Origin: Paragordius varius
Lineage: Eukaryota > Animalia > Nematomorpha
DNA: 64,000 nucleotides
Reading direction: 5' to 3'
Assembly (NCBI GenBank): GCA_964247055.1
Contig: OZ176053.1
Location: forward strand, 11,966,001-12,030,000
Position 1 is the first letter of the stretch; each line of letters begins with the position of its first letter. Of this stretch, positions 1 to 64,000 are shown piece after piece. Under the pieces are notes generated by a model. It was not told where the DNA came from. It searched no databases and was given only the letters and a program-made list of their open reading frames with translations. The position numbers and the translations under genes were made by a program.

Positions 1-654
1 CATATCTTAACAAAATATTACTTACAGTTCTCATAATCATCTAAATATAATTTTCTTTGCCAGTTTACCCATTAAGTTAATAATACTATTTGGCTACTAA
101 AATTAATGTAAAAAAGGCATTAAAGTTTTACTCATAGTCATACTGCATCTCTTAACATTTATGAAGTAGCTGAATTATAAATCTCAAAGCAAAACTCTCC
201 GCCAAAATCCTACCGGGACGTTCCTTGTAAGCCAGCGCACACTTAATGGTTCTGTATGAAAAGAAATCTAACATGCTTTAGTAGAGCATTGATGTGTGTA
301 TAATGTATATTGTAAAAAAAAGTCTTTTTTGAATAATGTAAATATATATTTGGATATTAATGGCGTTCGATTTGTACCAAGAATGTAATATACAATTTAT
401 TTTAATTGTGTCAATTGCTGAGCCCAAATAATTTTTACTTTACATCCGAACAGAAATCCCTTTGAACTTTAATAATGGTAACTAATTCAACTGTGTCGGC
501 AAAACGAATTAGCTACGATCATCTGGCACTTTTTCGATTTTATAAAATGTCACCGTCACATTATAATTTATATTTATCTCTATAATAAATACTAAGAACC
601 ATTTACCATCGTCTGAATGTGGAAAAATTGCAACCATCTCTGTAAATGGCTTTA

Positions 655-1000
655 ACACTTCATTACCTTTTCATTTTTTGTCCTATTTTACATTTTGGGG
701 TATTTTATATTCAGACCTCAATTTTGTAAATACAGTTTTAAAAGTTACTTTATTTAACTATCAAACAACTCATGTCTTATATTACAAAGTTTATATTTTT
801 TACAGTTTCGAGAGTAGAGTCTAAATTTGAAACAGCTCCAAAACACGGTCGAAAAAAACTACAAAATATATCAAATTTTTGCTCCTAAAATGTAGCATGA
901 AAGACTTTTAAAGTTATTTATTTACATTTTCCAACCATAATATAAATTTATTTGCAAGTTGCATTCGATTTAAAAAATTAGAAAAAAATGGCGGTAAAAA
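655..1000. repeat. Dispersed repeat, inverted homologue of ~23660-24012
   Basis: CATTACCTTTTCATTTTTTGTCCT...GGGGTATTTTATATTC at ~660 is the reverse complement of GAATATAAAACTACCCCAATTAGGACAAAAATGAAAAGGTAATG at ~23970; similarity continues to AAAAAAATGGCGG / CCGCCATTTTTTT. Confidence 0.65.
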
Positions 1001-2107
1001 AGTTTGAGATAAAATATTTTTATCCATAAAATGCGCCAAAGGCTACAAAAAGATAATTTTAAATTCGACTCAATACGTAAATAGTTTATGATATTCAAAT
1101 TTTTAATCGTTCAGTGATATAAAACTACCCCAAAAGGTAATTGAGTGTTAAACATCAAAACTAAAAACATTATGAATGACACATTTTAATCATCATATGT
1201 GCTTAAGGTAATAAACTACTTATTTAATAATTATATGGTAAATTTGGATCCTAAATATCTAAAATATAGAATGTAAATATTTTTTGTGCGTTTTTTCATC
1301 TATTTTGATGTAGAACTAAAAAATATCCAAATGTTATTTTAAACTATATATATAAAAAATATTTTTTTAGCATTCATATTTTCGCAGGCATTTATGTGCT
1401 TTTTTAGCATTTGCTATAACTTTATATCATTAAATAATATTATCAACCTTTTCATCACAATTTTTGTCGTACAAAATAAGTTAATAAAAAACTCATTAAC
1501 ATAAATAATATATTCTATTGTTATTTTTATAAACATATCTAAATGTATAATTTCTTAGTTTTTTATCAGTTAAGGGTGATATGGTAAATTATTTATAGTC
1601 CGAAAAACCAGTTTATCAATCGCAAAAACATTTTAACTTAAATTTGAACAAAAAAAGACATGAATTGCCTTAGGACATTTTAAACACGACTATATAAATT
1701 ATAATATTATCGATTCATACTTGTTACATCATTCAAAATTTTAAATAATTTTTTATCTTTCATCTAATTCCACTTAGGAATGATCCCATGTCACAAAGTA
1801 AAACATGGCTTAATATAATATTATTTTTAATATATATATAATATAAACTTTTGATGTAATATTATATTCATGGTTTAATCTGATTATATCAATCCTGTCT
1901 TGTTTATTACAATTTATCATACCATATTTATTTATCTATCTATTGATTTTTTAACAGCGCTTTTAAAGGAAATATTATCCAAATTTATTTTTGAAATAAA
2001 TATTATTAACATATAATTTATCTCCACAAGCTTTGGGAAACGAAAATGGTGATAAATCCAACAAAAATGAAAATAAAATCGGAACAAGACTAGCAACCCA
2101 AAAAAGT

Positions 2108-5100
2108 ATGGTGTGTCGCGCCTTATTTCGTCGTAAAATTATTAAAGATTCGGATCTTGAAGTCTCTAACCTCGCTAGGAAACTAAATTTGTTTGATTTA
2201 TTGGCCCTTGGTATTATTTATTCATTTCGTCTTAACAAAACATTTTAGTAAAATTTGAAAAATAATGATATTTTTGTTAAACGGTAGCATTAATTGTTTA
2301 AATAACCTAATTTTAAAGTCTCCTTTTTATATGTCGCTGATATTTATACAACAAATTTTAATACCCTATTTTTCCTATCTTATATATATATTAATGTTTT
2401 TAAAGGTAGACATTTACATTTTACCTCCAACAGTGTGTGAAATATAAATAAATCTCTTTTAATAAATTATTTTTTCATTAATATTGTTTTTATCACCATT
2501 TCTATGAAACAGGGATAAATCTATTTGGTTTTAGGGGTAGGAAGTACATTGGGTGCGGGTGTTTATGTTTTAACGGGAAATGTAGCTAGAACGACTGCAG
2601 GACCAGCTGTTATATTTTCATTTCTGATCGCAGCCATAGCATCCATTTTTGCAGGTAATTTAATAATTTAAACACAGTTTCATGTTGAAAAATGTAGAAT
2701 ATACAGTAAAACTCTTTATGCCCGGACATTTTTTAGAATGTGACTCTTTTTTTTACAAAATTTTAACGTAAAATGGATAATTTATATATTTTAATGAAAA
2801 ACCGTTTGATTGGTGTTTATAACCCATTTATTCGTCTGCCAACATTATCTTAACAATTAATCATTTATTCTCTATAAAATATTTGATTTTTGAAAAAAAA
2901 TTCTCGAAATATTTTTAGTATCGATCAATTTAGTTTAATTTTAGATTAAATAATTATAATATGATTAATAAAAATCACAGGTACGTCACTTATTATAAAG
3001 CGTAACTCATTGTTTTACCAATTTTATGCGCTTAGTTACACCAATTTTTTTTGGGCACAAACTTTTTTTATTTTTATTCCCAAACAAAAGCTTACAAAAT
3101 AAGTAAAATATGACTTTTCTGTAATAAATTTATATGGTACCAAAAAAGGTTAAAACCTTGATAGTTTTATTATAATAGACAATCGTCATAAACGGAAGTT
3201 TTAGGCACTGCTTAATATTATAAATTAAAAGGCAGTTTACCAAATATTGTTATTATATAAGTCAAACAATTTTCAAAATAGTTACAGAAAAGGTTAAAAT
3301 TAGCTCTTGCCCTGCCTTAGAATTTATAAATAATTGCTCATTACACAGGATTTTGTTATGCTGAATTCGGTGCTCGCGTTCCCAGAGCTGGATCCGCTTA
3401 CATATATAGTTACGTGACGGTTGGCGAATTTTGGGCTTTTATCATTGGGTACAGTCTTATACTTGAATACATGATAGGTAGGTACATATAACTAACTGTA
3501 TTTTAAATATGTTTTTCTCCACAAAATTGCTATTAATATACAGTAAAAATTGAATTACACAAACAAAACGTAAAAATATAAAGACAAATTTTTTTCATAC
3601 TTTTTAACCTTATTTTTGCTTTAAATATTGTTTTACAGCTGTAAAATAAATAATTAATTGTATTACCAATTTTTATATCTTTATTTCATACTTTGCAGTG
3701 TAAAACAATGCGTTATATTCAAAAATATCAAGTTTAAGTAGAGCAATTAGAAAAAAATTTTGTCCTTTTATTTTTGGGGTTTTGTCCGTATAATTTGAAT
3801 TTTTACTGTAATTTATATTAAATTAGGGTCTGCAAGTATAGCTAGGGCATGGAGTGCTACCGTAGATCTTATGGTGGATAAAGTTGTGCAAAAATATCTT
3901 TTACAAACGGTGCCAATCAATGTCCCATTCCTATCCAAATACCCTGATCTCATAGCACTAGCTGTGATAATTTTTGTCTCAAGTAGGGATAAACTTATTA
4001 TTTTCAGTATCTGATTCATTCGTTAAGATAAACCATTTACAATTTAAATTTACCCTTCAACAATTCAAATTCACCCACGAACAATTCAAATTCACCCTTA
4101 AATAAATTGTATGTTTTTTAAGATTAAAAATTAATTTTTATGTATTTTTAAAAAATAAAATTTTGTTTTAAATGCAAATAATACTGAAATATAATAATAA
4201 ACTATGTTATAAAGATATATTTTATATTAATAATGAGATATTAGTTCGGAAACACATGATTTATTTTTAAGGTGAATTTGAATTGTTCAAGGGTAAATTT
4301 GAAGTGTAAATCCTTGGTTAATTTAGATAAAATAACTTCTATAAAATTGTAGTGTTCCGCAGTGTAACTCTATCCCTTCTATATTTTTTTGCCCAAGCAA
4401 CTGAATAAGAATTTAAAAATAGCGGTTTTACATTTAAGCCAATTTTGATAGTTATTTTATTTTTACATATATTAGTAATTATTGGCATGGGAGTTCGGGA
4501 TTCAGCTCGTATTAACAATATTCTAGCATCCGGAAACGTTTTAGTAATCATATTTGTCATTGTTGTCGGAATGATACGGGGAAACGTTAACAATTGGCGG
4601 ATTGATCCAATAAAAGTTAGTTATTTTTTTCACTAAAAATGGGCTCACATCGTGTTAATTTTCAAAAAAATAAAATTTCCGTAAAACCTACAACTATAAT
4701 TATGGCAATTTCGTTATATAAACTCAAATAAATCTTACACAAATGATAAAATTTTAATTTTTTTTAATTGTTCAAGGATTTAAATGCAACGTCATTGGAT
4801 ACACAAGAGTATGGAAAGGGTGGGTTTTTCCCTTGGGGCTTTAGTGGTGTACTTGCAGGAGCTTCGACGTGCTTTTTTGCTTTCGCTGGCTTTGATACTA
4901 TTGCTTCTACTGGTAATGTGCGCTATAATTTTAAAAAGAGATAAATAACAAATATTTGTAATACCATTTGAAAAACATTTTTAATACCAATATAAAAACT
5001 TTAGCCGATTGGATGCCGTCGACGCGAAATATGGTCCTAATTAAAATAACCCTAAATAATCGACATCAAATAACCATAGCTTTTGAAAATTTAGCGGTGT

Positions 5101-6717
5101 CTCTTGTTTATATTTGGGATAAAATAATTAAAATAATATCAAGGACTTTCTATATTCTTTTTGTATTTGCGGCCTCTTATAATAGCATTAAAATATGGAT
5201 TTTTTACAATATCGATAAAATGCCCGTGAATATCATATTCATAGGAAAGTTTAAAACTGGTTTTTTTCAATGATTATTGAAGATAAATAGCAACAAATCA
5301 ATAAGGGTCGTCATGCTTATATTATCTGGAAATTTTTATCCATGATCTGTATGTTAAAACATTATACAAAAGAGTTTGTAAATTTTATTGCATAGTTATT
5401 GCTTTTATATCCACAAATATTTAAATACAATAAATGAGTGTCCAAATGTTTGCAAGTGATTGTCGCAAACGGAAATATTAAATCAATTATCTTATCATTT
5501 TATGTTAAGAAAGTCAGCATACTTTTTTAATTTTAATGTATCTATGTTAAGTAAAACTTTTAAACCTTGATAACTGTAAAAATGGGTGATTTTATTACAG
5601 ATCATATATTTTGCAGGGGAAGAGGTTAAAGATCCACAAAAAATGATTCCAATCGGTATTATTGGATCGCTACTCATATCCTTTTTGGCTTACATTGGGG
5701 TCAGTATGTCTTTGTCAGCTCTGATGCCCTATTATAAACTAGATCTGGTTGCCCCAATCCCTCTGGCTTTTGAATACATAGGTTGGTACAAGCTTAAATA
5801 TGTGGTGGCAGTTGGTTCGATGTGTGGTTTATCTGCAAGGTATATAGAGAATATAATTTTACTGAATTTGATTGTCTACTCTCTTTAGTTTTATAAATAT
5901 TTTTTAATATCGTGAAATTAAACGTTAAATTATCGCTCGGAACTAAAAATATATATGTAGCATGCATTTATTAATATTCTTAGTGCTCTAAAGTATTTGT
6001 AATCTACTATAGTCTCATGGGTTGCATGTTTCCACACCCAAGAATTCTTTATGCAATGGCAAGCGATGGCTTACTCTTTAATTTTTTATCTTACGTCAAT
6101 CCTAAAACGCAGACACCAATCTATGCAACTGCATTTGCATGCATCCTCTCTGGTAACTAAATTAAAAATCCACAAGTCAATTAGTTTTAATGAAAATAAA
6201 AATATACAGTTTAGAGTCTCTTTTTCCTTTTTTATTAAAGGGTAATGACTTAAATTGTTTACGAACATATAAAAGCTAACTCGCCTCCCCAGGGCTGACA
6301 GCGATGATGGAAAAGGCGTAGTTTCGGTGTTCGAACTCTGGCACGCAGTGTAAGACTCCGGCACCCTACCTTAATTAGTTTAAATAATTTTATATTTTTG
6401 AATTTGAGCATTTCACAGTAGAAGATTGGGCTGTTTTTGGCAAATTGACGTAATTTAATATCTATTATGGCCAAAACTTGGTATAACAAAAGAAATAGTA
6501 TAATAATTTTCTCGGCATCTCAACCAACTTCGACATTTGTAGAGTAAAGCGTTAAATAAAAGAATCAAATTATTTCTTACAAAATTAATCACATAACTAA
6601 AATATTAGTGTCTAGTAATGTAGTTTTCACACAATAGCTACTTAATTTTTTTATTAAAAATGTGATTAATTCGTTCGTTACTTGAAATGGAGAAATAAAA
6701 TAAAGGCCTTTTGGGTA

Positions 6718-6767
<50 letters not shown>

Positions 6768-9700
6768 AAATATTATAACTTTTACAATTTAATTTATAGA
6801 TGAGATATAAAAAATCTAGAGTTTCTCAAGAAAACACATCATTTTTCATTTCATCTTCTCCGATATCAAACGAAATCACATGTTTAACAAAATGTTTATG
6901 ATCATGTGTGTAAAAACAGCCTTTTTGACAAGGCCGATCCTTTATTATATTAAATACTATTGATTTTAGAGTATACTCATTTTACATTTTAGACGTTTTA
7001 CTATGTAAAGGTCATAGTTTATTGAAACATAAATATTAGTTTATATTTTAATATTATCTATAAAGTTGCAAATTTTTAACCATTTTGCGTCATAAATAAA
7101 CATTTTATTATGTAAATTTTAAGCTGATCGCTTAGAATCAGATTTTTGAGTTTTTTTATATGCAACTAGTATATGCCCAATTTTTTTCGGATCCGGAAAA
7201 TGTTAATTATTATACAAAAATTAGAAAAAACAACAGTTTTTACACATTAAATTTGGAATATTTTTTATAAAGTTGGAATAGTTATTTACCATAGCCTATT
7301 TTTTTAATTAGGTATTTTAGCAACGTTTTTCGACATTAGAGAATTGATTGATTTGATGTCAATGGGAACATTGCTTTCATATACCCTAGTCGCTGCCTGT
7401 GTCCTTATACTTAGGTAAATATTCATATTCCGATTCCCATTTACAGTTTATTAATCAAAGATTTCATTAACTTTTTAAAGGTATCAACCTCAACAAAATC
7501 ACGATATAGGCCGTATGAGCCTTGATTCTTCCAATAATGATATTATATCTACCGATAAAAACACATATCCTTCAAAGTAAAATCATAATATTTTGATAAA
7601 TAAAATTTTGTGTTTAATTTTTTATAGATACTTAACTCTGAGTTGGCGACTGAAACGAAGTTTTATACCGATTTTTGGGAAACAAAGGATAGCCACCCCC
7701 AGGCATGCAAAAATAGCTTTTCATGCCACTGTCGTTGCATGTAACTTTTAAGTTGTTTAAAATATATGATTAATGAATCATTATACCCTAAATCTGCCAT
7801 TTTCCCCATTTTTAACAGATATTTATACCAATAACAAAAAAGTAAAATTGAATAACTTTTAGATATATAGTTAAATCTCAGTTTACATGAGTGGCACTGG
7901 GTTTAAATCATTATCAAATTTTTATTTTTGACCAAATACATTAAAATAAGCGGTTATTATGTGGTTGCTTAAATTAAACAAGTTTGTTGGCTAATTTTTA
8001 CTACGTTCATAAATTATAGGCAACAGTCTAATGGGTTGAAAAATATAAATTAATTTCTAATTAATGATTTTTTATAGGTTTGGTTTTGATAATATTTTGC
8101 GCTATATATGTTACAAAAGAAAATCAAATTCATGCAAAGAGTCCGCTGCCTATTTTCTTTTTAACCTTGACTGGCCTTATTATTATAGTATGCATCTACA
8201 TCGTTGCTATCCAACCCCAAGATCATATACATTTGTATTTCAAGGTAAACTAATATTATTATTTTTTAAAAAAACCTCTTTATTACGCAATCAACAGCTA
8301 TATAGCATGATGTGTCAATAGATTGACGAATGTAAACTGATGCAATTTTTTTAGATCAGGGATACCCAAACACGGCCCTACCCGCTTTTAAAAAAGTCGG
8401 CGAAAAAATTAAAATTATGATGTGCAAATAATTTTCTTTGATTTGCAATATCTTGTTTAAATTAAACCCTTAAAGCATAATTTTTACCTTCAAATATATT
8501 ATTTTTAAGTTTCTGCCTTGGAAAAAAATATATTTATTACATCCATTTTGCTAAATATTATTTGTTCGATTCTGGATTAACTATTTTTAGGCCGTGTATA
8601 AATATTTACTATATTTATTCCTTTAATACAATATCAGTACTAATAATTTCATAGGGGAATCATTATTTTAAGGCTGTTTCTGAAAATGGAATACTAGCGG
8701 GTGTAAATAATTATATTAGGTTCGCAATTTTTTACAGCACTGTTTTTTAAATTTACCCGTCGGTTTTTGAAACGAAGAAACATCCCAAAGCCATTTTATA
8801 TTGTATCAATTTAGCAAAAAAAACGAGAAGCTTACATACATTTATACTTATTTTTAATATAGCCAATAAATTTGTTAAATATGGTTGTTTACTGTATATA
8901 TTTAGGTGCCATTAGTCCCAATCATTCCTTTCATTAGCATTGTTATAAATGTATTCCTAATGCTCAAACTTAGTCGCATAACTTGGATACAATATGCCGT
9001 TTTTATGGCATTAGGTATGCTTTATTTTGTTGCTGCAAAAATTTAGAGAAGCTATCTACCAGGGATTGGACCCGTTTGCTTATAAGTTCGGTTCCGAGCA
9101 CGATGGTTCCGGTTTCATTAATTTATTGGAAAATTTTTTTGGCACTAAGTATAAATTCTCAAATAGTACTATCAAATAGTATATATTTTGATAATGCAAC
9201 TTTCCTCTAAAAAATATAAAAATCAGTTTATTTTCATTTTGAATATGTGAACAAATAATGTTTAACATATGTATAGTTGTATAAATAGTAGAAAAAAAAA
9301 TAAAAAAAAATGATTAAAATGATGGGGGAAAAACTAATTGTTTAAAAAAATGGAACCGTTTTTGGAAAAAATAGATAGTTCCAAAACGGTTCCGAAAAAA
9401 ATAAACGGTAGTCTTCCGGTTCCAATCCCTGCAAAAAATAATATATAATATATATTATTATTCGCCAAACTATTTAAAAAATAAAAAAAAATGATTAAAT
9501 TTCAATAAATATCTTATTTCCGCTCAATATTAGAACTTCAGAAAATTAATAAGTTTGGGAGAAATTAATTTTTACATACTTGCAGTGTGAGGGGCCATAT
9601 TTATAAATCGGAAAAGTGCAAGATGATCGGTATGATTTAATTTGTTTATAGGCCTTAGTAGCTTTTAAAAAACTATTATAAGAAGGTTCACAGTAATAAA

Positions 9701-9884
9701 TCATGTATTTATAGGATTCTTGGTATACTTTGGTTATGGACTTATTCATAGTAAACAAAGAACTAAATACAAATCCAAAGATTTGATTATGGATGTTAAG
9801 CCGGATAATCGAATTAATGATAAATCATCGATTGAAGAATTGAATACGAAAACTCCACCCAAACACGAGAAATCTAAATTATAA
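2108..9884 (+). CDS. Cationic amino acid transporter (SLC7A1-4 / slimfast-like APC-family permease), 14 exons, ~634 aa
   Basis: Exons 2108-2210, 2535-2654, 3349-3477, 3827-3982, 4476-4615, 4777-4912, 5617-5839, 6013-6152, 7312-7414, 7481-7576, 7628-7740, 8078-8244, 8906-9014, 9715-9884 join in frame at GT-AG sites (1905 nt). CAT-family motifs: [154 protein letters not shown]. Start ATG chosen as first in-frame ATG before the conserved RRK motif; an upstream exon (acceptor at 2030) is possible. Confidence 0.93.
3541..3808. mobile_element. Tc1/mariner-type MITE family (CAGT...ACTG, TA TSD)
   Basis: TA|CAGTAAAAATTGAATTAC ... GTATAATTTGAATTTTTACTG|TA; related copies at 21410-22855 (interrupted), 32006-32291, 33965-34246. 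Confidence 0.8.
4033..4312. mobile_element. Foldback MITE family A (CCATTTAC termini, 21-bp subterminal repeats)
   Basis: Left arm ACAATTCAAATTCACCC repeats, right arm GGGTGAATTTGAATTGTT repeats; right terminus degenerate; in SLC7 intron 4. Confidence 0.75.
6721..6762. repeat. (TA)n microsatellite; similar tracts near 14695-14718, 15500-15530, 20288-20330, 43888-43922, 48931-48970
   Basis: Direct reading of TA dinucleotide runs. Confidence 0.9.
9060..9431. mobile_element. MITE with CAGGGATTGGA TIRs and GGAACCG/CGGTTCC motifs
   Basis: TIRs CAGGGATTGGA / TCCAATCCCTG; in last intron of the SLC7 gene; no TSD recognised. Confidence 0.7.
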
Positions 9885-10957
9885 TGTTGCAATAATTTTT
9901 GTGCCTAGCAATGCCTAAATAAATATTAATCATATACTAATTTATGTGATGGATGTTAACTAGACTTATGTTCAGAAATTGCATTGTAAAGTCAAATACA
10001 AAAGAGAAATTTTTTATTTAAAGCGTTAATAAACAACTCAGACAAATTTAAATAGTGAAAAGCTTGTGGTAAAATAAAATTTTAATTTACAAAAAAACCC
10101 ATAATAATAACACAGGATTACTTAAAAAGTTTACCCAATCTGATTTTCCTAAATCCAGTTAAGTTTATTTTAAAATTGATTAAAAAAGATTTTCCGAACT
10201 TCGGTGCCTGCCTTCAAACATTTAAACTTTTGCATTTAGTTTGATCAAAATATGTTAATTTCGTTCCAGTCCTTAATTTTTTTTATAAAAGAATTATATG
10301 GTTTTTAGTTTTGTTATTAGTGTTGGATTTGTATGCGTTTTTAGTAAATCTTATTTCGATTTTATGGCCTGAAGTAAAAATACGGCATTTTATGATTTTT
10401 GAATGAAATTATTCTGCTTTAACGAGATTTAATAGTTTGTCTCTATATACTGATAAATGGTTTTATATATATGTATATATATTTTTTTGTTCAAAAGCCA
10501 TATTTTGGCTAATTTTCTATTAAAATCTATACATGAGCAGTACATAATAATTATTTTAGATTATATATAATTTTTATCTTATATTAAATGAAAAGGTTTA
10601 TTAATTCAAAGTTGTATCAGAAAATGATTTTAAACAGTTTTACCCCAAATGACTTTCTTATGGGTGAAGGTTGATTTTAAAAATTAAACAACCAGGATAG
10701 TTATCAAATTAGTATGGATGTTTCAAAAAACTTAGAACCAGAACTATATTCACATGAATTTACAAGTTTCCGATTCCATATCTCCTTTAAATCAAACACA
10801 ATTGTCTTGGTTACAGTAGGAAAATCTCAGAGATAAAATAATATATTTTTTTGGACGCTTGATTCACCTCATAAATAAGTGTTATAAATTTTTTGGGAAT
10901 GCGCATATAAAACAGTACGCCCTTGCAAAAATCAGGCAGGGTGTTTTGAATGCATGA

Positions 10958-11666
10958 ATGAATATAAAAAATTTAAAATATGTAATCAAAAAATTACCAC
11001 CAACCTATGTCCTAATTTGTAGAAAAAATGTCCATTTTACCCATAAAAATTGGAAAAATTTGAAGCCATACAGTAAAAACGAATTAGATGTTAATGTTAT
11101 TGAAACAGGTATATATTTATTTATAAGGTAAGTTAAGGAACGATCAAAAGATGCTACCAATCTTTTGGTTATTATAGGTGGTTTTGGTGTAACAGGTTTT
11201 TTATTTTTAAAATATTTAGGATTGTTACTTTACGTTATATTTAAGGAGTTGTTTTCTCCTAATACACCAACTGCTCAATATTCCAAAGCCTTGAAGCTTA
11301 TTAAAAAAAACTCCGAAGTATTGAATTATATAGATTTAGATTATTAATATATTAGGCACATCAATCAAAGCTTTTGGTGAGGATACAGGCAGGGGCCGAC
11401 GAAGATTCATAAAGTAAATAAATAATTTAATATTTGAGACATGATTTAGTAATTGATAACAATGGACAAAAAATGATGCGATTTACCTTTCATTTGTCTG
11501 CGGACAATGCACCTTCATATCAATCAAAAGCTTTAGTTTATGGTGAATCTTATTATGTAATTTTTTCTTAATATTTAAGGATGACGCAACAAAATCTTAC
11601 ACTCTGCATAAACTTATAGTCAGAATAGGCAGCGGCTTCCAAGAGAAAACCATTGTAGTGCTTTGA
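10958..11666 (+). CDS. TIM21: Mitochondrial import inner membrane translocase subunit Tim21, 6 exons, ~196 aa, five ultrashort introns
   Basis: Exons 10958-11108, 11133-11195, 11220-11317, 11340-11413, 11439-11556, 11580-11666 (591 nt, open frame). Product: basic N-terminal presequence, then VKERSKDATNLLVIIGGFGVTGLLLYVIFKELFSPNTPTAQYSKALKLIKKNSEIINILGTSIKAFGEDTGRGRRRFIKHDLVIDNNGQKMMRFTFHL, matching the Tim21 pattern (TM helix, ELFS, YxKAL, GxxIKAFGE, RGRR). Confidence 0.87.
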
Positions 11667-11869
11667 TACTAATACATTCATATTTTTCTTAATCTATGCA
11701 AATTTTAATAAATTATAATCATGCACTAAAATTTAATAAACGACTCAACCCTTTATTAGGTGCCAATATTTTTTATCAAGATATTTTTAATAGGACCCGA
11801 TTTTATGCACAGTGTTTATGTTTGGATTCATATTGGATTTTGTTAAGCGTATCTTGAATTATTGTTATT

Positions 11870-14600
11870 TTTAAGCTCTATTCCAAAGATTATAAAATAA
11901 ACAAAAAAACCATAAGTCAATGTTATTCTCTGCGATTGAGAAATAGATGTATAACTTATTATCTGGATTGGTCAAATTTATATTTAATATGCACAGGTTA
12001 TGAACAGTAGTTAAGTACGGATTCTCCTTTGTTTAGCAGTCTCAAACCAAAACTACCATGGAAACCAGCATATTTTTTTCTCCTTGTTTGCCCACATGGC
12101 CATTTTTGTCACCGGCTATCACTATCTGGTCTTTTTTTATCCATACGCTATATCTCAAAAAGTGGATCCAGAATTATTTTTTAAATTGTCTGCGAGTCCT
12201 GGTTTTGGGGCATACACACATTGTATATCTATTATGGATAAACTATATACTAATCTAATTTGGATATGCGCTCATTTTGTCTCAGCACATCAAGAACTGC
12301 TAAACCAAGAAAAATCCGTACCTAAGTGCACATCATATTTCAATACTAAACCAGATCATAAGTTAGACATATCCTTAAAATGCAAAATCTTAAATTAATT
12401 ATTTTTTTTCAAAGGAGAAAAATGCAATGATACAAAATGTTACATTGCTGAAACCCAACACAGGCTAGTAGTATTTACCATTAGTCGAATCTAATTTCAC
12501 ACCAATAAGATACCAAAAACCGAAACTAAATATCAAAATGCTTCAATAAACCATATATGCCGACAAGTTAATGGAGGCTGTTAATATTTATTCAAATAAA
12601 AAGTTTTGCGGCTGATGACGTGGGTCAAATTTTGGATCTTTTTAAAATTCCTTACTCAAGAACACCAAATCCATTATAACAAAGAGCGCTAGGAATAAAA
12701 GTTAAATTGGTGGTAGAGCGATGACATCAAACCTCAAATTAAATACGAAACCGTGCCTCCCGATTGTGGAAAAACCCTACAAAGAGTAAGATAGATAGAA
12801 ATATTTGCAATTACGTAGCGAAATGTCAAAAACAATTAGCAAACCTTAACATGAAAACTATGAAAATTGCTGAGCCGTTAGAGAAGGATGCGAAATATAT
12901 AATCTTTAAACGAAAGAATAACAAATGAGTGTAAAGGATATTCCCAAAACAAAATACTTGAAAGATGGAAAAGATATTATTAAAACATATTATTCCGAGG
13001 TAATTGAAATTTAGAAAGACTATACGAAAGATCTTTGAAATACAACAAATCCATATGATATCTCCATAATCAACACTAGGAAAATTTAGAATCCTCGTTT
13101 GCTGACGTGGAATATGCTCTAAAAATGAAAAATAACAAATCAAGTGGACTTACACAATTTCTTCTGATATAAAAAAACTGCGAAAATCTGATTAGAATAC
13201 ATTACTAATCTTTTCAATTTAATAATACGATGCAAAGTCATACCGCCAGATTGGTATAGTAGTCAGCTAGAATGTTCTTCTCTTAGATCGATTTAAACCG
13301 CTTTAAAAATATTTGAAGTTGTATTTAAAAATAAATTAATAAACCGGGTATCATTATCATCTTCACTTGCCTTCCGTCCGAGTCCTTCAACCGCAAATAT
13401 TGTTTTAAACGATGACATAATATCTAACAATAAATTATATTATCTTTCCTTTTTCTTAAGAAAGCTTTGATCAAAACCCGAGCATTAATTCCATGGGCAT
13501 TAAAACTATAATTTGATGAGCAATTAATTCAAAAGCTATTGTGCTATATCAGAATTCCAAAACATTCGTCAGAACGATTTGGACGATTCCAAATCCTATT
13601 AAAGTATGATTCCATCAGGGATTAGCAGTCTTAAACCTCTTGCTGTTTCTTACAATAGACGCTATTACATGCGATATTTGGTTTATTCATACGAAATTTT
13701 GTATGCAGATGGTGTAGTGCTACCGCAACCTCATGGAAAAAATGTTTATACAATAGAAACAACCGTTGACCATATTTGGCAAAATTAATAAAAATAAAAA
13801 CAAATTTCTTGAAACGGGTGAGCCTCACATTGAAATTGAATACACATGCGGAGTTTGTGGACTAATGTTGGGTTCAATTCTCTGCTCTGCATGTTAAAAA
13901 TGGTGTCACACAAATCTACAAATATTACCGGCAAACTCTTTTAACAGTTTTATATCAAATGCGAAACATGTCATCAATCAGCGGCCCTACTAATTGAGAA
14001 TCTTGCCCTTGATAAATCACTAGTTGTAAACGAATTTTTACTTATCTGGGGGACAAAAGGACAACACGTCCTCAAACAATAGAGCAATTTATGCCAGAAT
14101 AAATTCCTGGGGAAAATATCATCACCTACATACTAAAATAAAGCACATGGCTGTGAAAACAAAAGGCTTAATTTATAAATGGGTATTACACCAGTTTTGA
14201 CATATGCCACAGAAACCATGGCTTTAATATAAACACAAGAGAAACGATTTTTCAGTGCAGAAAATTATATATTACGCCTGATGTCAACGCAACTAAACCC
14301 CACATATCTCAGTCAAATGCAAATGAGCCAATACACAAATTCATCCAATTCAAAAGAATTTTACGGTCACCCTGACCGTATGAATATGATAATCTTATCA
14401 GATCCTCATTCGACATCATCCGACCTGGAAATAATAACCCACGCCGTCCTAGTAATTGGGCGATTGATCTGGATTTCCAACAATTTAAACACCTAATAAC
14501 GGATTGTATTGATAAAGAACATTACAAAAAGCTGGATGGTTTATGATGGTGCCATCAAAACTGATTGTTCAACAAAAACAGCCTACCAGAACTTTTTTAA
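11870..14600 (+). mobile_element. Degenerate non-LTR retrotransposon (RTE-clade-like LINE): APE endonuclease remnant, RT and C-terminal domain
   Basis: Frameshifted fragments: SFADVEYALKMKNNKSSG...TNLFNLIIRCKVIPPDW (~13090-13255); QGLAVLNLLLFLTIDAITCD and ILYADGVVL (13615-13725; YADD decayed to YADG); CGVCG...ILCSAC.KWCH (13847-13915); FTYLGD; KTKGLIYK...LTYATETMAL; YGHPDRM...GNNNPRRPSNW. Many stops. Boundaries approximate. Confidence 0.82.
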
Positions 14601-15495
14601 TTAGAATTTCCATAATTTAGTGTAAATTTTACATAATTTCCTTATTGTTAAGACTGATACAATTTATTTTTAAAAATATAGGCCAGTTTTAACATATATA
14701 TATATATATATATATATACAATAGTATAGCAAAAATTAACTTAAAAATATCCCAACCTATAAAATCACAGTTTTAAAAATTCATTGAGTTTTATATTTAT
14801 TTGTCGTACCTTTAATGTTAATATATACAGTAGGTTTAACCGCTGTACTAGATGTTTAAAAAGTTTTAAACGGATTCATTAATTTTGAGATATTTTCTTA
14901 TATATAGTGTCATGCACAATTTTTTTTGCATCATCATTAATTTTAATTGGGTAAATAAACGGATCTCATTGACTCGTTATGCATTTAATCGTAAATTTAT
15001 ATAATTTAATATTTAAATCGTATTTTAATATAGACTATTATAAATAACATCGATTTTGACAAATGTAATAGAGAAATCATCCCTAAAATTTATTCATTAA
15101 TTATTATTTTTTTAAAAAAGGCTTTTACTTATAGTTATATATTTGACAAAAATAAGAGAAATAAATGTTTGGAAATTAATCATTCCTATGCAAAATATTA
15201 GAGAATAATATCATGTTAAATGCTGTTAATATACTAGAAAAAAAATTATTTAGTATTCTATCCCCGCGGTCTAAATTAAAAATCACATTTTCAACGTGCA
15301 GATCGGAAGTAAATACAATAGAGCCAAACGCATCTCAATTAATTATTAATAAGTGTCAAACAATTCTTGAACGCAAAAATTATTGATTAGGCTATTTAAA
15401 AGCTCCTTGAAAAACTCTCAGGAATTAAAGCTAAAAAGGCGCATTTTGACTTTAAATATCAAAAACTTGCGATTAAGCGGTAAAAGGTTTTAATC

Positions 15496-15535
<40 letters not shown>

Positions 15536-17599
15536 GTTTAGGCAATACATCGCGTTCAAATAAAGAAAAAATAAACACAATGTCCGCATATTTGCCTTTC
15601 TTGACTAATTATGAACCTAAAATCTTTCTAATAAATTAAAGTATTATTTTACTTTAATTAGTAAAGTATATATAACACTAGTCAACAAGGTTTTGCACCA
15701 CTCCATTATTTTTGCATTTTCTGATACCTAATGGCATGGAAAGGCCAAAACAAAAAAGAAAATTGAGGCCACCAATAGGATTTTTCCAAAATTTACTTTT
15801 TAAATTTGTATTTAATTCAAAAATAACAATCATTCCTCGTGTACATATGTTTAAAAATTCAAACAAGCAAGTCGATACAAGTAATATTCCATGCATGGAT
15901 AACAAATTCTAGGCATTAAATGAGATACTAAACAAGCTAAGAGCCAAAGTATTAAAAATCTAAAAGGGGCTTATGTATAGTGTGATAGATATGGGCGGCT
16001 GCACACGCTCTGCATATCCCCCAAGCGATCCTATAATTATGCCAGATATGGCAAAGATAACAATAAGTAATCGTAAAGTCCGATAAGGGAGACTTGCAAG
16101 CAAAATCTGGCAAATTGACATGTCCAATTAACCAATTTACAGAATAAAGTTAGATAAATTCTACAATTAAATTAAATATAAATTAGGTAAATACAAATGG
16201 TCCAACCCCATAACAGTAAATTCTAATAAAAATGGCTACACAACATCTATCTGAAATTCAAAATACAAAACAACCAATAATTTCAAAAAAATAAGGTATA
16301 TCCACTAGGTATAAATAAAGGATTTTTTATAAGAACCAACTCAAGAGAAAAAGTCTAATAAGTACTCGAAAGAACGAAATCTAACAAAAAAATATAGCCT
16401 ATCCGAAAGCCGAAGGTTTAAACCATAGAATGCCTTTTTTAGTATTTTTTTAAAAATTTTTTATATGTGTTAAAAAATCACTTGAAAAAAAAGACTAAAT
16501 TTTGACGTTTAAGTCCGTACTATTTTTTTCTCTCTGATATTTAAATGACATATTTATATTCAAAAGATAGAGTTTAAAACGCTTTATTAAATGATATTAA
16601 CTTTATAATATAATAACATTTTATTATAAAGTTATATTTAATTTTCTCTCGATTTTCTCTTGTTTTTGAAGAATTGAAAAACCTATAAAATTTCAAAACT
16701 CTGATTGGCGGGATCAAAAATTTTTTCAAATTCGGTTTAAAAACACTGAAATTAGTCATAATTTAAAAAGTTTGAGTGGTGGTGCTTAAAAATGTCCAAA
16801 TTTGTCGACTAGTGTAATTATATACAGAATAGTTTGTGTTACAGTGTAACAAAGTATAGCATTTTAATGAGCAAATTATTGAGTATCATCATAAAATTTC
16901 AAACAATTATTTAATCCGCTCAAAACTATTATTCATTGATATAAAATCATTCCACTTAGCAATTTTATAATAAAAAATTAATCTTTCAAGAAATTTTTTA
17001 AATATTTTAAATATTAATTGTTTGAATAAGTATATGGATATGCATGCGGTTTTTAAGTTTTATTTGTTTTGCAATTTAAATCCCATTTAAATTTAGCTTT
17101 AATGCTAGACCTTCAAAATCTAGCTAGGGATTAAAAAACAAAAAAATTGTTAAATTCATTTTAGTTTTCATTTAGAAATTATCAAATCATAATTTTCTAA
17201 TTCAGTTATACGCAACATCTGTAATTCTTGGAACATTAGATTATTTCTAACTGATAATGATTATATCTTATTAGGGAAAAAGATTAATAAAGATTTTTTA
17301 ATTTTATATTGTATTTGGGCTTGAAATTTTTTATATAAATAAATACCACGCAAAAAGTTATTTTTGTAAAAGGAAATTTTACCACCAAAAAGTACAAGTT
17401 CGACAGATGTATCATAACATTATCTAACCAATGATACCGCGCTTAAAAGCTTTTTACTGGTGAAAAATTACAAAATCCTTTCCAAATTCTATGGGATTAA
17501 TATTAATATTTAATTTCTGGCACCGTAATTATATATAAGTCAGTTCTCAAAGCAATTGCAACGCAATTTTATAACATTTCATATATTGAAATCTAGGAT

Positions 17600-17960
17600 T
17601 AAATAATCAAATTACCATACTAATGCATTAAAAAAATTTCCCATTTTATATTTGATAGGAAAAATCTGTAAATGAGATTTAAATATTCTGTTTTATAAAA
17701 GGCTGTATTATTTTTACCAGAATTTGTAATTTTACCAAATATAGATATTTTATTAGATAAATGGCCACAAACTGTTTCACGCACAATTAGTGGAGTAATG
17801 AATTTAAAGTTGATATACAGAATGCATTTTAATGATTGCTTATTCACACTTATATTAGGGCTATTCGCACAACACAGTATTGTATAGAAAAAGTAACAAA
17901 ATGTTGAATAAACAATTACTTTCTTTTTTCCATACAATAGTGTGAAATAAGCAACCAATA
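17600..17960 (-). mobile_element. Possible highly decayed LINE 3-prime fragment (CR1/L2-like)
   Basis: Minus-strand frames give ETVCGH...LVKLQILVKII and LNLIYRFF, loosely resembling the LINE post-RT region; weak. Confidence 0.3.
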
Positions 17961-18611
17961 AAATGCATTACTGTAAAAATTGAATATATACGGACAAAAT
18001 TTAACTTAAACACAAATGTTTTTTTAAACAGACCCATACTATTTTAAACTTTCGTAGATTTTCAGGACCTTATTTTTAGTAGATTTATAAACCATGTCTA
18101 ACTTTGATAACAGATATCAGGTTAAGGCTGACCTCGCTTTTTCTATAATCATACAATTTATTTTTTAGGTGTCCAAACCATCAAAGGCTATAAGCAGAAT
18201 ATGTTATAGATTTATTTTTTGCTTATTAATATTTTTCACATGATCAGTATTAATTGATTTGTGAGCATTTTTCTAACTCTCCTTAAGCAAAAAATAAGAA
18301 TTAGGATTTTAAAATAATTTATAAGGAATTTAAAAACTAATATAAAAATTAAGCTGTTTTAATTCTTTTGTAAAAAGGGCAAAAAATTGGTTCGATGTTA
18401 AAAAAATTACTTGCAGCGCATTTTAATCTACTCTACATCATTTAAAGGCCCAAAGAGCCCGATTCCATGCCTAAATACAAATCAAAAAACTTTTACTATG
18501 CCTGAAAATATTTAAGTATTTTCTCATAAAAAAATATTTTAATTTAATTAATTCTTGAAAATGGTAAGAAAAAAAATAATATATGCAGCAGTGAATAACC
18601 TTAGCCTAAAT

Positions 18612-18817
18612 CAGTGTCCAACTCAAATGGTTTCGCGGGCCGCCTTTGAAATATATATGTTATAATTATTTGATTAGATTTCAAACATAATACTGTATCC
18701 TCAATTAAATAATTTTTCTAGTTCGTTGCCAATTACATAGTATTATTCAAATTATTGGTTAAGGTTATTAATTTTCTGTCCCATAATGTCTCGCAGGGTC
18801 GCTGGTTAGAAACCCTG
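18612..18817. mobile_element. Buster-type hAT MITE (~206 bp)
   Basis: Imperfect TIRs CAGTGTCCAAC / GTTAGAAACCCTG, subterminal CGCGGGCCGC, 8-bp TSD GCCTAAAT / GCTTAAAT (7 of 8 match, central TA). Confidence 0.75.
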
Positions 18818-20004
18818 GCTTAAATTATGACCCAATATTTTTCATTTCAATATTATACTAAAATCATATATTTGAATCATTAAATATAATAAATTACCAA
18901 AGATTTTGAGTTAACATAAACTCTACAAACATACAAAAGTCAAAATTCTCATAAAATTTTTTAATTGATTGATTTTAGTACAAAAAAATGTTTAACATTA
19001 TCTCCACAATGAACAACAAATGGTCTAAAATACTGACTTACATTTTTTCCTCGTTTTTACGTTTTCTTTCCCAATCTTTAAATTATTTTTATTAATATAG
19101 CAATTATCAGTTACATTTAAATTTTAGGTTAAAATATTATGGTGTGGGTCAATTTAATTTAATCCACATAAAAAATGACCTAACTTTTTAATGATGCTGG
19201 GAAAATTTTAGCAAAGCAGGATTCTCCAAAAACTTATTTTATAAAATTTTGTTTATCTTGTTAAATTCCATTTATGCTCAACATAGTTACACAACAGAAA
19301 TTTACCTACAGGATTAATGATAATACATTATATTAAAAAATATTTAACCAAATTATTTGTAATGCAAAATTTCATTTCTTCTCGTGCTAGAAATAAGATT
19401 TCAGAGATAAATGAACGCATTATTTATTGCAAATAATTTTTTAATATATGAAATTTTTTTTTAAAAAAAATATGTTAAAATTTTATTTTTCATACAATTA
19501 ATAATAATAATTACAGATTGTAAATTATGATGGTGTAATAATGCAATAATATTTATTTTTGTTTGCAGATATATAAAACATCTTTCCAAGTTATTTTTAG
19601 GGAACCAAATAGGCATTATATAACTTCCATTCATCCCTTCCTTTTTTTACTAAAAACCAACAAAACTAAACTAAAGTTTATCCTATTTTGATGTTTTTGC
19701 TTTAACAATTTTTTTGTTTTTAGGAGTTGATTTAAACACTACACTTTCAAAATTATTTTACCTTAATTTATGTGCCCATAAAAATTAACACCCCATTAAC
19801 TTTTTTTGAATGATACCTCCTTTTTGTTAAAAGTCAAGATAACTATTTTGCCCTTAAAATTTAAATTGATTATCTGCATTAAAACTAAACATCTATTATT
19901 ATAAATAATAATGGGTACAAATTATCCTGTACTTACCACCATATAACTTCTAATTTATTGCATAATAGCATAAATATCTATAATAATATATAATTGGCTG
20001 CTAA

Positions 20005-20295
20005 ATGAAATCATCGCAATTTATCATATTCCTACTTTTATTTTCACATATATGTTTGTTACCCTTTGTACAAGGCCTCTGGCCATTGGAATCCTTTAAA
20101 CAGGCCATTTCCAAAACCTTTCAGCAATTACTGGGACCTAGCAAAATCATTTCGTCTTCGGGGCCAAACAAAGCACCAGGTTTGAAATTTTATTTTTTGA
20201 TCAATTAAGACACATTTAGGTATCTGATCTGATAATTTAAATTTGTTTACCTATGTGGAAATACATATTTGTTTCCCTATTTATACATATATATA

Positions 20296-20333
<38 letters not shown>

Positions 20334-23300
20334 ATTCATCTACTTTAGATAGGTTACAGTTAAACAAGTTACATTGTCGTGATGCCGAAGGACCGGAAAA
20401 CGAGAAATTATCTGTCCATATAAAACAACTCAACCATATATTCAATTCGCAAAAGGGTGTAACGATCCGAATCTATCTTACACCTCACTTAGCCAATGAC
20501 AGCAGTTCAAACTCAGTACCTTACAAGGGTTCTTTGTTTGAATATCAGGTTTCTGCCATCCAAAAACAACGATTGATTTATGATTCGTTGAGTGGAACCT
20601 TTGTCGACATAGATGGAAACACTAAGGAGGGAACATCTCAAATACCAGTATTTGGTTTGGAATTCGTGGAAAACGAGGATAAAACATCTAAAAATCAAAT
20701 ACTTAAAATGTATTTTACTTTCCATAACAATGATGGCAACGATCCCTCAACCGAATTCAATGACACCTCGGGGCAGAATGAGGAGGAATCACTGTATAAC
20801 AAACACCCATTCACAACTGAAATCATGTATATGACATTACCTAGGTAACGAAATTTTTATTACAATATTTTTGAAATTGGATGTTATAATTGCTTACGTA
20901 GTCCTACAAACAGTTGTCGGGAATTTAACGCATAAATATTTTTTATTAATACATTTTAATAAATAATAAAGTTTATAAATGGCTTATTTTATCACTATAA
21001 ATATTTTAATTATAAAGGATTCCACATAATTTTTAACAAAGCAATATTTTTGGCATTTTTATTAGAAATAACTTGTCAAAATTCTTTTTCAACCATTTAT
21101 CCAAATGTTTAATAATCTACTTAGAAACAATATAAAATTTTTCGATAGATTTGAAATTATTATTATTAATAAAACTGGGCTTGTATTCAGAGAACCTTAG
21201 CGACATTTTTATATGAAATAACATCAATATAAAGTGAAAATATTAACTCCTTCCCAAAGTGCTTTAGAGAGTACAGTCAGAAACTATCATGAAATTTTTT
21301 ATTTTCATAGTTTTTTATTAAAATAGGATTATATACCAATCAATAGTAACCGTTTATAATTAAAATTTAACCATTGAAATATAACCCATTTGAAAGACCA
21401 AAAAATTTACAGAAAAATTGAGATTATACGGACAAAACTTTAAGACTGACAATATTGTTTCAAAAAAAGACTATATTTTGAATTTTTAGTATCTAAATAA
21501 CTCTTGGATTAAAAATATCAGGGCTTGGAACCCGAGCATAAATTTGGAACTGGTTTCAAAACAGTTCTAAAAATTTTAACTGGTTCCGGTTCTTTACATT
21601 TTTTCTGTTCACTAGAACCGGTTACTTAAAAAGTGGAACCTGTTCTAAAAAGGTTCTTAAAATTTCAAAACTTTTTTGGATCCGGTTCTCTCATTATTTT
21701 TCGGTTATTGAACCGGTTGTATATAGAATAGAACCGGTTCTTAAACTGGTTCGATCATATATTAAAATATCTGTAATTATTCCAAAAATATACATATGTA
21801 AGCACCTAATTTAATTAGAAAATATAATCAAAAACATATTTGCTCTAATCTTAGATCATCATTGTCAAAAAGAGTCTAAATCATAATTTAAAATTGAATA
21901 AAAATATGTGAGATACGATTATTGAACCTTTGTAGATACACTAATAAGTAAATATATAAATACTTAATATACACTTATCCAATTATTTTAAAGTTGCACA
22001 TGATCTTTCTACACTCACCTATTGGTAGGTAATATTATACTTGTGATGCTGGTATTCCCATAGTTATTTTGACTACAATTCGCGATTTTTAAACTTTAAA
22101 TCTTTCCGCACAAAAATTTGTGGAGTTGGTTACAAATGCAGTTTTACCAAAATCAATTATTATATCCTTGATGACTTTGTTATTGTCTAAGTGTTTATTT
22201 TTTATCAATAAATAAAATTCATAATTATTGCCCACTTCTATTGTTATGACTTACTTTTCGAAGTAATACATCTATGAAAAGCCAATAAGTTATTTCTTGC
22301 AGTGCATTTTTCTTCGTATGAAAGTTCGTCTTTAAAACGAGAATCCAAATACACAGAAAAGTATTTAATTTTTAAGATTTTGATGCACTCACTCTATTAG
22401 GCAAATATTCCATTATACAACTATTATTCAACTGATCTAAATCAAACAATAACCTCTTCCAGATATCAAATTATCTGAAAGGGTAATTTAATCGATGTAT
22501 TTTAAATACTCAGTTAAAGTGTAACAAAACTTAAAGCTTTGCCATAAAAAGTGTAAAAACTTGGACCCTAATATGAAACTGGTTCTAAAAAGGAAATTTT
22601 AACTGGCTCTGGTGTTCAATTAATTTTTTTCGGCCAAAACCGGTTTTAAAAAAATTGGAACATGTTTAAAACGGTTTTTAACACTGTTTCAGTTCTAATT
22701 CGCATTGTGGAACAACGATTCTGGTTCCAAGCCCTGAAAATATTAAAATATATTTAAATCATCCAAATTGTAATTAAATTTTAAATAAGTATGGTTGCCT
22801 TTTCTATATTTGTTTTTTAGTTTTTACATTTTGTCATATTAGTCAAATTTAACTGTAAGCTTCTATTAAATTATATAGATGGCTAATTTGTTATGAATGA
22901 CTATTTTATATAAAAACAATAAAATTAACACTGTATAAAAAAATTAAATGCTTGATGTTCGCAAGATAGAAAATCTTTAACCGGTTTTTTTTATCCCACA
23001 AAAAATAAAATTAATATCATTTCAACATTAATATTAACTATTAAAGAGTGAACGTTTCGGAGACTACTAATGTGATGTCTCTCGTCAGCGAAATTTTTAT
23101 TATAATACAAATTCAGAAAACAATATTCTACTTCAAGAAAACAAAAATGATTACTTAAGTCTAGCTTCAAAAGTTTAATAAAAATAAATTTAAATAATAC
23201 CAATACTATTAGAATATTTGAATGGTCTAAATAACATTAAAAATATATATAGGGATTGGGTTTGGGAGGTGTAATTTATTTTGAAATCACGACATGTGTA

Positions 23301-26300
23301 AATATGCAAAATTTATCCACAAATATTGTTAAAATTGGTTAAAACCAGTTTTCGTACCATCTAAATATATTTGAAATGGCAAACATTCGACTGACATTGC
23401 TAGTAATGATTTCGTTCCTTAATAATTAAAATGATTATTTTTATAGGTCAAAAACCTATACCAATTATAAAATTGTTTATAATTTTTATCTTAACACTCC
23501 GTGACCTTTTAGGGTAGTTTTATATCCCAGAGCGATTTGAAATATAAGTGTATTAAAAACTACTTAAGACATTAAGCCAAATTTTAAATATGCTTTCTTT
23601 AGCCTTTAAGGTACATTAAACAAAAAAACCTTTTTAATGTAAAATTGTAAAAAAACCCTCATATCAAACCGCCATTTTTTTATAATTTTTTGAAATCCCT
23701 AATGCAACAGACAAATAAATTATGGTTAGTAAATGTAATAATTAACTTTTACAAGCTTTCTATATTTTATCAGCAAAAACCTGATATATTTTGATTTTAA
23801 TATCTTGTGTTCGTTTCAAATGTTTTTGAGCTGTCCCATTATTAAGAAGTCACAAAACTGTAAAAAATTTAAGCTTTTGATTTAATACATGAGAACAATG
23901 TTTGATTATCAAATTTTAATTAAATAACTATCAAAACTGTAGTTTATTTATAAAATTGAACTCTAGAATATAAAACTACCCCAATTAGGACAAAAATGAA
24001 AAGGTAATGAATTGCTAATATCTAAAAATAAACGCTCAAATATTTATATTTCATATATTTATCATGATAGCAATTTGTTTAAGAAACCCAAAAATTTCCC
24101 TGTTATACAAACGCCAGAACCATATTTCAAAAATTCTGTTTTCTGCCACTCTTCCTCTGCCATTGCCGAAAAAGACACCGAAGAAATATCTGATACGAAA
24201 GCAACAAGACGCCTACATCATTTTATGGATGAAATCAAAGTTAACGTATATTGGATGAGGGATGCGAATAAAGCAAATTCATTACATGTTACAAGTTATG
24301 TGAATTGTGCATTTGCTGATGAGTTGGAATTTGTTCCGGTTGATATGGAGGTTGTTGATTTACGAAATAATAACGATCTTACTAAACAACAACTCACAAA
24401 CAATAACATTAGTAAAGTATCAACTGAATCTCCGTTTTGGGTTAACTTTGGACTTAATGATTCACGCATTTACGTTGGTCAAAAAAATCTTCAAATATAT
24501 GACGTATCTGGGAAAGCCGAAAATATCACGCAATATTTCAATGTATAATCTTATTTTTTACCATGTCTCTAAATTTTTAAAAGGTAAAATTACATATAAT
24601 TTATTAAATAAAATGCATTATCTCATCTAATAAAGGGAATAATACAAAATTTGTGGATTGGGCCATACGACAAAGTTTTGGATGAACAATGTGATAATAC
24701 GACCTCCAATGATTTGTTAAACATGCACAATCGAGTTAAAAGAGTATATTTAATTATTTCTTTAATAAACTCTGATATATACTATTTATTAACAAAAGGG
24801 TTCATTTGATTTCTTAACCTAATCGTATTTAATTTATTTGCATCTTGAAATTAAAACTTTAGACAATTTTTCCTGAAAGTCAAGTTCATATCGGTTAAGT
24901 TAACCCATTTTCCTAGCATTTGCTTTGTGAGGCGTTTCATTCATTTTTTAATTTAAATTTGGTGCTATTTTAAAAAATTATGGTTGGCCAAGAATTTATT
25001 ATTATATTTAATATTTTTACAGCAAGAAACAACTAGCACTTCTACTACGGACATAACCACAACCACAGAATTCGAAACAACTGAATCTGGTATATTTTTA
25101 CTCTTAACTATAAAAATCTGTATAGTATATCAGCATATTGGCGGGCTTTCAAAACGCCATCGTTAATCATTTTATTTTTTGCGTCTATATTAAAATGTAA
25201 TATGGATTTGTTTATAGTATGCCATTTTACACTTCATGTTTGACTGTATAATTATATTGAAACTTCTTTATATAGTTATTTTTGAATTAGGTAATATATT
25301 AATTTTGCCAATTTAATTACAATAATAATATTAATAATAAAAACTTTATTTTAAAGAACATTCGTTAAATGCCAAATCCGCTCCACCCATGATATCCGTT
25401 GAATCTGCCTTAATCGGATGTATAATTTGTCTTTTGTACTAATGAACTTGTCTATTTTGTTTTAACACAATTGATATATTATAATATATATAAATATATA
25501 TAAATTATTTTGAATGATATATAGACTAAAATAGAGTTAATTTTTAAGTTTTGCATAAGGTTGGGTTTTGACCCGTTCAAAAATAATCGGTCTGACTTGC
25601 AAATGCATTCAATTACGGTTTTAACCAGAAATGATATAATAACAAAAAATGAAATTAGTCATTCATCTCATGAGTTTAATACTGATATTTAATATAATTA
25701 ATACCCATACGTTTAAAAATATGTTATTTATAACTCTGAACATATGTTCAAAAAATTTTATCTGCTTTTTATAAGTACTGACACGGCCAATGATACATTT
25801 TATAGGTTAAAACTACCCTAATTAGCATCAAAATTTTAAAGGATTTACGATAGTTTTTGGAATTAAATAAGTGTCAGTTTAGTTTATTTGATGAGAATTT
25901 TTAGGATCTTAATAATTCTATGTTGAAAAAAAGTTATAATATTTTTACTAATTTATAGATTCGACGTATTCTACTTTAGAGGGTGAAACAACACCATCGA
26001 AAAAGACAAAGAAAACCAAAAAAACTACGCCCACAACCAAATCGACTTCTCCGGGTATACTATTATAATTGTTTTATACATAAAAATTATCCTTTATAGA
26101 GTATTGATTTCATTTATTCTTGAGAGTATTATTATAAATAGGGAAAAATTAATATAATTATGAATTAGGGTAAATTTAAATTGATGCCTAATAAGCGGGT
26201 GTTCTTATATATATTGTAAATTTTATGATGCGTCGTAACCTGAACTTTAAATTTTGAATGATTAATATTTTTACAATGTTAGTTAATTAATATATAAATT

Positions 26301-29300
26301 AAACCAGTTTTAGTCCAACTTTAATATTTTACTTTTTATTTGTAGGTGAAACTACACCTACTACAAAGTCAACCTCGCCAGGAGAAACAACACCAACTAC
26401 AAAATCTACTTCTCCAGGTATGCAACATAAAATATTTTATAATCCATAAAACATAAATTTAGAATTAAAATGGAGAATTAATTAAGTTTTTATGAGATTC
26501 ATGCGGAATTATCTCAGTAAATAAAAGTTGAGCTATTTTTACAAATAACACAGAGTGCTTAATTTTAGTGTCAAAATTGAATGAATTATGATAGGTACTA
26601 ACATTAGGTATCCAATGGTATTTAAAATTATAAGATGATAAAAATTTTAAAAAATTAAAAAATTTGTTTTAAAATCCAATAATAAAGGTGAAACAACGCC
26701 AACCACAAAATCTACCTCTCCAGGTGAGACAACACCGACTACAAAATCAACCTCGCCAGGTTTTTAAATAAAAATTAATAATTTTTCAAATTTTTTAATT
26801 TAATCGATTGTAGGTTATTGAGTAAAATATATTTATTTAAAGCATCGCTCTAATGTATTTATTATAATTTGTAATAAAGGAGAAACCACACCAACAACTG
26901 AACCGAAAGAAACCCAACCAACATCAAAATCTACTTCACCAGGTTTATTTTAGCACTTTTTTTTTAAATTTCATATAAAACATTATCAATCAATTTTGTA
27001 AATTATATTTAATTTAATATTCCGTATTAAAGGTGAAACAACTGGAACGACAAAATCAACTTCTCCTGATGAAACTACGCCTACGACTAAATCAACCTCT
27101 CCAGGTGTTTTGATATAATTTTTAATAAAATTTTCTTAGTGATATACAAGCAAACCTTTTTTGTGTAAACTTTATTTGTGAGAGGATGCTAATTTAAAAA
27201 TAATATATTCCGATAACACTGTCATATCAGTCAGTTTTTTTATAGTGTAAATATGAGAATCAGCTTTGTTTTTTTCTGAAAAAAATGTTTTTTGGCTTCA
27301 AGCCCAAAACCCTAAACATACGAAAAATAATTACTATCGATACAGAAAATGTAAATGGGTCTAATTTTGATTTGCAAAACACATGATAATATCAACAATA
27401 AATCCGAACAATACTAAAATATATAATGATAAATGCGATTTCTTTCACAATTATAGCAATATAAATAAAAAATATGACATATCGATTTAATTCATATTTA
27501 TTTTGCAAATAATTAGCTTGTTGCATTTATATATTTCATTCGAGAAAGAAGATACCGCTTTTTTGATTATTAATATACCAAATACTTTTTACTGTTTTTC
27601 CTAATTTTATTTATATTACTATCGATTTCGTACATCCTATATTGTTTGTAGAAGATAACTATTAAATGTACCTAATAATTTCCATCTTCTATATTTCTTC
27701 ATTAAACTATTCAAAATTGCATTGTTAATAGTTTTACATAGTTAAAAAAACCATAAATTTAACCAACGTTAAAATGTATGTGATATAAAAGTGTTATGAC
27801 GAATACAAATAAATTAAAAGCGAAATATATTTCGAAAAATATTACAAATCTAGGTGAAACTACTCCGACAACAAAATCAACTTCTCCGGGAGAAACAACG
27901 GAAACGACAAAATCTACATCACCAGGTAATTTTAGAAGAGTTTATAGACATGTTGCATTTATACTATATGAATTTAAAAAATATATAGTACTTTTTTTAT
28001 TTTAATATTAAAACATGCTAACAAATTGATTTTACGTAAATTTAGGATTGGAATAATCTATTGGAATATTTGATAAATTAAGTTCTACTATAAATTTCAC
28101 ATTGAAATACAAAATTCGACTTTAATCAATTAATTATTTAGGCGAAACAACTCCAACAACTAAATCAACGTCTCCGGGTGAAACTACCCCAACGACAAAG
28201 TCCACATCTCCAGGTACGTTTTGAGGGCGAATTATATAAATATTTTAGCCTGATAACTTTTTAAAATTGGATTACAATTTATATCACAAATGCGCTAAAG
28301 TCTAAAAGAGAATAATCATAATTTGGTAAAAATAAACCATTATGAGAAATATCGCGTTTTATGCTGAAATCTTTCATTATATTGATAAAAGATTTGTGTA
28401 ATTCATAATTTAAGGGCCCAAGTAGCTAAAAAAAGTACATTGAATGTGGTAAATGGTTTAGATATATTGGTCTCTATAAAATTGTACCAAAAAACATCAT
28501 TCAAAAAATGTGGAATTCAATTATTTCCTTATTCTCGTTTTGATTTGTTATAAAATTATTATTATTTGCAGGCGAAACGACCCCAACAACGAAATCAACC
28601 TCTCCAGGTGAAACAACCACGCCTAATGAAAATGATACCACACCGACTACAAAATCTACCTCACCAGGTTTATCAAACGATTTGAAATTATCTTTTATTT
28701 TTTAAACTTTTATTAATTGGTAAATACCATTTACAATTCAAATCACTTCTGATATATGTTTGCCCTCGAAAATTTTATATTCCCCCTTAAATACTTTAAA
28801 TTTACCCTAAAAATTAATATATTATATAACCTGTATTTTTGATTTTAAAATAATGAAAAACTTTGTTTTAGAGTAACATAATCCAGAAAAAAGATAAACT
28901 ATGCCATAAAAAATGTGTCATTCATTAATAAGTAAGATTATGCCAAAAATATATAATTTATTTTGAGAGCGAATTTAAAATAAAAATGATTTTAGATGTT
29001 CAAGGGTGAATTTGGGTATAAATGGAATATCTAACTTAATTTACTAGATGTTTTAATTTAATCTGTTTTTAATATTTACGATTTTATTTATTCCAATTTA
29101 GGCGAAACAACACCAACTACTAAAACAACCTCCCCAGGTATTATGAATATATTTTAATCGTGTGTTTCTTTAAACCATTTAACGTTGAGTTTGCCAGATT
29201 TACAATTTTTTATAAAAAATGGTTAAAGCGTGTGGCCCTAAATAATACATCCCCGATTTAATATCTTAGCTGTACAATTTTTAGATAGTCACATTGTTTG

Positions 29301-32300
29301 GGACGAGTAATACACTAATTGAATTCCATGCCCTTTAATAAAAAATCTAAACTCTAGGCTTTTTACATAATTATATAATTACTTCTTCGTAAAACTTTAG
29401 GAATGTTTTGATTTAATCATAACAAAATTTTTATGAAATTCCACTTTATAATTATTTTCAATGTATATCATCAATAGGTGAAACCACTCCCACTACTAAA
29501 TCAACATCACCTGGTGAAACAACACCTACGACTGAGTCAACTTCACCAGGTTTACGAAAAATAAATTCTAAAATTTTATTTAATGTTTAATATATTATTA
29601 TAATTATATAAATTTAATTTTAGGGGAAACAACTCCTACGACTAAGTCTACTTCTCCAGGTATACCTTTTTTTCATATACCTTTAAAAAGTTTTTTTGCA
29701 ATTTAAATATTATATTTACAACATATTTGGCGTTTTTTGCATGCGTTTGTCAATAATTGCCATTTTAATTTATTTATTTTAATAAATCTATATTTAACAA
29801 TTAGGAGAAACAACGGAAACCACCAAATCCACTTCGCCAGGAGAAACGAATCCTACGACAAAATCCACTTCCCCAGGTAAAAAAATGTGTTCTATTCAAT
29901 AAAACCAACTTTTTTCCGTTTAAAAGCAATATTTTTGGGGGGTAATTAATTCGTTAGTAAAAATTTCAAAAACAAGACCGTTTATTTAACACAACATTAT
30001 TTATATTAAAAAGCAACCAAACTCATATTTGTCCCAAAACGACATTTTTCCATTTATTTACTTAACACTATCTCATTGAAAAATTTATTATGCCAATAAT
30101 TTATTTAAATACAATTGGGAACTTATAGTTACATTAGTTTCAAAAAAATTTGAATTTTGAAAATCAATTGTGTTTATGAAGAGTAATGTTAATTGAATAT
30201 AATTTTTTTGAAAATACCTGTAATATAATTATTACCATGTGTTAACCCACACATCATCATTTTTTCTACATTTATATTATCTTAATAAACTATGAATACA
30301 AATTTATACAAATAATAAAATTCCATAATTAATTCCAATTATATATTTAAATTTTTTAACACCTTTAATCCGATTTGTTAAAAAATTAATATTTTTTTCC
30401 AATAAAAGGTGAAACCACAACAGAACCATCATCAAAGAAAAAACCGGATCAGGCTCCTCAAGATAAAGGAGAAGGAGATGATGAAGATACAACAGTAACT
30501 ACTAAATCAACTTCTCCAGGTAAATATTTAAGCAATTTAAGCTGTTTTAAATTTAACCAAATTTTATATATTTTTTACTAAATAATGTCACTTTAAATCT
30601 TTTATTAAGGAAAATTATATTAACCTATATATAATCTTTTTATTTTCTTTCCCAAAAAGTATGTTGGATTTATAAATTTTGCTAAGTTACCATAATATAT
30701 GCATAATTTTTTAATTAACAGGTGAAACTACCCCAACTACAAAAACTACATCACCCGGGGAAACAACACCTACGACCAAATCTACCTCACCGGGTTAAAA
30801 AGCTATTTTAGTTATTTAGATCTTAAATTTATACATTGTTAAAAAGAACTTAAATATTCTTGGAATAAAAATTTGAAAGATATTAAAATAGCCATAGGTT
30901 ATATTTATTTTTAAATAGAGTGAGCCAGATGGCGTGTGATTTAATAAGTTAAGCGCCGGACTTTACAGAGTGTATGGTACGATAGAGTTTTAACCCTGAT
31001 CAATTTTTTTATCATTACAGTCAGCCCAGAGCTTGCAGGTGTTAAAGCTCTCATATAAATACATAGAGACTATAAATTGTAATTATTAGTAAAAAATTTT
31101 AGCTAATTTTTTACTTTTAGGAGAAACTACTCCAACTACGAAAAGCACATCTCCCGGAGAAACAACACCTACGACTAAATCGACTTCACCAGGTTGATAA
31201 CTTTTACTTATTTAGCCCCAAAAGGCATTCAAAGGGCTCCCTTCTTTGAATTTTAAATTTATCATAGTTTTTGACATATATTACATATACATTACATTTT
31301 GTTTTTTTAAAGGTGAAACTACTCCAACAACAGAAACTACTTCACCAGGAGAAACAACTAAAACAACTTCTCCAGGTAATTTTCTTTATATTTAGCAATT
31401 GGATTGGCAATTGATTATATGGGGGCAGACTATTTAGCTTAAATTAGTTGTAAAATCAAAATGTGGTTCCAGATACTTTTGTAACCATATAAAAACGCAG
31501 ACCGATTCCGAAAATACATTTATTCTTTAATTTAATTTAAGTTAAATTAAAAAATATTTAAATTCTCGAGCAAAAAAAGAATACTAAATATTGTAATTTA
31601 TTTGTTGGCTTTCTTTAAATTTATAAATAAATACCGAAATAACAGAACCCACAAAATAGAAATACTTAAGCGTAAACCATTTATATATCATATTTTTAAA
31701 GAAAAACTTTTCCGAAATCGATTTTACCAAAATTTAAATTTTTAGGTGAAACCACTGAAACAACAAAATCTACTTCCCCGGGCGAAACAACTCCAACTAC
31801 AAAATCAACATCACCAGGTATAACACCAGTTTTTTAATTTCATAGAAAATTTTATGAAAGTAATCAATATCTAAACACTTTTTATTAATATTATCAAATA
31901 TAATTTACTCAAAAAATTTTAGGAGAAACTACACCAACCACAAAATCAACCTCGCCAGGTAAATAATTTGCCTAGTTTAACTATTTAGTAATAGGTTTTC
32001 TAGTACACTAAAAAATGATATTATACGGACAAAACTTGAATATATAAAGACAAATATTTTTTTTCAAAAAGACAACTATACTTTTTTAATCTTGATTTTT
32101 TGTAATACAACTCATTGTTTATTAAACTACAATATATAACATAGAAAGTCAATTGAATTAATTGTATATTTTACGATTGTAGTTAAATCTTTTTTATAGG
32201 ATAAATTAAGTTTTAACAAAGTATGGTTGTCTTTGGAAAAATAAATTTTGTCTTGTTATTTTTACATTTTGTCCGTATTCAATTTTTACGGTAAAACAAC

Positions 32301-35300
32301 AAATTTGATAAAAGCATTATCATAGTATTTCATCATTCGGCAATCTAAAACCATTTACAGTTCAAATTCACCCTTTAACAATTCAAATTCACCCTCGAAC
32401 AATTCAAATTCACCCTTGAACAATTCAAATTCACCTTTGAACAATTCAAATTCACCCTAATTAATATAAAATATATGTTTGTTATAGTTTTTATTTTTTC
32501 AGTATTATTTTAATTTAAAACAAAATTTTTATTTTTTAAAATATATAAAAATATTGGTAATTTTTAATCATAAAAAACATATATTTTATTTGAGGGTGAA
32601 TTTGAATGGGTCAATTTGAATTGTTTAAGGGTGAATTTGAATTGTTTAAGGGTGAATTTGAATTATTCAAGGGTGAATTTGAATTGTTTAAGGGTGAAAT
32701 TGAATTGTAAATGGTATATTTATATAATAAAATTTAGGAGAAACGACACCGACAACTAAAACTACTTCTCCGGGCGAAACAACTCCCACTACAAAATCCA
32801 CATCTCCTGGTATTTAATTATTTTTGTAGCTAATTTTAAGACACAATCAGAAACACCAAAAAATTCATATGAATGGGAATGGATATTTTTACATTTTCAT
32901 GCAAATTAATTAAAGGGAAAAATTATATAAAATTATTTTTTATTTCATAGGAGAAACTACACCAACGACTAAATCGACATCTCCAGGTGAAACAACCAGC
33001 CCTACAACAAAATCAACTTCACCAGGTAATTTTTTTTGAAAAAATATATACTATTGGAAAAAGCAAAGACTAAAATTTGTCCAAAACTAACTTTAATATA
33101 AAATCTTTTTTCATATTTTTAAATTGTTTATAGGGGAAACTACGTCACCTATGGAATCAACTTCGCCAGGAGAAACAACTCCCACGACGAAATCAACTTC
33201 TCCGGGTATGCATTCACTATATATCAAAACAGTAAAAATTAAAATTATACAGGCTGAACGGAAAACATGAAAAAATATATTTTCAAAAAACTTATAATAT
33301 ATAATTATCATTAAATATATAATTAAGTGTGTTACCACATCTCATATACTTATGTTGCATTTTAAACAATGAGTTAGTTACCTTTAAAATAATAAGGTTT
33401 AAAATGTACAGCGGTATTTTGAAAAATATTTGTCTTAATGTTGATACGTTTTATTTGTATAATAATATTAATTTTTACTGTTATTTGTTAAAAATATTGA
33501 ATAAAATAATAATTATTATTAAATGGCAAAATATTATTAACCTAGAGATTTTCAACAATCTATTATATACCATTTACAGTTCAATTCACTCTTAAATAAT
33601 TCAAATTCATCCTTGAACAATTCAAATTCACCCTAAAAATATATTATGTGTTTTCGAACTAAAATAACTTACGGCATAGTTAATTATTTTTTTAGTTTTA
33701 TTAATCTATAGAAATATAGGTAATTTATAATCTAAAAAATATTTTAAAGGTGAATTTGAATTGTTTGAGGGTGAATTTGAATTGTTCAAGGGTGAATTGA
33801 ATTGTTTAAGGGTGAGTTTGAATAAGTGGTATATTATAAATAATGATTGTGTAAATAATAAAGGTGAAGCAACTGAGCCGACGACCCCAAAATTAACTTC
33901 TCCGGGCGAAACAACCCCCACAACCAAATCAACCTCACCAGGTAAATTCCGTCCCTATATAATACAGTAAACATTGAGTACGGACAAAACGTAAAAATAT
34001 ATAGACATATATTTTTTCCTAAAAGACAACCATACTTTTTTAGATCTAAATTTTTCTCATATAAATAAGAATTTTACAATTATAAAATATATATTTGATT
34101 TTGTTACCAGAATACATCTCTATTTACTCCTTTGCAATTTCGAGCAATATTTATTCGAAAAATCGACATTGAAAAAATATGCTTGTCTTTTAAAAAATAT
34201 TTGTCTTTATATTTAGGCCTTGTCCGTATAGTTTCAATTTTTACTGTATAAATTATTAAATATATATTGGATTAAAAAAAATTAAACGCGATCGAACATA
34301 GATGTTTGAAGCGAATATAGGCTACAGATATTTATCCTTGCATCTTTAATCATAGCAATACTATAAAAATTCAATAAAATGGCCTTATTATAAATATGTT
34401 TGAACAGAGTTGTTTTACGAAAAAATCTAAATTTTGAGAAAATAACCTGCCAAACATAAATTTAAATCAAATTTATATCATGTTTTAAACTCTATGGCAT
34501 CATTTAATACATTTAATATGAATTGTTTTTAATTTAAAAAAATAGGCGAAACAACTCCAACTACAAAATCCACGTCCCCAGGAGAGACTACACTAACTAC
34601 GAAATCTACTTCTCCAGGTTTTTGATATATATTTTTTGTCAATTTTTTATTACAAATTCAATTTAAACTTTATTTGAAAGCTGCCCATAAAATTAAATCT
34701 AAATATATACCATTTACAAATCAAATTCACCCTTAAACAATTCAAAATCATCTAAACAATTTAAATTCACCCTTAAACAATTCAAAATCACCCTTGAACA
34801 ATTTAAATTCACCCTAAAAATAAATTATGTGTTTTGGGGTTAAATATAAATTATCATTAATATGAAATATTTTACGACATAGTTTATTTTTTTCAGCTAT
34901 TAAATTTAAACAGAATTTCCTATTTTAAAAATATTAAAAAATAAAGGTAATCTTTAATGTAGAAAAACACATAGTTTATTTTAAGATGAATTTGAAATTC
35001 AAGGGTAAATTTGAATTGTTTAAGGGTGAATTTGAATTGTTTAAGGGTGTATCGAATTGTGAATGGTATATATAAATTAAAGTTTTTGTTTAATTTTAAA
35101 AAAATAGGCGAAACAACTCCAACCACAAAATCAACGTCCCCAGGAGAGACTACGCCAACTACAAAATCCACTTCTCCAGGTTTTTAATATACATTTGATT
35201 TGTGTTAATATTAAATTTAGACTTTAATTTAATAGCTGCCCAAAAAAATTAAATCTAAATATATATTATTTACAATTCAAATTCACCCTTAAACAATTAA

Positions 35301-38300
35301 AATTCACCCTTGAACAATTTAAATTCACCCTAAAAATAAACATGTGTTTTCGGCATAATATAAAACATCATTAATATGAAATATACTTTTACGACATAGT
35401 ATTTTATTTTTCCAGCATTATATTAATTTTAAACAGAATTTCATATTTTAAAAATATTAAAAAATAAAGGTAATTTATAATGTAGAAAAACACATAGTTT
35501 GTTTTAGGGTGAATTTGAAATGTTTGAGGGTAAATTTGAATTGTTTAATTGTGGATTTGAATTGTAAATGGTAAATAATGGTAAATTTATCAACTATTTA
35601 GGAGAAACAACCCCTACAACTCAAAGTACTTCACCTGGTCAAACCACTAAACCAACAAGTATATATTCAATAAATATAAAAAAGTTATAATTATTAGAAA
35701 CTCCAAACATATTTATCTCTAAAATAATCTTATTTAGCTAAGCCTGGTGAAAGCGCTAAACCCGCACAAACTGGACCGAAAAAAGTTTATTAATAATTTG
35801 TTAAAAAATATTTTTTAATATTTTATAGGATTGTTGTAAACCCGTTACACTCAAGATTGGACAAAAAGTATATATATATATACATAATTTCATTTATAAA
35901 TTATAAAAAATATAAAAGATTTAAAAATTTTATATTATTTTTTATAAGGGTGACAGAGGAGAACCTGGTCAACCTGGTAAACCTGGGGAAAAGGGACCTC
36001 AGGTATATTACTCAGAGTTTTATGTATATTAATTCAATATTTTAATGTATATCAAAAAATATTCTGGTATCACAATCTATCATGATAATATTTACAGTAA
36101 AAATTTAAATTATAAATGCCCAACCTAAAAAGTAAAGAAGTTTATTTTTTCGAGCCATATCTTTATACCCTATTTTGCAAACCCAAACGAGTTTTTTTTA
36201 AATTATCAGGCTTATCCTTTTACTGTTTTGTCGTTATGATTTTAATTTTTACTGCAATGTTTAGAATTTTATAAAAAAAAATTAGTCTGGCAAGGTTTTA
36301 TATTATTCGTAAAATTATTAAATTTTAGGGACCACCTGGAGGACGTGGAGAAACAGGCGCACCCGGAAACGTTCGGTTTTTGGACCATTTGGGCCGAATA
36401 GCGGAAATGCAACCCGTAATTAATAGAAAATTTTTTTAGAACAAATTTTTTAGTTGTAAATCATAACTAGCTAACAGAATTGATTTAATCTAAATTTTTA
36501 CGGTTCTACCGTATTATTCTATACTTTTGGGTTATTTTGTACATTTAAATAAAAAAATTTATATATAATTGGAAATCCTACTCAAAACTACGTCTATTAT
36601 TTTGAAAAATTAGCTTTTAATGCGTAAATTTACAAAAATTGGCTCATATTCGAATTAAACGATTCTGTAATTAAACTTTAGTTTAGAAAAAATTTAATAA
36701 TAAGTCAATCATTTTCTGGTTTATTGTCATCCATTCTTTAAGACTTTTTCACTATGAAAAACATCGATATAATAGCCATTTATATATCTATATATATAGG
36801 GGCAAAAAGGTCAAAAAGGTGAGCCCGGTGACGTGTCTGTCATCCAAGTAAAAGGCGAAAGAGGCGATGCAGGCCGTCCAGGAACCCGCGGACCCCGTGG
36901 AAAACCTGGAATCAGAGGTCCTAGAGGACCACCTGGTCCTTATGGAGAGATTGGCATGCCTGGATATCCGGTAGTGTAAAATTTAAATTATGAATTCTTC
37001 TTTTTTTGCAATAAAGTTTTGGGATGAGTTTTAATAAGTTAATTTGTAATAATGGGAAGTTAACTTGATATTACTCAGCAGAGAATACTATAAAGCTTTA
37101 GAGAATTGGAATACGCAGAAATAGGTCATAGATGATATTTATACTATCGTATCTTAAAATACATATCTCTATCGTTGAAAATTCTGCGTTGCAAATTTAT
37201 TTAGAATTTGTTGTTCCGCTTCGAGGTCTGTAAATTGGGTTTTTGCTAGTTTTATTTATATTTGTGCAACTTGTTTTAAAGCAAAATAAACGGAAATTAG
37301 ATAAATTTTTAATTATTTATTTAGGGACCAACGGGCCCTGCAGGACCCCCCGGACCTCCTGGAAGAGGGGTGAGAGGTGAAAAAGGAAGTGTTGGCCCAC
37401 CCGGACCTCCTGGTCCAACTTCTGTCATCAATGCCGTAATTAATTTTTTTATTGACAAATTTATAAATTTATTTACAATAAAAAGTCCTTACAAATGAGA
37501 GATTTTGTAATTTATTTTCAGCCATACCAAGATAAAGGAGAATATATATTTATTAAACAAATATTTCACATTGAAATTTTTTTTTGAAATTATATACAAC
37601 AAGATTTTTTATTAGAGAGGACAACCGTTAACAATTGTACCAGGTCCTCCCGGTCCTATGGGTCCTGAAGGACCTAACGGACCCCCTGGTCCCAAAGGAC
37701 AAGCCGGCCAGCCAGGTTATTTTTAACAAAAATATTTTTATATATAAATTATGGTAATCATAATTGGCAATTTATTGACATAAAGAGTCCTTTAAATATT
37801 ATACCATTTCCCAGTCTAAATAAACGTTTTCCCAGTCAATCGAAACATTTTCCCAGTCAATCGAAACGTTTTCCCAATCAATCGAAACATATTCCCAATC
37901 AATAAAAACATTTTCCCAATCAATAAAAACGTTTTTCCAGTCAATAAAAACGGTTTTATTTTTGATGATAAATATCAAAACAGGAATATAAACAACTTTT
38001 ATCCATTATTAGCGTAATACAATGGAGATAATTTTTAATTAAAATCACAATTATTAATTTATTCTAGTGTACAATCTTAATGACTTATTCTTTAAATGTT
38101 ATATTTTTGGAATTTGAGTTAAAATAATATTTTTTATTTTATCGATGGTTCGAATTAATATTTTAACTTAAAAAATCTATTACGGAGGAATTAAATAAAC
38201 CAATTTTATCACAAACATTTAACACTTCATATTGGATTTTAAACATAAATTTTACCCTAATTTTATAATATTTAACATTTGGTTGGGGGCCTAAGGCGGC

Positions 38301-41300
38301 CTTCCGAATATCTGTGTGCGGCCTCAAAAAATTTGGAAATCCATATAAAATATGCCCACAAAATCTTTGTACATATTTCTTACGCAATTATGAATGAGTC
38401 TATTTCATTGGTAACGATTAAAAAAATTGTTACATTGTGTTTGTATTTTACAGTCTTATTAATCGAAAAATTATGTGAATGCCCGTATTGGGGAACCGTG
38501 TGCTTTTTGAGTTAAAAATGCGGCCCGCGAAGGCATTCAGTTAGACACCCTTGTTTTAGTCAAATATCCTTTTTATTAAATATTTTTAAATCAAAAACAT
38601 TTTTATCAAAAAAAATTCATTTAGATATTTTTTCCGACAGTATTTTTATCAACAAACCTGACATATTTAAAAACTGTTGTGAAGCGTTCAGCAAATATTA
38701 ATGCTAACCATCGATAAAATAAAAAATCTCAAATTCCAAAAATATAACATTTAAAGAATAAGTCATTACTGGAATATATTGTCATTCAATAATTGTGTTT
38801 TTAATTAAATATCTCCATTGTATTGCGCTAATAATGGTTAAAAGTTGTTTATATTCCTGTTTTGATATTTATCATCAAAAATAAGACCGTTTTTATTGAC
38901 TGGGAAAATGTTTTTATTGATTGGGAATATGTTTCGATTGACTGGGAAAACGTTTCGATTGACTGGGAAAACGTTTCGATTGACTGGAAAAACGTTTCGA
39001 TTGACTGGAAAAACGTTTCGATTGACTGGGAAAACGTTTCGATTGACTGGGAAAACGTTTCGATTGATTGGGAAAATGTTTCGATTGACTGGGAAACGTT
39101 TATTTAGACTGGGAAATGGTATGTATATAAAAACTATTAAAACATTAACATAAATTTATTTATTTTTTTCAATAAAGAAAGTAAAAATATTGTTGTATTG
39201 TAGTATATATATATTTTGGATCATTTAAACTATTTTATAAAATATTTGTCAAATAAAAATATAAAATAGGTCCCATGGGTGATCGAGGAATCCAGGGATT
39301 TGTTGGAGCGCCCGGGATGAAAGGAGACCGCGGGCCGATTGGGCCCAAAGGTGATAAAGGTTTGCCTGGAGTGGAAGGGATCCCTGGACCACCTGGAAGA
39401 TCAGTAAATACGTTTTTTTTGGCAAAATAATTTTCTATTTTAAAAAGGTTGTTAATTCTTTTCCATCCAATGCTAAATAATATTTTAAACAAACGAATAT
39501 TTTGGAGAACAAAAATTTAATTGTCTTGTATTTTTAACCAAAATATATGCATTTCGATAAACGATGATATCTTTATCAATGAATAACAATAAAAAGACAA
39601 TATTAAGTTTTATTATTTCTTGTTAGTTTTATAATTTATTTATTTTTGTGTTAATTTAAAGTCATCAATAAATTTATAATTTTTTACTGATGTATTAAAT
39701 TATTTTGGTCTGACCAAAAGTTTAATTTACCATTTTTATTTTCCTATAATAAAAAAATAAAAGGGAGAACCGGGAAGACCTGGAACTCCTGGCGCGACTG
39801 GACCTGCCGGTCCTCCTGGAGCGGTCGGACCGCCAGGACCGCCTTCCTCACCTTTGGATCCAAGACAGTTACAACAGTTAAGAGGTCCGCCTGGACCACC
39901 GGTATTTTTTTTTCCATAAAAAAAATATTTTTTTTTCATTTCACGTTAATATGCATTTTTTTGGCCTTAACTACGAAGAACAACAATTTCATACATTATT
40001 CTATATTTTAATGATTCTATGATTTTTTAATTTTAAGCGAAATGAAATATTTATTTTATTTATCTTTTTTGATCATTAAGAAATAATTAACGCAGAATCG
40101 TGTTATTTTTAATTTAAATGATGTTCAATTGGTTTTAAAAAAATTAATTTTAACACAAAAACAATTTACATTTTACCAAAATGTAGTTCTTTAATATTTT
40201 GCTTGATATGCAATTAGGGTCCACCTGGACCGCCTGGGTCTCCAGCACCTATGCAACAACAAAGGCCAGGAAATCCATACCAACCAGTCTACAGTAAGTA
40301 TTTTTTTAACTTGAAATATATTAATTATTTTCTCTTGTAAATATACACTATATCGCAAAATATATCTATTTGCCGGTATAAAAAGCAGACAAAACGTTAC
40401 TAAAGACAATTTTTTTAATATAAAAATATAATTGTACTAACCCTAATTTCTCTTACATACACTATAATAGTACACTTTTAAAATATGTAATTGAGTGTGT
40501 GACCGCACCTCTATATTTTGCAACACAGCGATGATAAATATTGAACAAAACTAAGGTTTTTGGAAAAATATGGTTGCCTTTTGTATATAAATATTGTATT
40601 CTTCTGGTTTTTCCTGTATTATTTAAATTTTTATTGTGTTCATTGGTAAAGTGCAACAACAACAGGCAAGTCCGATGGCCGCATGTCCCCATGCGTGTCC
40701 AGCAGGACCGCCTGGTCCTCCAGGCCCACCTGGACAACCGCAACATACTTCTCAAACAGGTCCGGCTCAATCATCTCAAGGAATGACTAATAGTGGGGTA
40801 ACAGTGCTACGATCGCAAAGAGAGTTGGATAATTTGTATCCAAGGCTTAAAACTGGTACGTTATTTTGTCGAAATAGTTTAAAGCATAATAGATAAAATT
40901 GATTTTTTATTACTTGGTATGTTATAAGTTTTCTTGTGAGAAAACAAATTTGATGAAAGAGTTATCATGAATAATTAGGTATGATACTGTAAGAAAAGTT
41001 TATATAAATAATTTTTTTTAAAACTCAAACCATATATAAATTTAAATAGGTTCCCTAGTTTACATTCTTGAACAACCGAAAGAATCGTTGGTTATACGAA
41101 CGGATTGGGGTTGGAGAGAGATAGCACTTGGCCCACTTATTCCACCACCCTCGGCATCTGCTTACGATCCTCGAATAGCGATTCAATCTTCTCAACAGCA
41201 GCAAGCACAACAACATCGTGCCCAAGCCCAACAAATGCCTTCTCAGTCTCAAAGCGATGCACGTAGACCGCCGAATCCCATTAATACAGGGAATCAAGAT

Positions 41301-43880
41301 CCCCAACAACAAAGTAGATTGGAAATGGAGAGAAGGAGGTATTTGTAATTAAAAATACTTTTATGCATGATATTATTTATTTAAAAATATTCTGTTGATA
41401 CGGTTGAAATCCTATTGGTTTCAATTAGGATTAAGACAATGTTGACTTAATAAAATTAAGAAAGTTGCAAAGTATACGGGTACTAGATACTAGTATTTAC
41501 TAAATAGTTTGATCAAAAATAAAGGGAATTGATCTAAATAAAAATTGGATATTTGTGGAATAAACATAAAAGTTATCGCTAGTAGTCTTTTATAATCTTA
41601 AAAATTGATACATCTAACCTCAAAGTTTTAAGAATATATACCATTTACAATTCAAATTTCCGCTTAAACAATTCAAATTTCCCCTTAAACAATTCAAATT
41701 CATCCTTGAACAATTCAATTTCACCCTTGAACAATTCAAATTCACCCTTGAACAATTCAAATTCACCCTCGAACAATTCAAATTCACCCTCAAATAAAAT
41801 ATATGTTTTTAAGATTAAAAATTACCTATATTTTATATATTTTTTAAAAATAATTATTTTGTTCTAAAGTAAAATAATACTAAAAAAATAATAAACTATA
41901 CCAGAAACATATATTTCATATTAATAATCAGCTATATTAGTTCGAAAACACATAATTTATTTTTAGGGTGAATTCGAATTGTTCAAAGGTGAATTTGAAT
42001 TGTTCAAGGGTGAATTTGAATTGTTCAAGGGTGAATTTGAATTGTTCAAGGGTATTAAATTGTTCAAAGGTGAATTTGAACTCTAAATGGTATATTTATG
42101 TATTTGATAAAGGCAACATCAGCAACAACAAGAAGAAATGCGTCGGCGTCAATCATTACCAGGATCAGCTGGGCGGCCGACCCAGGGACGAAATGAACAG
42201 CAAGATCCCCGTAGGCGACAAAGCATGCCTGCATTGAATATGCAAAATGTACCAATTAGTCCAAATATTAAACCCATTGGCGGAAATCGAATCGAACAAC
42301 AAAATCCCCCCAGACCTCTTCATCAACGTAAAGTGGGTGGTGTACACAGTTTAAGGGCTAACCCAGTCCCAATCCATTCAATGGTGTACGATGGGCATGG
42401 ACAACATCATAGGGGAACTCAACATAGGTTTGAAAAGTAAATTTCCCTACGTTTGAGCTTAATGCTAACATTTTAACCGATATTTTTCCTTTCAAATTCA
42501 TGGCTTTACATTTAAGTTCATGGTAAACTATAATAAATTTTTGAAGTTTATTCTAAATTTAAAGTATATTTTATTTAAAAAATAGGTATTTGATTAACCC
42601 CTACCATCATTCTTCTCAACATAAATTTCCGCACAACTTTTTACGGGATTATCGGTATTCCGTCGACAATAGACTTGTAAAGATGGAGGAAGAGAATGAC
42701 CCGAAAAAATCCAAGGTATAATATAAATCTATTATATATTGTTTCATATATATTTTTGATCTAACAATAACTGCATATCCTTGAATTCTTAAGCATTTAC
42801 AGTCAAAAATCAGCAGTTTGCATAGTAACGTGTACAAAAGCTATGATAAATATAAAAATTAAATCATTGTACATATAAAGGATATGGCTTAAAATAGTTT
42901 TTAATTTATGATAAAATTAAAATATTAAATATATGAGTACACATGGTTAACACATGTGTTTAACACATATCCAATATTTGACTGTTTTTAAAAGGGATTA
43001 CGGTCATGGTTATACATTTCTGAACTAAAACTCTAGTTTTACAAACGGACAATTATATATTAATTTTAATAAATGTGCACAGATACGTTTAGTTGCTTTA
43101 AATCGACCGTTTGAGGGCCGCATTTCTGGTGTTCTCGTCGCAAATCATTTATGCAACAAAGAAGGTCTTAAACTAAGTCCTAAAGGAACGTTTCGCGCTT
43201 TGCTTACGGACATTGGGAGAGATTTGAAGAATATTGTGCTAGATAGATATTGGAAGAGTTCTGTAGTCAATTTAAACGTAACCAATCAACAATATTTTAT
43301 TTTAAAAAAGATGCTGTACAAAATCTAATTCAATATTTACAAACAATATTCTTAAATAGGGGGAGGAACTGTTCGAAAGTTGGAAAGCCATGTTCGATAA
43401 CAGTCAATCTTGGCCGAATGAGTTTAAATTATTTTCTTTTGATGGGAAAAACGTTTTGGAAGAAGAACATATTTGGTAAGTAGCTTATAACACGGTGCTC
43501 AGCACAAATAAATGTTAATGAATAATATATCATTCGATAGATAAAAATTTCAGGATAATGAATATCGAAATGAGATATGCGATAATTATTTAAAAAAATG
43601 ATTTAAATATTTCTGTTATTAGCCAAAATCAAAACATCACATTTTTATCACACATTAGGTCAAATAAAATTTAATAAAATGAATAAAAACGTGTCAACTA
43701 AATTTTATTTGTGTTAATGTAGAAGGATATTTTTAAAGGCAAAATATTATCAACAAAGATTCTTAAACTTTTTCGGATGGTCCCAGAAAAATTTATTAAA
43801 ATATAAGCTATTTAGCGTATTAATCGTAAAATATTATTAATGCGGTAAATGATTTTTGTTTTATTAGAAATATTATATTA

Positions 43881-43924
<44 letters not shown>

Positions 43925-46900
43925 TAATCCAGTATATCGCCTTCAAAAAAATTTAAGCCTAATATAAAAAATTTTTTTCGATAATCTGCACCAAAGCGGA
44001 AGCTGCGTAAAATTTTTACAAACATTCATTATATATTGTAAATATCTCTTCCATATAATTCGATACAGAAAAAGGATAAATTTTTTTATTTGGAGAGTTT
44101 ATGCCATAAAGCCGGATTAAAAGCTAAAATGGCGCCAAAAATATATAATCAAATTTTCGAGTAATGTAATTTTCTAAATCTAAAATCTGAGATAATGCAT
44201 CTTTTTTTCTGAATCGAAATGTAAGAAAAAGTATCTGTAATAAATATTTTGGATATTTTTTAAAAATTATGCTAAACATCTGCTTTGATACAAATTATCA
44301 AAAAAATTTCTTTTTTATATAAGGCTTAATTTTTTGAAGGCGATATATTGGGTAATCTCTATATATAAGTTAATTTATGATTGTTTTAAGAAAAATTAAA
44401 CTCTTTCGCATAATATGTTTTTTTTTGAATTAAATTTGATGCCAAAGTGCGATTTTCAGCTTATATTCTTGTAAATTTTTCTGGGACCCTCCAAAAACGT
44501 TTAACATCTATGTTGATATGCGTTTAAAATTATCCTTATGCTACATTAACATAAATAAATAGTTGACACATTTTTATATATATTGTTTTAATTTTATTTG
44601 ACCTAATGTGCAATAAAAATGCGATGTTTTATTGGCTAATAACAGAAATAATTCAATAACATTTTTTCTAATATTTTAACCGCATATATTCAATATCAGT
44701 TAGCTATCGCTTGATATATAATTTATTAACCTTTATTTTTTGGTCAATTATATAGATATTAGTATCCCTGAAGAAATATTTTATAAGCAATATCTAAATG
44801 TTCGGCATAAGTTATTGAAAATGCATAAAAATGTTGTTTTACATAAGTATTAAAATTCAAAATGATATATTTCCATTTGTCATGTTACCATTTTAATAAA
44901 TTGTATAATCTATTTATGTTTATTAAGGCCAGAAAAAGTGATATGGCATGGTGCGAATTCCGACGGCACAGTGGATTTGAATTCCACTTGTAATGGATGG
45001 ACAACATCACATGGTATTCAATATAATTTTTTGTGAATATAATAATTAAGTAAAAAAGCTCTCGTAAATATATAAATCAGTGATACTCAAACCGCGGCCC
45101 GCGGGCCGCATGCGGCCCTAAGTGTGCTTTAAAAATGCACTATGACTGATATTTAATTTTTTTTAAATAACATTTATTTTTTACCCAATTTGAAATGTAG
45201 AAAAATTTTCTACATTAAAATGATTTTAAAATTTATGATTTATGGGCAAACGTTGTTTCTTCTTCTTTTCTTTTTGAAATTTTTATTGCATTTCTTTTTT
45301 GTTTTCACCCATTGCACATACATTTCATTGCTATCCTGCATCATTTTTAAAACTCATTCTCATAAAATATTTTCAACTCAATATCATTAAATTTCGACTT
45401 GTTTTTTATAGCATAATTCAATTTATATTCCTATCTTTTTTACATAATATTTAAACATGAATTCAAAGGATGACATTTAATGCCAAAAAACGTAAATTAT
45501 CCGATGAAAATCGCTCCTTTAAAAAAGAATGGGAAACTAATTTTTTTGTCGTTTTAAATAACAATGTTGCTACCTTCCTTATATGCAAGGACAATATAAT
45601 TATAAAAAAATTCAATATTGAAAGACATTTTAAAATCCATCATTCTCATAAATTACCAGAAAATCTTGAGGAAAGAAATGAAAAATATAAAAATTTTAAG
45701 GAATTATACGAGAAAGAAAAATCTATTATGGCCATAGCTTTTCCCAGGAAAAAGCTGTAACATTAGATTCGTATGAAATATGCTATATTTTAGGAAAAAA
45801 TATGAAACCGTTTACTGATTCTCAACTAATAAAAGAATGTTTAAAAAATGGTTGCACTTTTTTATTTGATAAATTCCATAATAAAGATCAAATCATGAGG
45901 CAAATTAAAAAACTTCAACTTTCTGATTCAACATGTGCTCGACGCATTGAAGATATGTCTAAATATATTTTTAACAATACATTATTGGCTCTGAAAAATT
46001 GCAAATACTTCAGTATTGCAATCGATTCTAGCACTGATATAAGTTCAACACCTCAATGTGCGATCTTCGTGAGATTTTGCAACGACAACATAATCAACGA
46101 GGAATATTTGAAATTTTTATTAATGAATAATACCACAAAAGGCAGTGATTTTCTTGAAGTAATTAGCACCTTTTTCGATAATAATGGTATATCTATGAAA
46201 AAATTGGTTTCGATCTGCACAGATGGCTGTCCCTCTATGATTGGAATAAACAAAGGGTTTATTTCTCTTTTAAAAAACAAATATAATTTGCAAAATCTAT
46301 TATCCTTTCACTGCTTTATTCATCAGCAAAACTTGGTTTCGCGTGTAAAAGATGAATCACTAAATTTAGTAATTAAAACGGTTGTGGATATAGTTAACTA
46401 CATCCGTGGCAGAGAATTCAATCACCGTAAATTCAAAAACCTTCTGAAAGATATCCACAGTGAGTTTGATGATATTCTTTTGTACACCGCTGTGAGATGG
46501 CTAAGCCTTAGCAAAGTATTGAATAGATTTTTTGATTTAAGACATGAAATTCTATTATTTATAAAAGATAACAGAAAGTTTGACGAGGAAATTAATAGTG
46601 ACAAATGGTGGGTTTTATTAGCCTACCTTTGCGACATTACTTATAAACTTAGTACTTTTAATACAAGTCTTCAAGGGAACAAAATAATAACCCAATTTGC
46701 TAATCATATATTTGCTTTTGAAGAAAAATTAATAATATATAAACAAGATTTTATAGATAAAACACTCCTACATTTTCCAACACTCAAAACGATTCATAAA
46801 GAAAATATGGAATTTACCGCGGATATTAATTTAATAATAGACAATCATTTAACATTTTTATCTAATGAAATGAAATTCAGATTTCAAGAATTAAAAAATA

Positions 46901-48131
46901 TAAAAAATTGCTTAAAGCTAGTGGAAAATCCATGGCATATGGATATATCCAACATTAAGCAACTTGAGCTTTTCGGTTTTGATCAGGCGGTTATCAATGA
47001 AGAATTCGTTGATTTTAAAAATGATTCCAATTTGGAAGCTATATTTAAGGAAAACCGTAGAGAAGAAAGATATATAGAGTTTTGGCAAGTTGTGCCAAAT
47101 AAATATGAAAATATAAAAAAATGTGCTCAAGTTGTCTTAACTATTTTTCCATCAACTTACACATGTGAGACGGCATATTTAAAAATGAAGTATATTAAGA
47201 ATACTTACAGAAATCGCTTAACTAATGATCATATGGACGACGTATTAAGAATGGCCTGCCATGAGGCGGAACCAAATTTGTCAAAAATTATTGGTTAATA
47301 TTAAAATAAATGTTGTTATCAATATATTTTAATTTTTAAAACTAAATGGTACAAAACGAATTTTTAGCTGGATTTACATGCGACCCGCAAAAAATTTATT
47401 GTGCTGATTTAGAGTATAAATATGTGCGTTGTCAAATAGCTATGGAATATTTGCCATTATAAGGTTCATGGCCCTCGAAAAAAAAATATGTTTTATTTGG
47501 CCCGTCAAATTTTTTTGGTGAGTACCACTGATATAAATCTTCCCTGATAATTATATTGACTCTTTGAAAATTTTAAATGGATTATATATAATCATTTTTT
47601 ACCTAAAAACTAATAAAATTCAACAAATGAATTTCAAAGTGTGCAAACTTAATTTTAAAGAACTAAAAATTTAAACTATTTTTAAATTATAAAAATATTT
47701 ATTATAAGTCATTTAATTATTTATATACAAGTTTATACATATTTTCCGCATTATAAGTAAAAATGCATCGCTAGTTCTCATTAAGTATTGCAAGTAGCAC
47801 AGGAAAGAGCGATAATATGGGTTAAAGGCAATAAACTAAGAAATACATTTTTAACAGCTTTAAGAGTTTTGGGCTTTCTGACAGTATATTGAATGGAAAA
47901 AAACTTGCTTTCTAACAATAATTTAAATATAATATATTTTGTTCTTTTGTTATAGATGCCCATTTCGGCAAAGCCTCTTACATTGGGTCTCAATCGACGT
48001 CACCACGTTTAAAAAACGTTGATAGAAAAGCATTACCCGTTTTTGATGAACAAATGTTGTCATGTGATCGATTAAACATTGTGCTGTGTATAGAAGTGGT
48101 TGATCCCGACGATTATAGAAAATCTCATTAA
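20005..48131 (+). CDS. Multiplexin (collagen XV/XVIII-like) with a large Thr-rich mucin-like repeat region, 49 exons, ~1867 aa
   Basis: Exon 1 20005-20179 (signal peptide [24 protein letters not shown]); TSPN/LamG-like exons 20349-20844, 24071-24542, 24636-24743 (HVTSYVNC...GIIQNLWIG...EQC); 25023-25089, 25357-25419; 25 Thr-rich exons 25959-35658; 35738-35784, 35829-35867; interrupted Gly-X-Y exons 35949-36002, 36329-36415, 36800-36970, 37325-37435, 37616-37715, 39270-39403, 39764-39901, 40218-40293, 40652-40855; trimerisation domain [48 protein letters not shown] (40795-41130); hinge exons 41050-41338, 42113-42427, 42586-42715; endostatin exons 43083-43277 (IRLVALN...GTFRALL), 43360-43475 (LFESW...[10 protein letters not shown]), 44928-45013 (WPEKVIWHG), 47956-48131 ([12 protein letters not shown]). 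Summed exons 5604 nt, frame consistent. Confidence 0.92.
21410..22855. mobile_element. CAGT/TA MITE interrupted by a nested insertion
   Basis: Left end TA|CAGAAAAATTGAGATTATACGGACAAAAC, right end ATTTTGTCATATTAGTCAAATTTAACTG|TA; both match the 3541/33965 family. Confidence 0.7.
21519..22736. mobile_element. Non-autonomous DNA element with CAGGGCTTGGAACC TIRs and GAACCGGTTC subterminal motifs (hAT-like)
   Basis: Perfect TIRs CAGGGCTTGGAACC / GGTTCCAAGCCCTG; AAAATAT directly repeated at both flanks; many GAACCGGTT motifs. Related element at 9060-9431. Confidence 0.75.
28727..29025. mobile_element. Foldback MITE family A, degenerate copy
   Basis: Begins CCATTTACAATTCAAAT, ends CAAGGGTGAATTTGGGTATAAATGG; multiplexin intron. 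Confidence 0.65.
32006..32291. mobile_element. CAGT/TA MITE copy
   Basis: Inverted termini with TACGGACAAAAC / TTTTGTCCGTA cores shared with 3541 and 33965 copies. Confidence 0.72.
32351..32714. mobile_element. Foldback MITE family A
   Basis: CCATTTACA...TGTAAATGG termini; about 5 inverted 21-bp units per arm. Confidence 0.88.
33570..33829. mobile_element. Foldback MITE family A
   Basis: TATA|CCATTTACAG ... AAGTGG|TATA; 21-bp units in both arms. Confidence 0.8.
33965..34246. mobile_element. CAGT/TA MITE copy
   Basis: TA|CAGTAAACATTGAGTACGGACAAAACG ... TTGTCCGTATAGTTTCAATTTTTACTG|TA. Confidence 0.8.
34710..35066. mobile_element. Foldback MITE family A
   Basis: TATA|CCATTTACAA ... GAATGG|TATA; part of a duplicated exon-intron unit. 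Confidence 0.82.
35267..35571. mobile_element. Foldback MITE family A (paralogous position to the 34710 copy)
   Basis: Same left flank (AGCTGCCCA..AAATTAAATCTAAATATATA) and similar internal sequence as 34710-35066; ends TGTAAATGG. Confidence 0.8.
37804..39119. mobile_element. Foldback element family B, 1.3 kb, long inverted arms with 21-bp repeat ATTGACTGGGAAAACGTTTCG
   Basis: Termini CCATTTCCCAGTCTAAATAAACG / CGTTTATTTAGACTGGGAAATGG flanked by TA; arms ~37804-38150 and ~38700-39119 are reverse complements; about 6 repeat units left and 10 right (source of spurious ORFs 38862 and 38896). Confidence 0.88.
38270..38553 (-). mobile_element. Fragment of a Buster-type hAT MITE nested in the family B foldback
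   Basis: Ends GCGGCCCGCGAAGGCATTCAGTTAGACACCCTTG, the reverse complement of a terminus like the left end of the 18612 element; opposite end not found. Confidence 0.55.
41641..42090. mobile_element. Foldback MITE family A, most regular copy
   Basis: TATA|CCATTTACAA ... CTAAATGG|TATA; 6-7 units of GGGTGAATTTGAATTGTTCAA per arm (source of spurious ORF 41968-42237 NCSRVNL repeats). Confidence 0.9.
43595..44660. mobile_element. Nested palindromic MITEs in the intron between endostatin exons
   Basis: Outer inverted arms ~43595-43830 and ~44440-44660 (TTCTGTTATTAGCCAA...TTAGGTCAAATAAAAT vs ATTTTATTTGACCTAA...TTGGCTAATAACAGAA); inner element ~43922-44362 with inverted ends ATATCGCCTTCAAAAAA / TTTTTTGAAGGCGATAT, next to a (TA)n tract. 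Confidence 0.72.
45078..47530 (+). mobile_element. hAT DNA transposon, Buster/SPIN (GTF2IRD2-like) type, near full length, in a multiplexin intron
   Basis: TIRs CAGTGATACTCA (45078) / TGAGTACCACTG (ends 47530; 1 mismatch); perfect 8-bp TSD ATATAAAT on both sides (45070-45077, 47531-47538); subterminal GCGGCCCGCGGGCCGC motif; transposase in ORFs 45470-45760 and 45802-47298. Confidence 0.95.
45470..47298 (+). pseudogene. hAT transposase (GTF2IRD2/Buster-like) with one frameshift near 45740
   Basis: N-terminal NLS and BED-like part ([19 protein letters not shown]...NIERHF) in one frame; the next frame continues [78 protein letters not shown]. Putative DDE residues present; only one break seen. 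Confidence 0.9.
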
Positions 48132-48925
48132 TTATTACTGTTTAACACTATTTAAACATTTGCGATATTTGAAAACATCTTAACAAGGGAACAAACAATT
48201 TGATCTATGCATTCTGATAATTCATATATATATATATAAATATTTATAGATTACTTTATTTTTTTATTACGTTAGTACGTGATGAATGTATATCATTTAG
48301 CATTAGGGTTTAATTCGTATAATTTTGTAATAATTATAGTTGAGATATATAGTTACCCCATGATATAATGCATTTTAGATATAATATGTTTTAGATTATA
48401 ACAATTTATTAAAATAAATTTTTTAACAATGTACGGTCGATTTGAAATATGGCTTAACTTTTTCTATATATTGAATCTCGTAATTTTTAAAAAATCAAAA
48501 AGTTAAAACACTTATATATTTGTATGAGCTGAGCTCACTGATAAATTAGGTGAAAATTTGGAGAAAATTTTATTGCCATTGTAGTTAATTAAAAAATCTT
48601 TTACATCATTTATGCTATCCAAATCCGGTAGACACAATACTCGGTACACCATAACAAAAGATCTTTTTAACATGGAAATGCCCAAATCCTGAAACGCTGA
48701 AAACATATATAAAATTATCGTATTAGCTTAAATTTTTCTATTTAAGTGCATGGATCTTGGAGAAATTGATATTTTATTACTCTGAATAAAAAAAGTTTGA
48801 TAATGATTTTTGATTCAAAAAATTGTTTATAAATTAATTAACTAATTAAAAATAGGAAACATTAATTATAATTGTAAATGTGCCGTATACAATATCATCA
48901 AAAAAATCAATATGCATAATTAAAA

Positions 48926-48973
<48 letters not shown>

Positions 48974-49491
48974 CCAAAGGTCAGCATTGTTTTAGAATCT
49001 TATTAGAATATCATAATAATTTATTTTAATTTATTCAACCAAATTTTGGTTACCTAACTAAAAATTTAAATCCATATAATATATTGTATGGTGCGCCTAT
49101 TCATTTACACTTTAGAAAAAGATGATTTTGTACTGCTGGAAATTTTGGAAAGCCATTAATCCTTTTTCTACCTGTCCTTTGTAATTTTATTCGAAATTAA
49201 TTAAAAAAGTGTTGATAATTATTTAATACTACAGCAAACATTGTTTAAATAATTATTTTACAAATCATCTTTTCACTTGGTTAAAAAATTATGTTATATA
49301 ATTTCCTCCGTTTCCGTTAACCTTCTTTTTTGGCTGATAAGGTCTCAACAGTGTAACTGCTTCGCATTTTCACCGTTTTATTTCTAATAAATATTAAACA
49401 TTTCTAAAAATCGTAATACATTTCAAAAATCACATCATTTATCAATACCCTAAAACCTTAAATTTAAAATTCATTTTTTTGCAATAATAGG

Positions 49492-50991
49492 ATGCCATTC
49501 GATAAGATATTGTTATCGGATAATAATTCAACTACCTTACAAAACTACATAGCGACCAAATATCATTATTTAACGCGTGATGATTCAAATGTGTGGGACA
49601 TAGAAACGCGTAAACCCTTTTGTCAAATGTGGCATTGGCAATCGTTTGTATGGAATTTTGATTCCATCTATAAACTAATTATAGCACCCATTCTTTTAAT
49701 CCTGGGCTTGAGCGGAAACATTATGGGTTACATATACCTCAAAAGGATAAGGAAAAAAAGTTTAGATGACACTTACATGATGTATATGGTATGTTTTAGT
49801 TTACTCTACACAAGTTTTTATTCTCTATGGTTGTTTGAGAAGATACGTGTCATATACTATTCGATATACACGTTAAATTATGCATGGAATGAGTACGTAA
49901 GTAATTACCAACTCATATTCATGAAATCGTCTTCGAAAGCGTGTGTCTTTTCATTCCTATTACTATTGCTGGATCATTACGTCCTCCTACGTTATCCCTT
50001 TAGTTATGGTCACTTTAAACGGATAAAGTTTTTACGGATTCTACCGATACCTCTTTGGATTTTTTCCCTTATGTTTTGTATTTCCAGCTTTTTTTGGTAC
50101 AATGATGGACATTGTGTTATTATAACTGAAATTGGCAATTTCAACAATAATAAGGTATGGTCAGGGCGTTTTATGTCACACCCTCGAAATATAAGTCATT
50201 TTGCTCATGAATTGGTTATGAATGGGAGGTATGCCGTTATCATTCTCCATTACAAATATAAATTGCATGAACCACTTTGGATATATTATCATGATATAGT
50301 ACGTGAGTTGTTTTTATCAACCATCCCGGGCTTGATGATTTTTTATTTTGGTATTTATATTACAATGAATATTTGGCGATTTTTACGGAGACGAAGTAAA
50401 ATAATTACTCCCATACCTCGTATACGTATTATTCAAACAACATCTCAATCCCTGGCTTCAGAAATGAATCCACTGGGAGATTATAATGCACCTAAACATG
50501 TGAACACGATGAAAGGTAGAAGGAACACACTAAGTAAACCTCTAACGACTAAGAGTGCTGATTGCAGAACCAATAAATATACTGGACGTTATGCTGATAA
50601 CAATAATCATGAAACTACGACAACGACAGATAATAATACAAGAAACTATTCCTCGCAACATTCTCAAAGGAATGAAAGGGGAACCGGTGGTGAAACCTGG
50701 AAACAAGATTTATTAACTAATGTGCGTTGTGTCATTATATTTTTCATCTACTGTGCATGTCACATCCCTAGCCTCATAACGGTAGTTATTAGGCAACACC
50801 TGGAAAACATTAGACCATACGTTAAATATAACATGACATACTTTATTGATTCGGGGCACAATCTTGAATTTTTCTTTTGTATCACGGTTATTTACATAAC
50901 CTTCCTGACGGACAAACGCTTCAAAAGATACTGTGCGCGCAATTGTGATCGGATGAGAGCCCAATTCTCACAAGCTACAAGGGAAAAATGA
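49492..50991 (+). CDS. Intronless divergent rhodopsin-like (class A) GPCR, peptide-receptor-like, 499 aa
   Basis: Single uninterrupted ORF with seven hydrophobic segments; TM1 ILLILGLSGN; DRY position reads LLLDHYVLLRYPF; long polar third intracellular loop; TM6 FFIYCACHIPSLI; TM7 followed by DKRFKRY. Confidence 0.8.
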   Translation: MPFDKILLSDNNSTTLQNYIATKYHYLTRDDSNVWDIETRKPFCQMWHWQSFVWNFDSIYKLIIAPILLILGLSGNIMGYIYLKRIRKKSLDDTYMMYMVCFSLLYTSFYSLWLFEKIRVIYYSIYTLNYAWNEYVSNYQLIFMKSSSKACVFSFLLLLLDHYVLLRYPFSYGHFKRIKFLRILPIPLWIFSLMFCISSFFWYNDGHCVIITEIGNFNNNKVWSGRFMSHPRNISHFAHELVMNGRYAVIILHYKYKLHEPLWIYYHDIVRELFLSTIPGLMIFYFGIYITMNIWRFLRRRSKIITPIPRIRIIQTTSQSLASEMNPLGDYNAPKHVNTMKGRRNTLSKPLTTKSADCRTNKYTGRYADNNNHETTTTTDNNTRNYSSQHSQRNERGTGGETWKQDLLTNVRCVIIFFIYCACHIPSLITVVIRQHLENIRPYVKYNMTYFIDSGHNLEFFFCITVIYITFLTDKRFKRYCARNCDRMRAQFSQATREK

Positions 50992-51431
50992 AAACTGCCC
51001 TAGAAAAAGCTTAAATGTATCCTCTCAATATGTTTACAATGGAAGAATAATGGCATATAACGTCCATCCGATGTTTGCTCCTTGAAAAAAATCATTCAAA
51101 TATGGACAACTAAACCAACCAAATTGAAACCTAGTTTTTACTATCAATTTTCACTAAGGAAGACAAAAATAATCGGCATCTTCACGAGCAGTTATCTTTG
51201 AATCATTTTCGATTGTTCTAAAAAATTATTTTTGCCACTGTACAATACAATTAACCAATTTCAGTTACAATACAATAAATCAAATAAATATAAATTTATT
51301 ATTATAATTATTATATGAAATATGTAAATTGTAATGCATATTTGGACCTCAAGATACGTATCAAAAAAAGTTTATATATTATATATATATTTTGTTTTCC
51401 AAGCACCTCAATTCCATTTGATTTTTTATTT

Positions 51432-54400
51432 TCATAAAACAATTTGATTAGAAATAGATTCCTTCAATTCCTTGTGTGGCAACACTATAGCATTGTAAAC
51501 AACAAGCTCTGATAAAATGTCAACGTCATTGGCTAAATATATTGTATATAATAAGAGTATAATCGATATATTTTATATCCATCCATTATTGTTAATTAAT
51601 TAAAAAAATAAGGATATATAATTACTTAATGAAAATGAAAAAAACACACACACACTAAAAACAACACATTTAGCTTTTTTACACTCCGAGCAACATTTAA
51701 TCATTCATTATCAACCAATTTTTTTAAAGTCACAATACTTTTTAAATCACTTTTTTACTTTCAGTTTAACAAAATAACGCTTATATATGGATCGAATCAA
51801 ATCAACACCTATTATGGTGGTTGAAGGATTTAATTTCCCTTGCGTAGTAAAGAGTGCCGATTGACAAATGTTAGTTATATGGGCTACATCATCGAAAGCG
51901 TCATCACCATTTTTATTATTGTTTGTCCCACAGGGTTCGCATAAAGGTGTTCCCTCAATCCGACTCCATCGGCCCACACTTGAATTCCAACCTATAATGG
52001 TCCATGTTATGAAGGCATGATCCTAAATTATCGTGAAAAAAACATAAAATAAAAATACCTAAATTACTAATTACTTAAATGCATAAAGCAACTCCCTCGT
52101 TCTGTAGAAAACATATAGGGGAGATTATCCGCATCATGACATTTTTTAGGCGGAAAATGAAAATACTTTTGTTTAAAATTAACTTTTTAATTTATTTACT
52201 TTTATATGTTAAACTAATTAATTTGTAAAAAAGGAAATGCATAGCGATTGTATTCTATAAAAATAGAACCTATTTATATACCGAAACAGTACATGATAGG
52301 TATCATGATCAAATTATTATATAGGGGCAAATTGAAAAATAGCTACAAAGAGGGAGGCCATTATAAGAAGGACTTCCTATTTTAATGATTAACTCAATAT
52401 TTTCAAAAAATCATATATGTCAAAAAAGCTTTTATTTAAAGTAAAATATAAGAACCATAATAATAAATTAAACAAATAACTTCCTATCTAGGATTATTTT
52501 TAGTGCATTTTTTTTCAAGGTGTATAACGTTATATGGAAAGGATGAGCCGGTTACTAAAATAGCAATAATATCTTAAAAACACATATTTTTTTCATCCAT
52601 TAATTTAATAACTTCCTTTACACATCTGAACCAAAAAAAGCGCTTTAATTACAATAGAGACTTGTTCAATACAAAAAAATCTCGGAAAATTAAAAACAAT
52701 ATTAGATATCGTAAAAATATTGCAAAAACATCTCGCTAAAATGATTAAATTTTTTGGTGTGAAATGTAATCATATGATACATTTTCCTAGTACAATTTAA
52801 TCCCTATAGACGCATTTTAACAAATAACTTTACACGTATTTCAAAATTAAATCTTGTAATGCATTTAAGGGTACAAAAATGATTTTATGTACACGTCTGA
52901 ATTTTATTCTATATTTAATATAATACTGTAATTACAGTCATGTATCCTTTATTTTATCAAAATTTTATTTTCTTTCGTGGGTATAAATATTTGTTATATG
53001 GAAAAAACAAGACTATGGTATTAACAATATCATATTCATCAAAAAAGTATAACAAACCATAGAGCTCTTGTTTTTTCTATTCTTTACCAGTTATTTATAC
53101 CCATTTAACGAAGAAAAATAAATTTTTGATAAAATAAGTACATGACTGTATTGATGATAAATTTTTACCATTAATTTAAAAATGTGACGTAGAGCGGAAC
53201 TGGGTTACATATAGTTAACCCAACTATTGATTGAATTATGTTAATTTCAGAGATAAAAGCAAGCAAATAAATATTAAAATATAATTTAAATAATAATTAA
53301 TAAAAGACAAATAATGTAAATTGAAAAGTAATAACATAATTTTAAAAACTGTTTCAAATTTATTTTTTTAGGATACCTTAATTATTGCATTGTCACATAT
53401 GATGGAATAAGAGATACGAGCTCCCTGGCCTATTTGAGCACGGGCACAAATGGAAACATTAGGTCCTAACTTGGAAACAAAAAAATTAAAATTTGTTTTT
53501 AATTAAAGATTATCGATTAAATCCCAAGTTTGTTATACATATGTAGTAAAAATAAAATTTTTAATATAAAAAAACGTTTAACTTAACAAAACTCCATATT
53601 GCAAAACTTTGATCTTTTTAACCTTTATGTTGACATTTGTAGGAAATATGATAAATTTAATATATACATATCTCTATTCCTCATTTTGCAACTCAAAAGA
53701 AAATAAAATATATATGTTATGTCTGAAAAATATGGCTTTCTTTGTTCACGTTTTATCCTAATAACTTCAATTCTCATTCTAAAATCTTTAAATTTGTTTT
53801 TAATAAATAAGTCCACCAAAAACCAGAAAACATTTAATTTTATGATAATAATAGATTTTACCACAGCAGACGGATCCACAATAGCGGTAGGGTGTATATA
53901 AACATTTCCTTTAATCAAAGGACCACTAGGGACATTTTGCTTAGCAAGTCTTTCGGGGTGATTTTTAGCCAATAAGTGCAAAATCATTTGATCGGCATAG
54001 AGGGCGGAACTGTGTGTGGTACAATAAAATTTTACTTCAACACACTGTTGTTTTTCCAAAATTTTATTTTAACAAACATACTTTGAATAATTTTTACCTA
54101 AAGTTATCAACACAAAAAAAATTAACCTATGCATCCAAATTATTAAGTGTGAAAACGATTAAAAAATATTTACAAAAAAATAAAGGCGAAACTATAAAAA
54201 ACGTTTTGTGCTACACTAATATTTAAATAATTAAGAATCTTATATTAAACAGACATCCCACAAATACACCTGTAGCCGTAAAAGAAAGGCCAATCCAAAA
54301 CATTACTGATATGAATGCAAATCGATAAAACATTTATAGTTAAAACAAAAAAAAAAATAATAAATATTTTTAAGACCAAGATATTATAAAAACTATGTGT

Positions 54401-57400
54401 AGTAAATCGAAATCAGGTTATATGAGAACAAAAACAATCAGAAAAAATATATGGTTTATTTAATAATTTTAGAAATTATGGTAAAGTTGTTCGCTTCAAA
54501 TAAAACAAATGGTGTATTTTGGGAAAAGGTGAGCAGGTACCAATACAACCTCAACTTTTCATGTAACATATCCTACGTGGGTAAAATTGTCCATTAAAAC
54601 TTTTACCAATTTTAATAAATTATCTATTATAGCATTATTGCATTTAAATTTTATTTGCTCAGATAGCTTGCCGAATTTGGTAAGTTTGTTTATGGTAAAT
54701 GCCCCATGATTTTTTTGTCGCAAATGGGGCAATACTCTGGCAGTGTCCATAATTTTCTAATTTCACACTATTTTGTTTGGAGATATGTTATTTTAACCTT
54801 TTTATTTGGCAAAACAGGTTTGTTGCAAAGGAAAGAATTTGAGAATGAAATTAAAAAGCTCGTAGAGCCAGAGTATCATTGAAGCGATAAACCTCTGGCA
54901 AACGATAATCAACTGGGAGACTCTGTTAATGAGAGTTACGTAGAATGATAAGGATATTATTTGTGTGTAAATTCTGGCTGAAAAAACATTTTACTTGGGG
55001 AAAAATATTTTTTCTCGACCTGTTACCAATCCTCCATTGTAATGACACATTAGAGCTCCTGTGCCATCCCATTCCATCTGACAACCTACCTTATTTAAAA
55101 CAGTTATTAGACCTACAGGTGCTATAGTCGACCTCCCAATAACCTATTTGACCTGCTGGATCGTATACCATCCTCGCCCATTTGCCATTTAATCTCACTT
55201 GCGTGCGGGGTTCAACATTTTTATAATTATTACTGTTCAATTAAGTCGCCGGGAGCATCAGCTAAAGTGCTTTTTTGCCTTGCATTTGAAACACTCCTTG
55301 TTTGAAGCTAGACACCATTTGCTCGCATACATGTACCTACGTTTCCCGCATTCATTTTTATTATCGCACTATGACTGATGTTCACTTTCAACTGTCCGCT
55401 TTTCATACGCCATCGCCATCTCCAACGATGATATAAAAGAAAAATTTGTTGTCGGCCTACATCGGTCTCAGCCATATTCCAAAGCTAAAAAATATCATAT
55501 CCCGTGCAGGTAGTGGAAGGGGCTGGGATGCTTTGGTATTGGTTGGAAAAAATATTTGTCCCGTCGGATAATTTTTTGGAGTCAGATACCAATTCACAAA
55601 ACTGCGAAGGGAGGCCACTGAATGCGTAATGACTATTGATTCGAGTGAATAAAATTGATGCCAGGTGCAATTTTGGGGAAGAAACAATAAGGTTTTGTTG
55701 GTGGGTTGCAGCTCAAAAGACTGTGGATATGTGTACGAAATTTCCGGATGATGTCTGACGATAAACCGGTAATAAAATGGTGATGGAAGTGGCGGCATAT
55801 GAAAAAGCTCATAGTATTTGAGTGAACAGACTTCTGAGAATAGGCAAGTGATGATAATGAAAAAGAAGTGCGGAAAATGAAGGTTGGTGCAAAGGCTGGT
55901 GTCCAGCTGAGAACAATGGGTGTTTCAGATGCAAGGAACGAGGACATTTTAACAGATGTTGCTGGCGAGTCAATAAAGTAAATAGTAATAATAATAGTAA
56001 TGTAGCCCCCGCAAACATGTAATAAGGATGGTGTACGATTCATAGGCTCAAATATCGGTGATTGGGAAAAGGACATGGTAGGAGATTGAGATGCTGACCT
56101 TAGCACCAGCGAGTTCTATTGTGAATTTCAATCATCAAGGGGTGGTGGTGATGGGGCAATGCGAAGTAGGTGTTAAATGGAACGGTATGGCCAAGCAGCT
56201 GCTAAAATAAGTTGACATTATCGAGAATTGGGGTAACATTTTTGGATTACCAAAAGTTTCCAACGTAGATTCCCGGATGCAATCTGTGTTAAAAATGTTT
56301 GTTGTGTGGATTTAATTATTTGTTTTGTGAGAGTGTTACACGAAACCACCCATCAAGTTGTTTCTAAAAAAAGTAGCATAAAAAAAGATTTGCAGCTCCA
56401 AGGTTACATCCCGCTTCAGGCTAAGGTTAAGAAGGAATTAATAAGGCTCGAGAGTCTGGGTATGATTGAAACCATAAACCTCTCACAAACGCGAATCGAC
56501 TGGGTGACTCCGTTTGATAGTTAAGAAGCATAATAATGATATAAGTAAGGTGGTGATTTTAGAGTTAAAGTTAACCCGTGTTTGGTTCTTGTCGATCATT
56601 TGATTCCAACGTTTGATCTAGTTTTCAAAATTGAGGAGGAAGTTTTTACGACCCTGGAACTAAAAGAAGAGGTTTAGGACAATCGCCCATTCAAAAATAT
56701 CAAAATTGACTCATGTTTAGTTCGTATATAGATCTTTTTGGATTTAAGAGACTCTATTCGGAATTTTTAATGCACCAACGATATTTTAGCTAATTATGGA
56801 TGACTTATTAAAGATTGTCCAGGTACGGCAGAGTACTTGGATGATGTTATTGTAAGTGCTACGGTAATTGAGCATAATAAGAACTTGGAAAAAGATTTAA
56901 ACAAATTGGCTTCGGTAGATTAGAAATTGAAAATGGATAAAAAGCTCGTTCTTCAGCGTGGTATTTATGATATATAATTTCTGATAAAAGAATCAAACTG
57001 GATAAAAAGAAAAAAGTAATTTATTGCCTTACACCTACCAATAATACATCACTTCGGTCTTTATTAGGTACTATTAAATTTTGACACTCATTTAAATTCA
57101 ACTTTGCTTGGTAGAGCTGCGGATTTACACGCTTAAAGCTAAATTGTTATTTAGTAAGGCGATAAATTTCATACCGTTTTACCCGAATCTCGCATTGGTG
57201 TTGGAAACAGATGCATCGAATGACTGATTTACACTCTTATCTCATAATATAAGTGATGCAAAACGGTCGATAGCTTTTGCGACGGGAAAATGTGCGGAGG
57301 TAGAACTACATTTCTCAGTTATTAAAAAAAGGCAAAGGCAATTTTATATGCGTGAAAGGTTTATATAGCTTAGGTATGGTAGAAAGTTCGTATTATCATA

Positions 57401-60400
57401 AGCCACTAATCAAATTGTTTAGCTCTAAAAAAGATATGAGTATTATTAACAATGGTAGATTATTTAGATGGAGACTTAGAATAGACGACTTTAATTTTAA
57501 TATACAATATAATAATGGTTCGAAAAATTAGCGAATCAGTTAAAACATCTACAACCAGTGAGGAGATTGATCAGCAAGCAAACAGTATGCAAGGTAACAT
57601 TTTACTTTCTAAAAACATATAACTTAAATCTTGAGCGAATAAAAGTAAATATATGTTACATGATGGATTTTTGGTAACATTAAGAGCGGCTCTATACCAG
57701 AATTATTTGTCAGCTCCAATTTTAAACCCAATATAGAGTATAAAAAACGGAATACAAGAATCGTAAAGGGTTGCTGAAGCTATCGTCTTATTATTGCCAT
57801 CTTTGCGCAATGAAACAAAATGTTTTCGTGTTGGAAATTTCGGGAAAAATATAATGAAAGAATCCGCAAGGGCTAGGATTATTTTACCAGGTATAAAAAC
57901 ATTAAATGTTATGTGAGATCTTGTATGGTGTGTCAATTATATCGAAGTTTGGAATTTCAATACGGGTATATGGAAAAGGATACACTTGGATCTTACCTAT
58001 AGAATTGGTAGCTATCGATAGTACCCCGAGATGGGTTGAATTTTAATTGTTTAAAATGTTAATTCTTAAAACAGGTTGTATTGGTTAGAAATTCGGTATA
58101 TATATATATATATATAGTATCCGCGCATGATAGTTACCGATCTTCATGCTTTTCACCAAAAAATTTTGAAGATAGCTTACAACGGGTAAATGTTAAACAT
58201 GTCAGGCGTGCCTCTTCTCATCCACAAACGAATGGGCTGGTAAAACGCGTTATTAACACCTTAAAAGCACATAAAAATCGCTAGTTGATTGTTGCCTTCA
58301 TACAAAAAAATGAATCAAGCGCGATGGAATTATCGCTCCGTTCAGAGCGCCACAAAAGAAAGTCCGTACTTTTTTAAAAGAGAAATCCCTTTCTCATGGA
58401 TTATAGAACACTCTAGCAATGATTAGATGATGTCATCATACCTAATTTAAATTTTCACGCCGGAGGAAGGTGTGAAAAAATGAAATCAATACGAGGTGGA
58501 AAAAAGATTCAGTCTTGGAAAGAACTGGGATGCTCTAGTACACTGTAAAAGTAATTCAACCCTACGCAAACATACGGATCAATTACGGCCCACCGGCGTT
58601 GTAAAGGATGAAGATGGAGATGAGCAAGGTCAAACGGTAAACCAAACTGATGAGTTTAGTTGTCCAGCCAGGAATTTGAATAATCTGGAAGTGGTGTAGG
58701 GACAAAGCAAAGAAAAACGATAAAGACCCCCAGGTTGATATGATAACGGGAAAGAACGGAGAAAATAGAAAAGGGATATACGATCAGGAAAAAAAGCACT
58801 AGATCGGCTCTGATTCGGATAAGGAGATTAGGTAAACTTATAATGCTTGTAATGTAATATATATATTACACGCAACCTTAGTTTAAAGACAATCTTATTT
58901 AAATAAAACTATGGTAAACCTTCTGTTGTATCACCTGTGTATTAAACATGCCGCGTTATTTTACCCTAGTTTAAATATGATATATGACATCACAAATTAT
59001 ATATACCGCAAATTTTATATAATTAGTTTGTGATTTATTCCTCTATAAATATTCTTGTTTTATTGCTCTGTCTCACCACAGTAAACATACTACTAACCTT
59101 ATCCATATCATTAATGCCATAAAAACGCATCTACCAAGCGCAGAAAAAAAATAAACTCAGCGAGCGAAATTGGTAATATGAAAAAATAATTATAACACAA
59201 AAAACTATTTATATACATACTATAAGATTTAAATAAGTACTCACCCATGGCACCAAAACACAAACCTGGCCAATATAATTAATAAAGCACTAAAGATTCT
59301 TCAATACTGTGCCATTACTCAAATAATAGAAGACAAATGATACAATCAAAAGTTATGCAAATGAACGAATTTTGTCAAATAATCATATCTATATATTTTT
59401 TCCATAAACAACCTCAAATGACGTCCAAGGCACAAATAATCGAAAAAATCTGTCATAATAATTATTAGATATTAAACAATACTGCATAGCATATAAATGG
59501 AATAAAATGGTACATGGTCAACTCTAACCATGAAAAAAGTGAATAAAAACGTATGAAGAATTTTTCCTATTGAATTAAACAGTTATAAATATTATAATTT
59601 ATAAACCATACTAGTTGGCAAAAAATATCAGCCAAAACAAGAAAAAACATAATTAATTTTCAAGTCTCAAAACATTCCAGGAAAAACCATGACATTTCTA
59701 TTCCCGTTTTACCACCATATATCCACATTCAAAAAACTTGTTCAAAAGGGACATTTTTATTCTAACAAAAAAATTAAACATACTTACCTAGATGATTTAA
59801 TCTGCATCCAAGGTATATGTTTTCCAGGTAGAATAAAGCATTTTAGATGGCCTCCTGAACCAGCCAACTCAGGAAACAAATTTGTTTCAAAGGATAGGGA
59901 ACGACCTCCACCCTTTTTAGTTTTCAGGGGTGATGAAAGACGGCTACCTGATTGATTTAGGTTTCCAGTACTTCCACTCAAAGAACTATCTCCCCCAGAT
60001 TCCGAACTAAAATGTGCAAAAACAAAAAAATATTAAGCACAAAGATAAATTCTTCAACAGGATATTTGGCATATTTATAAAAATATTTTCTTTTGTTGGA
60101 TTATATGTAATTTATTTGTGTGTTATATATGTGATTGATAGTTATTACACTAGACAACAATTTTTTCTGCCACCCGAGTTTTTGTATTTTCTGACATTTA
60201 CCATCATTTTAACAGTTAATCTGAAATAAATATTATAATTCCACCTAAGAATTTTTTATAATTGATTTTTTATAATTATCAGCTTCTTTATCAAAATTTT
60301 ACGAAAAAATGTTTTTCTTGCCTTTTTGTAATATATCATTCGAAAGAATTTAAAACTCTATAAAATGCATTCTAATGATAATTAATATTGGACATAGGAA

Positions 60401-63400
60401 GCGACAAACGCGCGAAGCGACAGCGTTAATTAATATATTTTTAAAATGGATGAAAATAGCTCAAACTTTGTTTAGATGGTGATGAATGTCCAAAAAAGAT
60501 AACAAAAGAAAGTTTTTTGATAAAAACATTTTTTTATTGCTTTTATGTCATTAAAAACAGCCATTTTTAAAGTTTTTGTTTTTTAAAACTCACCATCTTA
60601 TTAATATTAATTTTCTTTAGCTCATAATTTCAAAATAAGACTAAAAGTATAGATAGATTAAGGTATTATTGATTTTTTATAACAATTATGTACTATATTT
60701 ACAGTTAGAACTATGCATTTTAGTATACACTAGGTAAAATAATTTTGATAAAAATAATATTTATTTAAATAGCAAACAAAATCTTTTTTTAAAATTTATT
60801 ATTTAATATTATAGTAATTAACCCTAATAATTATATTAAAATAATTTACATGATTTTTAAATTAGTTTGCCTGCAAAAAATTTGGACTTATTAAAGGGTT
60901 GAAAATTTTGACCATATAGAGCCAAATAGAAAGATACAGTTTTTCACGCTCTTCCGAATATATAATACATGGCTCTATATTTAAAACTGTTAATTTTGAA
61001 AATTTCGAGTTTAATGTTAAATCGGGGCCAAAGATTTTCAATAAGCCCTAATAAAATCAATTCTTAAGTGTAAGACCAATTATTTTTTCAGAATATTATT
61101 TATGTACTTTAAATAAAATTTAAATTTATAAGAATGACAGTAAAAAGTGAATGTTGTCCAGTGTTATCACTAAAATTAGTTCTAATATAAACTAATTTTG
61201 ATTTAGATAAAATAAATCGTGATTATAGAGTCAATACAAAAAGCTTTAATTTAAGTTATCATTAGGTTTTCAGTTTTTTCCGAAAAATCCTAGATTTAAT
61301 TTTGTTCGATAATATTAAATTATTAGTCAATTGTTCTGTTTATTATTATAAGAGTACTCATAATTAATTTCTTTGCAAATTATATTAATCATTTCAAAAC
61401 TTTTGCGAACATAAGCATGATTTCATATATATATATATATAATCCATTATAATTTTGATAGTGCCTTTTAACGTTTTTGAATCATTTATATAGACTTTAT
61501 TGCAAATATTTCAAAATAGACAGTCGTAAATTTAGCGCATATTAAGTTTGAATTTGGTCATGCCTAAAAAAGCAAAACAATATTTGTGTATTCACATTTC
61601 ACAACCCGTTAACAAAGGGTATTATTAAACTAAACACAAAAGAGCATAGATTACGCGAGAATAATACTTACGTATATATACTATATAATATCAAAAAAAT
61701 ATTGCAAAAAATGCACATGCGTATAAAAAATTATAATTTTTTGGAAGTGCATATTTGAAAATGGAAACAAATCCAAATATACATTTTTTTTATAGTTGAA
61801 CGGCGCATATATTTGCCATTGTCTTAAACAAATTTATATTGATTAAACTCTTATTATTATAATGTCGAAATTTTGAGATGGTAAAACCATTAGCGGAATA
61901 AAATAAGGCAAGTTTTTGAGTATTAATAATTTCTTACCATAGAATGCTTAAACTACCTTGGTTTCATTTTATGAAAAAATGGTTATCGTTTTTTGTACAA
62001 TATTTCTTAAAATCTCTTGCGTTATATATCTTATAAGGCAATATCGGTTCGTTTTCGTTATTTATAGACAGAATTGGAAGTAAATGTGAAATTTTTGAAA
62101 TTACAAATATTTTACTTTTCACATATATTTTATTGGATATATTAACAAAATATTTGGTAAGCTTTGAGGGACTTCTACAAAAACGCAATGTGCATTAATG
62201 ATGTTTCTGATATGGAACTATTATCATAAAAATGGAACTAATCAAAAATTTGTAAACGTAAAATTATAAGGCACCACATTATTCAAATTAAAATAATATT
62301 GTGTCTCATAAAATTTTGATTTTCATGAAAGTTACCAAAGTCCAATATCATATCCAAACAAGTTTAATTTATATAATATTAAAAAACGTGCATAATTATT
62401 CTAATTAAAAAATTCAAAGTTTTATTATTTTTGGGAATTTCATGATTATACAACAATTATGGATTAGTTTGCAAATTAATCTCTGCACTTAGGGTTTATT
62501 TGTCATAAAATTTAATTTTATATAAGTTTATATGAATGCGTTAATATTTAACAAAACACATTTAACATATTAAACCCAATTAAAAGGCTTGTTAATGTCA
62601 TACCATTATTGAAATAAATTTAGACTATTTTTATTGAGCAGTTTAATTAGAATTGTTTCACCAACCTAATTTAATTTTTTATTTTTCGACCAAGTAAGAA
62701 TCGTGTGACAGGTAAAAAATAATAAAAAACTTTGTTTTGTAGAAACATGACAAAATTATAAATTTATCCCGGTTTTCGATAATCCATACAAGTTTTCAAA
62801 AATTATTTTAAAGATGATTTATCAAAAAATATATAATTATTATAAATATTACTCATCCATATCAAAGGATCCTGAATCGCCATTTGCGCTGGAATTTATA
62901 ACCGAGTTAGCGACTGAACTTTGGGCTTGTCGATCGTTTTTCGCTAAAATATTTTCCATATGGGCAAAAACCGCAGGGGTAAACAGATATACGCCACAAC
63001 TAATAACGTTGGAAGAAAATTCATCTGGTTTCTCCACAAAATGTAAAATCTAATAGGGATTTAAAGTAATGTAAAAAATGGCTAAACCTCTTTAGATTTA
63101 TCATCAAAACTAATACATCCATAATGCGAACTGTAAGAAGGATCGTTCTATAAAAATAAAAATGGTAATTATTACATATTTTCCAAGGATAATAAATTGG
63201 TCATTGGAACAATAATTATCATGAAATTGAATGATTTGATTTAAACGAAGGTCACCAAGAATATCGCCGTTAATTACAAAAAACTTATCAACATTTTCGC
63301 TTAAAATCTCTTTTCTATAACGGTAAACTCCACCAGCACTGCCTGTTATATCATTTTCTTTGTAATATCTTAATTATCATAATCAATTTGAATACTTTAT

Positions 63401-63693
63401 TTTAATATTAAATTCTTCCGTACATATATCTAAGAAAGCTTGGAGTTTATCTAATTCCTGAAAAGATCCCAACAATATAATTTCTTTCATATTTGGAACC
63501 TTTATATAATAAACTCTCGAAAACCTTTGATAAAGCTTCAATCGTATGATATATTAAAGGGACACCAGCTATTGGAAAAAGCGGTTTTGGTAAATACAAT
63601 GATAAAGGCCTAAACCGTGTACCTTTTGATAATTAAATTAATGTAAAAACCTTTAGAGGGTCCTCCTATCAAAATTATCGCTTTATTAGGCAT
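51432..63693 (-). CDS. GMPPA: Mannose-1-phosphate guanyltransferase alpha (GDP-mannose pyrophosphorylase A), 11 exons, ~489 aa
   Basis: Minus-strand exons 63651-63693, 63525-63622, 63396-63499, 63176-63368, 63088-63147, 62853-63049, 59788-60006, 53862-54009, 53377-53469, 51809-52022, 51432-51532 (1470 nt, in frame). Motifs [18 protein letters not shown] (GMPPA-type insertion relative to GMPPB), [81 protein letters not shown]-terminal NQIVL. Confidence 0.93.
52933..53150. mobile_element. Palindromic MITE, CAGTCATGTA termini, TA flanks
   Basis: TACAGTCATGTA...TTTTATCAAAAT left versus ATTTTTGATAAAATAAGTACATGACTGTA right. Confidence 0.7.
54800..58930. mobile_element. Degenerate, rearranged Ty3/gypsy LTR retrotransposon relic in GMPPA intron 7
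   Basis: Plus strand: [20 protein letters not shown]...DWVTP (56420-56520), EYLDDVIVS (56831-56857), RNase H LETDAS and HKPL, integrase CMVCQ and [24 protein letters not shown]. Minus strand: gag-like SLEMAMAYE, zinc knuckles ECGK...C and [11 protein letters not shown], protease-like [16 protein letters not shown] (~54975-55700). Extra RT N-terminal fragment on plus strand at ~54815-54975. All frames broken; no paired LTRs identified. Confidence 0.85.
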
Positions 63694-64000
63694 TGCGAGC
63701 GTGTAATCCGTTCCAAAAACAGTTGTTTTACTCTAAAGTGTTAACTTATAATAGAATATAAAGGACCGTTTAACTATTTAGAAACGTATTAACTTTGAAA
63801 GGTTCTGAACAAATTAATCTATGATTTACAAGACTTGATTTGATAGTTTTTATGTTAAAAATAATTTTTATTAATCAAAATACCATATTTAATGGATAAA
63901 TGATGATTTATTTAATTTAACAATTTGTTACTGCATATCATTATAACTCAATTTTTTTCCGTTTCTGGTATCATTATTATCAAAAAATAAAGTTATATGA

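What the first reader, a model, noticed from the sequence alone, without database searches (positions are those of the whole stretch)
25959..35658. Multiplexin with a ~585-aa mucin-like stalk built from 25 symmetric mini-exons
Between the TSPN-like domain and the collagen region lie about 44 copies of [12 protein letters not shown], encoded one or two units per exon (mostly 36 or 72 nt). Every exon is phase 1-1 and a multiple of 3 nt, so any subset can be skipped without frameshift: a potential combinatorial length-tuning system for a basement-membrane collagen. Vertebrate collagens XV/XVIII carry Ser-Gly glycosaminoglycan sites in this region; I saw no acidic Ser-Gly site here, and a Thr/Ser/Pro array suggests dense O-glycosylation instead. 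I do not know of a described multiplexin with such an exon array, but could not search.
Basis: partly seen in the sequence, partly recalled or inferred. Interest (0 to 1): 0.8.

Follow-up and report, generated by a model that had tools for sequence, protein, structure and literature searches.

The report
Multiplexin collagen with mini-exon mucin stalk
The only basement-membrane "multiplexin" collagen gene of this AT-rich worm-like genome carries a 585-residue threonine-rich, probably sugar-coated spacer cut into 25 small frame-neutral exons; the exons are clearly real and under strong selection, but no RNA data could show whether they are ever skipped.

Summary
At 25959-35658 (+) lie 25 GT-AG exons (14 of 72 nt, 3 of 36, the rest 57-111). 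All are multiples of 3 and phase 1-1. They total 1755 nt = 585 aa (Thr 39.5%, Ser 15%, Pro 15%), with 22 exact and about 22 variant [12 protein letters not shown] units and no Ser-Gly.

The exons are coding. Identical units differ at saturated synonymous sites, dN/dS is about 0.04, and a 32-exon model from the start codon to the first collagen exon is stop-free.

The gene is the genome's only endostatin-bearing locus. It also has collagen repeats and the multiplexin trimerization domain. "TSPN-like" for the N-terminal domain is only weakly supported.

Best reading: an old, selected mucin-type spacer replacing the glycosaminoglycan-bearing linker of vertebrate collagens XV/XVIII.

Exon-skipping "length tuning" is permitted by the structure but untested, because every run that held the locus was DNA.

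None of 127 annotated multiplexins has such a region. One unidentified invertebrate's multiplexin locus has a Thr-rich repeat there, in one large exon.

Multi-exon mucin domains, and the splicing idea, were published for chicken Muc13. Earlier notes of this scan report similar mini-exon mucin genes on other DNA of this genome.

Verdict: new variant of a known kind, moderate interest.

The parts
20005..20179 (+). Exon 1: start codon and hydrophobic signal-peptide-like N-terminus; ends in phase 1
   Evidence: Read directly (Met, Lys, then a run of Phe/Ile/Leu, then Val-Gln-Gly). GT donor. No signal-peptide predictor was run.
20349..20844 (+). Exon 2: first half of the N-terminal globular domain (165 codons, phase 1 to 2)
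   Evidence: Long open frame in DNA where 7.1% of trinucleotides are stops; P(no stop) about 5e-6. Weak hhalign match to the TSPN strand motif. No Pfam or PDB hit.
24071..24542 (+). Exon 3: second half of the N-terminal domain (157 codons, phase 2 to 0)
   Evidence: Open frame with phase-matched AG/GT. hhalign E 0.0094 to the TSPN 'W-R-L-A ... N-C' motif. No other hit.
25023..25089 (+). Exon 4: Thr-rich lead-in (67 nt, phase 0 to 1) that sets the phase of the array
   Evidence: The polymorphism at 25034 is a third-position change.
25959..35658 (+). Array of 25 phase 1-1 mini-exons (1755 nt, 585 aa) encoding about 44 [12 protein letters not shown] units: the mucin-like stalk
   Evidence: anatomy. 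(saturated synonymous sites, dN/dS about 0.04). (exon identity 70-91%, flanks mostly unrelated). (unique to this locus).
35738..35784 (+). Linker exon (47 nt, phase 1 to 0), Lys/Pro/Ala-rich
35829..35867 (+). 13-codon exon with a Cys-Cys pair just before the triple helix (candidate inter-chain disulfide knot)
   Evidence: The function is inferred.
35949..40290 (+). Interrupted collagenous region in about 8 exons; the first is a 54-nt Gly-X-Y exon at 35949-36002
   Evidence: Pfam Collagen for 36800-36976 and 39257-39427. Gly-X-Y frames listed. Exact exon ends after 36002 were not determined.
40627..41345 (+). Multiplexin trimerization domain, followed by a Gln-rich stretch
   Evidence: PF20010 Collagen_trimer, 26.8 bits, above the cut-off. 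BLASTP to Drosophila multiplexins. Coordinates are open-frame limits.
43029..48128 (+). Endostatin domain in four exons, within the open frames 43029-43325, 43360-43476, 44866-45033 and 47922-48128 (stop after 48128)
   Evidence: PF06482. PDB endostatin. tblastn of ten multiplexin C-termini. Coordinates are open-frame limits.
32350..35577 (.). Four intronic hairpin elements made of 21-nt tandem repeats (32350-32715, 33576-33823, 34716-35060, 35260-35577). Arms 34998-35052 and 35272-35331 are complementary across exon 24.
   Evidence: Any effect on splicing is speculative.

Best explanation
This is the single multiplexin (collagen XV/XVIII-type) gene of an AT-rich animal genome, which earlier notes of this scan take for a relative of the horsehair worm Gordionus. 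Its order is: signal peptide, a divergent N-terminal globular domain, a 585-residue Thr/Ser/Pro spacer, a Cys-Cys knot, an interrupted triple helix, the trimerization domain, a hinge and endostatin. The spacer is encoded by 25 old mini-exons, each holding one to three 12-residue units and each split at the same place, inside the Gly codon. All of them are kept by purifying selection. Shown: the exon anatomy, the coding constraint and the gene identity. Inferred: the spacer is an unfolded, densely O-GalNAc-glycosylated 'bottle-brush' rod of roughly 150 nm (585 residues at about 0.25 nm each, from general knowledge of mucin domains). On this reading it holds the N-terminal domain away from the collagen rod and hydrates the matrix. 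It would play the part that glycosaminoglycan chains play in vertebrate collagens XV/XVIII. Most or all exons are normally included. Skipping is possible without frameshift but is not needed to explain the data.
For: Anatomy and phases. The 32 exons from the ATG to the first collagen exon are all GT-AG and give 1035 codons with no stop. Coding constraint: 22 units with an identical peptide have 41% third-position identity, against 43% expected from pooled codon use. The fourteen 72-nt exons give pS 0.65, pN 0.059 and dN/dS about 0.04. Age: mean exon identity is 77%, and intron flanks are unrelated except for one young pair, exons 23/24. Polymorphism: the four exonic differences listed for a second sample are all third-position. 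All 12 listed indels lie in introns. Gene identity. Composition: 69.5% Thr+Ser+Pro, almost no hydrophobic residues, no Cys. Enzymes: at least four loci pair a Glyco_transf_7C exon with a downstream Ricin-B lectin exon on the same strand, the layout of polypeptide GalNAc-transferases. Splice-linked codon choice: the exon-final Pro codon is CCA in 20 of 24 exons against 9 of 17 internal junctions, giving CAG|GT (Fisher p 0.045).
Against: No RNA or protein evidence: no RNA run held the locus. Glycosylation is inferred from composition only. The exact 12-mer is conserved more strictly than a mere glycan carrier would need, which hints at a sequence-specific role. The N-terminal domain could not be assigned. 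No orthologue from a close relative could be retrieved, so conservation between species is unknown.
Confidence: 0.78

Rival explanations
1. Length-tuning cassette system. Tissues or stages include different subsets of the 25 symmetric exons, so the stalk length varies in steps of 12 or 24 residues, as in the PEVK spring of titin.
For: All exons are phase 1-1 and multiples of 3. Many two-unit exons carry in-register internal CAG|G and G|GT sites. Donors are weak, with +5 G in only 3 of 25. Complementary intronic arms flank exon 24. The same proposal was made for chicken Muc13 (PMC1552070). Titin's PEVK region is a spring, and developmental exon skipping across titin exons 50-219 shortens the protein (abstracts of PMC7274174 and PMC3575840).
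Against: No RNA data at all. Every exon is under strong purifying selection, so none is a rarely used cassette.
Confidence: 0.2
2. A sequence-specific periodic module rather than a generic mucin. On this reading the fixed 12-mer, with Glu at position 2, Lys at 8 and Pro at 5 and 12, forms a polyproline-II-like, charge-periodic rod or entropic spring, or a repeated docking site. Glycans would be secondary.
For: The peptide is conserved exactly in 22 units although synonymous sites are randomised. In ordinary mucin repeats composition, not sequence, is what is kept (general knowledge). There is one acidic and one basic residue per unit, and three chains run in parallel in a collagen trimer (inference).
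Against: Thr+Ser make up 54% of residues, with Pro close to most of them, which is the usual context of GalNAc-transferase sites (general knowledge). Nothing here tests conformation or binding.
Confidence: 0.2
3. The array is not part of the multiplexin message: it is a separate gene, or a decaying relic.
For: No transcript evidence links the exons.
Against: The array has no start, stop or other domain of its own. The phases fit the flanking exons exactly, and the 32-exon join is stop-free. dN/dS is about 0.04. An unidentified invertebrate also has a Thr-rich repeat exon directly upstream of its first multiplexin collagen exon, on the same strand and in matching phase.
Confidence: 0.03

Closest known systems
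Vertebrate collagens XV and XVIII (multiplexins), including the O-glycosylated DUF959 domain of collagen XVIII
   Same: C-terminal trimerization domain plus endostatin and an interrupted triple helix. A heavily glycosylated non-collagenous N-terminal region: putative glycosaminoglycan sites lie mainly in the N-terminal part of collagen XV (PMC7852327). DUF959 of collagen XVIII is reported as disordered and highly O-glycosylated (Kaur et al. 2018, title seen in the reference list of PMC10216475).
   Different: There is no Ser-Gly site here. The glycan carrier is a 12-residue tandem repeat between the N-terminal domain and the helix. From my own knowledge, DUF959 lies N-terminal to TSPN. Here the carrier is split into 25 exons.
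Chicken Muc13 PTS domain encoded by multiple exons (Lang, Hansson and Samuelsson 2006, PMC1552070)
   Same: [quoted passage not shown]
   Different: Muc13 is a transmembrane mucin of a vertebrate. Here the array sits inside a basement-membrane collagen, holds one to three units per exon, and shows saturated synonymous divergence.
Titin PEVK region
   Same: A low-complexity extensible segment with Pro, Glu and Lys. The PEVK region is an entropic spring, and exon skipping across titin exons 50-219 shortens cardiac titin during development (abstracts of PMC7274174 and PMC3575840). That it is encoded by many small in-frame exons rests on my own knowledge.
   Different: Titin is an intracellular muscle protein without glycosylation. 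No splicing data exist for the present gene.
Schistosome micro-exon genes (MEGs)
   Same: Secreted proteins built from short exons (3-81 bp) regularly interspersed with long introns (PMC10526429).
   Different: MEGs are small, fast-evolving parasite secretions. Here the exons are repeats of one conserved unit within a large conserved matrix gene.
Multiplexin locus of an unidentified invertebrate (ENA metagenome assembly ERZ25066855, contig ctg1088; loci L024, L027, L028, L029)
   Same: On the same strand, a Thr/Ser-rich tandem repeat of about 26 units of 20 residues ends at a phase-0 donor. This lies 3.1 kb upstream of a first collagen exon that also begins Gly-Asp-Arg-Gly, and endostatin exons follow downstream.
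   Different: The repeat lies in one large open frame of about 3 kb, with one apparent frameshift, not in mini-exons. The unit differs and is less Thr/Ser/Pro-rich. GC is about 40%, so this is not a close relative. Whether that exon belongs to the multiplexin gene is not shown.

Membership tests
Multiplexin (collagen XV/XVIII type) | C-terminal endostatin domain (PF06482) | tested here: met
   Three exon pieces match PF06482 positions 2-65, 68-104 and 106-133. PDB endostatin hit, E 2.7e-4. The fourth exon, with the C-terminal Cys motif, was found by tblastn at about 47950-48128.
Multiplexin (collagen XV/XVIII type) | Trimerization domain (PF20010) between the helix and the hinge | tested here: met
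   26.8 bits against a cut-off of 23.8. BLASTP to Drosophila multiplexins, E 5e-7.
Multiplexin (collagen XV/XVIII type) | Interrupted collagen triple helix | tested here: met
   Pfam Collagen on two exons. Several Gly-X-Y frames separated by non-collagenous stretches.
Multiplexin (collagen XV/XVIII type) | N-terminal thrombospondin-N-like (TSPN/LamG) domain | tested here: inconclusive
   No Pfam, PDB or BLAST hit. hhalign against six multiplexin TSPN domains gives two weak, collinear motif matches (E 0.36 and 0.0094). Single-exon AlphaFold models have pLDDT 34 and 30. Known multiplexin TSPN domains themselves score below the Pfam cut-off.
Multiplexin (collagen XV/XVIII type) | Acidic Ser-Gly glycosaminoglycan sites in the N-terminal region (a vertebrate feature) | tested here: not met
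   No Ser-Gly in the 585-aa stalk. Chondroitin GalNAc-transferase-like genes are present in the genome, so the absence is not explained by their loss.
Mucin-type PTS domain | Long Pro/Thr/Ser-rich tandem-repeat region without a hydrophobic core | tested here: met
   69.5% Thr+Ser+Pro over 585 aa and about 44 units.
Mucin-type PTS domain | Entry into the secretory pathway | tested here: inconclusive
   The N-terminus looks like a signal peptide by eye. No predictor was available.
Mucin-type PTS domain | Dense O-GalNAc glycosylation | not testable with these tools
   Only indirect: at least four loci have the GalNAc-transferase-like domain order.
Cassette-exon repeat arrays (Muc13-type, PEVK-type, MEG-type) | Each exon encodes whole repeat units and all exons share one phase | tested here: met
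Cassette-exon repeat arrays (Muc13-type, PEVK-type, MEG-type) | Variable exon inclusion seen in transcripts | not testable with these tools
   No RNA run held the stretch.

The most novel reading that the evidence does not exclude
The 25 exons form a regulated cassette system. Tissues or life stages of the worm would include different numbers of them, helped by in-register internal splice sites and by complementary intronic hairpin arms that can loop out single exons. This would set the reach of a basement-membrane collagen in 12-residue steps, an extracellular counterpart of titin's PEVK spring.
Probability: 0.15. Interest if true: 0.7.

Novelty: new variant of a known kind. Interest (0 to 1): 0.4.

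Why it matters
Multiplexins link basement membranes to the surrounding matrix. In vertebrates they are collagen-proteoglycan hybrids. Here the same position holds a mucin-type repeat, which suggests that what evolution keeps is a hydrated, glycan-bearing spacer and not the type of glycan.

The array is also a clean case of selection on a low-complexity repeat. The peptide is fixed while synonymous sites are randomised, so the conservation cannot come from recent copying between units.

The gene gives a simple test of whether a multi-exon mucin domain is used to vary protein length, an idea put forward for chicken Muc13 in 2006. One PCR across 25 symmetric exons would answer it.

Tried and rejected
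RNA evidence:
- The one run search returned no RNA holder.
- The four runs laid on 25000-30999 were all DNA contigs covering the introns.
- Several joints there have sides of only 20-24 letters and fall in repeats, so I do not count them.

Orthologues:
- The full HMMER search with the first endostatin exon found nothing above 47 bits and no protein of this genome.
- The word search with N-terminal exon 3 found nothing.
- Two single-exon proteins of this genome are not in the collection, so the genome seems unannotated there.
- Logan contigs of the next-best hits have about 40% GC and are not close relatives.

N-terminal domain:
- Pfam, PDB, BLAST against 127 multiplexins and atlas features gave nothing.
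- Single-exon AlphaFold models were unusable, so no fold search was run on them.

Considered and rejected:
- The 36/72-nt exons are not derived collagen exons. Gly recurs only every 12th residue, and this gene's collagen exons are phase 0.
- The two long Glyco_transf_7C open frames are not GalNAc-transferases. They are chondroitin GalNAc-transferase-like.
- The ENA contig ctg1088 is not Gordionus. Its GC is about 40%, against 26.93% published for that genome.

- No joined (spliced) protein was given to any search or folding tool; every search was exon by exon, by reference.
- The join was made only inside local scripts, to check stops, phases and composition.
Full report
WHAT IS THERE. The window is very AT-rich, about 27% G+C. 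It lies on contig 4 of a 110.6-Mb assembly of 44 contigs. Fourteen are 72 nt, three are 36, two are 63 and two are 96. Single exons measure 111, 75, 78 and 57 nt.

Every exon follows an AG and precedes a GT, and every length is divisible by 3. Every intron falls after the first base of a Gly codon, with one exception. The last exon ends after the first base of a Thr codon.

The exons sum to 1755 nt, or 585 residues. Composition is Thr 39.5%, Ser 15.0%, Pro 15.0%, Glu 9.7%, Lys 8.7% and Gly 7.9%. There are 22 exact [12 protein letters not shown] units and about as many variants. There is no Ser-Gly, no Cys, and only a handful of hydrophobic residues. Introns are 74-779 nt, median 309.

Outside these exons and the lead-in exon 25023-25089, no Thr/Ser/Pro-rich 10-mer exists in any frame of either strand between 24600 and 36000. 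The peptide unit and an exon-shaped DNA pattern occur nowhere else in the genome.

The array is not an assembly artefact. Contigs from the probable source sample match without differences, and a second sample of the same species covers it with polymorphisms.

ARE THE EXONS CODING? Yes, on three independent grounds.

First, the 22 units with identical peptides are only 80% identical in DNA. Their third codon positions agree in 41% of comparisons, against 43% expected if codons were drawn at random from the pooled usage. Synonymous sites are therefore saturated while the peptide is fixed.

Second, for the fourteen 72-nt exons pS is 0.65 and pN is 0.059, which gives dN/dS of about 0.04. Recent copying between units cannot explain this, because it would also homogenise silent sites. 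Only exons 23 and 24 look like a young pair, at 91% identity with similar downstream flanks. Otherwise intron flanks are no more alike than shuffled sequence.

Third, the phases fit. A model of exon 1 (20005-20179), exon 2 (20349-20844), exon 3 (24071-24542), exon 4 (25023-25089), the 25 array exons, a linker exon (35738-35784), a Cys-Cys exon (35829-35867) and the first collagen exon (35949-36002) is all GT-AG. It reads through 1035 codons without a stop.

There is some weaker support as well. Four differences in exons were listed between the window and a second sample of the species, and all four are third-position changes. All 12 listed indels lie in introns. These are small numbers from a truncated table.

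The exon-final Pro codon is CCA in 20 of 24 exons, against 9 of 17 at unit junctions inside exons. CCA gives the CAG|GT splice context (Fisher p 0.045).

WHICH GENE? Downstream frames match Pfam Collagen, the multiplexin-specific trimerization domain PF20010 and Endostatin PF06482. They also match solved endostatin structures.

The last endostatin exon lies at about 47950-48128. It sits behind a 2.9-kb intron that holds a hAT-type transposase frame.

This is the only endostatin locus in the genome. That fits the published statement that invertebrates have one multiplexin (PMC7852327). Exon by exon, the C-terminal pieces align collinearly with beetle, fly, tardigrade and nematode multiplexins at 40-50% identity.

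THE N-TERMINAL DOMAIN. Exons 2 and 3 are long open frames, and the chance of no stop is about 5e-6 and 9e-6. They have no Pfam, PDB, BLAST or atlas match.

Against a profile of six multiplexin TSPN domains they give two weak matches in the right order. The first is to the strand pair around 'VQLGV ... NVTLYYTD' (E 0.36). The second is to 'W-R-L-A ... N-C' (E 0.0094).

Known TSPN domains also stay below Pfam's cut-off, so the negative results weigh little. Single-exon AlphaFold models were useless, with pLDDT 34 and 30. 'TSPN-like' therefore rests on position and on weak motifs.

IS THE ARRAY SPLICED IN VARYING WAYS? I could not test this. The one run search found no RNA holder. The runs with a quarter of the words turned out to be DNA of a polymorphic second sample and low-depth DNA in a run labelled as another organism. 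All of them cover the introns.

The structure permits skipping:
- one common phase for all exons;
- in-register internal CAG|G and G|GT sites inside many two-unit exons;
- donors with little beyond GT, with G at +5 in only 3 of 25;
- four intronic hairpin elements built from 21-nt repeats, two of whose arms are 90-95% complementary across exon 24.

Against a system in which exons are often left out, each exon is under the same strong constraint.

HOW IT MOST LIKELY WORKS. The composition is that of a mucin-type PTS domain, with Pro next to or near most Thr/Ser. At least four loci in the genome pair a Glyco_transf_7C exon with a downstream Ricin-B lectin exon on the same strand. That is the domain order of polypeptide GalNAc-transferases.

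I infer a disordered, densely O-glycosylated rod. At about 0.25 nm per residue (general knowledge of mucins) it would measure roughly 150 nm, which is longer than the triple helix of this protein. It sits where vertebrate collagen XV carries most of its putative glycosaminoglycan sites (PMC7852327).

Chondroitin GalNAc-transferase-like genes exist in the genome. The lack of Ser-Gly sites is therefore a property of this protein, not of the organism.

The strict conservation of the 12-mer, with one Glu and one Lys per unit, hints at something beyond carrying sugars. I list that as a rival explanation.

COMPARISON AND NOVELTY. A profile search found 1304 multiplexins, and I scanned the 127 sequences returned. 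These come from arthropods, nematodes, tardigrades, a priapulid, a nemertean, amphioxus, a tunicate, fishes and sharks. Only two have any 40-residue window with at least 60% Thr+Ser+Pro, and those windows are 43 and 52 residues long. The sample favours typical, high-scoring sequences of 0.55-1.75 times the query length.

Walking upstream from the best exon-level hit gave a more telling case. That hit lies on a 1.96-Mb contig of an ENA metagenome assembly, with about 40% G+C and endostatin about 50% identical to arthropods. There I found an open frame of about 3 kb on the same strand.
- It encodes about 26 copies of a 20-residue Thr-rich unit.
- It ends at a phase-0 AAG|GTAAGT donor.
- That donor is 3.1 kb before a first collagen exon beginning Gly-Asp-Arg-Gly, as here.

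If that exon belongs to the gene, a Thr-rich repeat spacer before the helix is not unique to this genome. There, however, it is one exon.

The multi-exon design has a published precedent. The PTS domain of chicken Muc13 is encoded by multiple exons, one repeat each, and the authors raised control of PTS length by alternative splicing (PMC1552070).

Earlier notes of this scan describe several other Thr-rich, phase-1 mini-exon mucin genes on other DNA of this same genome. They also name Gordionus as its closest relative found. I did not test those claims. Published hairworm genomes are 200-300 Mb and that of Gordionus is 26.93% G+C, so the species itself remains unnamed.

VERDICT. This is a new variant of known kinds: a multiplexin, a mucin-type spacer and a multi-exon repeat array. 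The isoform-tuning idea is open and easy to test.

LIMITS. Joins were made only in local scripts, for stop, phase and composition checks.

Noticed in passing
window 45700-47295 (+): A 532-codon open frame with a hAT dimerisation domain (PF05699) and a weak DUF4371 match lies inside the last intron of the multiplexin gene, on the same strand. It is a seemingly intact hAT-type transposase.
   Followed up: partly
window 32350-32715, 33576-33823, 34716-35060, 35260-35577; similar 21-nt repeats near 37800-39100 and 41950-42100: A family of hairpin elements whose two arms are tandem arrays of a 21-nt unit, 90-190 nt apart, accounts for most of the length of the longer introns. Arms of neighbouring copies are complementary across exon 24.
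   Followed up: partly
L028 3593-6564 (ENA ERZ25066855, contig ctg1088): An unidentified invertebrate's multiplexin locus has a Ser/Thr-rich exon of about 990 codons with about 26 copies of a 20-residue unit, directly upstream of its collagen exons. The frame shifts once near 5350-5630, which may be an assembly error in the repeat.
   Followed up: partly
window 28331 to 29574 (joint seen in runs X3 and X5): Contigs of a second sample join two intron positions and skip 1242 bases that hold array exons 8-10, although the same runs also cover the skipped part. The anchor is only 24 letters. It could be a repeat-graph artefact or an exon-number polymorphism.
   Followed up: no
window 30409-30519 and 25959-26054: Two array exons carry charged inserts that break the repeat. 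Exon 13 has a Lys-Lys-Lys cluster followed by an Asp/Glu cluster. Array exon 1 has a Lys-Lys-Thr-Lys-Lys-Thr-Lys-Lys run. These are possible hinge, cleavage or binding sites.
   Followed up: no
window 49468-50988 (+): A 507-codon open frame just downstream of the multiplexin gene has no Pfam match.
   Followed up: partly
G000 C1:3222622-3224229 and C2:1285749-1287473 (L025, L026): Two uninterrupted open frames of 536 and 575 codons match chondroitin N-acetylgalactosaminyltransferase (PF05679), so glycosaminoglycan synthesis genes are present. Neither exact protein is in the public protein collection.
   Followed up: partly
run X4 (organism B): A 2024 run labelled as a different organism holds low-depth contigs (2-8x) of this locus, most without any difference. 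This would fit a host or carry-over sample of a parasite.
   Followed up: no
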